Assembly (NCBI GenBank): GCA_016179955.1
Contig: JACPCD010000007.1
Location: 5,907-69,906, forward strand
Length of the DNA stretch: 64,000 nucleotides
Reading direction: 5' to 3'
DNA from: Candidatus Woesearchaeota archaeon
GTDB lineage: Archaea > Nanobdellota > Nanobdellia > Woesearchaeales > GW2011-AR9
The notes under the pieces are model-generated. The model ran no database searches. It was not told the DNA's origin and was given only the letters and a program-made list of their open reading frames with translations. Both the position numbers and the translations under genes were made by a program. Every line of letters begins with the position of its first letter. Positions within the stretch are counted from its first letter, which is position 1. Of the stretch, positions 1 through 64,000 are shown piece by piece.

Positions 1-248
1 AAGTCAAACCGCAACCCTAAATCCCGATTACCTTGATCCTTGAGTTTTAAAGTTTCCCGGAGCGCATCGGACTCTTCACCGGCAGCGAACTTTGCCGCTA
101 ACGTTTCATAGCGTTCCAGGATGGGTGTTTCCAGAGGCTGGAAGCCATAGAGTTCAAATACACTGGTCAGCGTATTAACTACTTGATTCTTGAGTGCTTT
201 CTCTTCCGGCGGGATGTCCCGGACGCCTTTTGCCGTTTGCAGTTCCAT
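1..248 (-). CDS. Histidyl-tRNA synthetase-like protein (HisRS or HisZ regulatory subunit), N-terminal part; the gene continues beyond the window start
   Basis: Minus-strand ATG at 246-248. Translation MELQTAKGVRDIPPEEKALKNQVVNTLTSVFELYGFQPLETPILERYETLAAKFAAGEESDALRETLKLKDQGNRDLGLRFD matches the HisRS class II N-terminus (GTRD-like GVRD, FE-YGF-ETPI, KDxGxRxLxLRP). Confidence 0.7.
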   Translation of the reverse strand, partial: MELQTAKGVRDIPPEEKALKNQVVNTLTSVFELYGFQPLETPILERYETLAAKFAAGEESDALRETLKLKDQGNRDLGLRFD

Positions 249-278
249 AGTGTCAGTACCCTCCTATTTTTTCTCGTT

Positions 279-875
279 TTATATATCTTTTGCCAGCAGG
301 ACGAATCCACTCTCGCTAAAAATAGTGTCGTAGATGGTCAATCTTTCGTCCCGGCAGGTCTGCCCCGAATAGACAATGTCAATTGCGAGGTCAGCATTCC
401 CCCGCCGAACTTGCCGTTCCACTTGACCATCTTCAACCAGAAGCGTGGCACTCCACTGCTGCTGCTCCAGATAATCCCGCGCTAGATTAACGTACTTGGT
501 GGAAACGGCTATCCTGGCGCCGCCGCCATAGGAAAAGAGCCGTTCTTCAAAGAAAAAGAGAGAATATTCTTCTGGGCCCAGCAAACATAATTGTGGCTTG
601 GTTGTTTCCGGCCAGGGCACAAAAGAAACTCTCCGTAAAGAACTATTTTTCTTGGAGCGGAGATAGTCTTGGTATAAATCATTCCCGGTCCAGCCATAGC
701 CTCCTGCTTTTTCGACCGCTGCAGGGATTTCTTCTCCCCGCACCTTGACCAACGTTGCCCTGCTGCCAAAAGCAGAGCAAACCAAATAGTTAAAACGTTC
801 CAGTCCGCTATTTTGAGGAATAAAGACAGTGAAGACCACCAGTGCATCGCTGCACAGCTGCCTCCAACGGTTCAC
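279..875 (-). CDS. hisG: ATP phosphoribosyltransferase, short form (HisG)
   Basis: 198 aa. Matches HisG: VRGEEIPAAVEKAGGYGWTGNDL, GARIAVSTKYVNLARDYLEQ, ADLAIDIVYSGQTCRDERL. The short ~200-aa form normally pairs with HisZ. Confidence 0.65.
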   Translation of the reverse strand: MNRWRQLCSDALVVFTVFIPQNSGLERFNYLVCSAFGSRATLVKVRGEEIPAAVEKAGGYGWTGNDLYQDYLRSKKNSSLRRVSFVPWPETTKPQLCLLGPEEYSLFFFEERLFSYGGGARIAVSTKYVNLARDYLEQQQWSATLLVEDGQVERQVRRGNADLAIDIVYSGQTCRDERLTIYDTIFSESGFVLLAKDI

Positions 876-951
876 TTTTGATTATCTGCTCCATAGTTTT
901 TCTCTCCCCGCTTTGAGCCCGGACGGCCTTGTTATTTATTTTTATTTGAAG

Positions 952-1035
952 GGCCGCAGGCGGGAATTGAACCCGCTCCTCTTGCTGTCAGCATAATTCC
1001 ACAGGCAAGAACGCTACCTATACGCTACTGCGGTC
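952..1035 (-). tRNA. tRNA-His (anticodon GUG) with a 12-nt intron in the anticodon loop, encoded G-1 and no encoded CCA
   Basis: The minus-strand cloverleaf was reconstructed by hand. G-1 pairs with discriminator C73. Acceptor is ACCGCAG/CUGCGGC with a single A1·C72 mismatch. D-stem is GCGU/GCGU with two G·U pairs and D-loop AUAGGUA. Anticodon stem is CUUGC/GCAAG and the loop is CUGUGG|A with anticodon GUG. There are 13 nt (AAUUAUGCUGACA) between G37 and stem position 39, so an intron at the canonical 37/38 site. Variable loop is AGGA and the T-arm is GCGGG-UUCAAUU-CCCGC. Confidence 0.8.
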
Positions 1036-1231
1036 ATAAAAAATGTGGGGGCTAAAGCCCTAGAGATGATGAAAGAGAAAACTATCACTATTCCTTTCGT
1101 TTAATGTATCATCAGCAAAGAGATTAAAAGTCTGGCAACTGGAAAAACTAACAGTGAATACCATCAACTCGTTTAGTTGTCATGATGATTCAAAATAGGC
1201 CGAACTATTTAAATTTTTCTACGAAAAATGG

Positions 1232-3016
1232 TTAATTCTTAGACAGTCCTGCGAGCAACCGTGTTACATCTTTATACTCCACACAGTGATGTTGATAACA
1301 GTCCTGGATTTTATCACCATAGATTTGCATTGAATTGGCAGGAAGATGTTTCCAGTCGATCTTATGGGGAATGTGGATTATATGCCAATGATCCATAAAT
1401 GCCATGAGATTATAAAAATCGTGCTGTAATGGCCGTTTATATTCTGCCGCGGTGTATTCTTTCCCTAATATTATAGCGGCTCTTCGTTGGGCCATTGCTG
1501 CCAAAGAAGCGCTTGCGGGTGTAGGATGATCGTACATTTGTGCAGGAATTTCCATGAAATCAATATTCTTACTCTCTATCCAATGTCCATTATAGAATTT
1601 TTGCACTTGGGCATACAAAGTCGCAATGAGGTCTTTATATTCACCGGTTTCTTCATACAGGTAAGTGGCAAAGAGCAGCATGGCGGCATAATCCTCCAGG
1701 AATTCGCCCGGCTGTAAATTTTCTTGATAGGAACTGTGGTGCAATATTTTTCCGTGGTAATGTCGGGTTAGAATATTGTTGAACAAAAGATTAGCTTTTA
1801 TTTTTGCCATAGTATTATTGCAATGTCTGGAGGCCATGAGAAGTCCAATCCCAACCAAGGCATTCCAGCTAGTAAGATATTTTCTATCGGTAAACGGCTG
1901 TTTTCTTTTTTTGCGCAGACGTAATAATTTTTTTTCAATTTCGGGAAGAAAAGTATTAGTATGTTTGACCAGATGGATTTTGCCATCAAAGTTTTGTTCA
2001 AGCGTGTATACTTGCTGAAATTGTTGGTATTCTTCCTCATGTAAATGTTGCTGTAATTCAGCAAGGCCCCATACATAGGTGCTGCCTTCATGATGATCAG
2101 TATCGGCATCGTGCGCCGCATAGTACAGATTGCCGGCATAAGTATCTTCTAAACAGGTTATTATCTTTTCAACAATAGTTTTGTACGCTGGCTTTTTGAG
2201 TATCTTATACGCGAGGCTATAGACCCACAAATGCATGGCTTGATCATAGAGCATTTTCTCAAAATGGGGGATGGTCCAGGATTCGTCGATACAGTAGCGG
2301 TAAAAACCACCCTGCAGATGGTCATGCAACCCCCCTTTTACCATTTCATCAAGGATCTTTTCAAGAATATCTTTAACTTCTATATCTTGGTGTTGTTCGT
2401 ACCAGCTCAGTAAAAATAATAACGTGTTGTGGGGGGGAAATTGGGGGCCGGGAGTAAACCCAGTTCCCGTAAAATGAGCTTTAATTTCGGTGATTGTGGC
2501 CTGTTCGGCAATATTCTCTTGTGGAGGGATATGGTAATTATAGATTGGAATATTATCTGAATGTTGGCTATAAGACTGCTTCAGATGCTGTAATAAATCC
2601 AAGAATCCTGGTAATCCGTAACGGGGAGTTATAGGGACATAGGTTACAGCTAGAAATGGTCTTTGATCTGGAGTCAAGAACACATTCAGTGGCCATCCTC
2701 CGTGTCCCTGCGTTTCATGCATAAAGTTCATCAGGTAACTGTCAATATCAGGTCGTTGCTCTCTATCGACTTTGATGCACACAAAATGCTGGTTCAAAAA
2801 ATAGGCAATTTCTTTGTTTGAGAAAGCTTCCTGCGCCATAACATGACACCAATGGCAGGTCGCATAGCCTACTGATACCAACATTAATTTATGATTATTT
2901 TTGGCATGTTCTAGTACTTCGGGAGACCATTCTTGCCAGTGGATTGGATTATCTTTATGCTGCTGTAAGTAGGGAGACGTAGCGTAGTCTAAGTTATTTT
3001 TATGGAAGTTAATCAT
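1232..3016 (-). CDS. Thioredoxin-domain protein of the DUF255/YyaL family (N-terminal thioredoxin-like domain plus alpha/alpha six-hairpin domain)
   Basis: 594 aa. The N-terminus (HWQEWSPEVLEHAKNNHKLMLVSVGYATCHWCHVMAQEAF) matches the conserved DUF255 thioredoxin-like CxxC region. Confidence 0.6.
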   Translation of the reverse strand: MINFHKNNLDYATSPYLQQHKDNPIHWQEWSPEVLEHAKNNHKLMLVSVGYATCHWCHVMAQEAFSNKEIAYFLNQHFVCIKVDREQRPDIDSYLMNFMHETQGHGGWPLNVFLTPDQRPFLAVTYVPITPRYGLPGFLDLLQHLKQSYSQHSDNIPIYNYHIPPQENIAEQATITEIKAHFTGTGFTPGPQFPPHNTLLFLLSWYEQHQDIEVKDILEKILDEMVKGGLHDHLQGGFYRYCIDESWTIPHFEKMLYDQAMHLWVYSLAYKILKKPAYKTIVEKIITCLEDTYAGNLYYAAHDADTDHHEGSTYVWGLAELQQHLHEEEYQQFQQVYTLEQNFDGKIHLVKHTNTFLPEIEKKLLRLRKKRKQPFTDRKYLTSWNALVGIGLLMASRHCNNTMAKIKANLLFNNILTRHYHGKILHHSSYQENLQPGEFLEDYAAMLLFATYLYEETGEYKDLIATLYAQVQKFYNGHWIESKNIDFMEIPAQMYDHPTPASASLAAMAQRRAAIILGKEYTAAEYKRPLQHDFYNLMAFMDHWHIIHIPHKIDWKHLPANSMQIYGDKIQDCYQHHCVEYKDVTRLLAGLSKN

Positions 3017-3894
3017 GGGAGGGCAATATTTTCAATGAATTTGATATCTTTATCTGTAAGATTAAAGTCAAGTGCCAGATCCTCTTTCATATGAGTGGAA
3101 TTAGTTGTTCCGGTTAACGGTAATATCCCGATTTGCAGGGCAAATTTAAAGATAATTTGTGTTGATGTTGTATGTAATTTTGCGGCAAGGGGTTGTACTT
3201 GCGGCAACACCAAAGCATTCGCAGTTAGCAATGAAAATCCTTGATATATAATGCCTTTTTGGGTACAGAATTGCCGTATTTCTTTATCCCAGCCTAACTG
3301 CGCATAGCAGCGATTTTGCACGAAGGTTGGTTTTACAGCGGCTCGTTGATACAATTGTTGTAATTGATCGAGATTAACATTACTTATTCCAAGATAAGTC
3401 ACTTTTTGTTCTTTATGGATTGCTTCCATCTCCTGCCATACGTGCCAGTCAGCAGGTGCCAATCCTACCCCAGTAGAGGGGCCATGCAAGAGATAAGAAT
3501 CGATATAATTAGTCTGTAAATGTTGCAGTGAACTTTGAAACGATTGCCGTACTTGGGTGGCATAGTCAGCATATGGATTGTAGGGCAATCTATGATCTTG
3601 TCCATCAACAGAGGTGAATTTGGTTTGCAGAAAAAGTTGGTTTCGGTGAATACCGCTTTTAATGATGGCATTGCCCACTGCAGTTTCATTATAATGTTGG
3701 CGTTGATTGGCAGTATCGATAGCTCGAAAACCGGTCTTGAGGGCGGTAAGGACCAGATTTTCCGTAGCTTCTTCTTTCCAGGCAGTACCATAGATGATGA
3801 GTGGGGGTTGCATACTTTGAATAGAATGTTCTAATTTATAAGCGTTAGTGGCTTTTCGGTTAATATGAAGCATTTGTAATTTTTTATCTGTCAA
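3013..3894 (-). CDS. Aldo/keto reductase family oxidoreductase
   Basis: 293 aa. Carries AKR signatures (GTAWKEEATENLVLTALKTGFRAIDTANQRQHYNETAVGNAI and the LFLQTKF region). Confidence 0.75.
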   Translation of the reverse strand: MTDKKLQMLHINRKATNAYKLEHSIQSMQPPLIIYGTAWKEEATENLVLTALKTGFRAIDTANQRQHYNETAVGNAIIKSGIHRNQLFLQTKFTSVDGQDHRLPYNPYADYATQVRQSFQSSLQHLQTNYIDSYLLHGPSTGVGLAPADWHVWQEMEAIHKEQKVTYLGISNVNLDQLQQLYQRAAVKPTFVQNRCYAQLGWDKEIRQFCTQKGIIYQGFSLLTANALVLPQVQPLAAKLHTTSTQIIFKFALQIGILPLTGTTNSTHMKEDLALDFNLTDKDIKFIENIALP

Positions 3895-3931
3895 AATTAT
3901 AAAATGTTCACATTAGCCTACGAAAAACTTC

Positions 3932-4633
3932 TCAATCTTCAAACGCCAGCGAATGCATGCGCAGCCGCAGCACCACAAAGGCAATGGCACTAAATGTATA
4001 TCCGATTAGGTATCCCAAATCTCCTATCATCGCCACCGCACCATAATCCACCTGTCCGGCAGTATACGCAAAGAATAAGTCGCCTAACAAAATGAAGCAA
4101 CTGGAAACAAAAAATAATTTCAGGGAAGCACCAAAATCAGCCAGTTCCTGCGAAAAGAGCAGCACGCTTACCGCAAAGGCGACGATAAGTGAACTCAACA
4201 AAGGATAGACATAACTGAAAGTGGTGGCTGGCTGGATGAGCACGAACAGGTACAAGGCCACCAGAACAATCAGAACCCCTCCCACCAGCAGCTGGGGAAG
4301 CAGTTTGCCGCTGTGCGGATGCTGGCGGTACAACATCAAAGCTAATGCTAAAAAAGAAACCACCGTGAGAAAAGCCCCTCCTGACCAATACACATCCTGT
4401 ATTCCCAACAAGGATTGGTCGTCAAACACAAATTTGGTTAAGTAGTAAGAAACTTCCCCCAGCGCATACAACAGGTATCCCCACACCAGAAAGAAGAAAA
4501 TAAAGTAGTCTTTGTCTTCAAATAACTCCTTGAGCTTGTTGCGGAAAAATCCTTCCAGGGCCACAAAACCGGCCAATGCAGCCAACGCGGCTGCCAAGGC
4601 AATCAGCCCCTGAATCACGTTCCCTATCACCAT
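3932..4633 (-). CDS. Polytopic (~7 TM) membrane protein, function unknown
   Basis: 233 aa, entirely hydrophobic helices. No Schiff-base lysine or other catalytic motif was recognised. Confidence 0.4.
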   Translation of the reverse strand: MVIGNVIQGLIALAAALAALAGFVALEGFFRNKLKELFEDKDYFIFFFLVWGYLLYALGEVSYYLTKFVFDDQSLLGIQDVYWSGGAFLTVVSFLALALMLYRQHPHSGKLLPQLLVGGVLIVLVALYLFVLIQPATTFSYVYPLLSSLIVAFAVSVLLFSQELADFGASLKLFFVSSCFILLGDLFFAYTAGQVDYGAVAMIGDLGYLIGYTFSAIAFVVLRLRMHSLAFED

Positions 4634-4699
4634 AGTGGGAAGAAAAACAAAAGAGGTATATAAAAGATTTGATTTAAATGGTGGTTTGAATGAAATTTG

Positions 4700-4870
4700 A
4701 GAAAAAAAGGGCGGCTGGGGGGATTTTCGAGACCAACCCTGCAGGGTATGGGGTTGATAAGGGGCGAAGCCACTTATTATCGAACCCCCTTCCGAAGCTG
4801 ACTGTAACTGAATGTTACCACAGGCTTCTATACTAGCCGTTGTACGACAGCCGCCATAATGGGAGGAAGA
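4700..4870. ncRNA. Candidate structured non-coding RNA (identity unknown) in a 263-bp intergenic gap
   Basis: GC-rich against AT-rich flanks. Terminal pairing GGCGGCUG...CAGCCGCC encloses about 150 nt. An internal extended hairpin GGGGUUGAUAAG-[GGCGAAGCC]-CUUAUUAUCGAACCCC and a second hairpin CUGUAAC-UGAAU-GUUAC are present. No ORF. Confidence 0.2.
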
Positions 4871-4896
4871 ATGTATTTATTTTAAAAACCTTTGGC

Positions 4897-6433
4897 TCAA
4901 ATCACCAACACCTGCTGTTTCCGAACCACGCGAACTTTCAACGAGGTCGCATGCCCTAAGAACTCTCCACCCGCCTGTAACGGGAAAGGCCTTTTGCTGG
5001 CAAGAATTATCTCTTTTCCCCGCAAAGATAACAACGGCGGCTTGTCGGTATTGGTTAACGCTAACAATAAGCCCCATAACCGTACCGCTTTATTCAGTAG
5101 ATGGGCATGAGTATTAATAACCGCCGTGGCATATACTTTACCATCATCCGGAACCACTCGACCCAGCAGCGAGCGCATCGCAAACCCATAATATGGAATC
5201 TTCCCGAGCGTAAAGTTGACACAGTTCGGGAAATGAAATTTCTTTCCATCGACATAACAATTAAGGTCATATCCATTCTTAGACCATAAGACCGTCCGCA
5301 GGCTGCTAGCAAGATAGCCCAAAAAACCGCGCTGCTGGCCTTTTTGGTAGCGAATCACGTCCGCATCAATGCCCAGAGCTATAAACGTAGTCTGGATTTT
5401 ACGGTGGTTCCATTCTAATTCCAAGACGTCCATCGATGCTTCCTGGAAATGAAAACGCGAACGCAGGTACTCAAACCGTTTGCCTTTATAGAAATAAGAA
5501 TAATATGCGTTCCCCGCCCCTAAGGGAAAAAACCCTAATTTTTTGTTCCAGAAAGGGCGATAATTCAAAGCACTTATATGCGTTCCCCGCCCCTAAGGGA
5601 AAAAACCCTAATTTTTTGTTCCAGAAAGGGCGATAATTCAAAGCACTTTCAAATGAGCCATCGCCACCGGCAATGATGAGATTATCAGTGGGCGCAATAT
5701 TTTTTTCTACACTTCGATACATGTTAGGAGCAGCCGGAAGATAGTGTACTTCTGCTCCCCGCCTCTTGGCAAACAGCCGCAGCAAATGTCTTCGATAGCG
5801 GTCATTATAGGCGCTGGATTGGGGATTAGCAAGAATAACCATCGTTCCCGCCTCTACTTTTTTGCGCTCCTGCCAATGTTTATGCGCACCCTTGCCATAG
5901 TGCAACGCATGATAGAGGATGGAAGCTGCGGCCAAGACTAACACTGCTGCCGTCAACACGAACAGCGCCACTGCCGACATTAAGGCTTGATCAAAAAGAG
6001 ATGAGTACCAAAAAAAGTCCTCCAGCAACAGGCTGAACAAAATAGCGTACTGAAGATAGACCATTGACTTGCGATAGCTCTCTTCAGGAATGAGGATATC
6101 ATCTTGCGACGCCAGCCAGCGGACGATGCCCACACTTACATCTCGAACGATAAAGAAAACAAAAGGAACTTTCCAGAATTTTCCCTGCAGTACGAACAGC
6201 AGCAACAGCCCCATCACTAAGATTTTATCGGCAAAGGGATCGAGGAAAGAGCCAATTCTGGTGGTTTCAGCACGCTTCCGGGCGACGTACCCATCAACGA
6301 TGTCCGTGATAATAGCAACACCTAGCAACACCATGGCCCAGGCAGACGCCGTCGCTGTTTCCTGCAGGATCAGAAGAATAAGCAAGGGCAAAAAAGCAAT
6401 GCGGGTTAAGGTAATGATGTTCGCCAGGTTCAT
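4897..6433 (-). pseudogene. CDP-alcohol phosphatidyltransferase fused to a DAG-kinase-like lipid kinase catalytic domain (GGDGS); the frame is broken by a 73-bp tandem duplication
   Basis: ORF 5486..6433 has the CDP-OH-P-transferase motif DGYVARKRAETTRIGSFLDPFADK followed by GGDGS. ORF 4897..5568 continues the DAGK_cat-like domain. Both ORFs contain the same peptide NYRPFWNKKLGFFPLGAGNAY, which is encoded by the duplicated 73 bp. Confidence 0.6.
5502..5647. repeat. Perfect 73-bp direct tandem duplication (2 copies) inside a coding sequence
   Basis: 5502-5574 is identical to 5575-5647 (atatgcgttccccgcccctaagggaaaaaaccctaattttttgttccagaaagggcgataattcaaagcactt). 73 is not a multiple of 3, so the duplication frameshifts the gene. 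Confidence 0.9.
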
Positions 6434-6468
6434 GGGAGAAGAAAAAGAAAGATTATTTTTAAAGTCTT

Positions 6469-8007
6469 CTACATCATTCCGGCCATTCCCGGGCCATTAG
6501 GTGACATTGGCTGTGAATTATTTTTTCCCCCCATGATCACATCGTCAATGCGCAGAATCATCTCCGCCACTTCCGTGGCGCTGGATAAGGCTTGCGTCTT
6601 GATCTTGAGTGGTTCAATGACTCCCGCACGCTGCGCATCCATGACCTCGCCAGTAAATACATTAATTCCGGCCCAGGTTTGGCCTTGATCGTGCGCTGAC
6701 CTCAGCTGCGTCAGCACCGTAATGGGATCTAACCCGGCATTTTCTGCAAGTGTTCGGGGCACTATTTCCATGGCATCGGCAAAAGCTTGCACTGCTAACT
6801 GTTCTCTTCCGGTTAAAGTTGCTGCAAACCGGCGTATGCCCTGCGCCAGCTCCATCTCAATGGCGCCCGCCCCGGCAACAACTTTGCCATCTTTGAGGGC
6901 AGCGGCCACATCACCCAGGGCATCGGTAACGGCCCGTTTTATTTCTTCTGCCACATGATCCGTTCCGCCGCGCACCAGCAGCGTCATCGCCCTAGGATTA
7001 GGACATTTTTCCACGAAGATCATTTCTTCCTCGCCAATTTTTTCCTCGCGAACTATGCCGGCACTTCCCAAATCAGCGGGAGACAATTCTTTCCAATTGC
7101 TGACGATCGTGGCTCCCGTAGCTCGAGCCAATGATTCCATGTCACTCTTCTTCACCCGGCGCGCCGCTAATACTCCCGCTTTCGCCAGAAAATGCTGCGC
7201 TAAATCATCAATCCCTTTCTGGCAGAAGACAACGGTAGCTCCACTCAGAGTGATTTTATCAACCATCAGCCGTAATGTTCGTTCTTCCTGATCGAGAAAA
7301 GAATTCAATTGGCTGGGATCAGTGATTTGTATTTTGGCATCGATTTCCGTATTCTTTATTTCCAGCGCCGCATCCAGCAAGGCTACTTTCGCCGGCGATA
7401 CTGCTCGTGGCATATGCGGATGAACCCGCTCTTTCTCAAGAACTATACCGGCAATGAGCTCACTGTGCTCGGTGCTTTGCCCTGCCCTTTTCTCAACTTT
7501 AATATTATGAATGTCAATTGTTCCATGTTCAGCTACTCCTTTCACCGCCTTAACCACCAAATCAGCCAAAGTTTCTTTATTCGCTTCCGCGCCCTTGCCG
7601 GTCATGGCAGTAACGGCAATCTGACGTAACATCAGATCATTGCTCAAGGCCATTGGCTGCGCTATTTTCTGCAGCAATCGTTGCGCTTCGACTTCCGCCA
7701 AGCGATAGCCTTTGGCTAAGACCGTTGGATGAATATTTTGATCCAGCAAATCTTCCGCTCTCTTCAATAATTCACCCGCTAAGACTACTGCCGTAGTCGT
7801 TCCATCACCCACTGCCTCCTCCTGCGTTTTAGCGACTTCTACCACCATCTTGGCTGCCGGATGCTCAATCTGCATTTCTTTAAGAATCGTCACGCCGTCA
7901 TTGGTGACGATGACGTCTCCCAGAGAATCCACAATCATCTTGTCCGGCAAGATGAATATTGGCTGAACGGTATCCCCCATGGTATTCTCCCTATCTCCCC
8001 CATTCAT
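6469..8007 (-). CDS. ths: Thermosome subunit (group II chaperonin)
   Basis: 512 aa. Carries GDGTTT, an [14 protein letters not shown]-like region, and the C-terminal GGM-type tail MAGMM. Confidence 0.9.
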
Positions 8008-8101
8008 TTCAAGAAAGGAGCGTTTTATAAACGTTATGGAAAGAACTCACTATTCTACCATCATAATCTTTATTAACCAACCAACCTCTACTAATAAAGC
8101 G

Positions 8102-8905
8102 ATGGCCAGCATCATCTTCTTAGGGACGGCCGGCAGCAGTGCCGTGGTCAGTAAACAATTACGCTCTTCCGGAGGCATAATCATCCAGATTGAAGACCTG
8201 CAGTTTCATATTGATCCCGGGCCGGGTGCATTAACTAAAGCCAAGGAATACGGGATTAACCTCCACCATAATACTGCCATCTTAGTGTCCCATAACCATC
8301 TGAACCACTGCAATGACCTGAACGCAGTGGTGGATGCCATGACTCATTCAGGGATAGAGCAGCACGGCATCATTCTGGGCAGCAAGTCGGTGCTGCAACA
8401 TACGGATAAAAGCCATCCTTTCCTGACCAGGTATCACCAAGGATTGGTCGAAAAGGTAATTCCCATGGAGAAGAAGCATAAGGTGGGGATTGAATTGGTC
8501 GAAATCAATGCCTTGCCCGCTGAACATTCTGATCCTACGGCCATCGGCTTCAAACTCTTCTGTCCCAAATTTACGTTAAGTTATACTGGGGATACTATCA
8601 TCACCCCGGCGTTGATGGAAGAACTGAAAGGGTCAGATATTCTTATCTTGAACGTTCCCTATCCCGGAAATAAAGCAATGGGGCAAAATTTAGACACGGA
8701 ATCGGCCACTAAAATCATTGCCCACGTAAGGCCGCGCTTGGCAGTGATGACCCATTTTGGCTTAGACATGCTGCGGGCAGATCATTTCCAGGAAGCCCGG
8801 GAAATGCAGCGGATGACGGGGGTAGAGACGATCGCCGCCCGGGATGGACTGATGTTAGCGGCAGAGAATTACCGGCAGCATATCAATCCGGTGAAAGGGT
8901 ATTGA
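8102..8905 (+). CDS. Metallo-beta-lactamase-fold hydrolase (degenerate HxHxDH)
   Basis: The N-terminus IIFLGTAGSS and the VSHNHLNHCND region are typical of the MBL fold. The start was moved to the internal Met because the long ORF overlaps the divergent thermosome gene. Confidence 0.5.
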   Translation: MASIIFLGTAGSSAVVSKQLRSSGGIIIQIEDLQFHIDPGPGALTKAKEYGINLHHNTAILVSHNHLNHCNDLNAVVDAMTHSGIEQHGIILGSKSVLQHTDKSHPFLTRYHQGLVEKVIPMEKKHKVGIELVEINALPAEHSDPTAIGFKLFCPKFTLSYTGDTIITPALMEELKGSDILILNVPYPGNKAMGQNLDTESATKIIAHVRPRLAVMTHFGLDMLRADHFQEAREMQRMTGVETIAARDGLMLAAENYRQHINPVKGY

Positions 8906-8932
8906 TGTCAATGAGAAGGCACTATCTTCAGT

Positions 8933-9811
8933 TTACAACATCCCCATTAACAACACCACTCCCAAGCCCACAAAACAGCCGGCCGAGATAAAAGGCATCG
9001 CGGGATAAAATTTCTTTTCGTCAGCGGTAAACAACAGCAGCGCCAATCCTGCCAACGCAAAGAATGGAATGAGCAAACTCTGCCATAAACCCAGATCTTT
9101 CAAGACTACCCCAGCAAAGATGAGCGGAAAACCGATATCTCCTCCACCCAGAATGGCCGTGCGCACTTTCATTTTTTTCAGGGTTCTTTTGGCGGGAGCA
9201 AATTTTCCAATGCCGCCGAGTTTGTAAGGGATAAGCAACCCGGCAAAGACTTTTGCATCGGTCTGTGATTGGGCTAACGTCACCATATGTTTTGATTTCC
9301 AGACCGCATAGGCATCATAGATGGCGATGAGCACCAGCAAAACGCTTACGGACGCCAGATTAAATAACGGCGCAAAAATCGCCGCTAACCCGCCGTAAAT
9401 GAACAGCTCGGTCAGATTATGAACCCAGACATTGGGCTTAAAGACTTTCCAAACCCCGAAAATCAGTGCCGGCAGAAAGGCCCACAGTGGAACGACGAAC
9501 GCGCTCCAGGCCACGGTAAGCGCAATGACGACCGCCAGCAAAAACCACACTTTCCAGATGATAATCCAGCGGTACTTGATTAAGAGCAGCAGCAAGCCGG
9601 TCCCGAGCAGGATGGCGATGATGACGGGAATGAAGGACGTTTGCTCATTAACGGGCGGTCTCTCACCGATAGGCAGGTCTTTAAACACAGTTTTACCTGC
9701 TTCCACGCTTTTGAGAGGGTCGATATATTTATAGAGAATTCCGAGACCAATGAACTGGGCCAGCAGGAATGTGCCGAGGACGATGAGGGTGATGGATAAG
9801 GAATGTTTCAT
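8933..9811 (-). CDS. Presenilin/signal-peptide-peptidase-like intramembrane aspartyl protease
   Basis: Polytopic. Has the YD motif (AIYDAYAVW), the GxGD motif (ILGGGDIGFPLIF) and a PAL-like FALAG motif in the same order as presenilin homologues. Confidence 0.55.
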   Translation of the reverse strand: MKHSLSITLIVLGTFLLAQFIGLGILYKYIDPLKSVEAGKTVFKDLPIGERPPVNEQTSFIPVIIAILLGTGLLLLLIKYRWIIIWKVWFLLAVVIALTVAWSAFVVPLWAFLPALIFGVWKVFKPNVWVHNLTELFIYGGLAAIFAPLFNLASVSVLLVLIAIYDAYAVWKSKHMVTLAQSQTDAKVFAGLLIPYKLGGIGKFAPAKRTLKKMKVRTAILGGGDIGFPLIFAGVVLKDLGLWQSLLIPFFALAGLALLLFTADEKKFYPAMPFISAGCFVGLGVVLLMGML

Positions 9812-10135
9812 GATAAGGAAAAAATGCCCTCGTTTAAATAGTTATGGGAAAAGACAGTTTTGCCCCAAGCATATGGTTAAAGAGGGCAAGAAAGTAAAAA
9901 ATAAAATGGCATCACTTCATCTTCTTCAGTATGGCTGCTAATAATTCATTGTTTCTTCTTAATAACGAACTGATTTCTCGCTGTTCTCCGTCATTAAGTC
10001 TATCAGAAATATACTTCAGATAGTCTCGAACATATTTCGTAAATTCTTTTTCTTCTGAACCTAGTGCCATAGTATTACCTCCAAATAAGTTGTTTATGAC
10101 GATTCAATACGAATTTATATACATATCTAACACCC

Positions 10136-10168
10136 ATAATGGATAATGGATAATGGATAATGGATAAT
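10136..10168. repeat. Microsatellite (GGATAAT)x4 with a partial flanking copy
   Basis: Sequence ataatggataatggataatggataatggataat, located in an AT-rich non-coding stretch. Confidence 0.8.
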
Positions 10169-10440
10169 ATAAATGTGTTGTGAATAATTTTCTTACCCGT
10201 ACTTCCACCTGGCAAATTCGGGGGAAGAACACCTATGAAAATATTCTCAAATATTCCCAGCTAATTTAAATTGTCTAACAAGTTGTTGGACTTTTTCATC
10301 CTTCATCGAATAGTGGATATCCCATTGACGAATATTGAAAATATTTTCTCTGGAGAAGTCCGCTATCATGCCAATGGAGTGTTTTTCTTTCCTGACCAGC
10401 ATACGGTGGCTGCACTCACGAGATGTAATGTTCAGGATCT

Positions 10441-12000
10441 TCACTGAAACCCAACATAACTCCGCTGCACTGTTTCATTCTTCTGCTGCTTCACAAACTC
10501 CTGGAACAACGGAATCTTAACTGGCACCGCAAACTTCGTAAACGTAGACGTTACCAACGCTTCTCCAATATCCAACGACGCAATAGTACGATTATCCTGG
10601 CTTAGATCCTGCGGCGAGCTTTCGATGACTGCCTGCCGTTCGGAATTCATCTCAATTCCTAAAATAATCTTGGTGTTTATGTTCGCCAGAATATTCTTCG
10701 GTATTTCCGAAGGAAGCTGGGTGATGGCAATCAATCCCACTTTAAATTTCCGCCCCTCTCGGGCAATACTCTCAAAAATGTTGCTGCCCTGCTCCAATAC
10801 TTTGGTGCCTAAAACCCGGGGCGCTTCTTCCAAAACGATAGAGATGACAGGCCTATCATCCAGCTGCCCCTGTTTCTTGTAGAACTTATATCTCTCAAAT
10901 ATTTCGGTGGTGATGATGCTCCCGATAAGTATTTCTATAGCCCCGGAAAAATAACTGGTGTCAATAATAACTATCTTCCCCTGCTCCAGTTCCCGGCAGA
11001 TGTCATTAATCGTACTTTCTCCGGCAATGGTGTCAAAGATGCCTTGAGCTGACAACTGTCCATCATGAAAATCCAATCCTAACAGCGAAATAAGTTTTCG
11101 CTTCACCACCGCAATGGTGTCTTCATGAAATTGTACATTTTGGATTTTTTCTTCATTGAGCAGGTGATAAATCCAGTTTTCACCAAATTTCTTATGATAG
11201 ACGTAAAGGCATTGCCGCTGCGGATCAGATAAAGAGATGGCTCCCTGAAAATGTTCCGGCTTGATTTTGGAAATATTGATCTTTAAAGAGGAAGCTCCCG
11301 GCGGCGGATTGACCGGGGTATAATATCGTATCTTGTCTTTGCGCGGATGGTCTTTAAGCCCTTTCCCATTTCGCCCATAATATTCATCATGAGGATCGAG
11401 AACCAGCATACCGGCATATTCTTTTCCCGCCACATCCCATAAGATGCAGGACATCAGGTTTGATTTTCCTTTGCCGGTACTCGCGGGAATCAACACGTGG
11501 TGGCTGAAGACTTCTTTGCCGGGCAGGAAGATGTCAAAATCTAATTCTTTACTGCCGCTGCGCAGCTGGCCCAGATAGAAAGGGGTGGAAGGAGTGGTAA
11601 TAAACGACAAATCTTCCCGAGAAATTTCTCGAACTTGGGAGAAAAAAGCCGGAAGTTTCTTGCAGGTCTTGCTGTTTTTGCCAACGGTGAGTACCGGCTT
11701 AAGAAAGGCCAGCTGATAATTCCGCAGGGACTCGTCCATGATGGCAAAACTTCCTTCTTCCAGATTCATCCCTGCCACCATCTCTAAATTTTGCTCTGAG
11801 ATTTGGCTGCCGTACAGTAAATCGTACACCTGCAGAATGAATTTCTCGTGGGGATGATCGATGACCATCAACTCTTTGCCCTTTGAGCATACTGGAGCAG
11901 AGTCCGGCTGGTTTTTAATGATTTGTATTCTCAAGAAACAGATTGACAAAAAATAAATTTCAAAATTATTCGAAAGGCCGTAGTACGGGGGATTGGGCAA
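10441..12000 (-). CDS. DUF87-type P-loop ATPase (HerA/FtsK/VirB4 superfamily)
   Basis: 519 aa. Walker A in DUF87 context ([21 protein letters not shown]) and a Walker B-like [10 protein letters not shown]. The true start is probably an internal Met. Confidence 0.6.
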
Positions 12001-12763
12001 CGTTGCCGAAAAAGTCTTCTGCTTCTAGCCCATACCGATGGTTAGGCTGTGCGGGATGATCAACTTTAAAATAAATAACGGTGGTCGGAGATTGTTGGCC
12101 GGCAGAAGGTCTCTCTGATTGTATTACAGTTGAAGCAGATCGATCATACAGGCGCACTTCTTTAATGCCGGTATTATCTTCGACTATGGCACCAAAACTT
12201 GAAATATATGGTAGGTAGCCGAAACCATTTATGGTCGGCCTTACCGTATCGTGTGCGAGATCCCCCCGAAAGCTAAAACCGTCCCGGAAAGATACTGGTA
12301 TAGGGTTGGATTCAGTTTTGTTTCCTGCCATATCGTACGCAATGGCATGGTAGGTGAAATCTCCTTCAGTATGGGTAAGAAATATTGACTCCGAAACGCG
12401 CTCGCGATAACTTCGCAAATGACGAAAAGTCCTAACTAGGGTGCCATTTTCATAGAGTTCAACTTTCTTTAAACCATCATTGTTGGAACCAGCTTCGATT
12501 TCATCGACTACCTCAAGCCCTTCTCTTATTTTTATTCTGTGAGAACATCCCGAGTAGAAAGAGTCAACTGCAGAAAGGTCAAGATTATATTCTCCTCTTC
12601 GTTGAAAATTAGACATGCGTAACTCAACACACGGAGGAGTGGTATCTTTCGCACTATCCGTTTTACCAGAACAAGAAGCTAGCCCGCTAGCAACTGCCGC
12701 GGCTGCCGCCATCCTGCCTATTGGCGTACGCCAAAGAGCTTGAACCAGTGTCGTAAGATTCAT
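11966..12763 (-). CDS. Secreted or lipoprotein-like protein, unknown function
   Basis: N-terminus has a signal peptide followed by Cys ([15 protein letters not shown]). No recognised domain. Confidence 0.4.
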
Positions 12764-12787
12764 GATACAGGCAAGAATCTCTCTCTC

Positions 12788-12797
12788 TCTCTTTATA
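12788..12797 (-). promoter_or_regulatory. TATA-box-like element (CTTTATAAAT) about 27 bp upstream of the minus-strand start at 12763
   Basis: Archaeal TATA consensus sitting next to a (CT)n tract in a divergent intergenic region. Confidence 0.35.
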
Positions 12798-12840
12798 AAT
12801 TTTTCCTTACTTTCGAGTAGAAATTATTAAAAGCAAAATA

Positions 12841-12850
12841 TTTATAAATC
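12841..12850 (+). promoter_or_regulatory. TATA-box-like element (ATTTATAAAT) about 24 bp upstream of the rpl35Ae ATG
   Basis: Spacing is consistent with an archaeal leaderless promoter. Confidence 0.4.
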
Positions 12851-12871
12851 ACCCCCCTTCTTGAATCCGTT

Positions 12872-13126
12872 ATGGAAGCTATCGTCGTGCATTTCCGGCA
12901 AGGGAGACATCATCAGAATACGAAACAGATGGTGCTTAAAGTAGCGGATACGGCTGTGGAAGCTCAAAAAGTTGTGGGCAAGACTGCTACTTGGACTTCT
13001 CCCGGCGGCAAAACCATTAGCGGGAAGATTTCCGCTTTACACGGCCGCAAGGGGAATGTAAGAGTCATTTTTGCCGAGAAAGGGCTACCCGGGCAAGCCT
13101 TAGGGCAGAAAGTAAAGATTCAATGA
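12872..13126 (+). CDS. rpl35ae: 50S ribosomal protein L35Ae
   Basis: 84 aa: HFRQGRHHQNTKQMVLKV...GKTATWTSPGGKTISGKISALHGRKGNVRVIFAEKGLPGQALGQKVKI. Confidence 0.8.
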   Translation: MEAIVVHFRQGRHHQNTKQMVLKVADTAVEAQKVVGKTATWTSPGGKTISGKISALHGRKGNVRVIFAEKGLPGQALGQKVKIQ

Positions 13127-13479
13127 ATTCTATCGCGTCCCATACAGCAGATACAATAGAACCAATAATACTACAATAAGAGCAAATCCTAATTTATCAT
13201 TTTTCTTATAAAAAGAATAGACAATAGATGCCGCTACCAGCCCTATTCCAATAAGTTCGACACCGACCATTTTTATTCACCTAAGGCAATGACGATGGTG
13301 CCTATCCCTATCAATATTGTGCCCAGCCGAGTTTGATCAAAAGCCATGATTAAAAAACCAGCAGCACCGACGACCGCACCAACTATTTTGATAATAAAGC
13401 GATAATTAACTTCTCCTTCTTGATTCATTTTTTGAAGCAATATTCTATTTTATTTAAATCTTGCCACCCCGTTAAGTGA

Positions 13480-14130
13480 TTATTCTCTAGCATTTGCTTG
13501 CTGCACCGCTGCCCTTTCCGTGGAATGCTCTACGAAATTATCCATTTCCTGAAGAATAAAACCACATACTCCCCGAATGCCCTGACTTCCTTTCACTGCG
13601 TCTTTGATTTCCCTGATTCTGGCATCCCAGTCCGTAGCAGTGGGCAGAGGCAGTTCAATATGCTCTGCTTGCGTTAAAGCAGCACCACATTCCGCATATA
13701 ACTGGTCAAAGAATTTATAGATTTCTCCTGATTCCTGCCGGCGATTGCTGCGCAGATACCGTAATCCTAAATCCAGATGGTGGCGTAGCCGTCGCAAGTC
13801 CTCTTTCGCATCACGAACGGCATCTTTCCGCACTTTTTGGCTGAGCGACTTGAGCAGTTCATCACACTCTTCGATGGCCTGAACAAAAGTAGCTTTTGGA
13901 TGACGCACCGATTCCCGGCGCTTGGAACGAGTATGTTTCTCACCGATAGTTTTCCATAATTCTCGCGCATTCTTCTGCCGCTCCTGCTCTGCTGCCTCCC
14001 GCTCTTCTTTGGTGGGTGGAGCAACCATAAAGAACCTAATAACGTAATAAACAATCATAATAGTAACGATAGCAATAGCATAATCGGCAAAATCGTTCAC
14101 GCTTTGGCTGACAATGGAATTGATGGCCAT
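13480..14130 (-). CDS. Membrane-anchored protein (N-terminal TM plus charged helical domain), unknown function
   Basis: 216 aa, no recognised motif. Confidence 0.35.
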   Translation of the reverse strand: MAINSIVSQSVNDFADYAIAIVTIMIVYYVIRFFMVAPPTKEEREAAEQERQKNARELWKTIGEKHTRSKRRESVRHPKATFVQAIEECDELLKSLSQKVRKDAVRDAKEDLRRLRHHLDLGLRYLRSNRRQESGEIYKFFDQLYAECGAALTQAEHIELPLPTATDWDARIREIKDAVKGSQGIRGVCGFILQEMDNFVEHSTERAAVQQANARE

Positions 14131-14750
14131 CAGGCAATCCTCCCCACGTGATATTTAACGGCAGTTAAGATCCACAGCAGCAATAAGCAGAGGATTATTT
14201 TCAATGTCACCGTGGCCTTCGTTTCTTTTCCCGGGCCGGGAAACTTCCACAGCAGGAACGCTAACCCTACCACCGGTCCTCCGATGAGGATCAGCGCAAT
14301 GGCCGTGGCCCAACTCGTGCCAGTAGCAAGTAATACATCAGCAGGCATAAAGATTGCCGCAATCGTGGCAATGACTGCCGCTACCACTCCTGCTTGGCCC
14401 CGGTTAAGGAATCCTAAGGCATTGTCCGCCTTTTTCCCGAAACTGGTGATAACTGCAAAGAAGACCGTAAAGATAAGTATCCATATCAGCAGCCGGGTAA
14501 AGGCGACGACCGCTGCCTCAGCCCCGATGTTCAAGAACCCTAGACCGCCAATATACAAAATTTTCTGCCACACATCACCCAGCAGAGTGCCGGCAGCTAA
14601 TACGGAAGGCAGAGCTAACAGTATCCCCAATAACACCCACGTCTTTTTCATTAAAGCAAAAGAATATCGGAATGGTTTATAAGATTTTTGGGTGGAGGTC
14701 TGAGAGTATAGCATAAACCATTGCCCCAGACTAGCTCCTCCAATCTTCAA
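14130..14750 (-). CDS. Polytopic membrane protein, paralogue of 15430..15945
   Basis: Shares the blocks IAAIFMPADVLLATGTSWA and IGGPVVGLAFLLW with the paralogue. Confidence 0.4.
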   Translation of the reverse strand: MKIGGASLGQWFMLYSQTSTQKSYKPFRYSFALMKKTWVLLGILLALPSVLAAGTLLGDVWQKILYIGGLGFLNIGAEAAVVAFTRLLIWILIFTVFFAVITSFGKKADNALGFLNRGQAGVVAAVIATIAAIFMPADVLLATGTSWATAIALILIGGPVVGLAFLLWKFPGPGKETKATVTLKIILCLLLLWILTAVKYHVGRIA

Positions 14751-14798
14751 TGGGGGGTTTTAAGTAAAGTATATCTCCACAAAAAGAACTAAAAAAAC

Positions 14799-15419
14799 TT
14801 ACAACTTCATCAGCTTCTGATGTTCTGCCACTAAGTCCTGCTCAGCTTCGATGGCCTCATCTAAGATTCTATTTAACTGCCTTTTCTTCTCGGGAAAGGA
14901 GATGCCCCCCTTTCGAGAAAGCACCGTGTCAAACTCTTTTATCTTTTTGACGATGGTGTTGTTGAATATTTCCATTTCTTTGAGTATTTCCTCGGCTTTA
15001 GCTTTTTTCTCATCGGTAACATTAGTATCATCTTTAACCGCTTTCTGCAGCTTGCTAAACCGGCGGAAGGCCCGGCTTTCCTGCCGCTTCGCTTTCCGCT
15101 CACTGGAGCCAACAGCTTTCTTTAAGGCCGCATCATCTTTTATGCCTGCATCATTTATTTCTTTTTTTAATTCTTCCAGATCGACAAACTCGCCCAACAC
15201 GATATTTTTAAACTTCTTGCTGGCTTTATACGCTTTGCTTCCTTTTTCCCATAAGGCTCTTCCAGTCTTAGAGCCGATGCCCCAGGCGTCTTTATGGGAG
15301 GTTCCTTCCGTGCCACCTTTAAAGATAAGCCATAGGAAATAGATAGCTGCTCCTACTAAAATCAAGTGAGACCACGAAACGATGATGTTGACCCAATATT
15401 GAAGTTCTACTAAACCCAT
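14799..15419 (-). CDS. Membrane-anchored coiled-coil, lysine-rich protein, unknown function
   Basis: 206 aa with a single N-terminal TM. Confidence 0.35.
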   Translation of the reverse strand: MGLVELQYWVNIIVSWSHLILVGAAIYFLWLIFKGGTEGTSHKDAWGIGSKTGRALWEKGSKAYKASKKFKNIVLGEFVDLEELKKEINDAGIKDDAALKKAVGSSERKAKRQESRAFRRFSKLQKAVKDDTNVTDEKKAKAEEILKEMEIFNNTIVKKIKEFDTVLSRKGGISFPEKKRQLNRILDEAIEAEQDLVAEHQKLMKL

Positions 15420-15429
15420 TGTTGACCTC

Positions 15430-15945
15430 TCAGGCGATAGCTGTTAACTTGGCAGCCCAATGCCCTATTTCATTCACTAACCACATCAATAATAAGACGG
15501 CGAAAAACTTTAATGCGGCGGCAAACCTATTAAGGGTAGGAGTACCAAATACTAACCAACCCACACCTGCAATTGGACCGCCAATGATAAGGAAGGAAAA
15601 GATAACGGCATACGTTTCGCCCATCGCTGCCAAGACCGACTTGGGAATAAACACTGCTGAGATAATGGCTAAGATTATCCCCACCACGATGGCCGTATTT
15701 CGGCTCATATTAGGAATCAATGATAAACCCATATAGAGGAGAGCAAAGATAAGCACCGCAATGGCAATGCGCACAAAGCCAAAGAACTGATTGTCAGCTT
15801 GGCCGCCTAACAAAAACTTCAGGCTGCCCACGTCTAAAATGCTACTAAAAGCACTCTTGAGAGACTGTCCTGGAGTAGCTGCCAAGGCAAAAGAAGAGGT
15901 CAACAGCAACAGAACCAGCAATAACACCCAGACTGATTTAGTCAT
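15430..15945 (-). CDS. Secreted or polytopic membrane protein, paralogue of 14130..14750
   Basis: Has a signal peptide and shares ISAVFIPKSVLAAMGETYA and IIGGPIAGVGWLVFG with the paralogue. Confidence 0.4.
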   Translation of the reverse strand: MTKSVWVLLLVLLLLTSSFALAATPGQSLKSAFSSILDVGSLKFLLGGQADNQFFGFVRIAIAVLIFALLYMGLSLIPNMSRNTAIVVGIILAIISAVFIPKSVLAAMGETYAVIFSFLIIGGPIAGVGWLVFGTPTLNRFAAALKFFAVLLLMWLVNEIGHWAAKLTAIA

Positions 15946-16030
15946 TACCTGTAAACACCTCTATCATCTCAGAAAAGAATAACCATATATAAATCTTTCT
16001 TTCCTCGAAAATAGAGAACCCAAAGAAAAC

Positions 16031-16040
16031 TTTATAAATA
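16031..16040 (+). promoter_or_regulatory. TATA-box-like element (TTTATAAATA) about 24 bp upstream of rps19e
   Basis: Same CTTTATAAAT-type motif as at 12788 and 12841. Confidence 0.4.
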
Positions 16041-16061
16041 AACCGCCTTCTCACAGCAAGT

Positions 16062-16499
16062 ATGACCTATATTCACACCGTAGACCCGCAAATGCTGGTG
16101 CAGAAGGCTGCCGAAGAGCTGAAGAAACAAAAGTTAGTACAGCCGACGGACTGGAGCCAGTTCGTCAAGACTGGTCATCATCAGGCACGACGGCCAGACC
16201 AGGACGACTGGTGGTTTCACCGTTCTGCGGCCGTATTGAGAAGCGTCGCCAAGCTCGGCCCCATCGGCACCCAAAAGCTAAGAACCAAGTTCGGCGGCCG
16301 GAAACGCCGCGGCCACAAGCCAGAACGATTCTACAAAGCCTCGGGATCCATTATCCGGGTCATTCTCCAGCAGCTGGAAACGTCGGGATTAATCAAGTCC
16401 GCACAGAAAGGCGTGCATAAAGGCCGTATCTTAACTCCAAAAGGAATGTCCTTCTTAGACAAGATTGCGATTGGGATTGCAAAACAGCAGAAAGAGTAA
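16062..16499 (+). CDS. rps19e: 30S ribosomal protein S19e
   Basis: 145 aa: RRPDQDDWWFHRSAAVLR...ASGSIIRVILQQLETSGLI. Confidence 0.85.
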   Translation: MTYIHTVDPQMLVQKAAEELKKQKLVQPTDWSQFVKTGHHQARRPDQDDWWFHRSAAVLRSVAKLGPIGTQKLRTKFGGRKRRGHKPERFYKASGSIIRVILQQLETSGLIKSAQKGVHKGRILTPKGMSFLDKIAIGIAKQQKE

Positions 16500-16503
16500 A
16501 AAT

Positions 16504-16677
16504 ATGGCAACGTTCAAACATCCGGCAAAAAAGAAACGGCTCATAAAATTTAGCCGACAGACTAAATGGGCCCCTTTCTGGACCGTGTTTAAGATTTATG
16601 GAAAAGGAAGAAGAGTTCATCCTTCCCGACACACCTATGTCAAGCGCTCCTGGCGCCGAGGTTCAACGAAAGCATAA
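16504..16677 (+). CDS. rpl39e: 50S ribosomal protein L39e
   Basis: MATFKHPAKKKRLIKFSRQTKWAPFWTVFKIYGKGRRVHPSRHTYVKRSWRRGSTKA. The start was reassigned to the internal ATG. Confidence 0.8.
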   Translation: MATFKHPAKKKRLIKFSRQTKWAPFWTVFKIYGKGRRVHPSRHTYVKRSWRRGSTKA

Positions 16678-17045
16678 TGGCAACGGCAAAAGAAACATTC
16701 ACTTTAGAACGAACGTATACTGTTCCCCTGCGCAAGGAATCGCAAAAGGCTCCGCGCTGGAAACGGACCCGAAAGACCGTTCGGGCATTACGGGAATTTC
16801 TGCAGAAACATATGAAAGCAGAGCATATCAAGTTGAGCAAGGAAATCAACGAAAAACTGTGGGAACATGGCCTGCGCAATCCCCCGCACCATCTCAAGGT
16901 AACGGTGAAGAAAGATGATAAAGGCGTGGTGCACGCGGAATTGTTTGGCGCCGTAAAGAAAGAAAAGCCGGCACAGAAAAAAGGAAAAGGAACGAAAGAG
17001 GCGAAAGCTCTTCCCCCGTCCGAGCCGCCGCAAGAGAAAGAATAG
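16677..17045 (+). CDS. rpl31e: 50S ribosomal protein L31e
   Basis: ERTYTVPLRKESQKAPRWKRTRKTVRALREFLQKHMK. The start overlaps the L39e stop (TAATG). Confidence 0.85.
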   Translation: MATAKETFTLERTYTVPLRKESQKAPRWKRTRKTVRALREFLQKHMKAEHIKLSKEINEKLWEHGLRNPPHHLKVTVKKDDKGVVHAELFGAVKKEKPAQKKGKGTKEAKALPPSEPPQEKE

Positions 17046-17284
17046 AAGACGTAATTCTCCGTATAACGAAAACCGCCGATTTTTCTCTAAAAGTTTTTAG
17101 ACCGGATTCTGCTCTCTTTTCAGAATGAGCAAAAAATGGCTTTTCGTTCTTAACTTCTCCAAATTTTTAAAACATTTTTTCAGGGATTATAATTCGGCTG
17201 CTAAATGATTATTTTCTGTCCTCAGAAAAAGGGGACAAGATATATAAAGAAAATCAGTTATGCAGTTTCATAATTAAAGGAATT

Positions 17285-18757
17285 ATGAAAACATTTCAAA
17301 ATTTGGAAACAGAAAAAAGCTTTTTTAGAGAAAAATGTTGTATTAGCTACGGTGACCAAAAAGTCTACTTTAATGAAATTATCCTGCCAAATCAGTTTAA
17401 GAAACTGTATTCCAAAGAGCGAATAATGCTCAGATTAAAGAAAGCGATTAACACCGCCAGCAGCCGGCCATCCTTTAACATCCCTTCTTCGTTGTGCCAA
17501 AAAAATGGGATAGAACCAGGTAAGATAGTAATTCTCCGGATAACTAACTCAAAGAAAACCTACGAAATAATAACCAAAGTTGGTGCTTGGAGGAGGATAA
17601 ATGTACCAAGAGAAGTAATCGATAGTCTTAATATTGTCCACGAGCAAAAAGTAATCATCGAGATTATTAAAGAAACAGACCACCGCAATTCAGAAAAGAA
17701 AGATTTAGTTTCATTGCTTGAACATAAAAAGAATATTAAAATGATTAATAGAGAAAACAATTATGTAACGATTTACTCCAGAAGAAAATTTCCCATAACT
17801 TTGCCAAAGAAAGTGTCATTAGAACCTGAACTCATAGAGTGTTTTTTCTTAATCCATGGAGACGGCCATTATAAAGAAAAATTATTCTTCACCAACAAAG
17901 ATATTGGGTTACATGAGTCAGTTATTGATCTATTGCAAAAGTACTTGGGCATCCCGACTTCTATATGGAAAATGAGAATAAATTTACATGAATCTTACAG
18001 AGAGAAAGAAGCTAAAAACTTCTGGTTAAATAATTTGAAATTTGATAAGCGACAATTTTATCCATCCATATCGAGAACAAAATTCAATACTTCTGCTCAA
18101 GGAAATTTGAGAATAGTAATAGATTATCCTATTGTTTCGGAGATTTTTAGAAACATCTTTATTTATATGCAACAAAATCTAAACCGAAAATCTAGCTTTT
18201 ATGCACTGAATGGCCTGTTCGCTGCGGAGGGCGGAGCACAAATAAGTGAAGTTGGACTGCATAGAATAACTTTAAGCTATAATTTTAAAGAGAAAGAAAT
18301 GTTCCAGAAAATATTAAAAAATTGTAATGTTCTTCACTTATTTAAAGATATTGAACAAGGAAATAATCACGGCATTTTTGTGTTGGAAGGCTGGGAAAAA
18401 TTATACCTTTTCTTTAAAGAGTTTGCCATTAAAAAAATTACACCATTTAACTTCCATAACGCTCGAAAACAAAGAGCCATTAATGGGATGATAGAACACT
18501 CTTTTACCAAAACGATGTGCAAATACTTAATGGCATTAAGTCAAAACAAAAAATACACTGTAAAAGAATTTTCAGAAAAACTCCAGATGAGAGAAGATTC
18601 ATGTTTATCTACATTAAGAAAAAAACAATATTCACCATTTATCAACATCAGTGGGCTAGGGATAAATAAGCAACCTTTTTCTATTTCAATAACCAAGCAA
18701 GGTCAAGAATTATTAACCATTATTTCAACTATGCGAGGTGAAAAGATGCATGAATAA
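17285..18757 (+). CDS. LAGLIDADG-type homing-endonuclease-like protein (two degenerate LAGLIDADG motifs) inside an AT-rich insertion
   Basis: 490 aa. Motifs FFLIHGDGHY and LNGLFAAEGGAQ lie about 100 aa apart. GC content is far below the flanking genes. The ORF overlaps the cbf5 start by 20 nt. Confidence 0.5.
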   Translation: MKTFQNLETEKSFFREKCCISYGDQKVYFNEIILPNQFKKLYSKERIMLRLKKAINTASSRPSFNIPSSLCQKNGIEPGKIVILRITNSKKTYEIITKVGAWRRINVPREVIDSLNIVHEQKVIIEIIKETDHRNSEKKDLVSLLEHKKNIKMINRENNYVTIYSRRKFPITLPKKVSLEPELIECFFLIHGDGHYKEKLFFTNKDIGLHESVIDLLQKYLGIPTSIWKMRINLHESYREKEAKNFWLNNLKFDKRQFYPSISRTKFNTSAQGNLRIVIDYPIVSEIFRNIFIYMQQNLNRKSSFYALNGLFAAEGGAQISEVGLHRITLSYNFKEKEMFQKILKNCNVLHLFKDIEQGNNHGIFVLEGWEKLYLFFKEFAIKKITPFNFHNARKQRAINGMIEHSFTKTMCKYLMALSQNKKYTVKEFSEKLQMREDSCLSTLRKKQYSPFINISGLGINKQPFSISITKQGQELLTIISTMRGEKMHE

Positions 18758-19597
18758 GCAAATATTTGTAAAGAGAAAAAGTATTGGAATCTTTGGAAAA
18801 AAGCCAGAAGAAAGGACTCCAGAAGAGCTTATCCATTATGGTATTATCAACATAGACAAGCTAAAAGGCCCAACCTCCCACCAGGTTTCTGACTATGTTC
18901 AAAGGATATTAGGCATTACCAAAGCTGGCCACTCCGGGACCTTAGAGCTATAATCAAGGAAATCCTCAAGTGACTGGTGTTCAGCCTATTGCCTTAGACA
19001 GAGCTACGCGTATCACCCAGTTTCTGTTAGCCGCGCCTAAAGAATATGTTGGTATTATGCATTTACATAAAGCGGTAGAGGAAGAAAAAATAAAAGAAGC
19101 AGTCCACTCTTTTTTAGGTAAAATAATGCAGCTTCCCCCGGTGAAAAGCGCCGTGAAGCGGGTGCAGCGGGAACGAGAGATCTACGAATTTAACCTGCTG
19201 GAAATAAAAGACAAAGACGTGTTGTTCCGGGTACGATGCCAGGCTGGCACGTATATCCGAAAATTAGTCCATGATTTGGGGCAGGCATTAGGAATCGGCG
19301 CGCACATGACCGAACTTCGGCGAACCCAAGCCGGGCCCGGTAGAAAAAGCATTGAAGTATATCCCCAAATGCTGGATTCTTGACTCCACCATTCCCAGCG
19401 TCTCGCATGGGCGAGACGTGGCGATTCCCGGCATCAGCAAATTAGAGAATTTCCGAAAAGGGGAAATTGTGGCGGTAATGACTCTGAAAGAGGAATTGGT
19501 GGCTATCGGTAAGAGTATGATGTCGGCAGTAGAAATTAACACTCAGCAGAAAGGGATTGCGATTGATGTGGAGAAAGTGTTTAACCATACTACTTAA
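18738..19597 (+). CDS. cbf5: tRNA/rRNA pseudouridine synthase Cbf5 (TruB catalytic domain plus PUA); the frame is interrupted twice
   Basis: Three consecutive ORFs (18738-18953, 18970-19383, 19352-19597) are collinear with archaeal Cbf5 (GPTSHQV, KAGHSGTL | DPQVTGVQPIAL, AGTYIRKL, ELRRTQAGP | KCWILDSTIPSVSHGRDVAIPGI, PUA domain). Confidence 0.8.
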
Positions 19598-19630
19598 AAG
19601 TGATAAAATAAACGAAAAGCTTATAAACTA

Positions 19631-20350
19631 GTGCCCTTTCAAAGCCGTACAGGAGGATTAAAAACTATGACCCAATTACAATTAGACGGACCAACTGTAC
19701 ATACAACGTATTACGGCAAAAACGTAGAACAAATGCCTAAACTTCTTGCCGAGGGCAAAGAACCAATGAGTGTGGCTCATTTAATGGAACAACGACTGGC
19801 AGTACGAGACCAAGGAGTAAGTCCAGTACAGCATGACGCATGGTGGGGTAATTATTTTGACAATGCTGATTTATGGCTGCGACATCCAGACAAAGGCGGA
19901 AAAGTAGTTCCCTACAGCGCCGCAGTGCTTACCTTTCTTCAAGAACATCTTAAACCCGAAACCAAGTTAGTGGATTATGGAGTTCCCTTACCCGATGGAT
20001 TATACGAAGCCATGGACGGATTAGAATTGAAAACAGCTGATATTGGACGATTGCATTCACGAGGATATACCCCTACAGAAGCCAAGAAATCAGTGGTATG
20101 GAGAGAGTTGGCGCGGACACAAAAACGCTTAGATAACTATGTTGATGCTGTTGTTGTGGAAACGGGCAGAGAGCGAGACTTAATGAATACCTACTTTGGT
20201 GAAGCTTCAAAAGTTCCAACCGGGCGGCTTTGGTTTGTCAGCGGCAGGAACAACGATTCCCTTGCGGGTGGCAACTACAATCTTACCCTTGACTATGGTC
20301 GCCTGGTCGGGGTAGCGCCGGAGGCGCACGTCGCGCGCGCAAAAAAATAA
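19631..20350 (+). CDS. DGR target protein; the C-terminus carries the variable repeat
   Basis: 239 aa. The last ~32 codons (20220-20316) match the downstream template repeat, with every mismatch at a template adenine. Confidence 0.75.
   Translation: MPFQSRTGGLKTMTQLQLDGPTVHTTYYGKNVEQMPKLLAEGKEPMSVAHLMEQRLAVRDQGVSPVQHDAWWGNYFDNADLWLRHPDKGGKVVPYSAAVLTFLQEHLKPETKLVDYGVPLPDGLYEAMDGLELKTADIGRLHSRGYTPTEAKKSVVWRELARTQKRLDNYVDAVVVETGRERDLMNTYFGEASKVPTGRLWFVSGRNNDSLAGGNYNLTLDYGRLVGVAPEAHVARAKK
20220..20316 (+). repeat. DGR variable repeat (VR)
   Basis: About 97 nt aligned to TR 20542-20638. The 14 differences all fall at TR adenines (TR AAC/AAT codons versus VR AGC, GGC, CTT, GGT, TAC, TAT). Confidence 0.85.
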
Positions 20351-20541
20351 GAAGTCTACACCACCAATATCTTTTTATATCTCCTTCTTTTTTCTTCGTT
20401 GTCCCAGCATCAGCCATGAAGGCTGTACCATGAGCTGGACTACACGTCTTTCCACCACGGCAGCACGGCTGCTATAAAATACAGCCCCAACTTGATGCAT
20501 AGCACTGAAGGGGCAGTGATATAGTCCGTGGAAGGGCTACT

Positions 20542-20638
20542 CCGGGCGGCTTTGGTATGTCAACAACAGGAACAACGATTCCAATGCGAATGGCAACAAC
20601 AATCTTACCAATGACAATGGTCGCCTGGTCGGAATAGA
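20542..20638 (+). repeat. DGR template repeat (TR)
   Basis: Adenine-rich (many AAC/AAT codons). Non-coding on its own but in frame with and immediately upstream of the RT ORF. Confidence 0.85.
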
Positions 20639-20669
20639 CCTGCTCATTTTTGCTGGGATATTTTCCCCT

Positions 20670-22328
20670 ATGGAAATTTCAACCATTTCTCTTTTTGACC
20701 AGCTATGCCATTATGATAATTTATATCTGGCATATTGGAAAGCACGAAAAGGAAAGACACAGAGAAAATACGTTCTTGACTTTGAAGAAAAATTACAGGA
20801 AAATCTTCTGCGGTTGCAGCAAGAACTTCAGTCTCAAACATATCATCCGAAGCCTTTAGAAACATTCATTCTCCGCGATCCCAAGACCAGGAAAATCAGT
20901 AAGTCTGATTTTCGTGACCGTGTTGTCCATCATGCACTCTGCAATATCATTGAACCGTTGTTTGAAAAAGGCTTTATTTATGATTCCTATGCCAACCGAA
21001 GAGGAAAAGGAACATTGAAAGCAGTACAACGATTTGATGAATTTAAGAAAAATGTTTCTAAAAATAATACCACTATTTGTTTCGTGTTAAAAGCAGACAT
21101 TAAGCATTATTTTGAAACTGTTGATCATGATATTTTATTAAGTATACTGAGTCAGAGAATTCATGATGAGAAGGTATTATGGCTAACCAAGATAATTCTG
21201 TCCAACCATTCCACCACCGCCCCAGGCACAGGAATGCCTCTGGGCAATTTAACATCACAATTTTTTGCCAACATCTATCTTAATGAGTTGGATCAATTTG
21301 TAAAACATACTCTCAAAGCAAGGTATTACATTCGATACGTTGATGACTTTGTGATTCTTCACTCATCCAGCAATCTATTGAAAATGTATGAACAGAAGAT
21401 AGGTTTATTCTTGCGGGAAAAGTTAGCCTTAGAACTTCATCCGCACAAATCAAAAATTGTTAACCTAGAATCAGGCGTTCATTTCTTAGGATTCAGGATA
21501 TTCTATCATTACCGGCTCATTCGAAAGAAAAATATGCATAAGTCTCAACAAAAGTTTCGGCAGCTACAGCAAGAATATCAGGAAGGATTGCTTAATCGGG
21601 AGAAAGTTATCGAATATCTTGAAGGCTGGCTGGCGTTTGCATCACAGGCAAATACCTATAAATATCGAAGATGGTTAATACGGTGGTTTAACCAAGCTTT
21701 TCCATTGGAACAAAAGACACCCCTGGTGGTTTTACAAAAACATCAGAACCTGATGATAAAATCGGAAGAAAGCCAGATACAATTTACCGTTCAGAAAACA
21801 CTTCAATTATTCAGAAAATGTTGGTCTATTTCCCAAATCGCGAGGGCCAGAGACATTACAGAATCTACGGTGTGGGCCCATTTGGCAAATCTGGTCGAAC
21901 ATTATCAAATACCACTGGCTAAGGTAATTCCAAAAGAAAAAATTATTAAAATTCTTCCAAAAATTAGGAATGAAAAAGAAACGTTGAAAGAAATTAAACA
22001 GAAGATTAATGATGCTTCCATAACTTATGAGGAGATAAATTGCGGCCTCGCAAGTATAAAAGCAAAGAAGAAGAAAAGAGGTATTGTCCCCATTGTTTCA
22101 AACTTTCAGCGAACAAATTGTTATCGCAAATGTTATTTTAATCCTCATCAGCGAAAAACATGTGCAAAGAAATTTGAATTATTCTGTTCCCATAATTCGA
22201 CACTGAAAATGAACCCCCAAGAATTTGTGGATTTATTTCAGAATCATATGACCATTTGCGTTCTTCCGGTGAAAGAGAGAAAAAATTACGTTTCGTGGAG
22301 AGAGTTTAGGAAGAATACATGGAAGTAA
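20670..22328 (+). CDS. DGR reverse transcriptase with a C-terminal HTH and cysteine-rich extension
   Basis: 552 aa. RT motifs include YIRYVDDFVI (YxDD) and the DGR-diagnostic PLGNLTSQFFANIY (LGxxxSQ). The C-terminus has ISQIARARDITESTVWAHLANL (sigma-70 region 4/LuxR-like HTH) and five Cys. Confidence 0.9.
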   Translation: MEISTISLFDQLCHYDNLYLAYWKARKGKTQRKYVLDFEEKLQENLLRLQQELQSQTYHPKPLETFILRDPKTRKISKSDFRDRVVHHALCNIIEPLFEKGFIYDSYANRRGKGTLKAVQRFDEFKKNVSKNNTTICFVLKADIKHYFETVDHDILLSILSQRIHDEKVLWLTKIILSNHSTTAPGTGMPLGNLTSQFFANIYLNELDQFVKHTLKARYYIRYVDDFVILHSSSNLLKMYEQKIGLFLREKLALELHPHKSKIVNLESGVHFLGFRIFYHYRLIRKKNMHKSQQKFRQLQQEYQEGLLNREKVIEYLEGWLAFASQANTYKYRRWLIRWFNQAFPLEQKTPLVVLQKHQNLMIKSEESQIQFTVQKTLQLFRKCWSISQIARARDITESTVWAHLANLVEHYQIPLAKVIPKEKIIKILPKIRNEKETLKEIKQKINDASITYEEINCGLASIKAKKKKRGIVPIVSNFQRTNCYRKCYFNPHQRKTCAKKFELFCSHNSTLKMNPQEFVDLFQNHMTICVLPVKERKNYVSWREFRKNTWK

Positions 22329-22423
22329 GAGATTACGATCCTACTATTTTCGGCTGATCTTGAATCTTTGCGTGGTACAAAAGATCATCTTAGATAGCGA
22401 AGCCATACTAAAAACCCACGGGT

Positions 22424-23029
22424 TTATTTCAACTCAATAACCATCCCGTCCCATCCCGGATTAACTAATTTAGTCTTACCAATAGTATCAGTCTGGCCTG
22501 CCGTTTCATGCAGATGGCCGGCGATAACTAATTTTGGCTTCATTCTTTCAATGAATTTCCGATAATCCTTATTGCCCACGTGGCGCTGGTTCAGCAAATC
22601 CAATGTAGTAGCAAACGGCGGGCCATGCGTCACTAATACTGTTTTCCGTTCTTTATAACTTCCATACCACTGTCGGGCAATCTTGCGGAAGGTGGCATCT
22701 TCCTGGGCAAATCCGCCGCCGCCATAGCCTAAAAACATAAAATCGCCGATAGGAAGCGCGTTGCCATGCAGATTGTGGCAGTGGGGATATTTCTTGACGA
22801 TATCCATCTGCCCTTCCCGCTCTTCATGATTTCCGGGAATGACGTAGAATGGCTTGCCCAAGGCATTGAACTGCTCTAACACTAATCCCATCCCCCGGCC
22901 AAAGGTAGAGAAATCACCGGCGCAGAGGACAAAATCAATATCCGCTTCTCCGGCACGGCTCAGTAACTGTTTCCAGGTCTGCTGGTCTTCATGCACGTCC
23001 ACAAACGTAAGAAATTTCATAAACGACAA
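22424..23029 (-). CDS. Metallophosphoesterase (calcineurin-like)
   Basis: Carries DVHEDQ, GDFSTFG and PGNHEE motifs. Confidence 0.75.
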   Translation of the reverse strand: MSFMKFLTFVDVHEDQQTWKQLLSRAGEADIDFVLCAGDFSTFGRGMGLVLEQFNALGKPFYVIPGNHEEREGQMDIVKKYPHCHNLHGNALPIGDFMFLGYGGGGFAQEDATFRKIARQWYGSYKERKTVLVTHGPPFATTLDLLNQRHVGNKDYRKFIERMKPKLVIAGHLHETAGQTDTIGKTKLVNPGWDGMVIELK

Positions 23030-23034
23030 AACAT

Positions 23035-23775
23035 CTAGGCCATCTCAGGAAGCAGTAGGTTTTCTTCCGGCTCTGCGACGAGAGGAGGTACAGGAGGTGA
23101 AGGGGATACTGTCTTAGAATCGTCAACGGGCTCAAGTGCCGTGGCCTTGCGGTCGCTTGGTGAGTTTGCCCCGGCGCCGTCAACCATTTCTTCCTGCAAC
23201 TTCAGCACCCGGATGGCCGCTTCTTTAAGAGGATAAATCTTATGCAGGTTCTTCTTCAGAGGCGCCAGAACTTTATTTCCCGCCAGGTTAACCATAAAGC
23301 TGGTGAAGTCATTGCTTTCAATCTCCGCGCGCAAAAATTCTCCCAGGTCCTTGCGCAGGTGTGCGCTGACGGAGCGCTGCACTTTGTGCAGGGTGATGAT
23401 TAATGTTTTAACCACCACTTTTTTCCCGTCTTTGCTGGTAAACATAAAATAATCATCCAGGCGGTCAGTATTGCCGCGGACCAACCGTTTTACGGACGTG
23501 GCTGTCAAGCTATATCCTATGACGTCGGTGGGAAGAATATGTCCTTTTCCTGCCCCCATCCTGAACGTAAGATAAACATTCTGATCGCGGGAATTTCCGG
23601 TAAGCTCCCGCAGGTTGATGCTGACGGTCCTGCCCTGGGCAGTTTCGGGTGACACTAAATAAGATTCTCCCAATTCCCGTTTTCCGAATTCCGCCGGCGC
23701 CTGAATGGTATACCAATTCTTCTTCGTGGTCTTGATGCGGCTTACTTTCGTTGTCGTAGCTTCATTTTTAGACAT
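23035..23775 (-). CDS. rps3ae: 30S ribosomal protein S3Ae (S1e)
   Basis: KKNWYTIQAPAEFGKRELGESYLV...LTFRMG. Confidence 0.85.
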   Translation of the reverse strand: MSKNEATTTKVSRIKTTKKNWYTIQAPAEFGKRELGESYLVSPETAQGRTVSINLRELTGNSRDQNVYLTFRMGAGKGHILPTDVIGYSLTATSVKRLVRGNTDRLDDYFMFTSKDGKKVVVKTLIITLHKVQRSVSAHLRKDLGEFLRAEIESNDFTSFMVNLAGNKVLAPLKKNLHKIYPLKEAAIRVLKLQEEMVDGAGANSPSDRKATALEPVDDSKTVSPSPPVPPLVAEPEENLLLPEMA

Positions 23776-23836
23776 GGTACGGGCTTAATTAGGGGGGTTA
23801 TTTAAAAAGATTGTGTTGATTTGCGAGCAAAAAGCT

Positions 23837-24628
23837 TTACTGCAGAACATAATTTTCCGGCAAGGTAACATCTTTATTCTTGATACTGCTGACGACAATG
23901 TTGGTGAAGGTATCACGCTTCTCTAAAATCTGCTCATCGCCTTGGGCGGTAAATATTTCCTGCTGCAAGGGAAGGCCATAATAAGTATCTATGGAGAGCT
24001 GCTCGCGCTTTCCCTGCCAGTTCGAATATTCAATGATCATCACGCTACGCTGATCAAACAGACCGACGCGCAGTTTACGGGCATCCGAGCCGATGGCATC
24101 CAGCAGATGGAGCAAAACCGTGGGCCGTTCCCGGTCATAATCCAGGGAATACGCTTTATCCTCGCTGGAGCCGCAAAGTACCGTAGCAGAATTACATACT
24201 CCGACAGCCTTTTTCTTGGCAAAATCGAGGTGTACCTCATTATAAAAAGTGGCGGTATCTCTTCGTTGAGGACTGGCATAAACCTTCTTGGCCAGCCCCT
24301 CTTTGTAATACAAATCGAATTTTGTCGCCTCATCGTAATTACCATATTGGTTGCGGGTGCGGGAAGCAAAAGAATATTTATAATTTGTTTGGGCTTTGCC
24401 TTTGTCCACTAAAGCGGCGATATCCGCGCTGAGAGTTACCGGGGCGGGCTCTGTGGTTTCGCTGGGGATCACCACCACGGGGGGCGTACGTGCCGGCTCG
24501 GAGGGGAGTCCGGCTTCTTTGCGGGTAACGACTTCCTCGTCGGACGTAGAACAGGCTACGAGCAGCAATAATACGATGAACATCATGGACAGCAGCGCTT
24601 TTCTCATAATGAGACCAGAAGAGAGCAA
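23837..24628 (-). CDS. Secreted or lipoprotein-like protein, unknown function
   Basis: Signal peptide followed by Cys (LLLVACSTSDEEV). Confidence 0.35.
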   Translation of the reverse strand: MLSSGLIMRKALLSMMFIVLLLLVACSTSDEEVVTRKEAGLPSEPARTPPVVVIPSETTEPAPVTLSADIAALVDKGKAQTNYKYSFASRTRNQYGNYDEATKFDLYYKEGLAKKVYASPQRRDTATFYNEVHLDFAKKKAVGVCNSATVLCGSSEDKAYSLDYDRERPTVLLHLLDAIGSDARKLRVGLFDQRSVMIIEYSNWQGKREQLSIDTYYGLPLQQEIFTAQGDEQILEKRDTFTNIVVSSIKNKDVTLPENYVLQ

Positions 24629-24727
24629 TGCTATTTAAAATTTGCGGCTGGTTTTTGAACAACAGAACCGATTTTGTCACTGGCAAGCACAAAATATATA
24701 TAACCGGGTCGTTATGGGGATACCATC

Positions 24728-24982
24728 ATGGAAATAAAATTGTACACCACCCCCACCTGCACTTGGTGCAAACAGCTGAAGGAATGGCTGAAAAAGAAAA
24801 AAGTAAGCTATCAGGAGATTGACGTGGTGGAAAACGACCGCGAGCGGGAAGAGATGGTTGAAAAGTCCGGCCAGATGGCGGTGCCGGTGGTTGATATTGA
24901 CGGAACTATCATCGTCGGCTTTGATGAAAAAAAGTTAGAAGAAAAACTGGGGAAAGACGAAAAACCAGGGAAAAAGAAGTAA
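24728..24982 (+). CDS. Glutaredoxin/NrdH-like small redoxin
   Basis: 84 aa. CTWC active site in a thioredoxin-fold context (KLYTTPTCTWCKQLKEWL...VPVVDIDG). Confidence 0.65.
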   Translation: MEIKLYTTPTCTWCKQLKEWLKKKKVSYQEIDVVENDREREEMVEKSGQMAVPVVDIDGTIIVGFDEKKLEEKLGKDEKPGKKK

Positions 24983-24985
24983 AAT

Positions 24986-25930
24986 TTATATCTCTTGGAG
25001 AACATCGTGCGGATTTTTCTGCTGAAATAAAATATTATATAAGCCCGTAATCACCGGCAATTCTAACTGAAATTTCTCTTTCAGATGAATGGCTTCCCTC
25101 ACCGCCGTTACTCCCTCTGCCACCATCTTCATCTCCGCTAAAACGTCGTCTAACCGCCGTCCTTGGCCCACTTGCTCCCCCACATGCCGATTGCGGGAAT
25201 GCCGGCTGGAACAGGTTACGATCACATCTCCCAGTCCAGCCAATCCATAAAATGTTTCCCGGCGGGCGCCCCACTGCAGCCCGATCTCCTTGATTTCTTC
25301 CAATCCTTTGGTCATCACGTACGCTTTCGCATTATCTCCCGCCTGCATGCCATCCAGAACGCCGATAAAAACCGCCAGAATGTTCTTCAGTGCGGAGCAC
25401 ACTTGAACGCCAATGATATCGTTGCTCAGCTCGACGTGAAACGAGGGGCTCTCTAAGACTCCCCGCAGCCGTGCTTTTCCCGAACCCCCGGCTAAGACTG
25501 CGCCGCTAAACAGGCCTTTGCACACTTCCTCGGCGTGGGTCGGCCCATAAAAACAGTACACTTTTCCAGATACTTTTTCTTGAGCCACGTCACTCAACAG
25601 CCGCAGGTTGGAGGCAAATCCCTTGGAGCAAATAATGACTGGTTGAGTGCCCAGGAACTTTTTTGCCTGCTCTATCGTCGATTCAACCGTATGGGAAGGA
25701 ACCGCTATCAACACCAGTTCGGCGTTCGCGAACGCTTTTTCCATCACAGGAGAGATAAAAATGGTATCTTGCAGCTTTGCGTCCGGGAGCAAAGGACAGA
25801 TTCTTTCGTCCTGCATCTTTCGGGCTTGTTCTTCCACAAATTCCCAGATGTTGAGGTGGTGATTGTTTCTGGCCAGATGGACTGCTAAGGCGGTGCCCCA
25901 GCTGCCTCCGCCGAGAATGGTGATGTGCAT
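24986..25930 (-). CDS. gpsA: NAD(P)H-dependent glycerol-3-phosphate dehydrogenase
   Basis: ITILGGGSWGTALA (Rossmann fold), GPTHAEEV and GLGDVIVTCSSRHSRN. Confidence 0.8.
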   Translation of the reverse strand: MHITILGGGSWGTALAVHLARNNHHLNIWEFVEEQARKMQDERICPLLPDAKLQDTIFISPVMEKAFANAELVLIAVPSHTVESTIEQAKKFLGTQPVIICSKGFASNLRLLSDVAQEKVSGKVYCFYGPTHAEEVCKGLFSGAVLAGGSGKARLRGVLESPSFHVELSNDIIGVQVCSALKNILAVFIGVLDGMQAGDNAKAYVMTKGLEEIKEIGLQWGARRETFYGLAGLGDVIVTCSSRHSRNRHVGEQVGQGRRLDDVLAEMKMVAEGVTAVREAIHLKEKFQLELPVITGLYNILFQQKNPHDVLQEI

Positions 25931-26160
25931 GGGAAGAAGAGGAAGGCACTCCTATAAATTAGTTGCGATTGTGTTTGACTGCTGGAGAATGGAAAAGTAT
26001 TTATGGTTCGAACATCTAATTTATGGTATGGGCATGGCAGCGTATCTCGAACATCTTGAAACAATAGCTAAGAAAGAGGTCCCTCTTCGTTTAGAGAATA
26101 TTGTGGGAGCAGAACATTCAGAATATAAAGCCGTTATTAACCTATTGAGTTATTAACCTA

Positions 26161-26487
26161 TTGAGTTCTTCGCAAGGGTATACCATCAGTTTAGATGTTT
26201 ATGACGGCCATCATTTTGCTCAGGGGTATGGGGTTCCAGTCCCTCGACAAGGGTATGATTTAGGCTATTACTCTCGTGTCCTGGAACCAAGCGATAAAAG
26301 TATATTTAGAAAAAAGAGGGTGCTGGGGGCATTTGATAAAGGCAAAGACCGAAGAGCATTAAGGGCAGCCAGGAGAGAATACCAGCGAGTTTTGAAGAGC
26401 ATTGAGAGAGGAGAATATAAGATTACTTTATCTGGAAAACCGGGCACTGCAGAATTTTATTACGGCAACTATTTCCCCATTCTGTGA
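26161..26487 (+). CDS. Hypothetical protein
   Basis: 108-aa ORF with no recognised motif. A 17-bp tandem direct repeat overlaps its start. Confidence 0.3.
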   Translation: MSSSQGYTISLDVYDGHHFAQGYGVPVPRQGYDLGYYSRVLEPSDKSIFRKKRVLGAFDKGKDRRALRAARREYQRVLKSIERGEYKITLSGKPGTAEFYYGNYFPIL

Positions 26488-26589
26488 AAAATAGCGCAGG
26501 AGAGTCCTATTTCAGATTACTATGCCAGTTTTAATAGTAGCTTTTATAGTACACAAATGCTTTTAAGCTAAACTATCTTCTTTAAAATT

Positions 26590-26952
26590 ATGTCAGCTGT
26601 AGCGACGAAGCAACTACGGAAAGAAGAAATTGCGTTAGACGATACTAAAGTTATAAGGCATAGAAGCGAATTAAGCGATAAGTTGGGGCTGGCTATAATC
26701 AAAGGCGGCACGTATTTTTCTATAGAATTAGGCTTAAGTAATACCAACGGAGAACAGTTATATCACCATATAAAAAAATACCATTTTTGGCCCAACTTTT
26801 TCCCCCGCCAAAATTTAAAACGTGAGACTGAAGAACAAGCCCGGGAAAAAGCAGAGACCGACTACCAGAAGTACCAGCAGAAACTTACGGAAGGAAAATA
26901 TCAACTGCATTTCTATGACACCGGAAAATTAGAAATAGAATTTACGGAATAA
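26590..26952 (+). CDS. Hypothetical protein
   Basis: 120-aa ORF. Confidence 0.3.
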   Translation: MSAVATKQLRKEEIALDDTKVIRHRSELSDKLGLAIIKGGTYFSIELGLSNTNGEQLYHHIKKYHFWPNFFPRQNLKRETEEQAREKAETDYQKYQQKLTEGKYQLHFYDTGKLEIEFTE

Positions 26953-27227
26953 GAAACACCCATTCAGAAAGAAAAACCAACAGCTCGACTTGGAATTAGG
27001 AGAGCCAAAGAGTCGGTTTACTTATTCTGACTAAAAGGCCCAGTTAATTTTATATACCACCCCACCATTTTAACCCTATGGCCAAACCAATCAGGGCAAC
27101 ACCCACCTTAAGGGGAAAAGAGGCAAAACAGTTTTTGAAACTTATGGCTAAGAGAGAAAAGTCTCCGCTTTCGGTTATAGATAAAAAATTATATGCCAAT
27201 GTAGATAAGCATAGAAAATATTTTGAA

Positions 27228-27776
27228 TCATTCCTTAATTAAGTCTTTATACAATGGGATGGTGCCTTTTTCTCTTTGCTTTAAAACTTCAAAGCCAAAC
27301 TTCTTGTAGAAATGAATGGAATCTCGCGTAGGATTGGCATTCCTTTTTGCATCAGTAGTTATAAATCTCAATCCTATTTCTTTACTAATTTTTTGAGCCA
27401 ATACCAAAACAAACTCAATCATTAAAGTTCCAATACCTCTTCCAAGATAGCGGTCGGAAACACATAATCTACCAATTTTTAAAGCTGGAAGTGATTTATA
27501 GGGAATGCCTTTCTGTTTAAAATATTCTTTTATTTCACCCTGAAGGCTAATGGCATCAGCCAATACCGTTACATACGCAATTAATTCTTTGTTTGACTTC
27601 AAAAACCAGAGGTAAGTTATTGATATTTGTTTTTTCTGGTTGTCAAAAGCATCTTCAATTAAGAAATCAACAAGTTCCTGTTCGTATGACTTAAAATAGG
27701 CCACACTATGGAAGGGATTAATAATTTCAATGTGCAGTTCTTCAAGTTTTATCAGTGGTGGTCGTTGCTCTTCCAT
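27228..27776 (-). CDS. GNAT-family N-acetyltransferase
   Basis: RYLGRGIGTLMIEFVLVLAQK (acetyl-CoA binding motif A). Confidence 0.7.
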   Translation of the reverse strand: MEEQRPPLIKLEELHIEIINPFHSVAYFKSYEQELVDFLIEDAFDNQKKQISITYLWFLKSNKELIAYVTVLADAISLQGEIKEYFKQKGIPYKSLPALKIGRLCVSDRYLGRGIGTLMIEFVLVLAQKISKEIGLRFITTDAKRNANPTRDSIHFYKKFGFEVLKQREKGTIPLYKDLIKE

Positions 27777-27786
27777 GGCCTCCTCT

Positions 27787-28644
27787 TCATTTCACCAACC
27801 GTAAACTCTGCTGCTGCTGATAATCATAATCATACACTAGGCTCAGCGAAAGGGTGGTGCTATAGGAGTTGAGCGAACCAATATATTTAGTGCAAATGAC
27901 CGTAGCTTCCTGCTGCTCATCAAAGCGGATGAATTGCTGCTCGTCCGCTTCTCCCTGGAAATGGCAGCGCAGCTCCTCTGAACCGAGCTTTGCCGGCCCC
28001 AGATTGACTTGATTTACCGTGCCTTCACCGCGATTCTGCAGGTGCAGTCGAAACTCAGCCTGCGCTCCGTCACCGGGAGCAATGATCTCATCTAACTCCG
28101 TTACCGCTAATGGAGCACCTTGCCCATCATACGATTTATGCGTTTCTACCTTACAGCCGGCATCATACGTTTCATACATCCGGGAATTGATGCAGAGCGT
28201 ATCCGCAAAGTCCACCGTCGAGCGATAATGGGCTTTCAGGAAAAAGTTGGCGGTATATTCATCAGCATTCTCAAACAAGTTTCCGGCACTGCCCCAAAAC
28301 TCTAAAAATGTTTTCTCCCCCTCAGGAGCAGTAAGGCTGCGCCCCGCTAGTGTATTAAACGACTGTTCCAGCGGCGCAACGCTGAAATATTTTTCATCTA
28401 AGCCGATGATTTGAACGATGCCTTCCGTTACATCATACGCCGCTTGATTATCGACGTTCACTATAATCTTGAATGTTGAACCGGGATAGATCTGCTCTGG
28501 GGGCGCATTCTCCAGGAACGTAAATTGAGTTTCCGCCATCCCTTGCTTGAAATTATACTGCCCGGCCTTCTCTCCGGGACCAGTGCTGCAGCCCAGCAAC
28601 AGAACGGAACAGAGTACTACGAACAGCAAAAAAGTACATCTCAT
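27787..28644 (-). CDS. Secreted or lipoprotein-like protein, unknown function
   Basis: Signal peptide and Cys (LLLGCSTGPGE). Confidence 0.35.
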   Translation of the reverse strand: MRCTFLLFVVLCSVLLLGCSTGPGEKAGQYNFKQGMAETQFTFLENAPPEQIYPGSTFKIIVNVDNQAAYDVTEGIVQIIGLDEKYFSVAPLEQSFNTLAGRSLTAPEGEKTFLEFWGSAGNLFENADEYTANFFLKAHYRSTVDFADTLCINSRMYETYDAGCKVETHKSYDGQGAPLAVTELDEIIAPGDGAQAEFRLHLQNRGEGTVNQVNLGPAKLGSEELRCHFQGEADEQQFIRFDEQQEATVICTKYIGSLNSYSTTLSLSLVYDYDYQQQQSLRLVK

Positions 28645-30563
28645 GAAGTAACTGCCTCCACCTCAATGGGAACAGAAGTGCTGATTTCATAATCATAGCT
28701 GAGAGTTGCCTCAAACTCTTTGAAGACATACTCGGAAGGAGCCTGCAGTTCTGGCGGCAAGGCCGTAATGAAGCAGCTGGGCAAATAGATATTATCGCCA
28801 GACCGGGGTGAAGTACTAACGGCCAGAGAACCGCTTAGGCAGCGGGTATCATCCACGGAAAACCCCGGCAACTGCAATTCATAATTTTTCACCGCAATAA
28901 TCTTCCCCCGACCTACGTTTTCAACTGTCGAAGAAAGGACGACGTTTTCAGTGCTTTCAATGATGGGATTTTCCAGAGGATTGCCAAAGGCAAAATTTAT
29001 CCGGGCAAATTCTTCAGGTGCCTGGGAAAGATACGAACTGCCGGGAAAATGAGCGTCCATTATCTTAGGAATCCAAGTCTCTTTCCAGGCGTTTTCCTTA
29101 GCGCCAATAAATGCCCGCTGCAGCCGAGACTTCGCCTGCAAATCCCGGAGAGTTGCATTATAAATTATATCATACGTGCCATCTAAAGCTCCGTCAGGCT
29201 CACAGATAATGATATGGGATGAATGCTCGCGGGGCAATATCTGATAGTTTCCCTGGTCCGTGCCCACCACCTTGCCGGGAATATTTATATCGCCACGGGT
29301 AAAATGACAGGTAACTTCAACCTGCGGCGTAAGCTTCCGTGGATTTTCCAATTTCAATTCGATTGGATACCGCAACGGCTCTCCTTGGCGATAGAACGTT
29401 TTCCGGGGGAAATAATCCCCCACGACAAACTCTGCTTTCGTCGGCTGGGTAATAGTGGCATCAGAGATTCCAACAACTGCAATCTTGGTTTCCTGCTGCT
29501 CGGCAATACATTTATCAACATCCGCATCGCGCTGCACCTGCGTACGGCAGTAGCGGGTAATCTTTTTTTCTTCCAGGCAGGCTGCCCGGTCAATAGTAGG
29601 TTGAGCAATTTGATCAAAGGTGCAACTGATAAAATCAGACCACACATTTTTCGTTTCCGCCAGGGAAGCAGTAATCTTGGACGTTTCCTGTTGGGCAATC
29701 TGGAAATACTGGTCATGGGACTGCTGCTGATACGCTAACGGATTCTGCAGGAAGAGGGGAAATACCAGAAAGAGAACAAAGCCGATGACCAATGTCAGCA
29801 GCAGCCAGCTGACGGCTCCTAGATGCTTGCCGGTGCTCAGCCGGTCAAAGACGCCCATGATAAATAGTGCAACGGCCAGAATCACCCAGATAAACACGTG
29901 GATAGTTATCAAAATGTTCTTAATTTCCGATTCCGGAATAAAATAGAGCAAGCCTTGAGAAATTACAAAATCTAAGGCAAAGGCGAATAATACTAAGCTT
30001 ATCTTCAGGCCGGGCTCGGGCGTGTAGTGCACGGCAATAAAGAAGAAGACCCCTAAGACTAAGCTGATGAGCAAAGAAATCAGGGGATCGTACGCTATAT
30101 AATTCTTGATGAGGAGAACGATGACACTAAGTATGATCAAGGTAATGTAAACGCCCATACCGGAAGATTCATGATGGGTGGTTGAATTTCCGGAACTGCC
30201 CAACGATGGCCAAGAAAATGATTTTCCGGTGGGTTTATTATCTTTAGTCGTTCCAGTTCTGGCCGCTTTTTCCCTTTCCTTGGCGGCTTTTTCTTCATCT
30301 CGGGCAGCTCGTCCTTTCTCTTCAGCAGCTCTTTCCTCTTCCCGGATTACTTCCAGCGCCCGCGCGGAGGTCATAGCCGGGTCTGCTGCTTTTAGTTCTT
30401 TAATCCGCTGGAAGCGTTTATATCTCTGCGTTAGTTCTTTCTGCTCATCATCAGCCATCGCGTACCTCTTTTTAAGATACAGAACATAATTATCCCTGCC
30501 TATAAAAAGCTTACTGGCATTTGGGTTGTAAAGTAAACACCACCAAAATATTAATAAACACAC
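28641..30563 (-). CDS. Polytopic membrane protein with a charged N-terminal region and a large extracellular C-terminal domain, unknown function
   Basis: 640-aa ORF. The true start is probably the internal MADDEQ at about 30458. Confidence 0.35.
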   Translation of the reverse strand: MCLLIFWWCLLYNPNASKLFIGRDNYVLYLKKRYAMADDEQKELTQRYKRFQRIKELKAADPAMTSARALEVIREEERAAEEKGRAARDEEKAAKEREKAARTGTTKDNKPTGKSFSWPSLGSSGNSTTHHESSGMGVYITLIILSVIVLLIKNYIAYDPLISLLISLVLGVFFFIAVHYTPEPGLKISLVLFAFALDFVISQGLLYFIPESEIKNILITIHVFIWVILAVALFIMGVFDRLSTGKHLGAVSWLLLTLVIGFVLFLVFPLFLQNPLAYQQQSHDQYFQIAQQETSKITASLAETKNVWSDFISCTFDQIAQPTIDRAACLEEKKITRYCRTQVQRDADVDKCIAEQQETKIAVVGISDATITQPTKAEFVVGDYFPRKTFYRQGEPLRYPIELKLENPRKLTPQVEVTCHFTRGDINIPGKVVGTDQGNYQILPREHSSHIIICEPDGALDGTYDIIYNATLRDLQAKSRLQRAFIGAKENAWKETWIPKIMDAHFPGSSYLSQAPEEFARINFAFGNPLENPIIESTENVVLSSTVENVGRGKIIAVKNYELQLPGFSVDDTRCLSGSLAVSTSPRSGDNIYLPSCFITALPPELQAPSEYVFKEFEATLSYDYEISTSVPIEVEAVTS

Positions 30564-30579
30564 TGCAAATTATAGGATT

Positions 30580-31470
30580 ATGAAAATACATGTGGTTGAG
30601 ACTTTAAAGCTAACCCCTGAACAAAAAATTAAATTAGATAAGCTTGGGAAAGTAAAATATTTTGAAGAACTACCGGATGTTAATGAGCTTCTGAAACGTT
30701 CTAATGGTGCTGATGTCCTTGCAGTAGATTTTGCGCCTATTGATCTAGCCATTCATAAGATGAAACCGGGCGTGAAATTAATATCTCTGCCATTCACTGG
30801 CGTTGGGTTTCTTCCATTAAAAGAAGCTGCTACAAAAAACATTAAAATTGCAAATTCTCCGGGATTTTCTACGGAGAGTGTAGGGGAGTTTGGAATAGGT
30901 TTGATGCTTGCTCTGGTTAGAAAAATCTATGCTTTCGCCAGAGACGAACCAAAACCACAAGTGGAAATGTGTTTATATGGAAAAACCATAGGAATACTTG
31001 GGGCTGGTCGAATAGGAACATACGTTGGTAAAGTAGCAGAAGCTTTTGGAATGACAGTTATTTTCTGGAAGCGCGGAGACAATTTATTAGAAATTCTTAC
31101 AAAATCTGATGTTGTTTATTGCGCTTTGCCATTGTCAGAAGAGACAAAAGGATTATTGGGAAAAAGAGAGTTCACAGCAATGAAGAAAGGGGCTTTCTTC
31201 GTAACGACATCACACAATCAGATATATGACCATGATGCGCTCCTAAGAGCAGTGAATAGCAATCTAGCTGGAGCAGCAATGGACGCTGAAGGCACTCCTG
31301 AGGGGGATTATAATTCCGTAGTCTACAAAAAATTTAAAGGCCACCCCAAGATTCTCCTAACTCCCCATATAGCTTACAAGACTGAATATGCCATCAAGCG
31401 TGGCTATGACGTGATGATTGACAACATCGAAGCTTTTGTAAAAGGAAAGCCACAGAATATAGTGAATTAA
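30580..31470 (+). CDS. D-isomer-specific 2-hydroxyacid dehydrogenase family protein
   Basis: ILGAGRIGTYVGKVA (NAD binding) and a catalytic-domain-like TPHIAYKTEYA. Confidence 0.8.
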   Translation: MKIHVVETLKLTPEQKIKLDKLGKVKYFEELPDVNELLKRSNGADVLAVDFAPIDLAIHKMKPGVKLISLPFTGVGFLPLKEAATKNIKIANSPGFSTESVGEFGIGLMLALVRKIYAFARDEPKPQVEMCLYGKTIGILGAGRIGTYVGKVAEAFGMTVIFWKRGDNLLEILTKSDVVYCALPLSEETKGLLGKREFTAMKKGAFFVTTSHNQIYDHDALLRAVNSNLAGAAMDAEGTPEGDYNSVVYKKFKGHPKILLTPHIAYKTEYAIKRGYDVMIDNIEAFVKGKPQNIVN

Positions 31471-31557
31471 CAACTAATTGATATGTTTACTACTTAACAT
31501 AATCGAATCATGTACAAAGATTGAGTCCGTTACTATAGAAAAAAAGGAAAAATAGCC

Positions 31558-32787
31558 TTACTTCACCAAACTCACTTTCAACTCCCGTATTTCAATCGTC
31601 TTCCGGGGCTTGATCTTGAGCGCATTATTGCCATCAACAACGTCCCGGCTCAAATCCACCACCAACGAGCTTTCCCGAGTGTCAAAATCGCGCACGTGAC
31701 CATTGAAGACAAACTCGCCGTACTTGCTCGATGCCACATCCACAAAATTAAACTCTAACCGCACCCGCTTCCGGCCATTCTGCACCTCGCGGTACTGCTC
31801 ATGAGACAACTCAAAATAATACGTAGGGAAATCTAACTCTTTAAGCTGAGACTTCACCAGGATATGTGAGATGTAATACGAACCTCTTTCGGTGCGGAAG
31901 GTTAGATCATTCTCACCGGCATGCACTAATGCCGGAGAAAACTCAATAGGAATTAACGCCAGATCACAATCCGGAACTGCTCCATAGATTTCATTGCCGT
32001 TCACGCCGATATGTAATGGACCTACTTGCTCAAAATTGCAGTCCGCCTGAAATTTCAGCGTAACCTTCTCTACGTTGTTCTGCTCCGTTTCAGAAATGAG
32101 GAAGATGCTGCGGGACGATTGGGCATCTAAACTCGTAATGTCCGCCACCACTTTAATGTCTTCCAGAGAAATGTCATTGGCCGCCCAGAACGCTAATCCA
32201 GGAGAAGAGGCCCGGAAAATGAGTTCATTATCCTTTTCTAAACTATTCCTGGGAAGCGTGATGGGACCATCCACCTTATCGCCATTAAATATTTCTTCGC
32301 CATTTAACGTTATAATTAAACGCCCTTCAAACGTATCGGTGGAAAATGCCAACAGCACATTATCAGTATTGGGGAGATCATTTAATACAAAACTGAGGCT
32401 GCTCTTCTCTTCCGAGAATACTCCCCGATGGAGATAGGCAATATTTTTCTCAGCAATTATTTTGCTCTCGGTGCGGGTATAGAGATTGATAACTGGGATG
32501 GGATGCTCAATATCCTGCTGGCCGAGGTAATCTATCCGTCCCGGCGAAGCCGTTAACAGGGTTTCTTCCGCCGTGGCGCTCTGAATCGAGGAGGCATTGG
32601 AAGTGGACGTCGTTTTCTCTCCGAGCAATTCGGCCCGCTCTTGGGGGGGTATAAGCACGATAAACATGATAAGCACTCCCAGAATGATGGCTAACAGGAT
32701 GGCTGCCCCTGCCGCTTGGCCTCGTTGCTGCATAAAAGGAAGAGAACATTTGTCATATATAAAGTATTCTGTTGTGGGGAAGACCAT
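31558..32787 (-). CDS. Membrane-anchored extracellular protein, unknown function
   Basis: 409 aa with a single N-terminal TM. Confidence 0.35.
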   Translation of the reverse strand: MVFPTTEYFIYDKCSLPFMQQRGQAAGAAILLAIILGVLIMFIVLIPPQERAELLGEKTTSTSNASSIQSATAEETLLTASPGRIDYLGQQDIEHPIPVINLYTRTESKIIAEKNIAYLHRGVFSEEKSSLSFVLNDLPNTDNVLLAFSTDTFEGRLIITLNGEEIFNGDKVDGPITLPRNSLEKDNELIFRASSPGLAFWAANDISLEDIKVVADITSLDAQSSRSIFLISETEQNNVEKVTLKFQADCNFEQVGPLHIGVNGNEIYGAVPDCDLALIPIEFSPALVHAGENDLTFRTERGSYYISHILVKSQLKELDFPTYYFELSHEQYREVQNGRKRVRLEFNFVDVASSKYGEFVFNGHVRDFDTRESSLVVDLSRDVVDGNNALKIKPRKTIEIRELKVSLVK

Positions 32788-32860
32788 GGTGCAAAAAAAG
32801 CAGAAAGTACAGAGAACCCTTGCCTAAACCTTTTTATAACCACCATACTTTAAAGCACCG

Positions 32861-33910
32861 ATGCATCTCATCCATTCCGATTTCAAAAAAGGCCTGGTCA
32901 AGCTGCGCCTCACCGAACCCGAGGACTTATGGTATCTGAGCCAGCTCATTGATCCCGGAGATTTGCTGACGGGAAAAGCTACCCGGAAGATTAAGATAGG
33001 GACGGGAGAAAATGCCAGCACCACCAAAAGAACCTTTACTGCCACTATTGAAGCGGAAACGATAGAGTGCAGTGACACGGCAGTGCGGGTTAATGGCAAG
33101 TTACGGGAAGAACCGGAAGACATCCCCAAAGGAAGCTATCAGGCAATTGCCTTGGAAGAAACCAGTGAATTTGTTCTGCAAAAGAGTTCCTGGGCCGCGT
33201 ACCAAAAGCAGAAACTGCAGGAAGCCACCGAAAAAAAGTACACCTTCCTGCTCTGCCTGCTGGACCGGGAAGAAGCATTAATGGCCCTGACCAAAAAGTC
33301 AGGGTACGAAGTCTTGCTCCAACTGCACGGCGATGTTCCCAAAAAAATGAAAGGTTCCCAGGCAGGAGGAAAATTCCAGGAAGAGATTATTGCAGCGTTA
33401 GATACCTACGCCGGCCGATATACTCCGGACAAAATTATTCTGGCCTCACCAGTGTTTTATAAGGAGGATCTGCTCCAAAAGATTTCTGCCCCGACACTGC
33501 GGGAAAAGATCGTCTTGGCCTCCTGCTCCGACGTCAGCATCAAATCGTTAGATGAAGTGATGACCTCACCGGCATTAGCACAAACGCTGCACTCCTCCCG
33601 GCTGCGCCAGGACAAAGTGCTGGTGGACGAACTCCTGCATGAGATCAGCAAGGATAACTTGGCAATCTATGGGTGGAAGGAAGTGCAGACTGCAGTGCAC
33701 GCTGGAGCAGTTCGTATCTTGCTCTGCACCGATGGCTTCATCCGCATCAAGCGGCAGGAGAATGCCTATGAACCGCTGGATCAGCTGCTCAAAAAGGTCG
33801 ATGCTTTAAAAGGAACTATCTGTATTCTCTCCTCCGCAGATGAGAGCGGGAAAACGGTAGATGGCGTAGGAGGCATTGCGGCGCTGCTACGGTATAAAAT
33901 GGAGTGGTAA
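32861..33910 (+). CDS. pelA: Pelota/Dom34 ribosome-rescue factor
   Basis: 349 aa. N-terminal KLRLTEPEDLWYLSQLIDPGDLL and a C-terminal eRF1-like domain. Confidence 0.85.
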   Translation: MHLIHSDFKKGLVKLRLTEPEDLWYLSQLIDPGDLLTGKATRKIKIGTGENASTTKRTFTATIEAETIECSDTAVRVNGKLREEPEDIPKGSYQAIALEETSEFVLQKSSWAAYQKQKLQEATEKKYTFLLCLLDREEALMALTKKSGYEVLLQLHGDVPKKMKGSQAGGKFQEEIIAALDTYAGRYTPDKIILASPVFYKEDLLQKISAPTLREKIVLASCSDVSIKSLDEVMTSPALAQTLHSSRLRQDKVLVDELLHEISKDNLAIYGWKEVQTAVHAGAVRILLCTDGFIRIKRQENAYEPLDQLLKKVDALKGTICILSSADESGKTVDGVGGIAALLRYKMEW

Positions 33911-34097
33911 GGCTTTTGTTTCATCGAAAACCCTCTGGAAAATGTCGCCATCGCCTTATTTTTCGGCCTCCATCATCCATCATTCTTCAAAAACCTATAT
34001 GATGTAAAACCACAACCTTTTAATAGTAGTTTATTTTATTTATAGGTTAGTAACAAAAAGGATTTATTACATAAACAAAAAAAGGGGGGTTTGAAAA

Positions 34098-34892
34098 ATG
34101 ATTGTAAAAGACGAGTTGTTAGTAAAATTGCGCCGGTTCTTTGATTTGAACCTATACGAAGTCAAGCTCTGGAGTGCTTTGCTGAGCCGAGGAGTTTCCA
34201 CCGCCGGGGAATTGTCTGATATTGCGGACGTGCCAAGATCCCGAAGCTATGACGTTCTGGAATCGTTGGAGAAGAAAGGGTTTGTAATCATGAAATTGGG
34301 CAAGCCCATCAAGTACATTGCCATTCCCCCTAATGAAGTGGTGGACCGCGTGCGGAAAAACATGCAGCTTAACTCTCAAGAAAAGATCCGCCGGCTGGAA
34401 AGCGTGAAGGGCTCTCCCCTGTTAACGGAACTGGAAACATTGCACACGCAGGGAATAGCGTTGGTGGATCCCGCCGAGATGAGCGGCTGCCTGCGCGGGC
34501 GAAGCAACGTGTACAACCACCTTGATTATCTGATTAAAGAATCCAAGAAAAGCGTCAACATCATGACCACGGAAAAAGGATTCATGCGCAAGATGGAAGG
34601 GCTGCGGTCTAGTTTGGAAAAAGCCCGCAAGCGGGGCGTCCGAATCCGCATCTCAGCTCCGATATCCAAAGACAACAAGAACGTTGCAGACGGCCTCAAA
34701 AACGTGGCAGAAATAAAACATAATAGCACCGTTAATTCGCGGTTTGTCACGGTTGACGGGCAAGATGTGGTGTTCATGACCATGAACGATAAAGACGTTC
34801 ATCCCAGCTATGACATTGGGGTCTGGGTCAAAACGCCCTACTTTACATCGGCGATGGACAGTCTCTTCAACTCAGTGTGGAATACCAAATAG
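34098..34892 (+). CDS. TrmB-family transcriptional regulator
   Basis: N-terminal winged HTH (LYEVKLWSALLSRGVSTAGELSDIADVPRSRSYDVLESLEKKGFV) plus the TrmB C-terminal domain. Confidence 0.7.
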   Translation: MIVKDELLVKLRRFFDLNLYEVKLWSALLSRGVSTAGELSDIADVPRSRSYDVLESLEKKGFVIMKLGKPIKYIAIPPNEVVDRVRKNMQLNSQEKIRRLESVKGSPLLTELETLHTQGIALVDPAEMSGCLRGRSNVYNHLDYLIKESKKSVNIMTTEKGFMRKMEGLRSSLEKARKRGVRIRISAPISKDNKNVADGLKNVAEIKHNSTVNSRFVTVDGQDVVFMTMNDKDVHPSYDIGVWVKTPYFTSAMDSLFNSVWNTK

Positions 34893-35006
34893 ATTTTTTT
34901 ATTTTTAACTCTTATTTTTTTCTCTTTATTGTATTCACTTTTTCTGCATTTTTTGTATGATAAACCAAGAGTTACGTTTATAAATTAACGGGCATTCTTT
35001 GCCTTC

Positions 35007-36542
35007 ATGGAACTCCAGAGCATCGTAGCGAAACTGCACCCGCTCGAACGGGCAGTCCTGCCGGCGCTAACCTCTGCCAAAGAAGTGGCAGCTATTGCCA
35101 AAGCGGTTCATCTGCAAGACGTCGAAGTGATGCGGGCCTTGCAGTGGCTGGAGAATAAAGGAATTCTTACCCTAACGACTCAGGGCCAGAAAATAATGGA
35201 TTTAGGCCGCAATGGCATAAAATACCAACGGGAAGGATTGCCGGAGAAACATTTTCTGGCCGCATTATCAGAAGAGTTTAAAGGCCTCAACATCATCATC
35301 AAGAAATCAAAACTAAGTAGGGAAGAAGTTAATGCCTGTATTGGCGTGCTGAAGAAGAAAGCCGCCATTGAGGTGCAGCAAGGGGAGATGCTGCAGATTA
35401 AAATTACTCCCCTGGGAATGAAGCATCGAGAAGAACGAAGCATGGAAGAAGAGTTCCTGCAGCAGACCTTTCCCCTGCCGCTGAAAGAAGCCGAAGCGCG
35501 GTACCATGCTGTCGTTGAAGAATTGCTACGGCGCAAAGATTTCTTAACGGTCGAAGAGCATAAGACCATAACGGCCGCGTTAACGGAGTTGGGAAAGAAA
35601 GTGGTAACTATGGATACCAGTTCGGAAGTCATCAACCGGCTCACCGGAGCGCAGCTGCGCAGCGGCTCCTGGAAAGAAAAAACGTTTCGGGCCTACGATG
35701 TCGAAAGCAATGTTCCGCGAACATACGGAGGCAGAAAACATTTTGTGACCCAGGCAACAGAGTATGCCAAGCAGGTCTGGCTGGAGATGGGATTTAAAGA
35801 AATGGCTGGCCCAATGGTTGGTACTTCCTTCTGGTGTTTTGATGCCTTGTTTGTGCCGCAGGATCATCCTGCCCGAGAGATGCAGGATACCTTTTTTCTG
35901 GGTGGAGAGTTGGAAAAAGGAGAACTTCCTGAAAAAAAGCTGGTGCAAAAAATAAAAGAGGTCCATGAGCACGGCAAAGGCGCCGAGAGTAGCGGCTGGC
36001 AGTATTCCTGGAATGAAGAGGAAGCCCGGCGGAATGTGCTGCGAACCCATACTACGCTGCTGTCGGCCCAAACCTTGGCGACGTTGAAAGAAGACAATTT
36101 ACCGGCAAAATTTTTTGCCTTGGGCAAGAATTTCCGCAATGAAGCGCTGGACTGGAAGCACCTGTCAGAATTCAATCAGACCGAAGGGATTGTGGTAGAT
36201 AAGGACATCAGTTTCCGGCACTTGCTGGGATATCTGAAGCAGTTCTTTCGCAAGATGGGCTTTCCGAAAGCACGATTCCGTCCAGCTTATTTTCCATATA
36301 CGGAACCAAGCATTGAGATTGACGTGTTTCATCCGCTGAAGAAAGAATGGGTAGAATTGGGGGGAGCCGGGATTTTCCGGCCGGAAGTGGTGGTGCCGCT
36401 GTTGGGAAAAGACATCCCCGTCTTGGCCTGGGGGCCGGGATTTGACCGGATTATATTGGACTATTACTCTATTACAGATATCCGTCAGCTGTACCAAAAC
36501 GACCTGCAGCAGCTGCGGGAAATGAAACTGTGGTTAAAGTAA
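35007..36542 (+). CDS. pheS: Phenylalanine--tRNA ligase alpha subunit (archaeal type)
   Basis: 511 aa with class II motifs (FRNEALDWKHLSEFNQTEGIVVD, GGAGIFRPEVV). Confidence 0.9.
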   Translation: MELQSIVAKLHPLERAVLPALTSAKEVAAIAKAVHLQDVEVMRALQWLENKGILTLTTQGQKIMDLGRNGIKYQREGLPEKHFLAALSEEFKGLNIIIKKSKLSREEVNACIGVLKKKAAIEVQQGEMLQIKITPLGMKHREERSMEEEFLQQTFPLPLKEAEARYHAVVEELLRRKDFLTVEEHKTITAALTELGKKVVTMDTSSEVINRLTGAQLRSGSWKEKTFRAYDVESNVPRTYGGRKHFVTQATEYAKQVWLEMGFKEMAGPMVGTSFWCFDALFVPQDHPAREMQDTFFLGGELEKGELPEKKLVQKIKEVHEHGKGAESSGWQYSWNEEEARRNVLRTHTTLLSAQTLATLKEDNLPAKFFALGKNFRNEALDWKHLSEFNQTEGIVVDKDISFRHLLGYLKQFFRKMGFPKARFRPAYFPYTEPSIEIDVFHPLKKEWVELGGAGIFRPEVVVPLLGKDIPVLAWGPGFDRIILDYYSITDIRQLYQNDLQQLREMKLWLK

Positions 36543-36602
36543 AAAAATAATAATAACATAAATAATAAAAAAAAGAATAATAAAAACAGCGATTACAGCA
36601 AC

Positions 36603-38240
36603 ATGCCCACCATAACCCTAAACAAAAGAGTATTTGAAGAACTGGTCGGAAAAAAATTGCCACTGGAGCAGCTGAAAGACCGCATCAGCATGCTGGGAAC
36701 GGATCTCGAGAAAATTGAAGGAAACGAGATTGTGGTAGAGATATTCCCCAACCGCCCGGATATGCTGTCAGAATCGGGATTTGCGCGGGCCTTCTCCAGT
36801 TTCATTGGCGTCAAAACTGGATTACGGCAGTACGAAGTAAAAGACAGTGGGCAGAAAGTGATCATAGAACCGTCCGTTAAAGACGTTCGTCCCTATACTG
36901 CCTGTGCCATCGTCAAGAACATGAACTTAGATGACGAAAAGATTCAGGAAATCATCCAGATCCAGGAAAAGCTGCACCTCACCTATGGCCGCAACCGCAA
37001 AAAGGCCGCCATTGGCATCTATCCTTTGGACAAAATTTCTTTTCCGATCAGTTACCGGGCAGAAGTTTCGGAACAGATACGATTCTGGCCGCTGGATAGC
37101 ACGGAGGTTATGACTGCGTCGAAAATTCTAACGGAGCACAAAGCGGGAAAAGAATACGGGCACTTGCTCACCGGACAGAAAAAATATCCTCTCTTCCGCG
37201 ATGCGCTGGGAGAAATATTAAGCATGCCACCCGTCATTAATTCCCATTTTATTGGCCGAGTCACGCCAGAAACTCAAGCGGTCTTTATTGAATGTTCCGG
37301 CTTTGACTTCCGCGTCCTGAGCATCTGCCTAAACATTATTGTAACGGCCTTGGCCGATCAGGGCGGAAAAATACTTTCGGTGGCCCTAGAGTATGGAAAG
37401 AATACTGAAGTTACGCCTCAACTCCATCCGATGAAGATGAAATTAGATTTAGCCTACATCAACGCCCGTCTGGGATTAAAACTGTCGGAAAAAGAAGCCG
37501 CAGCCCTTTTGGCCCGCATGGGCTATGGGTATGAGCACGGCACCGTGTTGGTGCCTGCATATCGGGCTGACATATTACATCAGGTAGATTTGATGGAAGA
37601 CCTTGCCATCGCCTATGGGTATGAGAATTTTGAGGAAGAGATCCCCCAGGTCTCAACCATCGGCGAAGAAGATAATCTTGAAAAATTTTGCCGGAAGGTG
37701 CGGGAAGCGTTGATGGGCCTGGGCTTGCTGGAAGTCAAGAATTACCATCTGTTGATGGAAGAGCAGCTGAACCAGAATATGAATTGTTCCCGGCCTTTAA
37801 TCAGCTTGAAGAACGCGGTGGGAGAACATAACCATCTCCGCAATGCTCTCCTGCCGGGATTACTGAAGAACCTAGCCGAGAACCAGCACCACCAATACCC
37901 GCAGAATCTGTTTGAAGTAGGTAAGATTTTTCAGCGGGGAAAAACTGACACCGGAGTAAAAGAAATTACTTCTCTCGCTATGGTGCTATGCCATGAAAAA
38001 ACTGATTTTACGGAAATGCGGCAGCTCCTCGATGCGCTGATGGTTAGTCTCGGGTTGAAAGCGGTGATAAAAGAAAGCCAGCATCCCAGCTTTATCGAAG
38101 GGCGTCTGGGCACGATTTTGGTTAATGGAACGGAAATTGGTGTGATGGGTGAGATCCATCCGGCAGTGCTGGTTAATTGGGAATTAACGGTGCCGGTGGT
38201 AGCATTAGAGATTGATCTGGAGAAGATAAGTGCATCATAG
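36603..38240 (+). CDS. pheT: Phenylalanine--tRNA ligase beta subunit (archaeal type)
   Basis: 545 aa, with B3/B4- and B5-like regions collinear with archaeal PheT. Confidence 0.85.
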   Translation: MPTITLNKRVFEELVGKKLPLEQLKDRISMLGTDLEKIEGNEIVVEIFPNRPDMLSESGFARAFSSFIGVKTGLRQYEVKDSGQKVIIEPSVKDVRPYTACAIVKNMNLDDEKIQEIIQIQEKLHLTYGRNRKKAAIGIYPLDKISFPISYRAEVSEQIRFWPLDSTEVMTASKILTEHKAGKEYGHLLTGQKKYPLFRDALGEILSMPPVINSHFIGRVTPETQAVFIECSGFDFRVLSICLNIIVTALADQGGKILSVALEYGKNTEVTPQLHPMKMKLDLAYINARLGLKLSEKEAAALLARMGYGYEHGTVLVPAYRADILHQVDLMEDLAIAYGYENFEEEIPQVSTIGEEDNLEKFCRKVREALMGLGLLEVKNYHLLMEEQLNQNMNCSRPLISLKNAVGEHNHLRNALLPGLLKNLAENQHHQYPQNLFEVGKIFQRGKTDTGVKEITSLAMVLCHEKTDFTEMRQLLDALMVSLGLKAVIKESQHPSFIEGRLGTILVNGTEIGVMGEIHPAVLVNWELTVPVVALEIDLEKISAS

Positions 38241-38252
38241 AAAAGATTAAAA

Positions 38253-38630
38253 TTATTTCTTCCCTTTCGCTGCTGCCGGAACCTTTTCTTCTTTTTTCTG
38301 TGGTTTTGGTGATTCTTTAACCTGGGCAGGCGACTTCTCTTTAACCGTCCGCTGCCGACGGGGGCGTGGAACTGCCGCTTTGGCATGTGTCTCCCAGACC
38401 GGAAGACCGTGTTTCTCAAATGCTTTCGTTACGTCCGCATGGCTGGCGCCTTTCTTCAGCGTAAGAACCTCTGCTAAGGGTTCCAGATGCTTAATATTCA
38501 CTTTCTTTCGGCGAGTAGAACCGTCAACTAAAACATAAACATTATCGAGCTGCTCCACCACCACGCACTTCAATCCACTATCCCGGCCGGCAATTTTAAC
38601 ACAGAGCCTGCCCACCGTAAAGAGACTCAT
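38253..38630 (-). CDS. rpl14e: 50S ribosomal protein L14e
   Basis: MSLFTVGRLCVKIAGRDSGLKCVVVEQLDNVYVLVDG (KOW) plus a lysine-rich tail. Its ATG overlaps the L34e stop (ATGA). Confidence 0.75.
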   Translation of the reverse strand: MSLFTVGRLCVKIAGRDSGLKCVVVEQLDNVYVLVDGSTRRKKVNIKHLEPLAEVLTLKKGASHADVTKAFEKHGLPVWETHAKAAVPRPRRQRTVKEKSPAQVKESPKPQKKEEKVPAAAKGKK

Positions 38631-38899
38631 GCTGCACCTCTGGCTTTTCGTTGAACCAACGCCCGAGTGCAGGCAGAACAAAACATCCCGCCATAGGGCC
38701 GCTGCGGCCGTTTGGCTGTTTTAGGGATATTTCTCATAATGGAATTAATCTCCCGCGGAATTCCCGCGAGGGGCTTATGGCAGCTGGCGCAGTGCGCCCG
38801 GGACGGCTTGCGCCGGCGGTACTGCAGGACGGTTCTACTGCCTGGAGTTTTAACAAAGACTCTCCGCAGTCGTCGGGATCGAAACATTCCTCGTGGCAT
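38627..38899 (-). CDS. rpl34e: 50S ribosomal protein L34e
   Basis: RSRRLRRVFVKTPGSRTVLQYRRRKPSRAHCASCHKPLAG. Confidence 0.8.
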   Translation of the reverse strand: MPRGMFRSRRLRRVFVKTPGSRTVLQYRRRKPSRAHCASCHKPLAGIPREINSIMRNIPKTAKRPQRPYGGMFCSACTRALVQRKARGAA

Positions 38900-39027
38900 G
38901 ATGATTTCCTCCTAATATCTTATGACATAAAGCACTCAGAAAAGCAAAGATCTGAGTTACCTCAAGATCATTCCCTGTGGGGATGATGATATAATTCCCG
39001 GAACGATGGTGATTTATAAACTTTTCT

Positions 39028-39774
39028 CTAATACACCTTAAACACTTTCCTCAGCCCCAAGCTAAAGACAATCGAGAGAATAATATACAGGCTTAACCAT
39101 CCCGGATGCCAGCCAAAGAATTCTACCTCGCCTAATGGGCGCATCTTGTTGTAATTTATCTTTATCTGTTCAATATCCGAATGCTGGTAGAGCGTAAACG
39201 GCTCTTCATACTTCAGCTCATTGGTAATAAACACCTTCTTGCTCTGGGAGATGCTGCCCAATTGCACCGTCAGGAAATGATCTCCGGCAGTGCTCTTCAG
39301 GTTCCAGGTAACAGTGCTGGCGACGGGCTGCTTTGCGGGTGAACTCAATTCCGTGCCTTCGTCAGCAATCAATTCTGCCTCTCCGGTAACCCCTTCCTTA
39401 AACAATGCGGTGATACTATAGGTCTCGCCGGGAAAGATAGGCTCATACGCCAGATGGGCATTCATCCAGCCGAACAGAAGAATGATCGGTAAAATAGTGA
39501 TAAAAGTAGCTTTAAGTGAATGTTTCATGTACTCAAAATTCTTCTTCATGGCTTCTTTTTGAATCTTCATCATCTCCTCTGGTTTATCCCGCAGTTCTTT
39601 CATTCGTTTCTGGGACTCTTTCTGCTCTTCTTTCAGTCGTTTCATCTCTGCTTGATTGGTGAAGAACTTATAGACCACGATGATGATCAATGAAATTATT
39701 AAGGAAAGGATGAAGATGGCCCAGAAGGGGCCTAAGGCAAGTACTGGATTTAATACCGGGTCTAAAAAAGCCAT
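39028..39774 (-). CDS. DUF106-family (YidC/Oxa1/EMC3-like) membrane protein
   Basis: TM1, a Met/Gln/Lys-rich coiled coil (MKRLKEEQKESQKRMKELRDKPEEMMKIQKEAM), then TM2-3. It sits at the conserved archaeal position between secY and rpl34e. Confidence 0.55.
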   Translation of the reverse strand: MAFLDPVLNPVLALGPFWAIFILSLIISLIIIVVYKFFTNQAEMKRLKEEQKESQKRMKELRDKPEEMMKIQKEAMKKNFEYMKHSLKATFITILPIILLFGWMNAHLAYEPIFPGETYSITALFKEGVTGEAELIADEGTELSSPAKQPVASTVTWNLKSTAGDHFLTVQLGSISQSKKVFITNELKYEEPFTLYQHSDIEQIKINYNKMRPLGEVEFFGWHPGWLSLYIILSIVFSLGLRKVFKVY

Positions 39775-39909
39775 AGCCGTATGTTTTAGGCGGGGGATTT
39801 AAAAACGTTGTGGAGGAAGAGGTGAAAATGCCCGAAAGACCTTCTTGATTATACCCTGCCCAAGATTTGGTCGCATAAGTTTTATAAATGATCCTGAAGA
39901 ACAAAAACC

Positions 39910-40245
39910 ATGGCCGCGATAACCTGGGATGATTTTGAAAAAGTAGAGTTAAGAGCCGGGACTATAATCCAAGTAGATGATTTTCCAAAAGCAAAGAAGC
40001 CAGCCTACAAATTGGTGATAAATTTTGGTGATTATGGCCTTAAAAAATCAAGTGCGCAAATTACCGCACTGTACAAAAAAGAGGAGTTATTGGGGAAGCA
40101 GGTTCTATGCGTCACCAATTTTTCGCCAAAACAGATTGGTAATTTTATTTCAGAAGTGCTTACCACCGGATTTATTTTAGATGATGGAAAGGTCGTTTTA
40201 GCGATCCCGGAAAGAAAAGTTAAGAATGGAACAAAGTTAGCTTAG
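39910..40245 (+). CDS. tRNA-binding protein of the CsaA/Trbp111 (EMAP/Myf) family
   Basis: WDDFEKVELRAGTIIQVDDFPKAKKPAYKLVINFGDYGLKKSSAQI. Confidence 0.8.
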   Translation: MAAITWDDFEKVELRAGTIIQVDDFPKAKKPAYKLVINFGDYGLKKSSAQITALYKKEELLGKQVLCVTNFSPKQIGNFISEVLTTGFILDDGKVVLAIPERKVKNGTKLA

Positions 40246-40259
40246 GGCAGAGTTTACTT

Positions 40260-41648
40260 TTACTCCATAAACTTCCGCATCATCGGATGCATGTCCATCA
40301 TGTGCTGCTTGGCAATCTCTTCATACAGCTTGTACACGATCATCACCATCAATAAGATGCCCGTTCCCTGCGACAACGCACCGGTTAAGTCCGCCAGCGC
40401 TGCCAACAACCCCACGGCCGCCCCGCCAACGATGGTCAAGGGCCAGATGTACCGGCTTAATATCTTCTCCAAAACCCGCTCATCCCGGCGGAAACCGGAA
40501 ATCTGCAAACCTGATGACAAAATCTGCCGGGCCTGAGACGCGGCATCCATATTAGCAGTTTGCACCCAGAATACGCCGAACATGATCGAGCCGCCGACCA
40601 TCAACAAGGTATAAATAAGCGCCTGCCCCAGCTGGGAAAACGTAAAGCTGCCTTGGATGATATTCTGAACAATATCTGGGGAAGTGACCCAGTACACCAG
40701 GCCGCTGATAGGCGTATTGCCGGAAAACGTTCCCAAGAGGGGATAGCCCCAGCGCTCCAGCAACGTCGCAAAGAGCTGGATATTAGCCAGTAAGGCCGCC
40801 ACCAAAATTACCGGGATATTAGAGGTATAAAAAAAGTTAAGCGGCCAGCGGATGCCATAGCCCCGGACCCGGCCAAACGTTAACGGAATTTCCACTTTCA
40901 TTGCTTGACCATAGACCGAGACGGCAAAGACCACGATGGTCGAAATAACTGCCGCAATCTGCAAAGTCGCAGTGGTAATGTCCCCTGCCGTCAGCGACTG
41001 AAACAATGCCGGAATGGCCCCAGCGGCAATATCCGGATTAGTGGGAGACGGCAGGAAATTAAAGGCGCGGATGAATATCTGCTGTGCAACTCCCGCAGCG
41101 ATGAACAGGCTGATTCCCGAGCCGAATCCCCATTTGCTGATGACTTCGTCCATGAACATGATCAAGATGCCGCCCAATATCAGTTGGACAATCAGCACTA
41201 ATTCCAGCTGGCCAAAGAGCGGCGTTCCCGCTAAGGCCGGGGAAGGCGCTAATCCACCCATCAGCACGTACACGGCCGCTTCAAACAGGATGAAAAAGAG
41301 CGATGCAACTTTCTGCAGCCCCTGGAAACGTTTGCGCCCTTCAGCGGAAGTTAGATCCAGCTTTAAGATGCCCGTGCCCGCCAATAATTGCAGCACGATG
41401 GACGCGGTCACGATGGGCCCGATCCCCAACGAGACGATGCTTCCAAACGACGCTCCTAAGATGATAGACAAAAATTCAAACTGTTGCAGGGCGTTCTCTC
41501 CCAACCCAAACAGGGGAATCAACCCCAGCACAAAAAAAAGGATCAGAATGATAAGAGACCATTTCAGCTTTTCCTTGAAGGAAAGCCGTTTCTGCTTGGG
41601 CCCCTGTACTTCCGGAAGATGGGACGTTACGGTATCCAGGAATGACAT
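40260..41648 (-). CDS. secY: Preprotein translocase subunit SecY
   Basis: 462 aa with 10 TM segments and conserved SecY blocks. Confidence 0.9.
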   Translation of the reverse strand: MSFLDTVTSHLPEVQGPKQKRLSFKEKLKWSLIILILFFVLGLIPLFGLGENALQQFEFLSIILGASFGSIVSLGIGPIVTASIVLQLLAGTGILKLDLTSAEGRKRFQGLQKVASLFFILFEAAVYVLMGGLAPSPALAGTPLFGQLELVLIVQLILGGILIMFMDEVISKWGFGSGISLFIAAGVAQQIFIRAFNFLPSPTNPDIAAGAIPALFQSLTAGDITTATLQIAAVISTIVVFAVSVYGQAMKVEIPLTFGRVRGYGIRWPLNFFYTSNIPVILVAALLANIQLFATLLERWGYPLLGTFSGNTPISGLVYWVTSPDIVQNIIQGSFTFSQLGQALIYTLLMVGGSIMFGVFWVQTANMDAASQARQILSSGLQISGFRRDERVLEKILSRYIWPLTIVGGAAVGLLAALADLTGALSQGTGILLMVMIVYKLYEEIAKQHMMDMHPMMRKFME

Positions 41649-41700
41649 GGTCGTCTCTTTTTTATTCTTGAACTTTTTGTAGTATTCTCCTCATGAGGTC

Positions 41701-42135
41701 TTATTGTTCCACGGAGGACACAATCGATCCACCAGCAGCTTTTATTTTTTCTTCGGCCTGCGCGCTGTGCCGGGGAACGATGACTTTCAACTTCAAATGG
41801 GTATTTCCAGTTCCCAGCAGTTTCCCGCAATGAATTTTGGTAAGGTCCACCACATAGGTATCGCCTTCTTTAGTTCCCCACTTTTGGACTTTTGGTAAGG
41901 TAAGATCACCCACATTAATGATCTTGTACTGCTCCGCCAGCGGATGGCGCACAAAGCCATGCCGGCCTAAATGAAAGTTCTTCAATCCGGCTTTCTTTTG
42001 TCCAGCGCGCTTTCCGGTTCCAGCATTTCCCCGGCCGCCCCGGGAACCGGCGCCCCGCCGTTTCTTCCGGCTGCCGCCGCCGTGGGTGACGCTGCCCCGG
42101 TACTTAGTCACTTTTTTCCGTCGGTGAACAACCAT
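41701..42135 (-). CDS. rpl15: 50S ribosomal protein L15 (uL15)
   Basis: Glycine/arginine-rich N-terminus (KYRGSVTHGGGSRKKRRGAGSRGGRGNAG). Confidence 0.85.
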   Translation of the reverse strand: MVVHRRKKVTKYRGSVTHGGGSRKKRRGAGSRGGRGNAGTGKRAGQKKAGLKNFHLGRHGFVRHPLAEQYKIINVGDLTLPKVQKWGTKEGDTYVVDLTKIHCGKLLGTGNTHLKLKVIVPRHSAQAEEKIKAAGGSIVSSVEQ

Positions 42136-42137
42136 AA

Positions 42138-42605
42138 TTAAATCATCCTCAGCAATAAATCATTAATTTTCTCCCCGCGATACCCTAAGGCCCCGCCGGC
42201 CGCAAAGGCAATCTTAATCCCTTTCCGCCCAAACCCTTTTCGCGGGGGATTCAACCGAAAATAGGATTTGAAATGCTTTTTCCCATAGGTCAGGTAAGGA
42301 TAGGAATATAATTTGGTGCGGTCCTGCAGCCGCCCGCCATAGGGCAATCCGCGCTTCTCCAGTAATTCCTTAAACACTTCCGCAGTAATCTCCCCCCAGG
42401 TCACAAAGTCTTTCACTTTGGCGATCATGCCCCGCAAGGCAGGAGTATCATTAACGATCACGCAATGGTTTTTGCGATGCAAGGTAAGTAGTGCCAATGT
42501 ATCTTTTATCTGCTGCGGCACTTTGGCTTCACCTCGGACTAAGATCACGGCGAACTTCCTATTTTCCATTGTCTTCATGTCCGCTCCCGAAGTTGCCTTT
42601 GCCAT
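42138..42605 (-). CDS. rpl30: 50S ribosomal protein L30 (uL30)
   Basis: FAVILVRGEAKVPQQIKDTLALLTLHRKN. Confidence 0.85.
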   Translation of the reverse strand: MAKATSGADMKTMENRKFAVILVRGEAKVPQQIKDTLALLTLHRKNHCVIVNDTPALRGMIAKVKDFVTWGEITAEVFKELLEKRGLPYGGRLQDRTKLYSYPYLTYGKKHFKSYFRLNPPRKGFGRKGIKIAFAAGGALGYRGEKINDLLLRMI

Positions 42606-43412
42606 CTATGCCTCCACCCCTGACACCGCAACGACGGGTTCTATTTTTTCCATGGTGCTTTTTTTCTCCAGTCGGCCATCAACGATCCCCAGCCGCGGAA
42701 TGTCTGCCGAAGCGATCTTCATCGTGGATAATTTTCGGAGCGCATCTAACAGCGCATGAATCAGGTTCACTTTGGTCTTGGTCTGGCCGCTGGTCTTGCT
42801 CCAAACGTCTTTAATGCCGGCCATGGCCAATATTTTAGCGCACTCTTTCTCGACGCATAACCCTTTTCCTTTCGGCGCCGGCATCAGCTGGATACGGGAC
42901 GAACCGCATCGTCCTTCCACCGCAAAGGGAATGGAATGGGCCATCTTGCAGTTGCACTGCCAGCTGCCGCAGCCCCGCCGAACGCGGATGACTTCCGTGC
43001 GGGCTTTGATCTTGGCTTTATCACGAGCCGGCACCGTTTCCTTGCTCTTGCCTAAGCCAATGCCTACATAACCATCTTTATTTCCCACTAAGGCGCAGGT
43101 GGTGAATTGAATTTTATTTCCTTCCTTGGTCTTTTTCTGGGTCTGGCGAAAGATCCGCCGCTGTCCGCCGCCAAACTTTCCTTTGGCCTGGCCAATCAAA
43201 AGTAAGTCCTCTTCCAGATTGGGGAGAAGCGTATCGGTTATTTGTGCTTCCATGATGTGCAACCCCTGGGCGAAGATCTGATCGATATCCGTAATGAGTC
43301 CTTGCTGTACCTTTTTTCCCAGCTCGGTTTTTGGTTTCCAGACTCGCTCGACTCTGGGGATCTCTTCAATGGGAACGCTTACAACTTCTGCCGGTATTGG
43401 ATCGTCTGCCAT
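42606..43412 (-). CDS. rps5: 30S ribosomal protein S5 (uS5)
   Basis: GGGQRRIFRQTQKK...ALVGNKDGYVGIGLGKSKE. Confidence 0.9.
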   Translation of the reverse strand: MADDPIPAEVVSVPIEEIPRVERVWKPKTELGKKVQQGLITDIDQIFAQGLHIMEAQITDTLLPNLEEDLLLIGQAKGKFGGGQRRIFRQTQKKTKEGNKIQFTTCALVGNKDGYVGIGLGKSKETVPARDKAKIKARTEVIRVRRGCGSWQCNCKMAHSIPFAVEGRCGSSRIQLMPAPKGKGLCVEKECAKILAMAGIKDVWSKTSGQTKTKVNLIHALLDALRKLSTMKIASADIPRLGIVDGRLEKKSTMEKIEPVVAVSGVEA

Positions 43413-43434
43413 GGTTTATTTCACAATATCATTA

Positions 43435-44022
43435 TTATTTTAATTTCCCCGTCTGATTGATTTTCTCTTTCACCTTATCAAATGTAACCCCTATCGCTGC
43501 CGGATCGACTTTTGCCGCCAGATACGCGCGGAACTGTGAACCGGATGATTTACCCGCCTGCTGCGCATACGTTGTGATGTGCTCTCCCCGGATTCTCTCT
43601 GGTGCCGGAAAAATATCCACTTCACCGTGAGGCACATCTAAGTTGCCATCGAGCAGCCCCTTCAGGAAGGCATACGCTTTCCCCTTTTTTAAACTTACTT
43701 TAAAACCGGTATCTAAGATTGCTTTGGGACAGCCCACGCCGAGAGCTTTCCGCGCCAACAGTAACCCCGTTAGATAGGCCGCCGGAACATTCTTGCCGGA
43801 GTAGGGCCAGCCAAGCGCTTTCAAGCTGCCGGAATCAACCGCCGCAATGACCTTATCCCCGACACTGTTGAATTCAATGATTTGGGCAATGATCTTTTGG
43901 TTGGTAAACCGAACCACCACTCGGGGAACGCCAGAGGTAAGCATCTTGATCCGTTTAGGATAGTGCGTCTTCTGCATTCTTTTCCGCCGGAACGGTACAG
44001 GTTTCAATCGCAGGCGTGCCAT
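43435..44022 (-). CDS. rpl18: 50S ribosomal protein L18 (uL18)
   Basis: RLKPVPFRRKRMQKTHYPKRIKMLTSGVPRVVVRFTNQKIIAQI. Confidence 0.85.
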   Translation of the reverse strand: MARLRLKPVPFRRKRMQKTHYPKRIKMLTSGVPRVVVRFTNQKIIAQIIEFNSVGDKVIAAVDSGSLKALGWPYSGKNVPAAYLTGLLLARKALGVGCPKAILDTGFKVSLKKGKAYAFLKGLLDGNLDVPHGEVDIFPAPERIRGEHITTYAQQAGKSSGSQFRAYLAAKVDPAAIGVTFDKVKEKINQTGKLK

Positions 44023-44024
44023 GA

Positions 44025-44486
44025 TTATTTCTTTTCCCCTCCGCGTTGTTGAACGAGATGGTGCTCCGTCAAGTATAACTTAATGTGCCGGATATTCCGG
44101 AAATAGCCCCCTTTGCTTTTGGCATAGAGCTGATGGTAATCCGCCATGGACAATAATTGCCGCTCCCGTAGCCGTTGGAGAAACTCTCGTTGCGCGCGGA
44201 TGCGTAATATCCACTGCCGTTTCCGGCCCAATAAGGAATATTTCGGCCCTTTGGCGCTGCCCCGGCCAACCCGGCGGCCTTTCCGCTTCTGCGCACTCCG
44301 TTCCCGTGCTCTTCCCCGGGATTGCTGGTTCGTCCCATCTTTCCATATCTTATGCACGGCAATCAGGCCACGGATATCAGAGCGGGTGATGGCTTTACGA
44401 ATATCCTCCAACGCCTCATCGGCGAACCGAATCTTAGACGGCGCCGTGTTCAGTATCTCCGCTGCTAATCGTTTTTTGGATTTCAT
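44025..44486 (-). CDS. rpl19e: 50S ribosomal protein L19e
   Basis: MKSKKRLAAEILNTAPSKIRF...IWKDGT. The start was trimmed to the internal Met. Confidence 0.85.
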   Translation of the reverse strand: MKSKKRLAAEILNTAPSKIRFADEALEDIRKAITRSDIRGLIAVHKIWKDGTNQQSRGRARERSAQKRKGRRVGRGSAKGPKYSLLGRKRQWILRIRAQREFLQRLRERQLLSMADYHQLYAKSKGGYFRNIRHIKLYLTEHHLVQQRGGEKK

Positions 44487-44505
44487 GGTCGTGGGGTAAT
44501 CATCT

Positions 44506-45123
44506 TTATTGTCGTTTAGTGATGGTCTTGTCAATCATTTCTTTTTGCTCTTCGCGTTTCTGCTCTTCCTCGCTCTTGCCTTCTGCAGCTTTTTCCTCCG
44601 TTTTCTTTTCCTGCTGCTCCTTTTTCTTTTTTTCCTCGGCTTTCTTTTTCTTCTCTTCGTCCTTCTGCTGCTTCTGAGCAAGGGATTCCCGGCGCTCTTT
44701 CCGCCGCTGCTCATACACTTCGGTCAAGCGAGCCCGTTCTTTACCGGCATCTTTGACGTTCAGCACCCGGATCTTCTTTTCCAAAGCAAAGGCCAACAGC
44801 GTCAAACGCTTTTTAGCACCCACCGCGGAAGCGATAACTGCTCCCTGGGTACGGGAATCTATTTTCTGTAATTCAGCGAGTGTATGCACCACAACCTTAG
44901 CCAGTCCAGAGGAATGCAATCCCCGCACTGCCCGGGGGGAACCATACCCTGGCGTGGGAAGAACTCCTTTTCCCTGATGATACTGCCGCACCGGGGAATG
45001 CCGCCCGCCGGGAAACCGCCATTTCTTTTTAATCCGCGGATAATATCCGGCTTCCTTGATGACAAATCGGGGCTGACGTTTCTTGGTGCGGTTCCGCAGC
45101 TCGAGTAAGGATGCCATGGTCAA
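44506..45123 (-). CDS. rpl32e: 50S ribosomal protein L32e with a lysine/glutamate-rich C-terminal extension
   Basis: PRFVIKEAGYYPRIKKKWRFPGGRHSPVRQ, then a ~60-aa K/E low-complexity tail. Confidence 0.8.
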   Translation of the reverse strand: MTMASLLELRNRTKKRQPRFVIKEAGYYPRIKKKWRFPGGRHSPVRQYHQGKGVLPTPGYGSPRAVRGLHSSGLAKVVVHTLAELQKIDSRTQGAVIASAVGAKKRLTLLAFALEKKIRVLNVKDAGKERARLTEVYEQRRKERRESLAQKQQKDEEKKKKAEEKKKKEQQEKKTEEKAAEGKSEEEQKREEQKEMIDKTITKRQ

Positions 45124-45662
45124 ATGTCTTTTCCTGCTTTATGGATAATGTAACAGCCGTCCTGGAATATCCGCCGGTCGCGCTGGGTGATGCGGCACAA
45201 ACTTTCAATTCTCGCCGCCATCTGTCCCGCAATATCCTTATCGGGACTGGTAACGGTGATTTCCTTTTCCTTCACTTCCACTGTTGATCCCGGTAAGATG
45301 CCCACTTTCCGGGGAACGCTTTCTCCCAGGAAATTCTTGATTACGAACTCCGCGCCAGCGACGGCCACGCTCATGGGGAAGTGGCCGGAACAAATTTTCA
45401 GCTTGTAAAGATGCGGTTCCTGCACCCCTTTGACGCTGTTCAGGATATGGGACTCAAACGAGCCCACGATCGTTTTTTCTTTCTTCGTTCCCCGGGACGC
45501 CGTAAGCACCACCTTAGTTCCTTCCACCGCCACCGTTACCTTGGGATGCGTAAAGTCTTGCATCACTTCTCCCCGTGGGCCTTTGATGGTAAGCACGCTG
45601 CCGTGCAACGTAGCCGTAACGCCTTGGTCCAATGCAATTTCCCGGCGAATGGTATTTTTCAT
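45120..45662 (-). CDS. rpl6: 50S ribosomal protein L6 (uL6)
   Basis: GVTATLHGSVLTIKGPRGEV. Confidence 0.9.
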   Translation of the reverse strand: MKNTIRREIALDQGVTATLHGSVLTIKGPRGEVMQDFTHPKVTVAVEGTKVVLTASRGTKKEKTIVGSFESHILNSVKGVQEPHLYKLKICSGHFPMSVAVAGAEFVIKNFLGESVPRKVGILPGSTVEVKEKEITVTSPDKDIAGQMAARIESLCRITQRDRRIFQDGCYIIHKAGKDI

Positions 45663-45728
45663 TTTTATTTTTTAATGTTGAGTATTTTATGTTGAGTGGT
45701 GTTGTTTTGTGATTATAATGCACGCACG

Positions 45729-46118
45729 TCAATAACAGTACGCCAACAGCCGCCCCCCAATGGCGTGTTGTTTCGCTTGTGTATGCGTCATGATGCCTCG
45801 TGAGGTGGAAACGATCAGGATGCCAAAGTCTTTGGCCGGCAGATGCCGTTTTTCCCACTTCTCAAATTCGTTCCACTTGGTTGAAAATCGGGGCTTGATG
45901 ACCCCGCAGTTGTTGATGTTTCCCAAGAGGTTAATTTTAAGCGAGCCGCCGCGCTCGTCCACACTCTCTTCAAATGAGCCCAGGTAATTATGCTCATTCA
46001 TAATCCGCAGGACGGTTTTAATCATAGTCGATGCTGGTTTTACAAGTACCTCACGCTTGCCGACACGTTCTGCATTCAGCACATTCGACAACGTTGCTGC
46101 CAAGGGGTCATGTAACAT
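45729..46118 (-). CDS. rps8: 30S ribosomal protein S8 (uS8)
   Basis: DPLAATLSNVLNAERVGKREVLVKPAS. Confidence 0.9.
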   Translation of the reverse strand: MLHDPLAATLSNVLNAERVGKREVLVKPASTMIKTVLRIMNEHNYLGSFEESVDERGGSLKINLLGNINNCGVIKPRFSTKWNEFEKWEKRHLPAKDFGILIVSTSRGIMTHTQAKQHAIGGRLLAYCY

Positions 46119-46131
46119 GTTGATATCCTCA

Positions 46132-46362
46132 TTAACTAAATTTTTTGAATCCTAAGCCCACTGCCATCTCGCGGAAACATTGCCGGCACAGGTGCAGGCC
46201 ATACTTGTTGATGTGGCCTCTAATCCTTCCGCAGTTGCGGCACCGCCGCAGGGATGTGCCGCAGGATCGTTCCTTGGGACTATTGAACTTGACGAACTTT
46301 GCTCTCTTGATAGGCTTATGGTCCAGCTGTTTGAACACTTTCTTATAATCGCTATAGGACAT
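46132..46362 (-). CDS. rps14: 30S ribosomal protein S14 (uS14, zinc-binding type)
   Basis: [25 protein letters not shown]. Confidence 0.8.
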
Positions 46363-46364
46363 AG

Positions 46365-46871
46365 TTAATGGACCTCCACGCCCAGGCTTCGCGCAAAGGC
46401 CATGGACTCTTCTTTGGTGATGCGGTGCGCCTTGCCAATGGGAGACGGCCGAACCTTGCGCCGCGATACCCGAAATCCTGGCCGGCCCAGTGTCACCGCT
46501 ACTTCTAACCCTAATATTTTCAACTCTGGATCATAACTTAACCCGGCAATGTCAATGTATTCCGGAATGCCAAAGGAAAAATTTCCCGACTGGTCAAAAT
46601 TCTTTTCCTCCAATACATTTCCTTTTGCTGCTAGCAGGCGCTTCAGCAGCGCATCGCAATCATCCCGGATCGTCACTTTACAGCCGATAGCTAATCCCGG
46701 CCGCAATCCCCAACCCGGAATCCTCTTTCGAGTAGTAGTCTTTACCGGCGCCGTGGGAGATAATTTCTGCAGCAGCTGCAGCCCTTTCTTTAACATATCC
46801 TCATTCTTCCCGGCACCGATATTTAAGGTAATCTTATCGATCCGGATGATTTTCATAATAGTGGTAGTCAT
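46365..46871 (-). CDS. rpl5: 50S ribosomal protein L5 (uL5)
   Basis: [22 protein letters not shown]...[15 protein letters not shown]. Confidence 0.9.
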
Positions 46872-46876
46872 GGTAG

Positions 46877-47569
46877 TTATGGTGTTGTTCGCAAAGCAAT
46901 CACTGGTTTTCCGTGCCCCAGGACAAACAAGTACTTTTTCAACGTATCGACATCTCCGCCGTCCGCAGCATAGGTCACTTCTCCCCCTTTTATGCTTTTG
47001 AGCACGCCGACGTCACCGGCCCGTCGTCCTCGGGTTACAAAGACCGTCGCTCCCGGCTTTAATGGTAGGATTTCTTTGGCCTGTAGCGAAGGTAAATCTA
47101 GCAGCACCGTATCCCCAACTCGGGCAGCGCCATCAAGGAACACGTTCTTGCCGTCATGGAGATTATATTGTATCTTTCCGCCCCGCATGACTGATTTGCC
47201 GACAACTTGGCAGGGTTTAAGAGAACTTTCCGTAGCAGTAATCTCCTGCAGCAGCAAACGTCCCTTCTGATCCAGCAGGAAACGATAATTTTTCTTCAGC
47301 GGCGTTATGCTGAGCACGTCAAACAGCCCGACAATGTGCCGGTGGTCAGTCCGGCGCACGCCGTCAACTAAAATTTCGCTGCCGTGGATAAGCTTCTTGG
47401 CTTCCGCAAGAGTTTTGGTAAGGTGCAGCACATCGCGGATGACGACACCGAGCGGCATACCCATGTCTAATGAATGGGCACCCGGATTAGGACGGAGCAC
47501 AAAGGTTGTTCCTTTCCGGCTGAAGTTCCATTGTTTAGGCGCCGTGAGCCGTTTTAAGTGATTTTTCAT
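46877..47569 (-). CDS. rps4e: 30S ribosomal protein S4e
   Basis: HLKRLTAPKQWNFSRKGTTFVLRPNPGAHSL. Confidence 0.9.
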   Translation of the reverse strand: MKNHLKRLTAPKQWNFSRKGTTFVLRPNPGAHSLDMGMPLGVVIRDVLHLTKTLAEAKKLIHGSEILVDGVRRTDHRHIVGLFDVLSITPLKKNYRFLLDQKGRLLLQEITATESSLKPCQVVGKSVMRGGKIQYNLHDGKNVFLDGAARVGDTVLLDLPSLQAKEILPLKPGATVFVTRGRRAGDVGVLKSIKGGEVTYAADGGDVDTLKKYLFVLGHGKPVIALRTTP

Positions 47570-48102
47570 TTTTTACCCTCGCGAGGAGGCATAGGTGGTG
47601 ATTTGGAGTATGATTTTGATGGAGCAGAGGAAACGTCGCTCTTCGCTGCAGTATTCTCCACACTTACTGGTTTTGCATTCTGGGTTTGAGGCGTGCCTGA
47701 ACGTTGAGTTGGATTTTTTGATTTCGATTCAACCTTTTGTTTCCGTCGGCGATCGTTGAGATCAAGCTCCACCAACAATAAAGTGGATGGATGCAGCGGA
47801 ACCGGCACTTTGGAACCATCTTTCTTGACGATTTCCGCGCCAGCAACCCTGACCGTTTCCCGTTTCAGATTGACCGATTCCACGCGTCCCTCTTTCCTTG
47901 CAAACCGGCCTCGGCAAATTTTCACTTTATCACCGACGCGCAGTTGCAGGTTACGGAACCCATATTTCTTCCGCAAGACGGCCGAGAGATGGACATGCAT
48001 CTGCTTCTGGCGCTGATGCAGCGGCGCAGTATACCTAAATTTGCGCTGCTTTCGCGGTTGAATGCTCCGTTTCCAGCTCAGGGTATAGGTTGAATCTTTC
48101 AT
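47566..48102 (-). CDS. rpl24: 50S ribosomal protein L24 (uL24, KOW) with a C-terminal extension
   Basis: SIQPRKQRKFRYTAPLHQRQKQMHVHLSAVLRKKYGFRNLQLRVGDKVKICRGRF. The start was trimmed to the internal Met. Confidence 0.85.
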   Translation of the reverse strand: MKDSTYTLSWKRSIQPRKQRKFRYTAPLHQRQKQMHVHLSAVLRKKYGFRNLQLRVGDKVKICRGRFARKEGRVESVNLKRETVRVAGAEIVKKDGSKVPVPLHPSTLLLVELDLNDRRRKQKVESKSKNPTQRSGTPQTQNAKPVSVENTAAKSDVSSAPSKSYSKSPPMPPREGKK

Positions 48103-48127
48103 AGGTAACATCACATAGTTAGTAACA

Positions 48128-48529
48128 TCATAACACCATGCTAGCCACTTTTGCCACCGCGGGCCAGCGCTCACTTATTTCCTTGGCAATGGGACCCTTG
48201 AAGATAGTTCCCTTTGGGTTCCCTTTGTCATCTTTCAATACTACTGCTGCATTATCCTCAAACTGCACTCTGGTTCCGTCGGGACGACGGAATTCCTTGG
48301 CCTGTCGCACGATGACTGCCGGTACCACTGTTTTCCTCATCTCCAATTTCCCTACTTTGACCGAGGCCATGACTAAATCACCCAGGCCGGCGGAAGGTAC
48401 TCGCCCACGAACCGTCTTATGACCCTTGACGGCCACGATCTTCAGGATCTTGGCGCCGGAATTATCACAGGCGACGACACGTGCCTGGATCGGCAGACTG
48501 CGGGTAATTTTGCTTTTGAGCGCTTTCAT
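48128..48529 (-). CDS. rpl14: 50S ribosomal protein L14 (uL14)
   Basis: IQARVVACDNSGAKILKIVAVKG. Confidence 0.9.
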   Translation of the reverse strand: MKALKSKITRSLPIQARVVACDNSGAKILKIVAVKGHKTVRGRVPSAGLGDLVMASVKVGKLEMRKTVVPAVIVRQAKEFRRPDGTRVQFEDNAAVVLKDDKGNPKGTIFKGPIAKEISERWPAVAKVASMVL

Positions 48530-48846
48530 GGGAGCACCTGGATGATTACGTGGTTCTTGGTTTTACTCAAGGGCCTGGTTCGCGCCACCATTACCTGAGC
48601 ACCGACGGCAGCATTCAGGCACGCCGGATTATGGACGCGCATGCGCACCCGCCGGACTTCATGCCGCTCGTATTTTGGAAGGTAATGCAGCCGATGCAGT
48701 TCGATCGTAGCGGAGTGATTGATGTCTTTCTTGATGACCTTCCCCTGGACCGTTTCTTTCTTTACCGTAAGGTCTCCGTGAAAAGGACATTTGACGTCCG
48801 TACATTCTTTTGCGGGTGCTGAAACACCCAATATGGTTTGTGGCAT
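48526..48846 (-). CDS. rps17: 30S ribosomal protein S17 (uS17)
   Basis: KCPFHGDLTVKKETVQGKVIK. Confidence 0.85.
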   Translation of the reverse strand: MPQTILGVSAPAKECTDVKCPFHGDLTVKKETVQGKVIKKDINHSATIELHRLHYLPKYERHEVRRVRMRVHNPACLNAAVGAQVMVARTRPLSKTKNHVIIQVLP

Positions 48847-48980
48847 GGTAATCTTTTGTTTTGGTATCGTTTTTTATCGTTTATTTTTATGTTCTTTGGT
48901 TTTTATGTTTGATTTTTTGTTTTCTTTGCCGTTTTTTGTTGTGAGTGATTATTGATTCCTTCTTTGCTTCTTGCTTACGT

Positions 48981-49250
48981 TCAGTTTCCTTTAAGCCGCT
49001 CGTGCGGCGCCCGGATCAGCTCTTTGCCGTTCAGGATCCGCCCGGATGTTGACAGCCGGAAGGTAATGGCATTCTTCAGCAGCACCGTGGACTTTCCGTC
49101 GTGCTCGATGACCAGCGTACTTTTGGTCTCATCGACGATTGTGCCCCGCAACCCCTGCAGTTGTTTGTTGGTGGACTGGATAACCTTGATGGACTCTCCA
49201 ATCAGCTCCCGGGGATACATGCGTGCCATGTTTTCACCGCCATGTGCCAT
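48981..49250 (-). CDS. rnp1: RNase P protein component 1 (Rpp29/Pop4)
   Basis: RELIGESIKVIQSTNKQLQGLRGTIVDETKSTLVI. Sits at the canonical archaeal position between rpl29/SUI1 and rps17. Confidence 0.75.
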   Translation of the reverse strand: MAHGGENMARMYPRELIGESIKVIQSTNKQLQGLRGTIVDETKSTLVIEHDGKSTVLLKNAITFRLSTSGRILNGKELIRAPHERLKGN

Positions 49251-49258
49251 GGCGATAA

Positions 49259-49564
49259 TTATTGGACCTCAATGGTCTCATCCGGGAAACCCAGCTCCAG
49301 CAAGATGCTTTTCGCCCGGGCTTTATGGTCCCCCTGCAATTCCAGCTGGTCGTTCTTGGCCGTTCCGCCGCAGGCCAGCTTGGTTTTGAGCATCCGTAAT
49401 ATGTCGTCGATGTTAGCTTCTTTGTTGATGCCGATGATGATGGTATATTTTTTTCCGAATTTTCGCTTCTCCACCAGCACCGTTATCTTTTGCTGCTCGC
49501 GGGCGATGGTTTCGCAGACGCACAGGTCTTGGGGTAATCCGCACTGATTGCATACTCCGACCAT
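49259..49564 (-). CDS. sui1: Translation initiation factor SUI1 (aIF1)
   Basis: QQKITVLVEKRKFGKKYTIIIGI...GGTAKNDQLELQGDH. Confidence 0.8.
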   Translation of the reverse strand: MVGVCNQCGLPQDLCVCETIAREQQKITVLVEKRKFGKKYTIIIGINKEANIDDILRMLKTKLACGGTAKNDQLELQGDHKARAKSILLELGFPDETIEVQ

Positions 49565-49568
49565 GGCG

Positions 49569-49772
49569 TTATTGAACCACCTCGTGCTGATGCAGCAGGG
49601 CCCGCATCCGGGCCAGGCTCTTTTTGATCTGCTTCAACTTGCCGGGATTTGCCGGCGCAGTGCCGGTGGATACTTGCGAATTAAGTTTCATGAGTTCTTT
49701 TTTCATTTCCCGGCTGCGTGATTTTAATTCGTCGGATGACAGCCCTTTCAGCTCTTTCATTATTTTACTCAT
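49569..49772 (-). CDS. rpl29: 50S ribosomal protein L29 (uL29)
   Basis: KELKGLSSDELKSRSREMKKELMKLNSQ. Confidence 0.8.
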   Translation of the reverse strand: MSKIMKELKGLSSDELKSRSREMKKELMKLNSQVSTGTAPANPGKLKQIKKSLARMRALLHQHEVVQ

Positions 49773-50551
49773 GGGGATGGCTCTGCCGCAGCAGCCTCTG
49801 TGGATGGTTCTGATACGGTACTTTCCGGCACGGGATTTTCAGCAACGGCCGCCGGTTCTTTCTTGGCTGGTTTTTTGCGTGATGATTTCCGTTTCACACT
49901 TCCTTTTTTCTTGGCCACGTCGGGGGAAGCAACAACCTCAGCAACCTGCACCGGCTCGTCCAGGATGTCAATGTGATCCGGCAGTTGAATATCCGGCGGC
50001 ATGATCGCTACCTTTATACCGATTATGCCGCTCTTCAGCAACGCCGCAGTTTGCGCTTTACGAACCCCGGCGACCGCGATGTCCCCGCATTTTTTCAGAT
50101 ACCCTTGATAAAAGCGCCAGCTCTTAGCTCGGGCACCGGGAAGCTTTCCGGAAATGATGACTTCGATTCCCAGCGCACCGGAATTAATGACATTTTCCAT
50201 GATCTTATGCCCGACGCCTTTGAAACGTGCTGAGCCAAAACGCTCCAACGATGTCGCTATTTTCTCCGCCACAATATGGGCATCGAGGAAGATGTCCCGC
50301 ACTTCGGCAATCTCAATCTGCGGATTTTCCAGGTTAAATTCTTTCTTGAGTATCCGCGTAAGGTCCTTGATGTTAGACCCTTTCGAACCGACCACTAAAC
50401 TCGGCCGGGAGGTATGGATAATAATTTTTTCCCCCAACGGAATTTTTTTAAGCTTGATTTCGGAAATGCCCACATTATTGAGTTTCTGCTGGATGAATTT
50501 CTTAATGTAAAACTCCTTCGTCTTCTGGGCAATGAATTCACGCTCAATCAT
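49769..50551 (-). CDS. rps3: 30S ribosomal protein S3 (uS3) with a proline/alanine/glutamate-rich C-terminal tail
   Basis: KH domain region and FIQQKLNNVGISEIKLKKIPLGEKIIIHTSRPSLVVGSKGSNI. Confidence 0.9.
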   Translation of the reverse strand: MIEREFIAQKTKEFYIKKFIQQKLNNVGISEIKLKKIPLGEKIIIHTSRPSLVVGSKGSNIKDLTRILKKEFNLENPQIEIAEVRDIFLDAHIVAEKIATSLERFGSARFKGVGHKIMENVINSGALGIEVIISGKLPGARAKSWRFYQGYLKKCGDIAVAGVRKAQTAALLKSGIIGIKVAIMPPDIQLPDHIDILDEPVQVAEVVASPDVAKKKGSVKRKSSRKKPAKKEPAAVAENPVPESTVSEPSTEAAAAEPSP

Positions 50552-51057
50552 GGTGTACCGTCCGATTTTTTTCCTTCCGCAGCCTTTTTCTCAGACGTTG
50601 GTTTATTGCTTTTGGATTTATCAGCTTTAATTTTGGCACTCCCTTCCTGCACTTCAATCTCAATGTGGCTGCGCTTGTGGCGATGGCGTAGCCGTCCTCC
50701 CGAAAACGGCGTAGAGGCTTTGTTCACCACCAATTTGGTAATCTTGAGGCTGGAACTGTTGAGCCCTTTCACCTGGGCATTTGCTTCAACGGCTTTGACA
50801 AGCCGCAGCATGAACCCGGCTGCTTTCTGGGGAAAACGGCCCGCACCAATGCCCGGCTTATGCCCTAAATCTTTAGTGAATCGGCGATAGGGAACTGCCC
50901 GCCGCAGGGCGATGACTTCCTCCAACATTATTTTAGCCCGCGCCGTGCTGTGGTAGCGCAGGTAATTGCTTAATTCAATACCTTGCTTTGAAGAAACCGG
51001 AACGTTGAGCGCACGAGCTACCGCAACGGCAGTTGTCGTGTTGTTTTTAGGGTTCAT
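50548..51057 (-). CDS. rpl22: 50S ribosomal protein L22 (uL22)
   Basis: AVARALNVPVSSKQGIELSNYLR. Confidence 0.85.
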   Translation of the reverse strand: MNPKNNTTTAVAVARALNVPVSSKQGIELSNYLRYHSTARAKIMLEEVIALRRAVPYRRFTKDLGHKPGIGAGRFPQKAAGFMLRLVKAVEANAQVKGLNSSSLKITKLVVNKASTPFSGGRLRHRHKRSHIEIEVQEGSAKIKADKSKSNKPTSEKKAAEGKKSDGTP

Positions 51058-51059
51058 GG

Positions 51060-51440
51060 TTATCGTGCGGAAATCGCCTTGCTTGATCTGGTAGCGCCGA
51101 TACCAGCGGAGCTATGCGTTACTGGCTTTCTGGTCATGGCAAACTCGCCCAGGTAATGCCCCAGCATATCGGGACTTATGCTGACCGGTTCCCAGTCTTT
51201 GCCGTTATGGATGCGGAACATTTTACCGACCATGCTGGGCAGTATTACCATGTCCCGGCAATGGGTTTTGATGTTATTGTCGCCGGCAGCAATGCGCCGG
51301 AGCAGGCTTTTCTGCGCCTCTGTAAATCCGCGCTTTAAGGAGCGTCGCGATCTTGCGGGAACGAGCTTCATGAAGACGTTGACATCCAGCCCTGTAAGTT
51401 CTGATTCCGTTTTTCCATGCCAGGTATATTGTTTTGCCAT
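51060..51440 (-). CDS. rps19: 30S ribosomal protein S19 (uS19)
   Basis: GKDWEPVSISPDMLGHYLGEFAMTRKPVTHSSAG. Confidence 0.9.
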   Translation of the reverse strand: MAKQYTWHGKTESELTGLDVNVFMKLVPARSRRSLKRGFTEAQKSLLRRIAAGDNNIKTHCRDMVILPSMVGKMFRIHNGKDWEPVSISPDMLGHYLGEFAMTRKPVTHSSAGIGATRSSKAISAR

Positions 51441-51446
51441 GTTATT

Positions 51447-51767
51447 TTAATAAGTACCGTCTATTTGCGTGAAGACCATACGGGAACCATCCCTATACCG
51501 AAGTTCTTCCCGTTCAACAACAGGAGAACCAGATTCGCAACGATAGATAGTTCTTTTTGCCGGCCATAATGCTTCTTGATGTAGCAGGATACCAGCAATA
51601 TGGTATTGTTTGAAGTTCATTTCTACAGTATTATATGTCTGGGCACCAGATTCACAACTTTTGCCGAGATGCCACGTAGCCATCTCTGTTTTAGTAGTAC
51701 AACTACCTAATAGGCCTGTGATTCCCAATCCTGTTACAAAACCAATCCTTTGAAGTAAGTCTTTCAT
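51447..51767 (-). CDS. Small lipoprotein-like hypothetical protein inserted between rpl2 and rps19
   Basis: 106 aa. Signal peptide with a lipobox-like LLGSC. No homologue was recognised, and this position is normally gene-free in archaeal S10/spc clusters. Confidence 0.4.
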   Translation of the reverse strand: MKDLLQRIGFVTGLGITGLLGSCTTKTEMATWHLGKSCESGAQTYNTVEMNFKQYHIAGILLHQEALWPAKRTIYRCESGSPVVEREELRYRDGSRMVFTQIDGTY

Positions 51768-51769
51768 AG

Positions 51770-52468
51770 TTATCGTTTCCTTCCCGTCCGCCGTGGCGCA
51801 ATTTTCCCCACTTTCCGTCCTGGGGGTGCGCTACGAGGTGATTGCGTCGGCCGGCCTTTGATGTGCGAGCTGCTGCCGCCAAATGGATGATCGACTGCGT
51901 TCATAGATACCCCACAGACACGAGGATAGAGCTTATTGCGCGCCCGCATCTTCAGGGCTCGAGTACCCGCTTTCAAAAACGGCTTGTCTAATCTCCCGGA
52001 ACCAGCGATGATGCCAATGGCAGCACGGCAATCCCCGCCCAAAGTTTTTTCCTTGCGTGACGGAAGTTTTACGCAAACTGTTGCATCGGTCTTGGAGACA
52101 ATGCGGGCAAAGCAACCAGAGGTCCTGACTAATTTCCCACCGTCACCCGGGCGCAGCTCAATATTATGAATGAACGTTCCTTCCGGGATGCTCTTCAGGG
52201 GCAAGACGTTCCCTTCCCGAATCTCCACTGCCCCCACTATCTGTAATGAATCGCCAATCTTGATGCCTTCGGGGGCTGCCGTCAGTGCGGTCTCACCCGA
52301 TGTACAGGCTATTTCCATCAATGGTGCACTGTGCGCCGGGCAATGGACAATATCGGTGACGATGCCGTTGCTTGCAGCATGATGTATTGGCCCAACATAG
52401 CGGTGGCCGGGGGTGCGATAGGTGTTCGTTCCCCGTCCCCGTCGTTGTTGGATAAGTCGTTTTCCCAT
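51770..52468 (-). CDS. rpl2: 50S ribosomal protein L2 (uL2)
   Basis: VDHPFGGSSSHIKGRPTQ. Confidence 0.9.
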   Translation of the reverse strand: MGKRLIQQRRGRGTNTYRTPGHRYVGPIHHAASNGIVTDIVHCPAHSAPLMEIACTSGETALTAAPEGIKIGDSLQIVGAVEIREGNVLPLKSIPEGTFIHNIELRPGDGGKLVRTSGCFARIVSKTDATVCVKLPSRKEKTLGGDCRAAIGIIAGSGRLDKPFLKAGTRALKMRARNKLYPRVCGVSMNAVDHPFGGSSSHIKGRPTQSPRSAPPGRKVGKIAPRRTGRKR

Positions 52469-52475
52469 AGTGTAC

Positions 52476-52805
52476 CTAGATTAACCCCAATTCCGCGCTG
52501 ACGTCCGAGGCCAGGCTGCCTGGAGCCAGCTTAACATAGGCCCGTTTCTGCCCCGTGAACGCGTTTTGAATATTAACTTTTCGCACCTTGACTTTAAATA
52601 ACTCTTCCACGGCCTTCTTGACGTCCTGTTTGGTGGAGTGGGCATTGACTACAAAGGTCAAGGTATTTTCAAACTCAATCTGGCGGATGCTCTTCTCCGT
52701 CGAGAGCGGAAAGAGAATGACCTGATAAGGATCAAATAAGGGCTGGGGTAACGACTGATGCTTCCGGGAAACCGGTGCTTTGTCCGCAGCTTTTGTTGAT
52801 TTCAT
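52476..52805 (-). CDS. rpl23: 50S ribosomal protein L23 (uL23)
   Basis: ILFPLSTEKSIRQIEFENTLTFVV. Confidence 0.85.
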   Translation of the reverse strand: MKSTKAADKAPVSRKHQSLPQPLFDPYQVILFPLSTEKSIRQIEFENTLTFVVNAHSTKQDVKKAVEELFKVKVRKVNIQNAFTGQKRAYVKLAPGSLASDVSAELGLI

Positions 52806-53614
52806 GGTGTATTAAAAAATTTATGTTTCTGCAGCGCCTCAATGGCCTTTTCAGTCCACAAGGTGGCCCGTCCCGGACTTCCTCCAGGAGCTAAGAGTTC
52901 CGCATTCAGGCTCTTGGCAATGGCAATATCAACCCCAGGAATATTCTGGGCTGCGGTCATTAAAGGACAGGACTCGCTGACGACGATGAGCAGGCTTTTC
53001 TTGCGCTGATATGGACGCCCCCGGAGTTTTCCGATGCCGGCGCGGATGTTCTTATATTCTCCCCGCACTAATTCCTCGTGAAAGCCCAGTTTCTGCAGGA
53101 ACGCTTCGACATCTTTCGTTTTAGCCATGGCCTCGAAAGAAGAATCAATCAGGAAAGGATAAGGTAGAGGTATCTTATGCCCGCGCTGCCGAACGACGTC
53201 AGCGTTAACGGTGGCGGCAATGGCCGAGCGGATGGCTTTTTGATTTTCTTTGAAATTTATTTTCTGTACCCGTATTTTCCACGGTTTGGGAGGATGCGCC
53301 CGCCGTCCTCCTCTGGTCTGCGGTGAAAATGCACCCGCCCAGTTAAAGCGCGTTCCCCGACGGGAAAGTATCTTACGATTGACCCGGCTGATACCTAAGC
53401 CATAACTGCCCCGGTATTTTCGCCGGCGCTTACTCAGCTTGGAGGAATGACGCAAACCTGCTTCCTGAGATGACCCATACGGCTGCCGGGAACTGCTCTG
53501 CAGCGCATGCACTGCCCGCCGGATTAAATCCGGCCGATACGCTTCCTGGAATTGAGAAGGCAATTCTTTCTCGCCTCTCTTGACATTCTCTGCCGTAAGG
53601 ATGGGAAGTTTCAT
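52802..53614 (-). CDS. rpl4: 50S ribosomal protein L4 (uL4)
   Basis: 270 aa, collinear with the archaeal L4/L1e family. Confidence 0.85.
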   Translation of the reverse strand: MKLPILTAENVKRGEKELPSQFQEAYRPDLIRRAVHALQSSSRQPYGSSQEAGLRHSSKLSKRRRKYRGSYGLGISRVNRKILSRRGTRFNWAGAFSPQTRGGRRAHPPKPWKIRVQKINFKENQKAIRSAIAATVNADVVRQRGHKIPLPYPFLIDSSFEAMAKTKDVEAFLQKLGFHEELVRGEYKNIRAGIGKLRGRPYQRKKSLLIVVSESCPLMTAAQNIPGVDIAIAKSLNAELLAPGGSPGRATLWTEKAIEALQKHKFFNTP

Positions 53615-53616
53615 GG

Positions 53617-54585
53617 TTAATGCCGCCGCGAGAGGTACGTTATCTCTGGTGCCTCCGTGGGTATATTAGTATCAGGACGAAGCGCGTGCGTTAAGAAGAC
53701 GGCCCGTTTCTTGGGTCCCATGACCGAGCCTTTCACTAAAAGATATGGGTTCTTTACCAGGCCATAGCGGATGAATCCTCCCATAGGATTGACTTCATTT
53801 CCCTGTGCGCCAACTTTAAGCACGTGTTTGTTATATTCTGTTCGACTATGAAAGCCCATCTTGCCAGCCTGGGCGACGGTAAACTCAACCCGTTTGGGTG
53901 TCCAGGAACCTAGGGTGGCAATGCCCCGCTTGGTCTTCTCGGCTTTATGTTGCCGGATGGGAACACCATACCGCTTAACCGTCCCCTGAAATCCTTTGCC
54001 GATGGTGATGCCATGGACATCAATTAAATTTCCGGCGCTGACGACATCATTAATAGTAATCTCTTTCCCCAGCATCTCTTGGGCATAGCGTGCTTTCTCT
54101 TCCACGGTGCCGCCAATGGCAATTTCCTGCACTTGGGGCCGTTTACTGCCGCTGGCAATTAATGAGGGATGCGTCTGCACGATGAAGCGGAGATCGTCAT
54201 ACCCTTGGATACTCTCAAATGTCTTCCCCGCTTTTTTAGGTAGGGGAAATTTCTGGGCGAGGTGTGCCTCCAGTTTGGGAGCGGTGATAGATGCAAATTT
54301 CTGGATGCCGTACCCTGCTCGGCGGTAGAACGCAATGCCGATGACCGTTAATGGCGGACATTCCAGTATAGTTGCGGGGATCATGATTTTTTCGCCTTTC
54401 GTTAAGGATTTTGGGCGGTTATCAATAATCATCAGATGGGTCATCCCGGCTTTATAAGCGATAAAGCCTAATGGTTTAGATTTACCGTGGGCAGTCCAAG
54501 ACCTAATTCTAGCAACGGAATGGCGGGAGCGTTTCCGCGGCCAAAACTGCAAACTTCCCCGTCGTGGATGGCGTACATTACCCAT
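53617..54585 (-). CDS. rpl3: 50S ribosomal protein L3 (uL3)
   Basis: HPRRGSLQFWPRKR...GFIAYKAGMTH. Confidence 0.9.
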   Translation of the reverse strand: MGNVRHPRRGSLQFWPRKRSRHSVARIRSWTAHGKSKPLGFIAYKAGMTHLMIIDNRPKSLTKGEKIMIPATILECPPLTVIGIAFYRRAGYGIQKFASITAPKLEAHLAQKFPLPKKAGKTFESIQGYDDLRFIVQTHPSLIASGSKRPQVQEIAIGGTVEEKARYAQEMLGKEITINDVVSAGNLIDVHGITIGKGFQGTVKRYGVPIRQHKAEKTKRGIATLGSWTPKRVEFTVAQAGKMGFHSRTEYNKHVLKVGAQGNEVNPMGGFIRYGLVKNPYLLVKGSVMGPKKRAVFLTHALRPDTNIPTEAPEITYLSRRH

Positions 54586-55110
54586 GGTGTTATTGACAAC
54601 TGCATATAGCTATTATAGAGAGCTATTGACGTTCCGTGTAAGAGCCTCTACCGGTCCGCATCAGAGAAGATTTCCATGATGCTCGCCTTTTCAGGCTGAT
54701 TCACCCCAGCATTATTGGAAAGCTCGACAGTATATATCGGCTGCCAGTGTAATTCCGGGTACGTGAACCTCTAAACCCGGGGGTTATTTATAAAGATTTG
54801 GGTGGAGTTGCAGGGGGATTGAGGATAACGGGAGTTATACGTAATTTTTTATTTGCTGAAAATCTGATCATAGGTGCTTTCGTTTATCGAGGACGAAACG
54901 AGTGACTAATTGAAACTAGACATAACGGATGATAAACGGTTCGCTCCGCTCTCGCAAATTTTTACTTACTTTAAAACTGATGGGGGGAATTCCGTAACGA
55001 TGACTAAACTGAAAACTAACTAAAACGAGAGGGGGCGAGAAAACTAATTATTCTAATAGGAATATATTAATCAATAAAATATTTATATAGGAATACTATT
55101 TACACAGATT

Positions 55111-55590
55111 ATGGAGATAAATGATGCTATTCAAAAAGTAAAGCCAAAAATAGAAGAAAGTAAGCTTACAGCAAAGAAGAAAAAAGAAGATGAGGCTAAA
55201 AAGGAGAGAGAAGAGGAAAAAGAGTTACATCAACAAAATACACGGCAATTAAGAGGGGTAAAAAATAAATGGTTCTCAAAAAGAGAAGAGTTGGTAAAAG
55301 ATACTGAGTTGATGACCGGAATAAAGTTCTTAGAAAGTAATGGTGAGTATTTCCACTTATGCTCTGGAAATCACTGGGCAGTATATTTCTGTAGTGATGG
55401 AAAATTCAAAATGCAAAGATGGGGGATGTATATGGGTAACGAGTTCATCAGACCAATCACTTTAGAAAATATTTATTTTATTGAACAAAAAGACATAGAA
55501 AAAGTAGCTAATCTTGACTTTAAAGAAGAATTAAAAAAACAAATACTTCAACTTGGTACTAAGAAATATGATGATGATGATGAAGATTAA
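55111..55590 (+). CDS. Lysine/glutamate-rich hypothetical protein (first gene of the AT-rich island)
   Basis: 159 aa with a low-complexity N-terminal half and a GC content much lower than the core genome. Confidence 0.3.
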   Translation: MEINDAIQKVKPKIEESKLTAKKKKEDEAKKEREEEKELHQQNTRQLRGVKNKWFSKREELVKDTELMTGIKFLESNGEYFHLCSGNHWAVYFCSDGKFKMQRWGMYMGNEFIRPITLENIYFIEQKDIEKVANLDFKEELKKQILQLGTKKYDDDDED

Positions 55591-55596
55591 CGCACT

Positions 55597-56259
55597 TTAG
55601 AAATGGTTTACTGATACCCACTTACAAAATCCACATTCTTCAGAGGGGGCGGGAATTTCTGTTTCTAAAACTTGAATAGCTTTCTTAAAAATACTTTCAG
55701 CGTTTTTGATATTGACTTTAATTTTGACCAAATCAGTATTAAAACAAACATGACCACTCTCTTCAACTTGATGGGGATGATAAAAAACTAAATAAGTATA
55801 ATCTTCTGTTTCATAACCGTTTTTTCTTAAGAGAAAGTTGTAAATATCCATTTGATCTTGATAATGCTCGTGAGTGTCTTCTTTCAGAGGATAACCTCTT
55901 GTCTTATAATCTAAAACAACTAATTTCTTACCTTTTACAAGAATATTATCAATCGCTCCCCTGAAGAGATTGCCTTTTTTATCCGTCCATTGAATTCCTT
56001 TAAAATTGCTTCTCCAAACCTTGAGCAATTCTTCGTCATCAAAAAGTTTAACCTTTCCGTTTAACTCTTGAAGTTCTGGCGGAAGTTCTCCTTTTCTCAT
56101 AAAAGAATCAAAGTGTTCTTTCAGAATCCTATCCATTCCGCTTGGTAAAGAGGGAAAGATTGAATCTGGTCTTTTAATCCCTTTATTGAAATTAAGCCAG
56201 AAGCATCTAGGACAATCTTTCAATAAACTTAATGATGATGGGCTGAATTTGTAGGTCAT
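55597..56259 (-). CDS. Cas4/RecB-family PD-(D/E)xK nuclease (DUF83-like) with a cysteine cluster
   Basis: N-terminal DCPRCFWLN. GAIDNILV (motif II Asp), VVLDYKT (D-x-K motif III), HYQDQMDIY (QxxxY). C-terminal ECGFCKW plus an additional Cys give 4-5 Cys, consistent with an Fe-S cluster. Confidence 0.55.
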   Translation of the reverse strand: MTYKFSPSSLSLLKDCPRCFWLNFNKGIKRPDSIFPSLPSGMDRILKEHFDSFMRKGELPPELQELNGKVKLFDDEELLKVWRSNFKGIQWTDKKGNLFRGAIDNILVKGKKLVVLDYKTRGYPLKEDTHEHYQDQMDIYNFLLRKNGYETEDYTYLVFYHPHQVEESGHVCFNTDLVKIKVNIKNAESIFKKAIQVLETEIPAPSEECGFCKWVSVNHF

Positions 56260-56261
56260 TT

Positions 56262-58544
56262 TTAACTAAATATAATCTCATTTAATTTTTTTATTTCATC
56301 TTCAGTTAGCTTATTCCTTGCATTTGGATTTAGAATAATGTCTCCTTTCAGGATTATTCTTGGATTTGAATCTACAAATACCAATTCTTGTTTAAAATAT
56401 ATTGCTCCTGAAACTATGTCTGTATTTTTATTTTTGTGGGAAAGACTATCTTCTTTCCTGGTCATATACTCGTTGACAACTTTCCCTGTCTTCTTCTCAA
56501 TTTGCCATGTATAAGCAAGACTCCCTAAGAAAGTGTCTATTAATTGATGTTCATCAATCGTTGAATTACTCCTATCAATTACCACAAAAAACAGGTCTTT
56601 TCTTTTACCACTCTCAATCTCTTGTAACGTTTTATTTGCGAATAATTGCCTATATTTTTTATCAATAGTAGAAAATGCCTTATTTTTTAGAGCAACAGCC
56701 CCATTCGCCAATCTTAATTCTCTATCCATTTTTGGTCTGGTTATTTCAAAGTAAATATCTCTCTCAAATAGATTAACCTTCAAATCCAAATTTTTATCAG
56801 TCCTATTTGGGGGCAATGGTTCTATTGCTTTGATACTTTTATCTTTAAATCTGTTTATAAAAATTAACTCGCTGAAATAATCCCAGAAATAGTTATCGTT
56901 GGCAAAATTTTGTTTAATGCTTTTTGTAAGATGTTCTTTCTGTTTATACTTCTCATTCTTTTTCTGCTCAATGGTTGCTATGTCCTGATTTAGTTCATTC
57001 AGATATGCTTGAGGCCAGAATTTGCTTCTTGCAAAATCAAGTTTTAATGCTCTATCTAACTCGGAATTTTTTTCAGAAATATTAATGTCATCTAAATTAG
57101 GTTGTTCATTTTCTCCTAACCACAAAAGAGGGGTATATTGCTTCTTTTTCTTTGCTTCGCTGATTACATCTTTTGCATATCTATACAGGTCTGGATATTT
57201 CTTGAGATTATCCTCAATTTTGGTAAAATCATAATCTTCTTTTCTATTCCTAAACTGGTTGAGAAGTTCTCCTGCGAAATCTATTAAAAAATCATAATCG
57301 TCCCTAGTGAATGTTGATTTTTGTTTCCGCTCTCGATATTTATCTTTGTTAAAATCAATGAAACCTCTTTCTTTAGTCCTCTTAATTAAATTATCAATAA
57401 GCTTAGTTACAATATCTTTCTTAGTTATGTCTTGGTATACATTACCAATGATTACTTTGTTTAACTCAAAGAAGAGGTATTTCTCCTCTTTATCTGATAA
57501 ATCTAATTTTAATACTTGATCTAGAGCATAAGCTGTATGGTGTTTGGATAGGGTTTTAAATAAATGAGGGAAAATGATGATATATGATTTTGATTTTTTA
57601 GTTTGAATATTTTTATAATTCTCCAAGAAATATTTAGTAAATAGCTTGTTCTTCTTAACAAGTCCTTCTAATACCCAGTCAAAATGCTTTAATTTAAACT
57701 CTAAATCTCTATTTAACCAGTAGATAAATAAGTCTGATATTTGTGTGTATGGTTTTGGAAATTTTCTTAACACTTCTACGATTTTATCTATTACCACCTC
57801 ATCTAAATCTTTTGAATATTCAATAAGCTCTATAATTTGCTTTTGGTTTAGTATGTCCTGAAAAGTTAATCTATCAAAAACTAAGTATGTAATATTCTTT
57901 TCTTTTAGTTTCACTAACTCGAGAATTTTACTGTAAAAATAAGTCTTGTTTTTCTTATAGAATATCAAGCAGATATTAGTAAACTCTTGAAGCACTTTCC
58001 TATCTTGAGAATTAGATACTTTGTCAAGATAGGAGTAAATTCCCTTTGGTAACTTTGAAAAGTCGTATTTTACTTGTATTGCTTTCAATAGGGAATTTGT
58101 TAGGGGGTATTCAATCTTCTTTTTCAAGTGATTTAACAGGGCTTCGTTATTGTTTATTGAGAAGCCGCCCAGCATTAACCCGGAGATTACTTTAAAATCA
58201 TTATCTTTTGATTTAGTAATTATTCTTTCATAAAGAGAAATAGCAAAATCCGGTTTATTTTTTCCAATATCTTCCAATATTCTTAAAAATGGTCCCTGAG
58301 CCATGTCTCTCTTAATCTTTTCATAAATCTTCTCTAATAGTACAATATACTTGTCAGAGCTTTCTGCTAGGTCATAAGCGATTGCAGAAACAAGTTCAGA
58401 ATAACCCCAGAAATCTGATCCTGTGAGAAAATGCTCAATCAGTTTGTATTTTTCTTCATTAGGTAATTTAGACTTATGACTATTGTAAATCTTTATTTGT
58501 TCTTCAAATTTATAGTACTTATCTTTAAGTTCTTCTTTAATCAT
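56262..58544 (-). CDS. Large hypothetical protein (760 aa), no recognisable domain
   Basis: AT-rich codon usage. It overlaps both neighbours by a few nt, consistent with an operon with the MTase/helicase genes. Confidence 0.4.
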   Translation of the reverse strand: MIKEELKDKYYKFEEQIKIYNSHKSKLPNEEKYKLIEHFLTGSDFWGYSELVSAIAYDLAESSDKYIVLLEKIYEKIKRDMAQGPFLRILEDIGKNKPDFAISLYERIITKSKDNDFKVISGLMLGGFSINNNEALLNHLKKKIEYPLTNSLLKAIQVKYDFSKLPKGIYSYLDKVSNSQDRKVLQEFTNICLIFYKKNKTYFYSKILELVKLKEKNITYLVFDRLTFQDILNQKQIIELIEYSKDLDEVVIDKIVEVLRKFPKPYTQISDLFIYWLNRDLEFKLKHFDWVLEGLVKKNKLFTKYFLENYKNIQTKKSKSYIIIFPHLFKTLSKHHTAYALDQVLKLDLSDKEEKYLFFELNKVIIGNVYQDITKKDIVTKLIDNLIKRTKERGFIDFNKDKYRERKQKSTFTRDDYDFLIDFAGELLNQFRNRKEDYDFTKIEDNLKKYPDLYRYAKDVISEAKKKKQYTPLLWLGENEQPNLDDINISEKNSELDRALKLDFARSKFWPQAYLNELNQDIATIEQKKNEKYKQKEHLTKSIKQNFANDNYFWDYFSELIFINRFKDKSIKAIEPLPPNRTDKNLDLKVNLFERDIYFEITRPKMDRELRLANGAVALKNKAFSTIDKKYRQLFANKTLQEIESGKRKDLFFVVIDRSNSTIDEHQLIDTFLGSLAYTWQIEKKTGKVVNEYMTRKEDSLSHKNKNTDIVSGAIYFKQELVFVDSNPRIILKGDIILNPNARNKLTEDEIKKLNEIIFS

Positions 58545-59196
58545 TTTCCCACCTAAAGTAATTTACTATTTTGTATTTATTGAGTTTACGATTTTTTATT
58601 CTGAACAAATTACATCCAGAGCAGAATGGTGATGCTATGGTCTTATAATAATTATTTTTTGATAATTCATGAAGAACAAAGACCATTTGATCAAAAATAA
58701 GCTCAGGAGATGAATATCTCTCAATACATTGATTTAAGACATCTTGCTTTTGTTGGATTTCACCAACATCACCAAAAATTAATACAGCATCATTATAAAC
58801 AGAATAAGAACCTTTGTTAAAATAATTAATTTTGAGACTATTTATATCAATTAAGATGAACTGAATTTCAGAGATATGGATGATCTTTTGTATTTCTTGA
58901 ATTAATTTCCTATTTTTAAAATTGATCTTACAAAACTTTTTAACTTCCTCAAGATATTCAGAATTACCTGCGCCGGTAAAAACATATTTGTTCTCTATTT
59001 GAAATATTTTCTCTGTTTGATTTACCCCTATTGGTCTTTCAGCGATAGATATTGGATAATACTTTTCTCCACCAATATCTATCATATCTTTTATTGAAAT
59101 GTTGTTGTAATCTATAAGAGACCCAGATTCTTGCCTATCTGCACAAACTAACACTGATTTATCTTTCTTAAGATTTATAACAATAATTGCAGTCAT
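58537..59196 (-). CDS. Hypothetical protein (219 aa)
   Basis: No motif recognised. Its start overlaps the MTase gene stop (59193-59196). Confidence 0.35.
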   Translation of the reverse strand: MTAIIVINLKKDKSVLVCADRQESGSLIDYNNISIKDMIDIGGEKYYPISIAERPIGVNQTEKIFQIENKYVFTGAGNSEYLEEVKKFCKINFKNRKLIQEIQKIIHISEIQFILIDINSLKINYFNKGSYSVYNDAVLIFGDVGEIQQKQDVLNQCIERYSSPELIFDQMVFVLHELSKNNYYKTIASPFCSGCNLFRIKNRKLNKYKIVNYFRWEND

Positions 59197-62100
59197 TTTC
59201 CAAACTCCTCAACAATCTTGATCTCTTCCGGCGTCAGCTCGTATAATTTGTACACTAACTGGTCAATCTCTTTCTCCAAACGCTTTACTTTGGCTTGTTT
59301 GTCAGGATTGTCTAAATAATCATCGTCTTTGGTGATGGAGAGGATTTGGTCGACGAGGTGGATGAATGGTTTTTGCTGGTCAGGAGAAATTTCTTTAATT
59401 GGGATTTCTGATAATGGTGCGGAATATAATTCTAATAAATCGCCTTTTCTTTTTCCTTTATAATATAACCAACAAAAATATAATTTTGAATTCAATAGTC
59501 CAGTTATATACTTTAAGTTAACATCTTGAATTTTCTTTGTAATAAAGTAAACATCTCTTGAGGCGTACCAAGGGATATCGCAATATGCAAATTTATTCGT
59601 TTTTGATCTATAAGGGGTTAATATTTTTTCTGCCTCAAAGTTCATATCTAATCTAGGTGTATTTAATACCCACCAATTACCTCTTCTAAAAGCTCCTCTT
59701 AAATTAGCCCCTTTTCTAGACGAAATTTCTGTTTTAAACATAGATAAATACTCATAGATGCCTTTTAAATCAAAGATATTTTCTTTAATTTTCTCATGTA
59801 GATACAGTATGTACTGATTTGTACTTTTCTTAAAATAATATTTATCAATATCTGAATTTTTATAAAATGGTTTTAAATAATCTAATTCCTTTTTTGATTT
59901 AATTATTTCTTTTACTTTGTCACTAGAAATGACGTAAACCTTATCCATGCTACTTTCTAATCCGATTAATGTGTTGCATATACTTCCTAAGGGAACAGCA
60001 TTCTTATCTAATACCATTTTAGAAAATATTTGTTGAACTGGATTGTCAAAATTAACGTTGCCACTAACTCTAATGTATTTTTCATCACCTTCAAATAATT
60101 CTAATTGAGGAATATTATGATACTCTGTTTCCTCATCTTGCTTGAACAAAATAACATTTAGTATATTGGATGTTGCAAGTCCAGTTCTGTTTACTACAGA
60201 TGTAATTCCTAAAACAGATTTATTTTTTGATTTTGTAAGAAGAGTTATCATATTATGTTGACCTGCCGCAGATTCAAATACTTTTAATTCATTAAAATTA
60301 ATTAATTCTCTAATAACTGATCTTTGATATAAGTCAAATCTGAGTTTTTTAGCCCCTAATGCAGTTATAAAATAATTAGTAGTTATCATTGCAATTTGGG
60401 CATTATTTCTTGTCAAATTTAGTGCTAAATGAAAAAAGAAATAAAAATAATCCATTCTTCCAAGATAATACTCTTTTAAATTACCTTTCTGAACCTCAAA
60501 AAATACATCTTTATGTTTTCTTTCCCCAACATACGGCGGATTCCCTATCACCACATCAAACCCCGGATTCTCCCTTTGGAACACTTCTGCAAAATAAAGC
60601 TTCCATAAAAAGAATGGTTTAGATTTATTCTTCTTATATTCCTGCAATTTCTCAATAGCAGCACTATTTCCCTCTTCTTTAAGCGTCTCTTCAACCAATC
60701 CCCATTCTAACTTATCAATCTCTTCTCTTAATTGTTTTTTCAGCTTCCTATTTTGCTCATTGAAGAATTTTCTTTGTAATTCTTTTAACTCTTTTAATTT
60801 ACGCTGAGATTCTTTTATTCTTTTAGAAAGAGAATCATCTAAAGTAGCTTGAGAAGAAATTTTGTCTTTCCTTGCCTCTAATTCAATTTTCCGCCGTTCT
60901 TTTTCTAATTTCTCCAAATCCTTCTCAAAATTTTCTCCCTCGTAATCATCATACAATCTCTTAATTTTCCCACCTATTTCCGACAATTCTTTAGAATAAT
61001 CTCTCTTTACTTCTCCTAATAACTTCTCATCAAACAGCTTCTTGCCCTCAAATTCCTCCAGAAGTGAATTACCGCACATAATCTTATGGTCTAAGTTTGG
61101 CAGCGGTTCAATATTTCTGATACTTTCCTCATCTACTATTAAAGACAGCCAAAACCGCAATTTAGCGATATCAACTGCAGAACTATCAATATCCACACCA
61201 TATAGGCTGTTTTCGATAGCCTCACGCTTTAATTTGTAAGCGCTCCTATTTTTCTGCTCTTCCGGCTTAAAGAATATAGATAAAATCGACCTGGCTTTAA
61301 CAATTTCCGTCATCATTCCTACTGGAAAAGCTCCAGAGCCTACCGCAGGATCAACAACTTTAATCTCTTTTAGCAATTTATCAATCAATTCTTTATTTGC
61401 TATAATTGATTTAGGGAGATTTAACTTTTCTAATTCTCTATTTATTTCTTCTTCGAATACTTTAATAGAAATTATTCCTTTCTTTAATTTTTCTTGTTTC
61501 TTATCTATCTCTTGTAAAACACGAATAGAATTAGCTAGTGTCAAATCCCCTAATTGAATAAATTTTTCAATATCTTCTCTAACTATTTGGGTATTTGTCT
61601 CTAAATAATTAATCAGAGATTGCTGACACATATAATGGACAATCTCACGAGGAGTGTAAAAAGCTCCTTTAGACTTCCTGTCAATAACATCTAGTAGATT
61701 TTCAAATACTTTACCCAACATTTCAGGATCTACTGCTACCTCTTTTTCTAATGGCTCATCTTCTTTAACGGTAAAATTATAGGTATCAAATGTTTTGAAA
61801 ATATCCCTAAAGACATCATCGTCCAAATTTATTTTAGTGTCAATCCAATTATAATCATTTATTGGTTCGAATAAACCACCATTAAGAAATGGGATTTTAC
61901 ATTTAAACAAAGTGTGATAACCATCATCTCCTTCTCGGGGATTATTCAAAGCATCATAAAACAATGGTTCCAGAATATCATTAAAGAAATTCTTGTAAGT
62001 TATTATGTCTTTATCAAATAATTTCTTCATGAAATCTTTTGGACCAGTTCCCCATTCTTTGTTTATCTTCACACCAAGCCAACCTTTTTTCTGTAAGAAA

Positions 62101-62819
62101 TATAAGAATACTATCTGTCCTAATAATTTCTTAGAAAACTCGGTTGCAGAAATACTTTTCTCTTCAAATTCTTTCTGAACGTACTTATCATCACTAATCA
62201 CTTTCAGCAAAGAATCATTTAATTTTAAGAATAATTCTTTATACCGTTCAAAGAATTCTTTGGTAACTTTTTCAATACTAAACACACTTTCTAATTCTTG
62301 TAAAGTAGGGTTTCTATTTTCTTCTTCTACTAAGGCCAAAAACTGTTTTCTACAGGTATGATTCGGCTCATTTACCCCAACTAAGAACGAATATCTTTTT
62401 GCTGGGGTTAATTCTGGAATAACCTTGCCATTATCCGCTAAATTATACTCCATTTTAACGAAAGATAAACGCCAATCTTCCGGCTCATCACCGTAAAACG
62501 CCACTAAAGCCGCATCTTTGTGGTAATTACCGAGATACTTGGCAATAAAATTTCTTTGCATGGTTCTAGCTCTGTCCACAGAATCAGTTCTTTTCAGCTT
62601 AACGGTAAGAATATCCATCACTTTCTTATTAGAGTCAATATAACTGCCATAATTATGATAGGATTCAATATAATCTTTATATTCCCCCCACACTTCAGAA
62701 GTCTTTTCTTTAACTTCAAAACCGTTTAATAATTCTCGAACAAAGCGGAGAAAACGCCCTACTTCAAACTCTTGTCCAAAAGTTTCATTAAGTAAGTTAA
62801 CGGTTTGCTGTCTTTCCAT
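59193..62819 (-). CDS. Gamma-class N6-adenine DNA methyltransferase with a ~480-aa N-terminal region and a C-terminal TRD-like region (Type ISP/IIG- or PglX-like)
   Basis: 1208 aa. Motif I VVDPAVGSGAFPVGMM (Eco57I-like DPAxGSGxF) lies upstream of motif IV VIGNPPYVGERKHKD (NPPY), the gamma arrangement. A ~350-aa tail follows the catalytic domain. Confidence 0.75.
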   Translation of the reverse strand: MERQQTVNLLNETFGQEFEVGRFLRFVRELLNGFEVKEKTSEVWGEYKDYIESYHNYGSYIDSNKKVMDILTVKLKRTDSVDRARTMQRNFIAKYLGNYHKDAALVAFYGDEPEDWRLSFVKMEYNLADNGKVIPELTPAKRYSFLVGVNEPNHTCRKQFLALVEEENRNPTLQELESVFSIEKVTKEFFERYKELFLKLNDSLLKVISDDKYVQKEFEEKSISATEFSKKLLGQIVFLYFLQKKGWLGVKINKEWGTGPKDFMKKLFDKDIITYKNFFNDILEPLFYDALNNPREGDDGYHTLFKCKIPFLNGGLFEPINDYNWIDTKINLDDDVFRDIFKTFDTYNFTVKEDEPLEKEVAVDPEMLGKVFENLLDVIDRKSKGAFYTPREIVHYMCQQSLINYLETNTQIVREDIEKFIQLGDLTLANSIRVLQEIDKKQEKLKKGIISIKVFEEEINRELEKLNLPKSIIANKELIDKLLKEIKVVDPAVGSGAFPVGMMTEIVKARSILSIFFKPEEQKNRSAYKLKREAIENSLYGVDIDSSAVDIAKLRFWLSLIVDEESIRNIEPLPNLDHKIMCGNSLLEEFEGKKLFDEKLLGEVKRDYSKELSEIGGKIKRLYDDYEGENFEKDLEKLEKERRKIELEARKDKISSQATLDDSLSKRIKESQRKLKELKELQRKFFNEQNRKLKKQLREEIDKLEWGLVEETLKEEGNSAAIEKLQEYKKNKSKPFFLWKLYFAEVFQRENPGFDVVIGNPPYVGERKHKDVFFEVQKGNLKEYYLGRMDYFYFFFHLALNLTRNNAQIAMITTNYFITALGAKKLRFDLYQRSVIRELINFNELKVFESAAGQHNMITLLTKSKNKSVLGITSVVNRTGLATSNILNVILFKQDEETEYHNIPQLELFEGDEKYIRVSGNVNFDNPVQQIFSKMVLDKNAVPLGSICNTLIGLESSMDKVYVISSDKVKEIIKSKKELDYLKPFYKNSDIDKYYFKKSTNQYILYLHEKIKENIFDLKGIYEYLSMFKTEISSRKGANLRGAFRRGNWWVLNTPRLDMNFEAEKILTPYRSKTNKFAYCDIPWYASRDVYFITKKIQDVNLKYITGLLNSKLYFCWLYYKGKRKGDLLELYSAPLSEIPIKEISPDQQKPFIHLVDQILSITKDDDYLDNPDKQAKVKRLEKEIDQLVYKLYELTPEEIKIVEEFGK

Positions 62820-64000
62820 CTTTCATCATAAAATATTCTGAGAGAATAACCTCTTTTGGCCCGGAAGTGTTCGCACTGCTGACAAAAGTATCTTCAAAAA
62901 ATTCTGCATGAACTCCTGTTTTTATTACTGCCAATATTCTCAGAGGGCTGCTTTCTTTAGAGGTATTATTAAGAATATTTTTGATGGTTGGTTTAGGCAA
63001 AGAGCCTTCTTGCAATAATCTTAATACTTTTTGTAAGTAATCTTTGTCTTCCTCACTAAGCTCTTTGGCATTATTTAAAAGTGCTTTAACCAATTTAACT
63101 AGTCTTGCTTCTTGACCTCTATTTCCAGCGACATTAGTTTCCTCTTTTATAAACAACTCTTCAAAAGTTTTTTTATTAGCTTCTAGTAATGTATAAAATT
63201 CCGGCTCTAACTTTCCTGGTTTATCATCTTTTTCTGCGTGTAGCTTTTCAGCAGCAGTAAAAAAATCTACTTCTTTCACCTCTCCAACACTATTCCAGTA
63301 AATTTTACGTAATTTCCCTTTTCTAAAGAAAGTGAATAGCCCGGTACTCGTTCCCAATCGGGCAGTGCGTGATTTCTTAGGTAAGCGTTTAATTCGTTCA
63401 AATAAAGCATGATCATTATCTCTAATATCTCGCAGAAACGTTAAATAGCGCAATTCAACATCATCTTCTTCATTTTCTCCAGTTATAACCTCTTTGGAGT
63501 TGATTTTTCTAAATAAATCATGGGATTTGATTTCTTCATCCGTTAAAAGCCGAGCATCGTTACCAAGCATTTCAATAAATGCTTTAACTTTGGCTTCCGC
63601 TGCATCTTTAAGCTTAATTTCATTATCTACAGGTCCGGCAGGGAAGAAATTGTAAGTATAAATTTTATCAAATGGTAAATTCTTAGCCACACGATTAATT
63701 CTTCCTACTCTTTGCATCATTCGTACGGGATTCCATGGGATATCATAATTAATGACCACATTAGAACGATTTAAGTTAACTCCTTCAGATAGGATTTCAG
63801 TAGATACTAAAATCCTAATATCCTCTGCTTTATGTTTCACATTAGGATCAAAATTGTTGATAATTTTATCTCTGGTTGCTTCTGAGGAAATACTGGAAAA
63901 AGCTAAAACTTTATTTTCAAACTTCGGATTAAGTTTATCTTCCAGGTAAGAAGCAGTTTCTTTTGATTCTGTAAAGATAATTACTTTATTCTTCAGGTTT
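62797..64000 (-). CDS. SF2 (SNF2/Res-like) helicase, C-terminal RecA domain onward; the N-terminus lies beyond the window end
   Basis: The frame is open to the window edge (KVIIFTESKETASYLEDKL...). The helicase-C signature ILVSTEILSEGVNLNRSNVVINYDIPWNPVRMMQRVGRINRV is present. The 3' end overlaps the MTase ORF by 23 nt in another frame. Confidence 0.7.
   Translation of the reverse strand, partial: NLKNKVIIFTESKETASYLEDKLNPKFENKVLAFSSISSEATRDKIINNFDPNVKHKAEDIRILVSTEILSEGVNLNRSNVVINYDIPWNPVRMMQRVGRINRVAKNLPFDKIYTYNFFPAGPVDNEIKLKDAAEAKVKAFIEMLGNDARLLTDEEIKSHDLFRKINSKEVITGENEEDDVELRYLTFLRDIRDNDHALFERIKRLPKKSRTARLGTSTGLFTFFRKGKLRKIYWNSVGEVKEVDFFTAAEKLHAEKDDKPGKLEPEFYTLLEANKKTFEELFIKEETNVAGNRGQEARLVKLVKALLNNAKELSEEDKDYLQKVLRLLQEGSLPKPTIKNILNNTSKESSPLRILAVIKTGVHAEFFEDTFVSSANTSGPKEVILSEYFMMKDGKTANR

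Follow-up and report, generated by a model that had tools for sequence, protein, structure and literature searches.

Within the window, that is, the whole 64-kb stretch of Woesearchaeota DNA analyzed here, two genes and two copies of a 96-nt repeat form a compact cassette, which we interpret as a diversity-generating retroelement (DGR; Table 1). The upstream gene encodes the target protein and carries the variable repeat (VR), and the downstream gene encodes a reverse transcriptase (RT). A structured RNA element and the template repeat (TR) are located between the two genes. The deposited annotation describes the cassette genes just as "hypothetical protein" and "helix-turn-helix domain-containing protein". 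The neighboring genes in the window, including those for S19e, L31e, S3Ae, and Cbf5, are archaeal chromosomal genes, and the cassette sits in a housekeeping stretch of the chromosome of this DPANN archaeon. The Cbf5 gene directly upstream of the cassette appears to be frame-shifted.

Table 1. Positions of the cassette features in the window.
Feature	Position	Strand	Remarks
Target (variable) protein gene	19667-20350	+	227 aa; AvpA-like C-type-lectin fold (predicted); VR near C-terminus
VR	20220-20315	+	96 nt
IMH-like VR 3' end	20297-20315	+	GGTCGCCTGGTCGG-GGTAG
Inverted repeat	20315-20327	+	GCGCC-GGA-GGCGC; 5-bp stem, GRA triloop; 3' of VR inside target ORF
TATA-like box	20372-20380	+	TTTTTATAT; putative archaeal promoter of DGR RNA/RT transcript
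Strand A of outer long-range helix	20400-20409	+	TGTCCCAGCA; partner A'
Rfam RT-16 RNA (RF03019)	20410-20545	+	Structured 5' part of DGR RNA; 56.3 bits (gathering score 50)
Hairpin within RT-16	20411-20425	+
Strand B within RT-16	20429-20438	+
Strand B with linker CUA	20429-20442	+	Pairs with TR terminal UAG and B' (20635-20647); proposed template:primer duplex
Linker within RT-16	20439-20446	+	ACUACACG
Helix C within RT-16	20446-20455	+	C' at 20528-20537
P3 hairpin within RT-16	20459-20473	+
Conserved segment within RT-16	20474-20483	+	AUAAAAUACA
Helix D/D' within RT-16		+
TR	20542-20637	+	96 nt; IMH* GGAATAG at 3' end (20631-20637)
Strand B'	20639-20647	+	CCUGCUCAU; directly 3' of TR
Strand A'	20651-20660	+	UGCUGGGAUA; 10 nt upstream of RT start codon
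DGR RT	20670-22328	+	552 aa; RT core approximately aa 1-340
RVT_1 domain (Pfam)	20883-21500	+	RT aa 72-277
RT signatures		+	LGNLTSQ, aa 191-197; YVDD, aa 223-226
HTH_40 domain	21786-22043	+	RT aa 373-458; RecQ-C-terminal-like
Conserved Cys cluster (Cys4 tail)	22119-22259	+	C484, C488, C498, C530

A repeat search followed by a per-position tally aligned the VR and TR as an ungapped repeat with an offset of 322 nt and 85% identity. All 14 mismatches are located at adenines of the TR (A>G, 7; A>T, 5; A>C, 2), whereas the other 16 of its 30 adenines are the same in the VR, for example at VR positions 20249, 20252, and 20256. The probability that 14 of 14 mismatches fall on adenines by chance among 96 positions is approximately 6e-9 (hypergeometric). 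A preliminary description of the locus had reported the same count and proposed a pairwise alignment with a per-position base tally, which we performed; the count was reproduced exactly, with no substitution at any C, G, or T of the TR inside the block. The edges of the homology are sharp: within 4-5 nt beyond either end of the block, the two copies already differ at non-adenine positions, where the flanks are unrelated. In the frame of the target gene, the changed codons are TAT>TTT, AAC>AGC, AAC>GGC, AAT>CTT, AAT>GGT, AAC>TAC, AAT>CTT, AAT>TAT, GGA>GGG, and ATA>GTA. The preliminary description gave these codons correctly except that it left out TTT (from TAT), and its statement that the adenines in AGG AAC AAC GAT and AAT CTT ACC are unaltered in the VR is true on re-reading.

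Twelve of the mismatches are distributed over eight variable codons, and the other two are located at the IMH boundary. These 3'-most mismatches (20633/20634, GGAATAG in the TR and GGGGTAG in the VR) constitute the dinucleotide difference between IMH* and IMH. Because they match the IMH*/IMH difference published for Nanoarchaeota (PMC4372165) and recur in relatives of the window locus, we do not regard them as independent random events. The numbers of TR adenines at codon positions 1, 2, and 3 are 14, 15, and 2, respectively, and 11 codons are of the AAY type. When read in the target frame, the TR has 16 variable codons with approximately 6.6e15 possible peptides, and a stop codon is unreachable. 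A search of the whole window with the TR pattern (A replaced by N) gave the VR as the only other match. Being a MAG consensus, the VR sequence may combine different alleles into a mosaic.

At the IMH-like end of the VR, GG (20311-20312) occupies the position of AA in the TR, and the relatives repeat this contrast with GG, TG, AG, or GT in the VR and AA in the TR. The GGGGT/GGAAT pair of the window is the same as the TGGGGT (IMH)/TGGAAT (IMH*) pair reported for Nanoarchaeota DGRs, which likewise have a GRA-triloop hairpin inside the target ORF (PMC4372165). The hairpin follows every related VR. It is present as one copy in the window, and a window search for additional VR-type hairpins found none. 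In the target frame, it is encoded by the codons for Ala-Pro-Glu-Ala. Wherever the fetched loci encode Ala-Pro-Glu-Ala (47 cases), the codons are GCG CCR GAG GCG with zero other synonymous variants, indicating that the constraint on the hairpin acts on nucleotides. As isolated DNA, the hairpin was not significant (z = +0.99), and its MFE structure was an alternative GC pairing. Thermodynamic folding is not distinctive, and the support for the hairpin comes from the synonymous-site conservation. The IMH and the hairpin probably act in homing.

The target protein had no match in Pfam or NCBIfam, and a sequence profile of the target family had no meaningful match in the PDB. Its likeness to AvpA, the variable protein of the Nanoarchaeota DGR, was found by fold only. 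The predicted fold matches AvpA, and the VR is located at the 3' end of the ORF. The target therefore appears to have a C-type lectin fold of the AvpA subclass, in which the variable codons would be placed on a putative ligand-binding surface. Because no relative of the target protein was found among the IMG/VR viral contigs, the family looks cellular rather than viral.

The adenine-only pattern is also present in 17 related DPANN loci (18 VR/TR pairs), in which approximately 219 of the 224 mismatches are at TR adenines and the substitutions are mostly A>G (~64%). The VR of locus L001 is gapped (indel) and has one non-adenine mismatch, and L011 (SCGC AAA011-G17) was unusable because the sequence ends before the TR. 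The closest relative is the sister lineage L005, which we compared in place of the population test proposed in the preliminary description; its DNA around the cassette is 5-9% different from that of the window. The TR of L005 differs from the window TR at two non-adenine positions, and the L005 VR has both changes; the two VRs otherwise show 15 differences, which are at adenine positions. These patterns indirectly show a TR-to-VR transfer after the lineages split, and they support the description of the DGR as recently active, which was made from the window alone. The L005 assembly holds two VR alleles that differ only at A48/A49. Its contig breaks within the VR into two disagreeing fragments, and the homology of its RT to that of the window stops after approximately 390 codons. 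Among the JGI metagenome contigs scanned, none contained the exact 96-nt TR with any combination of A-to-N changes.

The sequence predicts an RNA of approximately 265 nt (20398-20662) that would consist of a structured 5' part (RT-16), the TR, and a short 3' tail pairing back. In 12 of 15 loci, the CCYAG core of strand A is preceded at a distance of 28-31 nt by a TT[TA]ATA box. In the window, this TATA-like box may drive the predicted RNA, probably as a leader of the RT mRNA. The RT-16 match covers the full model (positions 1-158), with low posterior probability for the first modeled hairpin, a poor fit to this subfamily. RT-16 scored above the gathering score in 16 of the 18 related loci (57.9-81.3 bits), and its 3' end is at most ~5 nt from the TR start in all 14 passing loci with a mapped TR. 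After exclusion of one locus with a large insertion in the RNA (L044), the RNA alignment showed compensatory changes in eight of the ten pairs of helix C and in all five pairs of helix D, with 89.9% of the cells pairing compared with 35-48% in slid controls.

Two further helices, A:A' and B:B', span the TR. The outer helix A has compensatory changes in five of its ten pairs and is also present in the MFE fold. The duplex energy of A:A' was -15.4 kcal/mol within loci and -12.0 kcal/mol across loci, and none of 20,000 permutations was as low. For helix B, the MAFFT alignment gave inconsistent registers (61% of cells paired), and we therefore replaced this test with an alignment-free comparison of within-locus and cross-locus duplex energies. 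The B:B' energies were -10.9 and -6.5 kcal/mol, respectively, again with none of 20,000 permutations as low, whereas the control pairings A:B' and B:A' were not significant in the same permutation test. The linker YUA pairs with UAR of the TR in all 15 loci, with three C:G to U:A swaps. The MFE fold recovers all of the helices (z = -3.3). By analogy with the TR:Sp duplex of the phage system (10.1101/2023.10.23.563531), the pairing of strand B and the linker with the TR end and B' may serve as the template:primer duplex of cDNA synthesis.

The RT ORF is intact, all family-invariant residues are kept, and R74 is present. According to similarity scores, the best PDB relative of the RT is 8ub7_A (328 aa, 173 bits, 8e-50), whereas group II intron RTs reach at most 94 bits. 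Judging from its sequence, we take the 328-aa RT of PDB entries 8ub7-8ube to be the Bordetella phage DGR RT (bRT). RTs of the DGR clade have an [I/V/L]GxxxSQ signature replacing QGxxxSP (PMC7826257). The signature, the YxDD motif, and the best PDB relative place the RT in the DGR clade at the level of sequence comparison. A group II intron was considered and rejected because the RNA structure is not on both sides of the RT gene, and because the RT is below the cut-off of the group II intron model with a far higher phage DGR RT score.

Between the target gene and the RT, there is no + strand ORF of at least 50 aa that could be Avd, and the 29 other ORFs scanned within the 64 kb gave no Avd-type Pfam match. 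The gene calls of L001 also have the RT directly after the target, with nothing between them. Avd is required in the Bordetella phage system, and therefore the mechanism must differ from that of the phage in this respect. Because Avd-less DGR lineages are documented and 26% of DGRs are without avd (PMC5758913), the missing Avd does not exclude DGR membership. C-terminal extensions are found in approximately 20% of DGR RTs, and both the missing Avd and the extended RT are within the variation already catalogued (PMC5758913). Speculatively, the C-terminal HTH_40/Cys4 extension may supply an RNA- or DNA-binding function in place of Avd.

Among the closest known systems are the DGRs with AvpA of Nanoarchaeota (DUSEL4 single-cell genomes; Paul et al. 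2015, PMC4372165; Handa et al. 2016, PMC5006420). The window DGR fits this AvpA-type DPANN subgroup in its IMH pair, its GRA-triloop hairpin, and its predicted AvpA-subclass fold. The groundwater CPR/DPANN DGRs (Paul et al. 2017) share the habitat type, host group, and compact one-strand cassette, as far as they are summarized under the "CPR set" with architecture B3 in Wu et al. 2018 (PMC5758913). The RT-16 motif was left without an assigned function in the work describing it (Weinberg et al. 2017, PMC5737381). The window and 16 related loci are above its gathering score, but the Rfam model is without the TR-spanning covarying helices A:A' and B:B' found here.

The Bordetella phage BPP-1 DGR (Mtd/Avd/TR/Sp/bRT) has in common with the window the adenine-specific TR-to-VR transfer, a homologous RT core with the [I/V/L]GxxxSQ signature and R74, a target with a C-type lectin fold, the IMH, and a downstream hairpin. 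In the cryo-EM structure of the phage RNP (Handa et al., 10.1101/2023.10.23.563531), the TR loops out between two adjacent duplexes, one at its 3' end and one at its 5' flank, both formed with a single contiguous RNA segment, and the same topology is predicted here. In contrast, the host is a cellular archaeon instead of a phage, no Avd is encoded in the window, the outer helix A:A' closing the whole RNA is an extra element, and the HTH_40/Cys4 module has no counterpart in bRT. Most of the structured RNA is upstream of the TR (RT-16), as is the contiguous duplex-forming segment, whereas both are downstream of it in the phage (Sp, which corresponds to Rfam RT-10; PMC5737381). No structured spacer of the phage type (order avd-TR-Sp, with cis-priming from Sp A56) was found downstream of the TR, where the gap to the RT start codon is only 32 nt. 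The order of the RNA elements is thus permuted relative to the phage, with the same predicted topology. A>G is the commonest substitution here, whereas bRT in vitro most often produces A>T through dATP misincorporation (PMC7826257), a comparison that is confounded by selection.

Because all of the components are present in the expected order, we interpret the region as a complete, recently active DGR on a Woesearchaeota chromosome, with a probability of approximately 0.92. As judged from homology and motifs, the RT would make cDNA from the TR accurately opposite C, G, and U but with misincorporation opposite A. The IMH, the hairpin, and the concerted TR/VR change in L005 suggest that the invariant GC-rich IMH segment and the GRA-triloop hairpin just downstream would direct the cDNA to the 3' end of the AvpA-like gene, where it would replace the VR. 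The outcome would be up to ~7e15 variants of the putative ligand-binding surface with the scaffold residues fixed. By analogy with the phage RNP, the contiguous B-ACUACACG-C segment may form two adjacent duplexes: a primer duplex with the 3' end of the TR and its flank, in which priming would occur from the invariant linker, and a stop duplex with the 5' flank of the TR. The two duplexes would set the start and end of the cDNA, in agreement with the limits of TR/VR homology.

Among the alternatives, the best surviving one is a relic, that is, a DGR that was active in the past and left its adenine-specific footprint but has since stopped diversifying its target here. The empty JGI scan, the 16 TR adenines that are the same in the VR, and the apparent Cbf5 frameshift, which hints at local decay or low assembly quality, would be compatible with a relic. 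The indel and non-adenine mismatch in L001 and the break of RT homology in L005 also suggest that some members of the family may be decayed or incomplete. Nevertheless, we consider it unlikely for the window, because the RT ORF is whole with its invariant residues, the RNA helices are preserved, as are the IMH and the hairpin, and there are zero non-adenine TR/VR differences despite the divergence of the nearby DNA from the sister lineage, which itself shows a TR-to-VR transfer after the split. An assembly artefact, in which the VR would be a chimeric consensus or a repeat mis-join and the 14 differences would not occur together in one cell, is less probable still. The broken VR of L005 indicates that assemblers struggle at such sites, but the window VR is inside a long contig (71,889 nt) with an intact reading frame and exact identity to the TR at non-adenine positions; moreover, a mosaic consensus would still be a product of DGR diversification, leaving the interpretation unchanged. 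An ordinary tandem or segmental duplication, or a gene conversion tract, followed by point mutation with a chance or general mutational bias toward adenine could in principle generate direct repeats 322 nt apart, but it is effectively refuted by the improbability of the adenine-only pattern, by its strand- and copy-specific asymmetry with the A always in the copy adjoining the RT, by its independent repetition in 17 loci with different TR sequences, by the AAY codon design that the non-coding A-rich copy keeps in the target frame, and by the adjoining DGR-clade RT. The preference of the preliminary description for a DGR over an ordinary duplication is thus upheld.

To our knowledge, DGRs are the sole natural system of targeted protein hypermutation in prokaryotes. 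DPANN archaea retain them despite their minimal genomes. The present DGR is of a kind already known in these archaea; the locus is genuine but not new in kind, and the permuted RNA layout is a modest addition. It adds a clean and complete case from a housekeeping part of a Woesearchaeota chromosome and identifies RT-16 as part of the DGR RNA, directly next to the TR wherever a TR was mapped. The covariation names the RNA strands that would clamp the TR, giving a concrete model of cDNA start and stop in an Avd-less DGR. We tentatively propose, with somewhat less than even confidence, that the RNA controlling reverse transcription in this large DPANN DGR lineage represents the Bordetella phage DGR RNA in circularly permuted form, with RT-16 as the Spacer equivalent, in which B-YUAYAYG-C clamps both TR ends, primes at the IMH* adenines (~20634), and stops at the 5' edge of the TR, and which works without Avd through the RecQ-C-terminal-like HTH_40/Cys4 module acquired by the RT. 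If true, RT-16 would gain a function, and the lineage would represent a DGR that works with a single protein, independently of Avd, and is open to reconstitution. The single-polypeptide RT (RT, HTH_40, and Cys4) and its RNA of approximately 265 nt would be an attractive minimal system for reconstitution and engineered targeted mutagenesis.

The window holds one 96-nt direct-repeat pair, aligned without gaps and in register, which corresponds to the variable repeat (VR) of a target gene and the template repeat (TR) beside a reverse transcriptase (RT) gene. A per-position tally gave 14 differences, all of them (14/14) at adenines of the downstream copy, which are replaced in the upstream copy by G (7), T (5), or C (2); 16 of the 30 TR adenines are identical in the VR. 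The chance that 14 differences scattered randomly over 96 positions would all fall on these 30 adenines is 6e-9, and the adenine specificity claimed in the preliminary description is thus borne out. Non-adenine substitutions were sought inside the aligned block, and none was found. They occur solely beyond its edges, where the homology ends sharply and extension runs into unrelated flanks.

In the frame of the target gene, the codon changes from TR to VR are TAT>TTT, AAC>AGC, AAC>GGC, AAT>CTT, AAT>GGT, AAC>TAC, AAT>CTT, AAT>TAT, GGA>GGG, and ATA>GTA. An earlier list of the VR codons had left out the TTT but was otherwise accurate. The 16 variable codons of the TR can encode about 6.6e15 peptides, and a stop codon is unreachable.

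Positions of the features in the window and in related loci (L numbers), and 5' to 3' layout of the RNA
Feature	Position	Strand	Description
tRNA	951-1034	-	84 nt
Cbf5/TruB pseudouridine synthase gene	18738-19597	+	directly upstream of target; spread over three reading frames
Cassette	19667-22328		homologous to L001 cassette
Target ORF	19667-20350		227 codons; VR = codons 185-216
VR	20220-20315		upstream copy
GCGCC-GGA-GGCGC	20315-20327		directly 3' of VR
RT-16 (Rfam RF03019) match	20410-20545		above gathering score
TR	20542-20637		downstream copy
RT ORF	20670-22328		starts 32 nt past TR; RVT_1 and HTH_40 domains
Low-G+C region	55597-63840	-	about 30% G+C
L001 cassette	5001-7696
L005 (JAUYPT010000112.1)	1-2538		permuted relative to window
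L013 VRs	4848-4939 and 5543-5634		matched to one TR
L029 VRs	681-764 and 1583-1668		matched to one TR
TATA-like box TTTTTATAT	28-31 nt upstream of strand A core		12/15 loci
RNA, 5' part			strand A, variable hairpin, strand B, linker RYUAYAYG
RNA, middle			helix C, P3 hairpin, invariant AUAAAAUACA, helix D, C', GCUAC
RNA, 3' part			TR, strand B', strand A', RT start codon 5-26 nt on (where locatable)

The VR ends with GGTCGG-GG-TAG and the TR with GGTCGG-AA-TAG, and this contrast between the IMH (the short 3'-end sequence of the VR) and its TR counterpart IMH*, together with the hairpin, is present in all related VR/TR pairs examined. The last two of the 14 differences therefore represent the IMH/IMH* difference, and the remaining 12 lie in eight variable codons. 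In Nanoarchaeota, diversity-generating retroelements (DGRs) have an IMH with TGGGGT, an IMH* with TGGAAT, and a GRA-triloop hairpin inside the target gene (Paul et al. 2015, PMC4372165). The Ala-Pro-Glu-Ala codon run of the fetched loci is GCG CCR GAG GCG in 47/47 cases, with no other synonymous variant, so selection acts at the nucleotide level and not only on the protein.

The target protein had no match in Pfam or NCBIfam. Identical database entries for both the target and the RT protein come from a Candidatus Woesearchaeota MAG, where their annotation says no more than 'hypothetical protein' and 'helix-turn-helix domain-containing protein'. Among 74 target homologues, all those with a named source come from Woesearchaeota or Nanoarchaeota. 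Their alignment shows a conserved scaffold, GRLW.V...S.A.G...L....GRLVGVAPEA, and hypervariability at the positions corresponding to AAY or A-containing codons of the TR. Inspection of the target protein by eye showed neither a signal peptide nor a hydrophobic segment; this lectin-like protein, like AvpA (the Nanoarchaeota DGR variable protein with a C-type lectin fold), may be cytoplasmic.

The locus is flanked by genes for ribosomal proteins S19e, L31e, and S3Ae and for Cbf5/TruB, with a ribosomal protein cluster further along, and the window is archaeal chromosome. The Cbf5/TruB gene is frameshifted near 18950 (the GHSGTL/DP motif region) and at about 19350, in the run GCCGGGCCCGG; it could be a pseudogene or reflect strain heterogeneity or assembly indels. 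The homologous cassette of L001, a related locus, encodes a target about 76% identical and lies in unrelated chromosomal surroundings (prefoldin/SRP54 in L001; Cbf5/metallophosphoesterase/S3Ae in the window). No integrase or terminal repeats were seen in the comparison of these two cassettes. Elsewhere in the window, G+C falls from about 45-52% to about 30%. The ORFs of this region encode an Eco57I/MmeI-type methyltransferase (1208 aa, with a TaqI-like specificity domain), a C-terminal helicase fragment, a PD-(D/E)XK nuclease, and two proteins, of 760 and 219 aa, that match nothing in Pfam. The region resembles either a restriction/defence island gained by horizontal transfer or the chimeric end of a contig. 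The sole tRNA scores 47.7 bits against the Rfam tRNA model; ARAGORN lists it as 'tRNA-???' and gives it an anticodon of 4 bases (gtgg). It probably represents an archaeal tRNA with an intron.

Against all solved structures, the best match of the RT was the 328-aa RT of PDB 8ub7-8ube (173 bits, E = 8e-50, residues 7-339); no group II intron or retron RT scored above 94 bits. The depositors name the molecule only 'Reverse transcriptase', and we judge from its sequence that it is the Bordetella phage DGR RT (bRT). The DGR signature [I/V/L]GxxxSQ (here LGNLTSQ), the catalytic YVDD, and the equivalent of bRT Arg74 are all present and are invariant among 34 RT homologues. In bRT, Arg74 and Ile181, the first residue of the signature motif, promote adenine mutagenesis (PMC7826257). 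A gene for the accessory protein Avd was found neither in the cassette nor, as far as tested, elsewhere in the window, and the L001 gene calls show none either. DGR lineages without Avd, and extended RTs, are on record (PMC5758913), and one guess is that the HTH_40/Cys4 extension of the RT stands in for Avd. In three RT homologues (P0087, P0105, and P0138), the called ORF begins upstream and runs in-frame through the TR, giving Asn-rich N-termini such as WYLNNRNNDSNANSNNNLNNNNGRLVGIVKL (window equivalent, 20541-20669). Automated annotation thus conceals the TR within an 'RT protein' in several relatives.

The RT-16 model also matches 16/18 related loci, and the 3' end of the match lies within about 5 nt of the TR start in the 14 with a mapped TR. 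The RNAs RT-1 to RT-19 adjoin RT genes; only RT-10 was tied to a DGR, and a DGR link was speculated for others (Weinberg et al., PMC5737381). The layout of the RNA was derived from a comparison of 15 loci. These RNAs were aligned with MAFFT after the TR centre had been taken out; standard pairs occupy 89.9% of cells, compared with 35-48% when the partners are slid. Compensatory changes affect 23 pairs. The observed values were reached by 0/500 shuffles, and pairs changed on both sides number 5/10 in helix A, 8/10 in helix C, and 5/5 in helix D. Because helix B is too variable in sequence and register for MAFFT, an alignment-free test was used. The same-locus B:B' duplex energy (-10.9 kcal/mol; cross-locus mean, -6.5) is better than all 20000 permutations, as is that of A:A', and neither mismatched control, A:B' or B:A', is significant. 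In 15/15 loci, the linker YUA pairs with UAR, the final three bases of the TR, with three C:G to U:A swaps. An energy-only fold of the 265-nt RNA of the window recovered all of these helices (z = -3.3; 0/200 shuffles as good).

In the RNP of the Bordetella phage, one uninterrupted part of the downstream Spacer makes two adjacent duplexes, and the TR loops out between them. The first, with the 3' end of the TR, is the template:primer duplex, in which priming occurs from Sp A56; the second, with the segment directly upstream of the TR, is termed 'cPRT Stop'. Upstream/downstream 'Stop' duplexes were predicted in 207 Avd-containing DGRs (10.1101/2023.10.23.563531). The archaeal RNA shares this topology and strand order: strand B and YUA pair with the 3' end of the TR and its flank, then comes a short invariant linker, and C forms its duplex with the 5' flank of the TR. 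It differs in that the duplex-forming segment lies upstream of the TR, whereas the phage Spacer lies downstream, and in having one more helix, A:A', which closes the entire domain. By analogy, we infer that cDNA synthesis would be primed from the linker (A20442-A20444), begin opposite the IMH* adenines at about 20634, and stop at helix C:C' at about 20541. Such a start and stop would explain the exact limits of the TR/VR homology. Replacement of the VR by this cDNA would follow, with the hairpin and the invariant GC-rich segment as guides.

Scanning one genome per species gave 47 loci encoding target relatives, and a simple repeat finder detected 18 VR/TR pairs in 17 of them. In both L013 and L029, a single TR matches two VRs, which lie in adjacent paralogous target genes, indicating that some family members diversify two proteins from one template. 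Summed over the related pairs, about 219/224 mismatches fall on adenines of the RT-adjacent copy. The TRs vary among loci at many non-adenine positions, at each of which the VR agrees with its own TR; this is concerted evolution. The VR bases at mutated adenines (17 loci and the window) are about 64% G, 31% T, and 5% C. The phage RT misincorporates dATP most often in vitro (PMC7826257), from which A>T would be expected; the G-rich spectrum reflects either a different error spectrum of the archaeal RT or selection for Gly/Ser/Asp codons. Six loci (L004, L006, L007, L038, L040, and L049) are binned as 'uncultured Methanosarcinales' and L037 as 'uncultured Gammaproteobacteria', and all carry the DPANN-type cassette. 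They are most likely mis-binned or mislabelled DPANN contigs, but the labels could hint at host association.

The closest sister lineage, L005, is 91-95% identical to the window in nucleotide sequence. Its TR differs from that of the window only by C53T and T80C, neither at an adenine, and both changes are also in its VR. Otherwise the two VRs differ at 15 positions, all TR adenines, including 30, 33, and 37, at which the window VR retains the adenine. This is good evidence of TR-to-VR transfer after the two lineages separated, in keeping with the earlier reading of the adenine pattern as the mark of an active or recently active DGR. We consider a functional or recently functional DGR the correct interpretation, with a probability of about 0.92; the main rival, a recently inactivated relic, is improbable. 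Public metagenome contigs were scanned for any A-to-N derivative of the window TR, as direct evidence of ongoing diversification in this genome, and none matched. The L005 contig runs from the 3' half of a VR through the RNA, TR, RT ORF (426 codons, with homology to the window lost after about 390), and target gene to the 5' half of a VR. The VR fragments at its two ends share an overlap in which the only disagreements are at TR adenines 48 and 49; these reflect either population heterogeneity (two VR alleles) that interrupted the assembly or a second copy in tandem.

Every sequence-level feature of a DGR was found at this locus except Avd. DGRs are abundant in DPANN and CPR organisms, and the fold, IMH pair, and hairpin agree with the published Nanoarchaeota/AvpA subgroup; the locus is therefore a previously unannotated DGR of a known type. 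Three points go a little beyond the accessible literature, although some may already be described: the assignment of RT-16 to these DGRs, the spanning of the TR by A:A' and B:B', and the layout permuted relative to the phage. The system is ordinary by DGR standards, and its contribution is a modest mechanistic addition.

Follow-up and report, generated by a model that had tools for sequence, protein, structure and literature searches.

The locus at positions 20670–22328 of a 64-kb window, the whole stretch of 64,000 nucleotides that was analysed, encodes an unusually long DGR reverse transcriptase (RT) that carries an additional C-terminal module and has no Avd gene beside it. Among archaea, DGRs are most abundant in DPANN. 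Avd is present in ~74% of DGRs and is therefore not obligatory for DGR status. In the survey of Wu 2018, 29% of DGRs are without accessory genes and ~20% of DGR RTs bear unexplained C-terminal extensions. The question raised by this locus is whether the extension, which a sequence-only reading of the DNA had proposed as a replacement for Avd, does the work of the missing protein or serves another purpose. Here, we examine the cassette, the protein, and their relatives in turn.

The DGR Cassette

The locus is a genuine DGR, with adenine-only mismatches between its repeats, an RT that matches the Bordetella phage enzyme bRT, and the RT motif LGNLTSQ. Its elements follow one another on the forward strand in the order target gene with VR and hairpin, RT-16 RNA, TR, and RT. 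The target gene (19631..20350, +), taken from the ORF listing, encodes a protein of 239 aa and contains the variable repeat (VR; 20220..20315, +) in its 3′ end, with 35 nt between the end of VR and the stop codon. VR is a 96-nt direct repeat of the template repeat (TR; 20542..20637, +), which was located by comparison with VR and is rich in AAC/AAT codons. The two are 85% identical over 96 nt; all 14 mismatches fall at adenines of TR, which holds 30 adenines, 14 of them changed. Both repeats end in the identical stretch GGTCGCCTGGTCGG. A GC hairpin, GCGCC-GGA-GGCGC, can be read off the sequence directly 3′ of VR (20315..20327, +), and the 3′ side of VR thus appears to have the IMH-like GC-rich end and hairpin expected of a DGR. 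Trinucleotide-loop hairpins have been described for Nanoarchaeota DGRs (Paul 2015, Fig. 3 legend). From the end of TR to the ATG of the RT there are 32 nt, the clade median being 31 nt. Pfam and NCBIfam searches with the target protein gave no match, and homologues of the target ORF adjoin the RT in 29 related loci. Judged from its sequence, the DGR looks active. The window also holds a neighbouring Cbf5 gene, which is broken over three frames.

The Reverse Transcriptase and Its C-Terminal Module

The RT ORF (20670..22328, +) runs uninterrupted for 552 aa, and an identical protein is present in NCBI (P0001). The RT core, residues 1–345 (20670..21704, +), consists of an N-terminal extension, fingers, palm, and thumb, as recognized with RVT_1, the bRT profile, and Foldseek. 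The Pfam family RVT_1 covers residues 72–277 (9e-25), while the RT profile covers the whole of bRT (8ub7_A, 328 aa; E 5e-59), which is the best PDB match of the RT by both sequence and fold. In Foldseek comparisons the core matches bRT with a TM of 0.83–0.85 at 30% identity. The palm motif LGNLTSQ lies at residues 191–197 and YVDD at 223–226, and the protein also matches the NCBIfam family group_II_RT_mat (6.7e-51). By itself, the core already corresponds to the entire Bordetella phage bRT.

The core is followed in the same ORF by ~207 residues. The sequence-only reading was right about the single ORF, the helix-turn-helix (HTH), and the cysteine-rich part of this extension, and it gave the size as ~170 residues. 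A linker (residues 346–372; 21705..21785, +), with no predicted secondary structure at residues 344–354, leads to an HTH_40 domain (residues 373–458; 21786..22043, +) and then to a basic alpha-helical Cys4 domain (residues 459–552, with the stop codon; 22044..22328, +). HTH_40 (PF14493), a LuxR/sigma-70 region 4-like helix-turn-helix, is matched at 1.6e-17 and 64 bits, compared with a cut-off of 27, over model positions 1–87 of 89, and is found in 49 of 49 aligned homologues. The same HTH also draws weaker matches to LuxR/GerE and sigma-70 region 4, in agreement with the earlier assignment to the sigma-70 region 4/LuxR type; in the homologues, LuxR/GerE, sigma-70 region 4, and winged-helix profiles match it in 22–31 of 49. 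The best Foldseek matches of this domain are the RecQ C-terminal domain 3iuo and the LuxR-type HTHs of NarL, VraR, and GerE, with a viral SNF2 helicase also among the best; the match of the module to 3iuo has a probability of 0.93 and a weak structural E-value (0.45). A literature search on HTH_40/PF14493 found nothing.

The AF2 model of the module is all-helical with a pLDDT of 92. The full-length model has a pLDDT of 84.9 and a pTM of just 0.59 although its domains are confident, which points to a flexible tether between RT and module. The module has a pI of 9.9 and the Cys4 domain alone a pI of ~10.2. Among 115 full-length homologues, C484, C488, C498, and C530 are invariant (C-x3-C-x9-C-x31-C), C458 is kept in 88%, and C506, the cysteine of 'CSHN', is variable, alanine being the commonest residue there (35%). 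In the confident AF2 model, the four invariant cysteines sit at helix ends or in loops. Of the five cysteines listed from the sequence, C506 therefore does not belong to the conserved set, and C530, in 'ICVLP', had been overlooked; the notion of a cysteine-rich domain stands. This domain of ~90 aa has no Pfam, PDB-sequence, or Foldseek match, the C-terminal 192 aa found nothing among PDB sequences, and no NCBIfam family covers the module. Neither the RT nor its C-terminal 172 aa matched the HRDC family at E ≤ 1. The Cys4 domain is a previously unnamed helical domain with a probable metal site, for zinc or an Fe-S cluster, predicted from the cysteine pattern. The domain and structure prediction suggested in the sequence-only reading thus yields HTH_40 and an all-helical Cys4 domain after the RT core.

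Absence of Avd

On the forward strand, no ORF of 40 aa or more lies between the stop of the target gene and the start of the RT. Across the 64-kb window, 20 plausible small and medium ORFs gave no match to bAvd (PF22296) or 23S_rRNA_IVP (PF05635) at E ≤ 1; as a positive control, the BPP-1 Avd matches PF22296 at 7e-36. The claim that the locus has no Avd gene is upheld by this result, and the wider scan for a distant avd homologue, proposed at the same time, detected none in the window. Pfam likewise found neither family among 99 and a further 34 small ORFs flanking related RTs, where at most 1 of the 99 could carry an undisplayed Avd match. These negatives cover Pfam-detectable relatives within the flanks examined, and a very divergent Avd may escape them. 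In a BLASTP clustering of 956 neighbouring ORFs, no conserved small accessory ORF emerged; apart from the target family, the clusters comprised nothing but scattered housekeeping and toxin-antitoxin genes. The module itself matches neither PF22296 nor PF05635, and the Avd fold is absent from the best 50 of the 139 PDB matches that Foldseek gave for it, all of them weaker than E = 0.001.

Distribution of the Fusion

Comparison with other archaeal DGR RTs, which the sequence-only reading had recommended, reveals that the extension recurs. The RT-HTH_40-Cys4 fusion is shared by more than 115 protein clusters from Woesearchaeota and Nanoarchaeota; 115 homologues from independent assemblies have lengths of 530–612 aa, the same domain order, and 54–81% identity over their full length. 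The unusual length of the RT is therefore a conserved property. The fusion itself is not unique and is already visible in database annotations as RVT_1+HTH_40.

At least 584 loci were found in the search for relatives. A set of 80 related DPANN loci falls into 16 with long RTs (HTH_40+Cys4), 6 with medium RTs (HTH_40 only), and 58 with short RTs (RT only). The short RTs have 335–375 aa, and their cores are 50–64% identical to that of the RT described here. Their loci form complete DGRs that share the compact target-RT-16-TR-RT layout, and the module is absent from every frame of their flanks. Avd was found in none of the three classes in these 80 loci. Because short relatives without the module are also without Avd, Avd-independence is not tied to the extension; from the sequences compared, it looks clade-wide. 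The module probably does not stand in for Avd, and the 58 short sister loci, with neither, weaken the earlier proposal of a replacement.

One feature of the cassette is associated with the extension, namely the strand of TR relative to the RT. The two lie on opposite strands in 8 of the 17 loci whose RT has the extension, compared with 1 of 38 with a short RT (Fisher p = 1.5e-4); perhaps 3–4 independent evolutionary events underlie this association. Roughly half of the loci with the extension, the one described here among them, are collinear like the short-RT loci.

Parts of the module also occur without an RT. The Cys4 domain exists as a stand-alone protein of ~100 aa, and stand-alone HTH_40+Cys4 and Cys4-only proteins are found away from RTs, next to SWIM-domain, toxin-antitoxin, integrase, TrmB, and Peptidase_M78 genes. 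The idea that such copies represent a split accessory gene was rejected because they adjoin SWIM, YgjP-like, TPR, and AbiE genes and not RTs. A 528-aa ORF beside the RT of locus L002 and a 528-aa SWIM/DUF6880 neighbour of a stand-alone module proved unrelated, their equal length being a coincidence, and a 113-aa ORF that precedes a Cys4-only protein, considered as a split HTH_40, is not HTH_40. The stand-alone neighbourhoods fit a generic regulator as well as a DGR factor.

RT-16 RNA and the Template Repeat in the RT Frame

Directly 5′ of TR, a covariance model identifies the RT-16 RNA motif (Rfam RF03019), a structured RNA (20410..20545, +), scoring 56.3 bits, above the gathering threshold of 50, over the full-length model. 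The RNA fold of 20351–20760 has a z of −4.35. The position and strand of RT-16 relative to TR are the same in 31 of 37 related loci from all RT classes, and this motif is the part common to the long, medium, and short classes.

The TR is in frame with the RT ORF, and the last in-frame stop is the TGA at 20517–20519, so the observation that no stop intervenes is true. The N-terminally extended RT that had been considered plausible on this ground did not hold up. No ATG, GTG, or TTG occurs in the RT frame between this stop and 20670, and the conserved N-terminus of the RT family starts directly after the ATG at 20670. Among 41 related loci, 17 have no stop in this frame across TR, compared with an expected 1/3 (p = 0.17), which is a chance level, and translation of TR into the RT was rejected. 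The accompanying suggestion of a TR-containing transcript is sound in itself, TR and RT on one transcript being ordinary for DGRs, and marks no special feature of this locus.

Possible Roles of the Module

We consider it slightly more probable than not that the locus belongs to an Avd-less, DPANN-specific DGR clade in which certain lineages have acquired the module as a dispensable addition that binds nucleic acid and is not a one-for-one substitute for Avd. Avd-free operation would most plausibly depend on the core of the RT together with RT-16/TR RNA, which may suffice because sister RTs without the module are also without Avd. The HTH_40-Cys4 module, a predicted nucleic-acid binder joined to the RT core by a flexible linker, would most likely hold the RT on nucleic acid of the DGR, be it the TR RNA or the VR/IMH DNA target. 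Such tethering would be needed when the RT cannot load onto the TR of its own mRNA, and the excess of opposite-strand TRs among extension-bearing loci argues for this action in trans. A more far-reaching version is rather improbable. In it, the module would serve in recognition of the DNA target and in integration, as a metal-containing and possibly Fe-S, redox-gated DNA binder; it would deliver the RT-cDNA complex to the VR/IMH hairpin, and the RT would no longer need to be translated off the transcript with TR. Together with RT-16 RNA, the module would constitute protein-minimal, Avd-free mutagenic retrohoming in DPANN archaea.

Functional replacement of Avd would mean that the fused HTH/Cys module offers in cis a basic nucleic-acid-binding surface by which the template:primer duplex is brought into place for an otherwise inactive RT. 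Such a role is suggested by the inactivity of bRT in the absence of Avd, by the lack of Avd in the window and beside the long or medium homologues, by the association of HTH_40 with HRDC in helicases, HRDC proteins being a known alternative DGR accessory, and by a module pI close to the Avd average of 9.5 (Wu 2018). The basic pI is, however, all that the module and Avd have in common, since they are unlike in sequence and fold. The module is C-terminal, after the thumb, whereas Avd contacts the N-terminal extension of bRT; the medium class does without the Cys4 domain; and the short sister loci, with their closely related cores and identical layout, do without both module and Avd. We regard replacement as unlikely, though as deserving some weight.

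The module could instead be a transcriptional or redox regulator, in which the HTH and a Cys4 sensor (Fe-S or zinc) on the cassette promoter gate DGR expression or activity in response to the state of the cell and take no part in reverse transcription or homing. The transcription-factor-like profile matches among the homologues, the closeness of the fold to NarL, VraR, and GerE, and the stand-alone copies placed like small regulators beside TrmB, Peptidase_M78, toxin-antitoxin, and SWIM genes are in line with this, as is the view that cellular DGRs are mostly silent. A repressor covalently fused to a catalytic RT would nevertheless be unusual, HTH_40 is typically appended to DNA helicases and not to transcription factors, and regulation leaves the opposite-strand TR association unexplained; we hold a purely regulatory role to be quite unlikely. 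An artefact, whether a frameshift, a misassembly, or read-through that joined the RT to an unrelated downstream gene, has a negligible probability. The broken Cbf5 neighbour makes local sequence errors or decay conceivable, but the RT is one uninterrupted ORF with an identical protein in NCBI, and the fusion conserved in domain order and length across 115 homologues from independent assemblies refutes such a reading. For the same reasons, continuity of the ORF and conservation of its length, the extension is not a separate frame-shifted ORF, an eventuality that the sequence-only reading had itself raised.

The three RT classes have experimental value. They form a natural series of RT, RT+HTH_40, and RT+HTH_40+Cys4, all with RT-16 beside TR and all Avd-less, which allows direct tests of the minimal needs of an Avd-free DGR and of the gain from a fused DNA-binding/metal domain. 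The series bears on how Avd-less DGRs achieve cDNA synthesis, delivery to VR, and integration there. A compact single-protein DGR is also of interest for targeted-mutagenesis tools.

Comparison with Known Systems

The closest characterized system is the Bordetella phage BPP-1 DGR (mtd-avd-TR-brt; PDB 8ub7), to whose bRT the RT core is homologous over its whole length. Both have adenine-specific TR-to-VR differences, a VR in the 3′ end of the target with a GC-rich end and hairpin, and a structured RNA flanking TR. Unlike BPP-1, the locus described here is without Avd; RT-16 lies 5′ of TR, in the place that avd occupies in BPP-1, whereas the BPP-1 spacer of ~140 nt (RT-10) lies 3′ of TR, and the TR-RT gap here is just the short one given above. 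Furthermore, bRT has no DNA- or RNA-binding appendage, in contrast to the C-terminal residues added here.

Elsewhere, HTH_40 follows the HRDC/RQC regions in RecQ-like and PIF1-like helicases. It occurs in the C-terminal region of the RecQ P0185 and, in the PIF1-type helicase P0201, after an HRDC-like stretch recognized by eye. The module shares HTH_40 family membership with its best structural match, 3iuo, the C-terminal domain of Porphyromonas gingivalis RecQ, and differs in that its HTH_40 stands between a reverse transcriptase and the Cys4 domain. DGRs with an HRDC accessory (Architecture C, such as that of Treponema denticola) are similar in that they, too, rely on a small helical domain that binds nucleic acid and derives from the C-terminal part of RecQ-type helicases; their HRDC, however, is a separate gene of a different Pfam family and near neutral, whereas the module here is basic.

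Group II intron IEPs such as LtrA have an RT of related lineage and the same succession of RT-thumb, DNA-binding region, and cysteine-containing domain. Unlike their D/En region, the tail of the RT described here has no HNH signature and no conserved catalytic His or Asn: Pfam gave no HNH match in the RT or its homologues, and no His or Asn is invariant in residues 459–552. The tail is also predicted to be all-helical, in contrast to the beta-beta-alpha-metal fold of En. The likeness to the D/En region, drawn by comparison of domain order, is a positional analogy only.

With the Architecture A1 DGRs of Wu 2018, the locus shares the target-TR-RT order and the absence of an accessory gene. The C-terminal RT extensions reported there reach up to ~150 aa and contain no recognised motif, whereas the longer extension here can be assigned to HTH_40 and Cys4. 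The present clade differs from Architecture A1 in general in being DPANN-archaeal and in carrying RT-16 RNA.

The DGR locus and its surroundings

The window is archaeal chromosome carrying ribosomal protein operons, aminoacyl-tRNA synthetase genes, and a Cbf5 gene. The target gene of the DGR (19631-20350) encodes 239 residues and contains the variable repeat (VR; 20220-20315, 96 nt) at its end. Directly after the VR lies the hairpin GCGCC-GGA-GGCGC (20315-20327), of a trinucleotide-loop type known from Nanoarchaeota DGRs (Paul 2015). The template repeat (TR; 20542-20637, 96 nt) is composed of AAC/AAT codons and differs from the VR at 14 positions, all 14 of them TR adenines. The reverse transcriptase (RT) is encoded by a single uninterrupted frame of 552 residues (20670-22328, + strand), and the protein is 100% identical to one that NCBI lists for a Candidatus Woesearchaeota MAG.

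Immediately upstream of the target, a Cbf5/TruB-type pseudouridine synthase gene (18738-19597, +) is broken across three frames, encoding DKCLD (18738-18953, +), TruB_N plus TruB_C_2 (18970-19383, +), and PUA (19352-19597, +) fragments; it could be a pseudogene, a case of programmed frameshifting, or a product of assembly errors. An AT-rich stretch between this gene and that of ribosomal protein L31e holds a 490-aa ORF (17285-18757, +) with no Pfam match; its 3' end runs into the beginning of the Cbf5 fragment. Elsewhere, the region at ~55600-63840 (- strand) has a GC content of ~30% compared with ~47% in the rest of the window. It encodes a PD-(D/E)XK nuclease (55597-56259), two ORFs of 760 and 219 aa without matches, a 1208-aa Eco57I/MmeI-type methyltransferase (59193-62819), and a helicase C-terminal fragment (62797-63840), all on the - strand; the region probably represents a restriction or defence island gained by horizontal transfer.

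Architecture of the RT

Residues 1-345 form a complete DGR reverse transcriptase, to which the remainder is extra. RVT_1 (Pfam) spans residues 72-277, and an NCBIfam group-II-type RT plus thumb aligns to residues 32-341. The family profile covers residues 4-315 of the 328 in the RT of Bordetella phage BPP-1 (bRT, 8ub7_A; E 5e-59), superposing the full-length model on bRT gives a TM-score of 0.83-0.85 at 30% identity, and the DGR hallmarks LGNLTSQ and YVDD are both found. A reading of the sequence without database searches had called this RT unusually long, which it is, and had noted that the TR lies in its frame. That frame is indeed open from 20520 through the TR; the N-terminally extended protein then held plausible is not supported: the open stretch contains no start codon and the conserved N-terminus of the family starts just after the ATG at 20670. 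Among related collinear loci, 17 of 41 have the RT frame open through the TR against an expected one third (p=0.17), and a meaningful in-frame TR was rejected in favour of chance.

The extension consists of two domains. The first is HTH_40 (Pfam; residues 373-458; 64 bits, cut-off 27), with secondary matches to LuxR/GerE and sigma-70 region 4 on its helix-turn-helix, which bears out the type of HTH originally perceived. The second, termed Cys4 (residues 459-552), is strongly basic (pI 10.2) and, across 115 homologues, has the invariant cysteines C484, C488, C498, and C530 (C-x3-C-x9-C-x31-C) and conserved W478, R486, K487, Q494, R495, K501, F519, F523, P533, K537, and W543. The Cys-rich domain recognized earlier is real, but C506, then cited, is not conserved and the invariant C530 had been missed. 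AlphaFold2 predicts residues 361-552 to be a confident all-helical unit (pLDDT 92, pTM 0.78). In the full-length model the domains are confident, the pTM is 0.59, and residues 344-354 are unstructured, so the module is predicted to be flexibly tethered to the RT core. Foldseek against the PDB matched the first half weakly, to 3iuo, a RecQ C-terminal domain (probability 0.93), and to LuxR-type HTHs, and the Cys4 half not at all; a BFVD fold search matched the HTH half to a giant-virus SNF2-type helicase, and a PDB sequence search returned no match for the module. These analyses show the module to comprise a basic HTH domain of the helicase-associated type and a Cys4 helical domain.

Distribution of the module

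The RVT_1-HTH_40 fusion is present in all 120 best protein-database matches to the RT, 115 of which, from assemblies of Woesearchaeota or Nanoarchaeota, are 530-612 aa long and 54-81% identical from end to end. A long ORF arising as an artefact, with the extension in truth a separate frame-shifted ORF, has a vanishing probability: the ORF is uninterrupted, and a frameshift is excluded because full-length homologues share the fusion.

Residues 361-552 were also searched against 1.84 billion cluster representatives, yielding 193 clusters. Some are fragments of module-bearing RTs; others match HTH_40 alone, in the C-terminal part of helicases 560-1000 aa long, among them a RecQ (P0185). In a PIF1-type helicase (P0201), HTH_40 directly follows an HRDC-like stretch, as read by eye only. 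The whole module also occurs in genuine stand-alone proteins of ~200 aa at 28-29% identity (P0151, P0153), and a Cys4-only family of ~100 aa exists (P0231); the two domains are thus autonomous units. In the Nanoarchaeota neighbourhoods examined, no RT adjoins the stand-alone module or Cys4-only genes (L005 1196-1804, L006 534-1145, L007 757-1377, L090 5001-5312, L092 5001-5291). Their neighbours include SWIM-domain, YgjP-like hydrolase, TPR, AbiE, HEPN/nucleotidyltransferase, integrase, and Peptidase_M78 genes. Genes for 528-aa SWIM/DUF6880, 235-aa SWIM, CcbP-like, and toxin-antitoxin proteins also occur there. The HTH_40-Cys4 module of the DGR RT occurs widely and can already be seen in automated annotation; no description of it was found in the searchable literature.

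Absence of Avd and comparison across the clade

The stretch from the target stop codon to the start of the RT contains no + strand ORF of at least 40 aa, and none of 20 plausible small or medium ORFs in the whole window matches bAvd (PF22296) or 23S_rRNA_IVP at Pfam E<=1, whereas the BPP-1 Avd (bbp7) used as positive control matches PF22296 at 7e-36. Avd is likewise absent from three homologous loci on long contigs, and the reported lack of this accessory gene holds. Two adjacent small + strand ORFs, 26161-26487 (108 aa) and 26590-26952 (120 aa), have no Pfam match, are not Avd-like by Pfam, and look alike by eye in their C-terminal stretches (…EYQRVLKSIERGEYKITL… / …DYQKYQQKLTEGKYQLHF…).

When GTDB species, each represented by one genome, were scanned with the family profile, at least 584 loci emerged, and all that were listed belong to DPANN (Woese-, Pace-, Nano-, Micr-, Aenigmat-, and Altiarchaeota). 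The RTs of the top 80 share 48-64% identity with the query in their cores and form three length classes: long (16 loci, ~545-570 aa, RT+HTH_40+Cys4), medium (6 loci, ~450-495 aa, RT+HTH_40), and short (58 loci, ~335-375 aa, RT only). In most short loci the DGR is complete, its TR/VR pair is A-only, and the layout matches that of the window; the TR ends a median of 31 nt before the RT ATG in related loci and 32 nt before it here. Purpose-built HMMs for the HTH and Cys4 domains, run against all six-frame ORFs of at least 50 aa at all loci, matched nothing but the RT ORFs of long and medium loci, with no split or neighbouring module copy beside short RTs. In Pfam scans of small ORFs, 99 of them within 1.5 kb of short RTs and 34 near long or medium ones, Avd was absent among all families matched by at least two ORFs, and BLASTP clustering of 956 flanking ORFs revealed no conserved small accessory gene, the target family being the only conserved one.

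The sequence-only reading had suggested that the module takes the place of Avd. Strict replacement is unlikely: short sister RTs without the extension also lack Avd, so doing without Avd looks to be a trait of the whole clade, whether or not the RT is extended. A rough NJ tree of RT cores places the RTs that carry the extension mostly on one side, and we conclude that the extension is an add-on gained or kept by part of the clade. Domain prediction, structure prediction, and comparison with other archaeal DGR RTs thus confirm the original observation, and its interpretation is partly supported.

Possible function of the module

TR and RT occupy opposite strands in 8 of 17 loci with the extension (L008, L010, L013, L015, L017, L021, L023, L024) versus 1 of 38 short-RT loci (within L027-L087; Fisher p=1.5e-4, uncorrected for phylogeny and reflecting few independent events). 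Five of the eight are convergent, with the TR beginning 6-78 nt beyond the RT stop, and three are divergent. The target is also opposite the RT in these loci. TR and RT are collinear in the window itself, which makes this clue an indirect one. Nearly every short RT is thus translated from an mRNA with the TR ~30 nt upstream, which often does not hold for long and medium RTs; this favours a tethering role, in which the module would recognise TR RNA or VR/IMH DNA in trans. On balance we lean towards the overall reading of which this role is part. That the module instead acts as a transcriptional or redox regulator seems distinctly improbable.

RT-16 RNA and comparison with known DGRs

Between VR and TR, and abutting the latter, an Rfam match to the RT-16 motif (RF03019; 20410-20545, +) scores above the gathering score, and the RNA of 20351-20760 folds far below shuffled controls (z = -4.35). 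Of 37 related DPANN loci, 31 have RT-16 directly 5' of the TR and on its strand (L001, L004, L008, L010, L013, L016, L019, L021-L025, L027, L028, L030, L035, L036, L039, L044, L045, L047-L049, L053, L056, L057, L063, L069, L074, L080, L084), across all three classes and whatever the RT orientation. The conserved unit here is target-VR, RT-16, and TR, which we infer to be the likeliest partner for the RT core in a mechanism that dispenses with Avd.

The element in the window is an Avd-less, RT-16-associated DPANN DGR whose RT bears an HTH_40-Cys4 module. Avd-less DGRs are an established category: avd is present in 74% of DGRs, and Architecture A (TR-RT without an accessory gene) accounts for 29%; ~20% of DGR RTs are extended at the C-terminus by as much as ~150 aa, in which no motif is recognisable (Wu et al. 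2018). The original description presented the motifs RT-1 to RT-19 as RT-associated and linked only RT-10, the BPP-1 spacer 3' of the TR, to a DGR; it made no such link for RT-16. The known structured RNA lies 3' of the TR in BPP-1 as RT-10, but 5' of the TR in the DPANN loci as RT-16.

Follow-up and report, generated by a model that had tools for sequence, protein, structure and literature searches.

The AT-rich island at the end of the 64,000-nucleotide Woesearchaeota window (the whole stretch of DNA analysed here) raises the question of whether its packed genes constitute a single defence system of a new kind, as a sequence-only reading had proposed, or several adjacent units. The island is a foreign, defence-related segment in the genome of a tiny archaeon. 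The GC content is 46.3% in positions 1-54900 of the window and 31.1% in 55100-64000, and values in 500-nt windows drop from 0.45-0.54 to 0.26-0.36 across 54750-55250, which places the abrupt compositional change previously located at approximately 55.1 kb at about 55.0 kb. The island is the only part of the window in which 2-kb blocks fall below 0.389 GC, every other block being at or above that value, and a low GC content relative to the flanks is likewise seen in most related loci. The step from approximately 50% to 31% GC lies in the spacer 5′ of rpl3 (minus strand, start codon at 54585), and the island thus adjoins the upstream region of rpl3, as had been described; neither a tRNA nor an Rfam family was found at the boundary. 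Within the island, five minus-strand genes follow each other in the same orientation, with overlaps of 23, 4 and 8 nt and then a 2-nt gap, so that the earlier description of genes overlapping by a few nucleotides applies to three of the four junctions but not to the last. A plus-strand ORF of 159 aa (55111..55590) occupies the low-GC stretch between the last of these genes and rpl3. It has a Lys/Glu-rich N-terminus and a poly-Asp tail. Pfam, NCBIfam and PHROGs gave no significant match for it and PADLOC no more than a marginal one (Csm3, E 0.0064), and it was not found adjoining the homologous genes in related loci.

The two genes farthest from rpl3, here termed module 1, resemble a restriction-modification system. 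The helicase frame (62797..64000, minus strand) is open to the window end and encodes the C-terminal 400 aa of an SNF2-family protein, in agreement with the SF2 helicase continuing off the window that had been read from the sequence. The fragment matches Pfam Helicase_C (1.3e-13), and its best hits are SNF2- and DrmD-like: DrmD (4.6e-24) and PLD_Helicase (5.9e-16) in PADLOC, and phospholipD_antiphage (3e-21) and DISARM_DrmD (5e-28) in NCBIfam, both of the latter far under their cut-offs. The homologous helicases of two related loci, L020 and L022, which have 69-72% nucleotide identity to the window, contain PLDc_2 (1.4e-9), RE_NgoFVII PLD and SNF2-rel_dom domains and match the PADLOC profile C3a139 'HKD+Snf2' at 1.4e-42. 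By homology, the full helicase is very probably a protein of about 1000 aa in which an N-terminal PLD(HKD) nuclease is fused to the SNF2 helicase. The neighboring gene (59193..62819, minus strand) encodes a 1208-aa Type IIG-like N6-adenine DNA methyltransferase matching Eco57I (5.4e-32), TaqI_C (4.9e-13), MmeI_Mtase and N6_Mtase in Pfam, the REBASE-derived PADLOC profile REase_MTase_IIG PDLC03596 (5.7e-186) and, over the catalytic core only, the DrmMI profile (5.5e-37). Since motif I (DPAVGSGAF) precedes NPPY and the TaqI_C-type TRD comes last, the enzyme is of the gamma class, and the proposed gamma-class methyltransferase with a TRD-like tail is well founded. The N-terminal part of the Type IIG profile covers its residues 1-480, with no Pfam nuclease domain and, by eye, no clear PD-(D/E)XK motif among them. 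Judged from these sequence matches, module 1 is a split two-gene ATP-dependent restriction-modification system, and it appears to be self-sufficient because the helicase relatives carry the N-terminal PLD domain. The PLD-nuclease/SNF2-helicase would be its translocating and cutting R subunit, while the methyltransferase would act as the M/S subunit that reads the site through its own TRD and marks host DNA. The PLD domain of the relatives thereby nearly makes a canonical restriction set of the helicase and methyltransferase, the kind of set that the sequence-only reading had held against novelty, but it accounts for only those two genes.

The resemblance of the island to described systems is partial in every case. 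Module 1 shares a nuclease, an SF2 motor, a gamma N6A methyltransferase and a TRD with Type ISP (LlaGI-type) and Type IIG (MmeI/Eco57I-type) enzymes. In contrast to Type ISP, these parts are divided between two genes, the helicase and the methyltransferase-TRD ORFs, which overlap by 23 nt, and the nuclease is of PLD/HKD type on the helicase (PLDc_2/NgoFVII-type in homologues) rather than an N-terminal Mrr-type domain. The 1208-aa protein has the gamma N6A methyltransferase fused to a TRD as in Type IIG enzymes, whereas a nuclease domain is not detectable in its residues 1-480. An SNF2 helicase and an adenine methyltransferase also constitute the DrmD/DrmMI pair of DISARM I and the ArmA/ArmB pair of ARMADA II, which need further effectors (PMC13463889). 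The island has the same succession of SNF2 helicase, adenine methyltransferase and further effector genes as DISARM class 1 and ARMADA II, and module 1 gives partial matches to the DrmD and DrmMI profiles of DISARM class 1. However, the DrmD scores are 98-111 bits against a curated cut-off of 610, DrmA/DrmB (DUF1998) and ArmC/ArmD are absent from 55-64 kb and from the visible related loci, and the downstream genes belong to wholly other families that are found also behind non-DISARM restriction systems. Similarly, the 1208-aa protein scores 68 bits on the PglX models of BREX against a cut-off of 500, and no island protein has a PADLOC match to PglZ or BrxC. With its split genes, low PglX scores and lack of matches to DrmA/DrmB and PglZ/BrxC, the island is evidently not a canonical Type ISP, BREX or DISARM locus, and the gene set corresponds to none of the systems compared, as the sequence-only reading had held.

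The remaining three genes, termed module 2, begin with a 219-aa and a 760-aa protein that had been described as devoid of recognisable motifs. This is correct in that neither belongs to a Pfam or NCBIfam family, but not at the level of predicted structure, where the former has an Ntn fold and the latter combines an OloA-like solenoid and a domain of PD-(D/E)XK type. The concern that the two ORFs might be non-conserved pseudo-ORFs is dispelled by their dN/dS of 0.06-0.2 against homologues, because of which they can be regarded as real genes.

The 219-aa protein (58537..59196, minus strand), the ATG of which overlaps the TGA stop of the methyltransferase gene (ATGA), is a candidate threonine peptidase of proteasome-beta/HslV type. 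Its predicted structure, of mediocre confidence (pLDDT 64.5), is an Ntn alpha-beta-beta-alpha sandwich. The protein starts with Met-Thr without a propeptide, as do all 21 of 21 distinct relatives with respect to Met-Thr, and upon removal of the initiator Met the Thr would become N-terminal. In an alignment of 20 sequences of the family, invariance is confined to M1, T2 and D20. The likeness to the proteasome beta, HslV and Anbu peptidases (peptidase T1) thus extends to the N-terminal Thr without a propeptide, as in HslV, to an Asp at the Asp17 position and to a Lys (Lys33 equivalent) before the beta-strand with an '(A/S)G' motif, which is present in all aligned relatives; the GSG motif is kept by most other subtypes, whereas it is missing from the subtype found in the window. 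On the other hand, the protein has no sequence-profile match to PF00227, the family profile matches no PDB chain, and hhalign comparisons with Thermoplasma acidophilum proteasome beta and Escherichia coli HslV, for which approximate reference sequences were used, are not significant (E 0.05 and 0.02, respectively), with the alignments in register at Thr1. In further contrast to the proteasome and HslV, the gene lies in a defence island beside a solenoid-nuclease gene, without an AAA+ unfoldase or alpha subunits. The protein probably acts as a threonine peptidase.

The 760-aa protein (56262..58544, minus strand) consists of an N-terminal ARM/HEAT-type alpha-solenoid of about 530 aa (56955..58544), which is predicted with confidence, and a C-terminal alpha/beta domain of about 225 aa (56262..56939), predicted as a PD-(D/E)XK-type nuclease. 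The PADLOC profile PDLC03925 OloA matches residues 50-482 at 6.7e-8, a modest score in a low-complexity helical repeat region, and the OloA HMM matches 20 of 38 diverse relatives (best 4.7e-14), which identifies the solenoid as an OloA homologue. In the C-terminal domain an E-D-E-K set (E559, D587, E600 and K630) is conserved along with D657, R696 and N739; the model would place this domain in the PD-(D/E)XK superfamily, and its closest structural match is a tRNase toxin. In Olokun, adaptin-like OloA and the PD-(D/E)XK nuclease OloB form a 2:2 complex that degrades phage DNA (bioRxiv 10.1101/2025.07.10.664194). An adaptin/ARM-like solenoid is similarly paired with a PD-(D/E)XK-type nuclease in the 760-aa protein, which, judging from the profile matches and the model, is proposed to be a one-chain version of the OloA-OloB complex. 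Module 2 nevertheless differs from Olokun in several respects. Solenoid and nuclease-like domain form one chain, and there is no separate OloB gene, the neighboring nuclease being Cas4-like; the OloB profile matches no island protein, none of the 38 relatives and none of 29 C-terminal domains. Two extra partners are present, the proteasome-fold Ntn protein and the Cas4-like nuclease, the module is coupled to restriction-modification operons, and its hosts are DPANN, other archaea and CPR bacteria.

The last gene (55597..56259, minus strand), a frequent member of module 2, starts 2 nt past the stop of the 760-aa gene and encodes a 220-aa Cas4-like PD-(D/E)XK nuclease of the RecB family, as had been recognised. 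The protein matches Pfam PDDEXK_1 (1.2e-12) and, weakly, Cas_Cas4, as well as PADLOC Cas4 (3.3e-12) and the viral family phrog_31195 (1.1e-43). It shares with Cas4 the RecB-type motifs (D, D-x-K and Q..Y) and four cysteines, of which D104, D117-Y-K119, Q136..Y140 and C16/C19/C209/C212 are invariant in five orthologues. It differs in scoring under the curated cut-off of TIGR00372 (30.1 bits against 65), in its CxxC...CxxC cysteine pattern and in its context, as no cas1, cas2 or CRISPR array was found in the island and the gene is always beside the 760-aa family gene in related loci; its identity to orthologues also tracks that of the 760-aa gene. By sequence, the protein is therefore Cas4-like rather than Cas4.

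The association of the two modules is itself modular. Among DPANN archaea, the pair of 219-aa and 760-aa genes, usually with the Cas4-like gene, is found behind four unrelated restriction-modification architectures: the PLD-SNF2 helicase with a IIG-like methyltransferase (window, L008, L011/L020 and L022), two unrelated single-chain Type IIG enzymes, one matching PDLC03604 in full length at 1e-193 (L005/L016) and one MmeI-like (PDLC03609; L006), and Type III Mod+Res (L004). In L001 the pair follows a 139-aa methyltransferase remnant. The upstream junction is a stop/start overlap in the window, L005, L008 and L001, reading ATGA where the loci were aligned, and in L006 the genes share one base. 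Relatives of the pair with 21-33% identity (L023 and L025) have no methyltransferase next to them, and in L025 they lie within a casposon-like element beside Cas1 and PolB. The large gene is found alone on haloarchaeal plasmids; other relatives of module 2 lie on plasmids and among transposases. The neighbors of the relatives include Shedu SduA_C, RhuM, PemK, HEPN/NTase, DUF4145, BREX-5, DUF499/DUF1156, Prok-E2/ThiF, the casposon-like Cas1+PolB element and transposases. No DUF1998, PglZ or BrxC is seen in the visible parts of any related locus, the contigs ending upstream of the helicase, and the viral contig collection contained no close relatives of module 2. A comparison of the window with L011 gives an amino acid identity of 92% for the large gene, 62% for the methyltransferase and 23% for the small gene, which is swapped cassette-like between otherwise near-identical loci; such an exchange is typical of arms-race loci. 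The novel defence module suggested for this island thus stands as regards a foreign, defence-related island, but its five genes do not form one obligate system, given that the pair occurs behind four architectures.

Gene order, conservation, fold predictions, the OloA homology and the modular association point to a pair of neighboring, co-transcribed defence modules instead of a single system of five genes, with module 2 being an Olokun-related nuclease module coupled to restriction, a reading to which a probability of approximately 55% can be assigned. Module 2 is an undescribed three-gene unit that, from its context and its homology to OloA, would most likely provide a second layer of virus defence. 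The OloA-like ARM/HEAT solenoid is the presumed sensor and scaffold, the fused PD-(D/E)XK-type domain would be the nuclease of a one-chain OloA-OloB-like unit, and the Cas4-like nuclease probably processes the DNA ends left by cleavage, while the putative 219-aa peptidase could act as an on/off switch of the nuclease or break down a viral protein. The nuclease and peptidase activities, a physical complex of the proteins and such a division of labour are inferred. In DPANN archaea module 2 directly follows the genes of restriction systems, whatever their type, with translational coupling between the two, and therefore both layers would be expressed together.

A rather unlikely alternative is that all five genes form one integrated methylation-based system akin to DISARM or ARMADA, in which the methyltransferase, with the helicase, would mark self, and the Ntn, solenoid-nuclease and Cas4-like proteins would attack unmarked DNA, the methyltransferase variants being 'classes' of one system, as DISARM itself has a class 1 and a class 2. 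In 7/7 distinct DPANN loci with a visible upstream side, the gene immediately preceding the pair is a methyltransferase or what is left of one, mostly with overlapping stop and start codons, and this constant adjacency could mean a dependence on methylation; the partial DrmD and DrmMI matches of the helicase and methyltransferase, and the requirement of the DrmD/DrmMI and ArmA/ArmB pairs for further effector genes (PMC13463889), also fit such a scheme. However, the attached restriction modules appear complete alone, as Type III Mod+Res, full-length Type IIG (1e-193) or helicase with PLD, and the pair is kept under strong purifying selection (dN/dS 0.06) in L001 after decay of the methyltransferase. 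The pairs of L023 and L025, which have no methyltransferase beside them, the solitary large gene of the haloarchaeal plasmids, the lack of co-evolution between methyltransferase and large gene (62% versus 92% identity) and the absence of DUF1998, PglZ and BrxC from the visible parts of the loci likewise speak against it.

The gene prrC lies inside the EcoprrI hsd operon, and module 2 is similarly embedded in, and translationally coupled to, several kinds of restriction operon. Module 2 might accordingly be a guard that is silenced by, or monitors, the adjacent restriction enzyme and is triggered once a virus blocks restriction, e.g. with a DNA-mimic anti-restriction protein. In this scheme the solenoid would bind either the viral inhibitor or the enzyme that it has inhibited, and the nuclease domain, a possible tRNA-cutting enzyme, would be set free or activated by the peptidase. 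The tRNase toxin as the closest structural match of that domain agrees with this, as does the cassette-like turnover of the small gene, which would fit interaction with fast-evolving viral proteins, but recognition by one module would have to extend to four restriction enzymes of unrelated structure, and the pair is also found without a restriction neighbor, which makes the guard model improbable. Slightly less probable still is that module 2 is selfish or housekeeping cargo, either an addiction-type nuclease toxin with a protease regulator, which would stabilise the island, or a mobile set for DNA-end processing or repair. The casposon-like element of L025, the relatives on plasmids and among transposases, the close viral relatives of the Cas4-like gene (phrog_31195) and the differing flanks of the window and L012, despite 93.6% nucleotide identity, are all in keeping with mobility. 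Yet such elements typically carry defence systems, so that mobility is compatible with defence, and the homology to the validated anti-phage component OloA, the consistently defence-related neighbors (RM, Shedu, BREX-5, PemK and HEPN) and the lack of close relatives in the viral contig collection argue against mere cargo.

Within the preferred reading of two adjacent modules, a more specific and decidedly tentative proposal is that a proteasome-family threonine peptidase serves as an integral, catalytically active subunit of an archaeal antiviral nuclease complex. HEAT-repeat activators cap the 20S proteasome, and the OloA-like solenoid may similarly bind the 219-aa peptidase as a partner or as a cap, so that proteolysis would control the fused PD-(D/E)XK nuclease; another conceivable target of the peptidase is the anti-restriction proteins of viruses, which it would degrade. 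If either mechanism holds, module 2 would represent a restriction-coupled second immune layer, the small subunit of which is exchanged between strains as a specificity cassette, and it would contain the first proteasome-type enzyme in prokaryotic immunity.

The window changes composition abruptly towards its end, as had been claimed from the sequence alone: the GC content is 46.3% before 54.9 kb and 31.1% between 55.1 kb and the window end, the shift is completed within approximately 500 nt around 55.0 kb, and all other 2-kb blocks of the window are at 38.9% or above. To the left of this low-GC island lies an archaeal L3-L4-L23-L2 ribosomal protein operon on the minus strand, with the rpl3 start at 54585. 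Five minus-strand ORFs occupy the island, encoding a helicase fragment (62797-64000; Pfam Helicase_C) with its frame open to the window end, a 1208-aa methyltransferase (59193-62819; Eco57I, MmeI_Mtase, N6_Mtase and TaqI_C), a 219-aa small protein (58537-59196) and a 760-aa large protein (56262-58544), both without a Pfam match, and a 220-aa Cas4-like protein (55597-56259; PDDEXK_1 and a weak Cas4 match). The domain matches bear out the sequence-only reading of a helicase, an N6-adenine methyltransferase with a TRD and a Cas4/RecB-type nuclease, and the overlaps of a few nucleotides that it described between the genes are present at the first three junctions (23, 4 and 8 nt), whereas the last is a 2-nt gap.

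The 525-nt spacer between rpl3 and the island (54586-55110) contains several G-rich runs and A/T-rich TATA-like stretches. Integration at a tRNA gene and the presence of an RNA element were both rejected for the boundary, since the spacer harbors no tRNA or Rfam family. Within the low-GC stretch, a plus-strand ORF of 159 aa (55111-55590) has a Lys/Glu-rich N-terminus and DDDDED at its end; searches of Pfam, NCBIfam and PHROGs gave no significant match and PADLOC a marginal one only (Csm3, E 0.0064), and no counterpart is found beside the module in the other loci. Placement at translation operons recurs among related loci on other contigs, with the L004 island located at rpS10/EF-1alpha/EF-2/S7/S12, that of L001 less than 7 kb from L7Ae/NusA-KH/S12/S7, and that of the window at rpl3.

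The first two genes likely form a complete restriction system. The helicase fragment is SNF2-like, and its matches to the profiles 'PLD_Helicase' and 'phospholipase D-like anti-phage protein' cover the C-terminal portion of each. The metagenome contigs of the related loci all end at or inside the helicase gene; the near-full-length helicases of L020 and L022, cut at the contig start and 69-72% identical in nucleotide sequence to the window fragment, consist of a PLDc_2/NgoFVII-type PLD followed by SNF2 (PADLOC 'HKD+Snf2', 1.4e-42). The PLD of the window helicase would lie outside the window, and we therefore infer it from these homologues. The methyltransferase belongs to the gamma class, carries a TaqI_C TRD and matches a Type IIG profile at 5.7e-186. 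With a PLD-bearing helicase and a IIG-like methyltransferase with its own TRD, nuclease, motor, methyltransferase and specificity functions all appear to be covered by two genes, which, judged from sequence, represent a split relative of the Type ISP/IIG enzymes with a PLD nuclease. Membership in Type ISP, BREX and DISARM was rejected for the genes visible in the island and the related loci, in agreement with the earlier view that the island is not a canonical representative of any of them.

The remaining three genes encode a second module. The large protein had been described as free of recognizable motifs, which holds for Pfam families; however, it matches the profile of OloA (6.7e-8), a component of the bacterial anti-phage system Olokun, as do 20 of 38 diverse relatives (best 4.7e-14), and OloA is the sole defence profile to match. 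An AlphaFold2 model built from 11 sequences (pLDDT 88.5) predicts an alpha-solenoid in residues 1-530 and an alpha/beta domain in residues 550-760, and Foldseek matches of the model in the PDB are confined to the solenoid. OloA is adaptin-like and binds the PD-(D/E)XK nuclease OloB as a 2:2 complex, which degrades phage genomic DNA and leaves host DNA intact (2025 preprint, bioRxiv 10.1101/2025.07.10.664194). Across 87 full-length relatives with identities down to 17%, the best-conserved residues all reside in the C-terminal domain (E559 96%, D587 91%, E600 95%, K630 72%, D657 88%, R696 87% and N739 90%). Sequence profiles of this domain gave no match in the PDB, Pfam (searched per member) or PADLOC (E up to 1), or in hhalign against the Cas4-like family; its assignment as a PD-(D/E)XK nuclease is therefore a structural prediction and not a demonstrated homology.

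The small protein begins with MTAIIV...ADRQES, resembling the mature N-terminus of proteasome beta subunits. A Met-Thr start is present in 21/21 distinct sequences, and among 20 relatives (15-53% identity) only Met1, Thr2 and Asp20 are invariant. Most subtypes have 'IGSG' at the position of the proteasome GSG, and that of the window has FGDVG. Sequence profiles did not establish a link to proteasomes: the family profile retrieved only a spurious repeat protein from the PDB, and the hhalign alignments with T. acidophilum beta (E 0.05) and E. coli HslV (E 0.02) are in register at Thr1 and not significant. The fold model suggests with moderate confidence that the small protein is a proteasome-fold Ntn protein. 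A deposited Candidatus Woesearchaeota archaeon protein identical to it (100%), from a 71.9-kb contig with locus tag HYU22_01585, is annotated as hypothetical, which places the host among the DPANN archaea. The Cas4-like protein has the complete RecB/Cas4 motif set and four cysteines, scores under the curated Cas4 cut-off and is not in a CRISPR context; viral proteins are among its close relatives (phrog_31195, 1e-43).

The small and large genes are a conserved pair. Ten close relatives of the large protein (93-40% identity) were found, all on Woese-/Pacearchaeota-type metagenome contigs; a homology search with a diverse alignment of the family added nothing to these 10 proteins, and a genome scan for the module returned solely the Pacearchaeota locus. 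A profile search (E<=1e-3) outlines a large family of at least 283 clusters at 50% identity, mostly of 700-760 aa, in DPANN and other archaea, on haloarchaeal plasmids and in one Patescibacteria genome. In all close loci a small gene (~215-240 aa) is immediately upstream of the large gene and overlaps its start. Pairwise dN/dS ranges from 0.06 to 0.13 between large genes, from 0.07 to 0.2 between small genes of one type and from 0.07 to 0.23 between Cas4-like genes; with such values of 0.06-0.2 for the two unassigned ORFs and the pair conserved, the concern that they might be pseudo-ORFs does not apply. Close relatives of the pair are absent from the viral contigs of IMG/VR, and a viral origin was rejected on this ground. 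A fusion of the small and large proteins in the family members P0029 and P0158 was likewise rejected, as their N-terminal extensions are not matched by the small-protein profile.

What precedes the pair varies with locus. An SNF2 helicase and a IIG-like methyltransferase are found upstream in the window, L008, L011/L020 and L022, a single-chain Type IIG enzyme (full-length PDLC03604 match, 1e-193) in L005 and L016, an MmeI-like Type IIG enzyme (PDLC03609) in L006, and Type III Mod and Res in the Pacearchaeota locus L004 (= L010), which has the Cas4-like gene and a Shedu SduA_C gene downstream. The window, L005, L008 and L001 each have a small-gene start that overlaps the stop of the restriction gene, as ATGA where the loci were aligned, and in L006 the two genes have one base in common. 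In L001 only a 139-aa remnant of the methyltransferase C-terminus precedes the pair, which is intact with a dN/dS of 0.06. The remnant ORF (L001:8948-9367, also L002:48-467) has 50% identity to residues 1073-1208 of the window methyltransferase. Over its final 197 nt it matches the window at 88% identity, and the ATGA overlap with the small gene is retained; the bulk of the methyltransferase has been deleted with the junction left behind. The last ~190 nt of the methyltransferase gene (59182-59378), encoding the '...LYELTPEEIKIVEEFGK' tail, are 76-91% identical across loci in which the TRD and small gene do not align, and the L001 remnant shares this unusual conservation; the conserved 3' end may serve as a recombination anchor or contain expression signals for the downstream module.

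The downstream side is variable as well. The Cas4-like gene immediately follows the large gene in the window, L004, L011, L012 and L015 and is instead upstream of the small gene in L014. It is absent in L005 and L006, where a convergent DUF2779 gene (~490-500 aa; L005:12290-13753, L006:10948-12456) is located just downstream, and the N-terminus of the DUF2779 protein has the 'ECPR..W' motif common to the Cas4-like family (hhalign E 0.0025). The Shedu-type nuclease gene of L004 (13001-14029) is right behind the Cas4-like gene.

Comparison of the window with L011 reveals a mosaic, with amino acid identities of 92% for the large, 90% for the Cas4-like, 62% for the methyltransferase and 23% for the small gene; the last 190 nt of the methyltransferase are 91% identical in nucleotide sequence, whereas the small gene and the TRD region have no nucleotide match. 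The window small gene is closer to that of L005 (49%), although the large genes of these two are only 57% identical, and the small gene occurs in at least three types, whose distribution does not follow the large-gene tree. This indicates that the large and Cas4-like genes travel as a unit and that the small gene and TRD are swapped in a cassette-like manner. The module of L012 shares 93.6% nucleotide identity with that of the window, yet the flanks differ, which implies that the module has moved or its neighborhood has been rearranged; in L012 (2732-4719) a 294-aa polytopic membrane protein overlaps the Cas4-like stop and is followed by a 261-aa Xer-type tyrosine recombinase.

Distant relatives extend these contexts. 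L023 (21% identity) has a Met-Thr small gene and a large gene followed by DUF4145, with the small protein missed by the family HMM and placed by position, Met-Thr start and motif pattern. In L025 (1475-10271; 33% identity), on a 910-kb contig, Cas1 (401 aa) precedes the pair and a divergent family-B DNA polymerase (902 aa) adjoins, which resembles either a casposon that carries the module or a variant linked to Cas1. The large gene lacks a small partner in L024, L026 and L027. That of L026 (5488-10235; 18% identity) follows a ubiquitin-like gene triplet, Multi_ubiq / Prok-E2_E / ThiF (E1), at a distance of 0.5 kb, amid four transposases and a KAP NTPase. In the Patescibacteria contig L027 no Ntn partner is found; behind the large-family gene comes the gene of an uncharacterised protein of 338 aa (3035-4051) with 'RNEIIH' in its C-terminus, which is an Rx4H motif as in HEPN RNases. 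On haloarchaeal plasmids the large gene stands alone, beside DUF499/DUF1156 genes in Haloglomus (L029:4871-6961), a BREX-5 PglZ cluster with an IS6 transposase in Halorubrum (L030:7004-9082) and a conjugation region in Halomontanus (L031:6929-9022); RefSeq annotates these relatives as hypothetical proteins.

The best-supported reading, which we consider somewhat probable (about 0.55), divides the island into two layers that are expressed together. One would be a complete ATP-dependent restriction-modification system and the other an autonomous Olokun-related nuclease module, which in DPANN archaea is added behind restriction operons irrespective of their type. The sequence-only reading had treated the island as one novel system, and indeed no described system matches the gene set. 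A single methylation-dependent system following DISARM/ARMADA logic (PMC13463889) is nevertheless unlikely: the pair recurs with unrelated restriction systems that are complete by themselves, it outlives the loss of the methyltransferase in L001, and distant relatives have the pair, or just the large gene, with no methyltransferase. Less plausible than this would be a PrrC-like guard of restriction, and a role as non-immune selfish cargo appears slightly more doubtful still.

In the two-layer model, by analogy with Olokun, recognition of foreign DNA or of an infection cue would fall to the solenoid and cutting to the fused PD-(D/E)XK domain, with the Cas4-like nuclease possibly processing ends and the Ntn protein exerting proteolytic control over the nuclease or attacking a viral protein; every catalytic activity, like the complex, is inferred. 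The module contains an OloA-related solenoid protein, but with OloB absent, a fused architecture and extra partners it is not a member of Olokun and is related to it via OloA. Literature searches yielded no precedent for a defence system with a proteasome-like, Ntn or threonine-protease component, and a 2026 survey of archaeal immunity contains no mention of Olokun or of a comparable module.

DPANN archaea reportedly have few CRISPR and restriction systems and many uncharacterised candidates (PMC12988326), and the locus provides a concrete, conserved and testable module for them. It ties Olokun, which is validated and mechanistically thin, to a large family with presumed sensor and predicted nuclease in one chain, and places a putative proteasome-fold Ntn protein in an immune context. 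Being located behind four kinds of restriction enzymes, the module is a natural system for studying the coupling of defence layers, and the cassette-like turnover of the small gene suggests that this component is under direct viral pressure.
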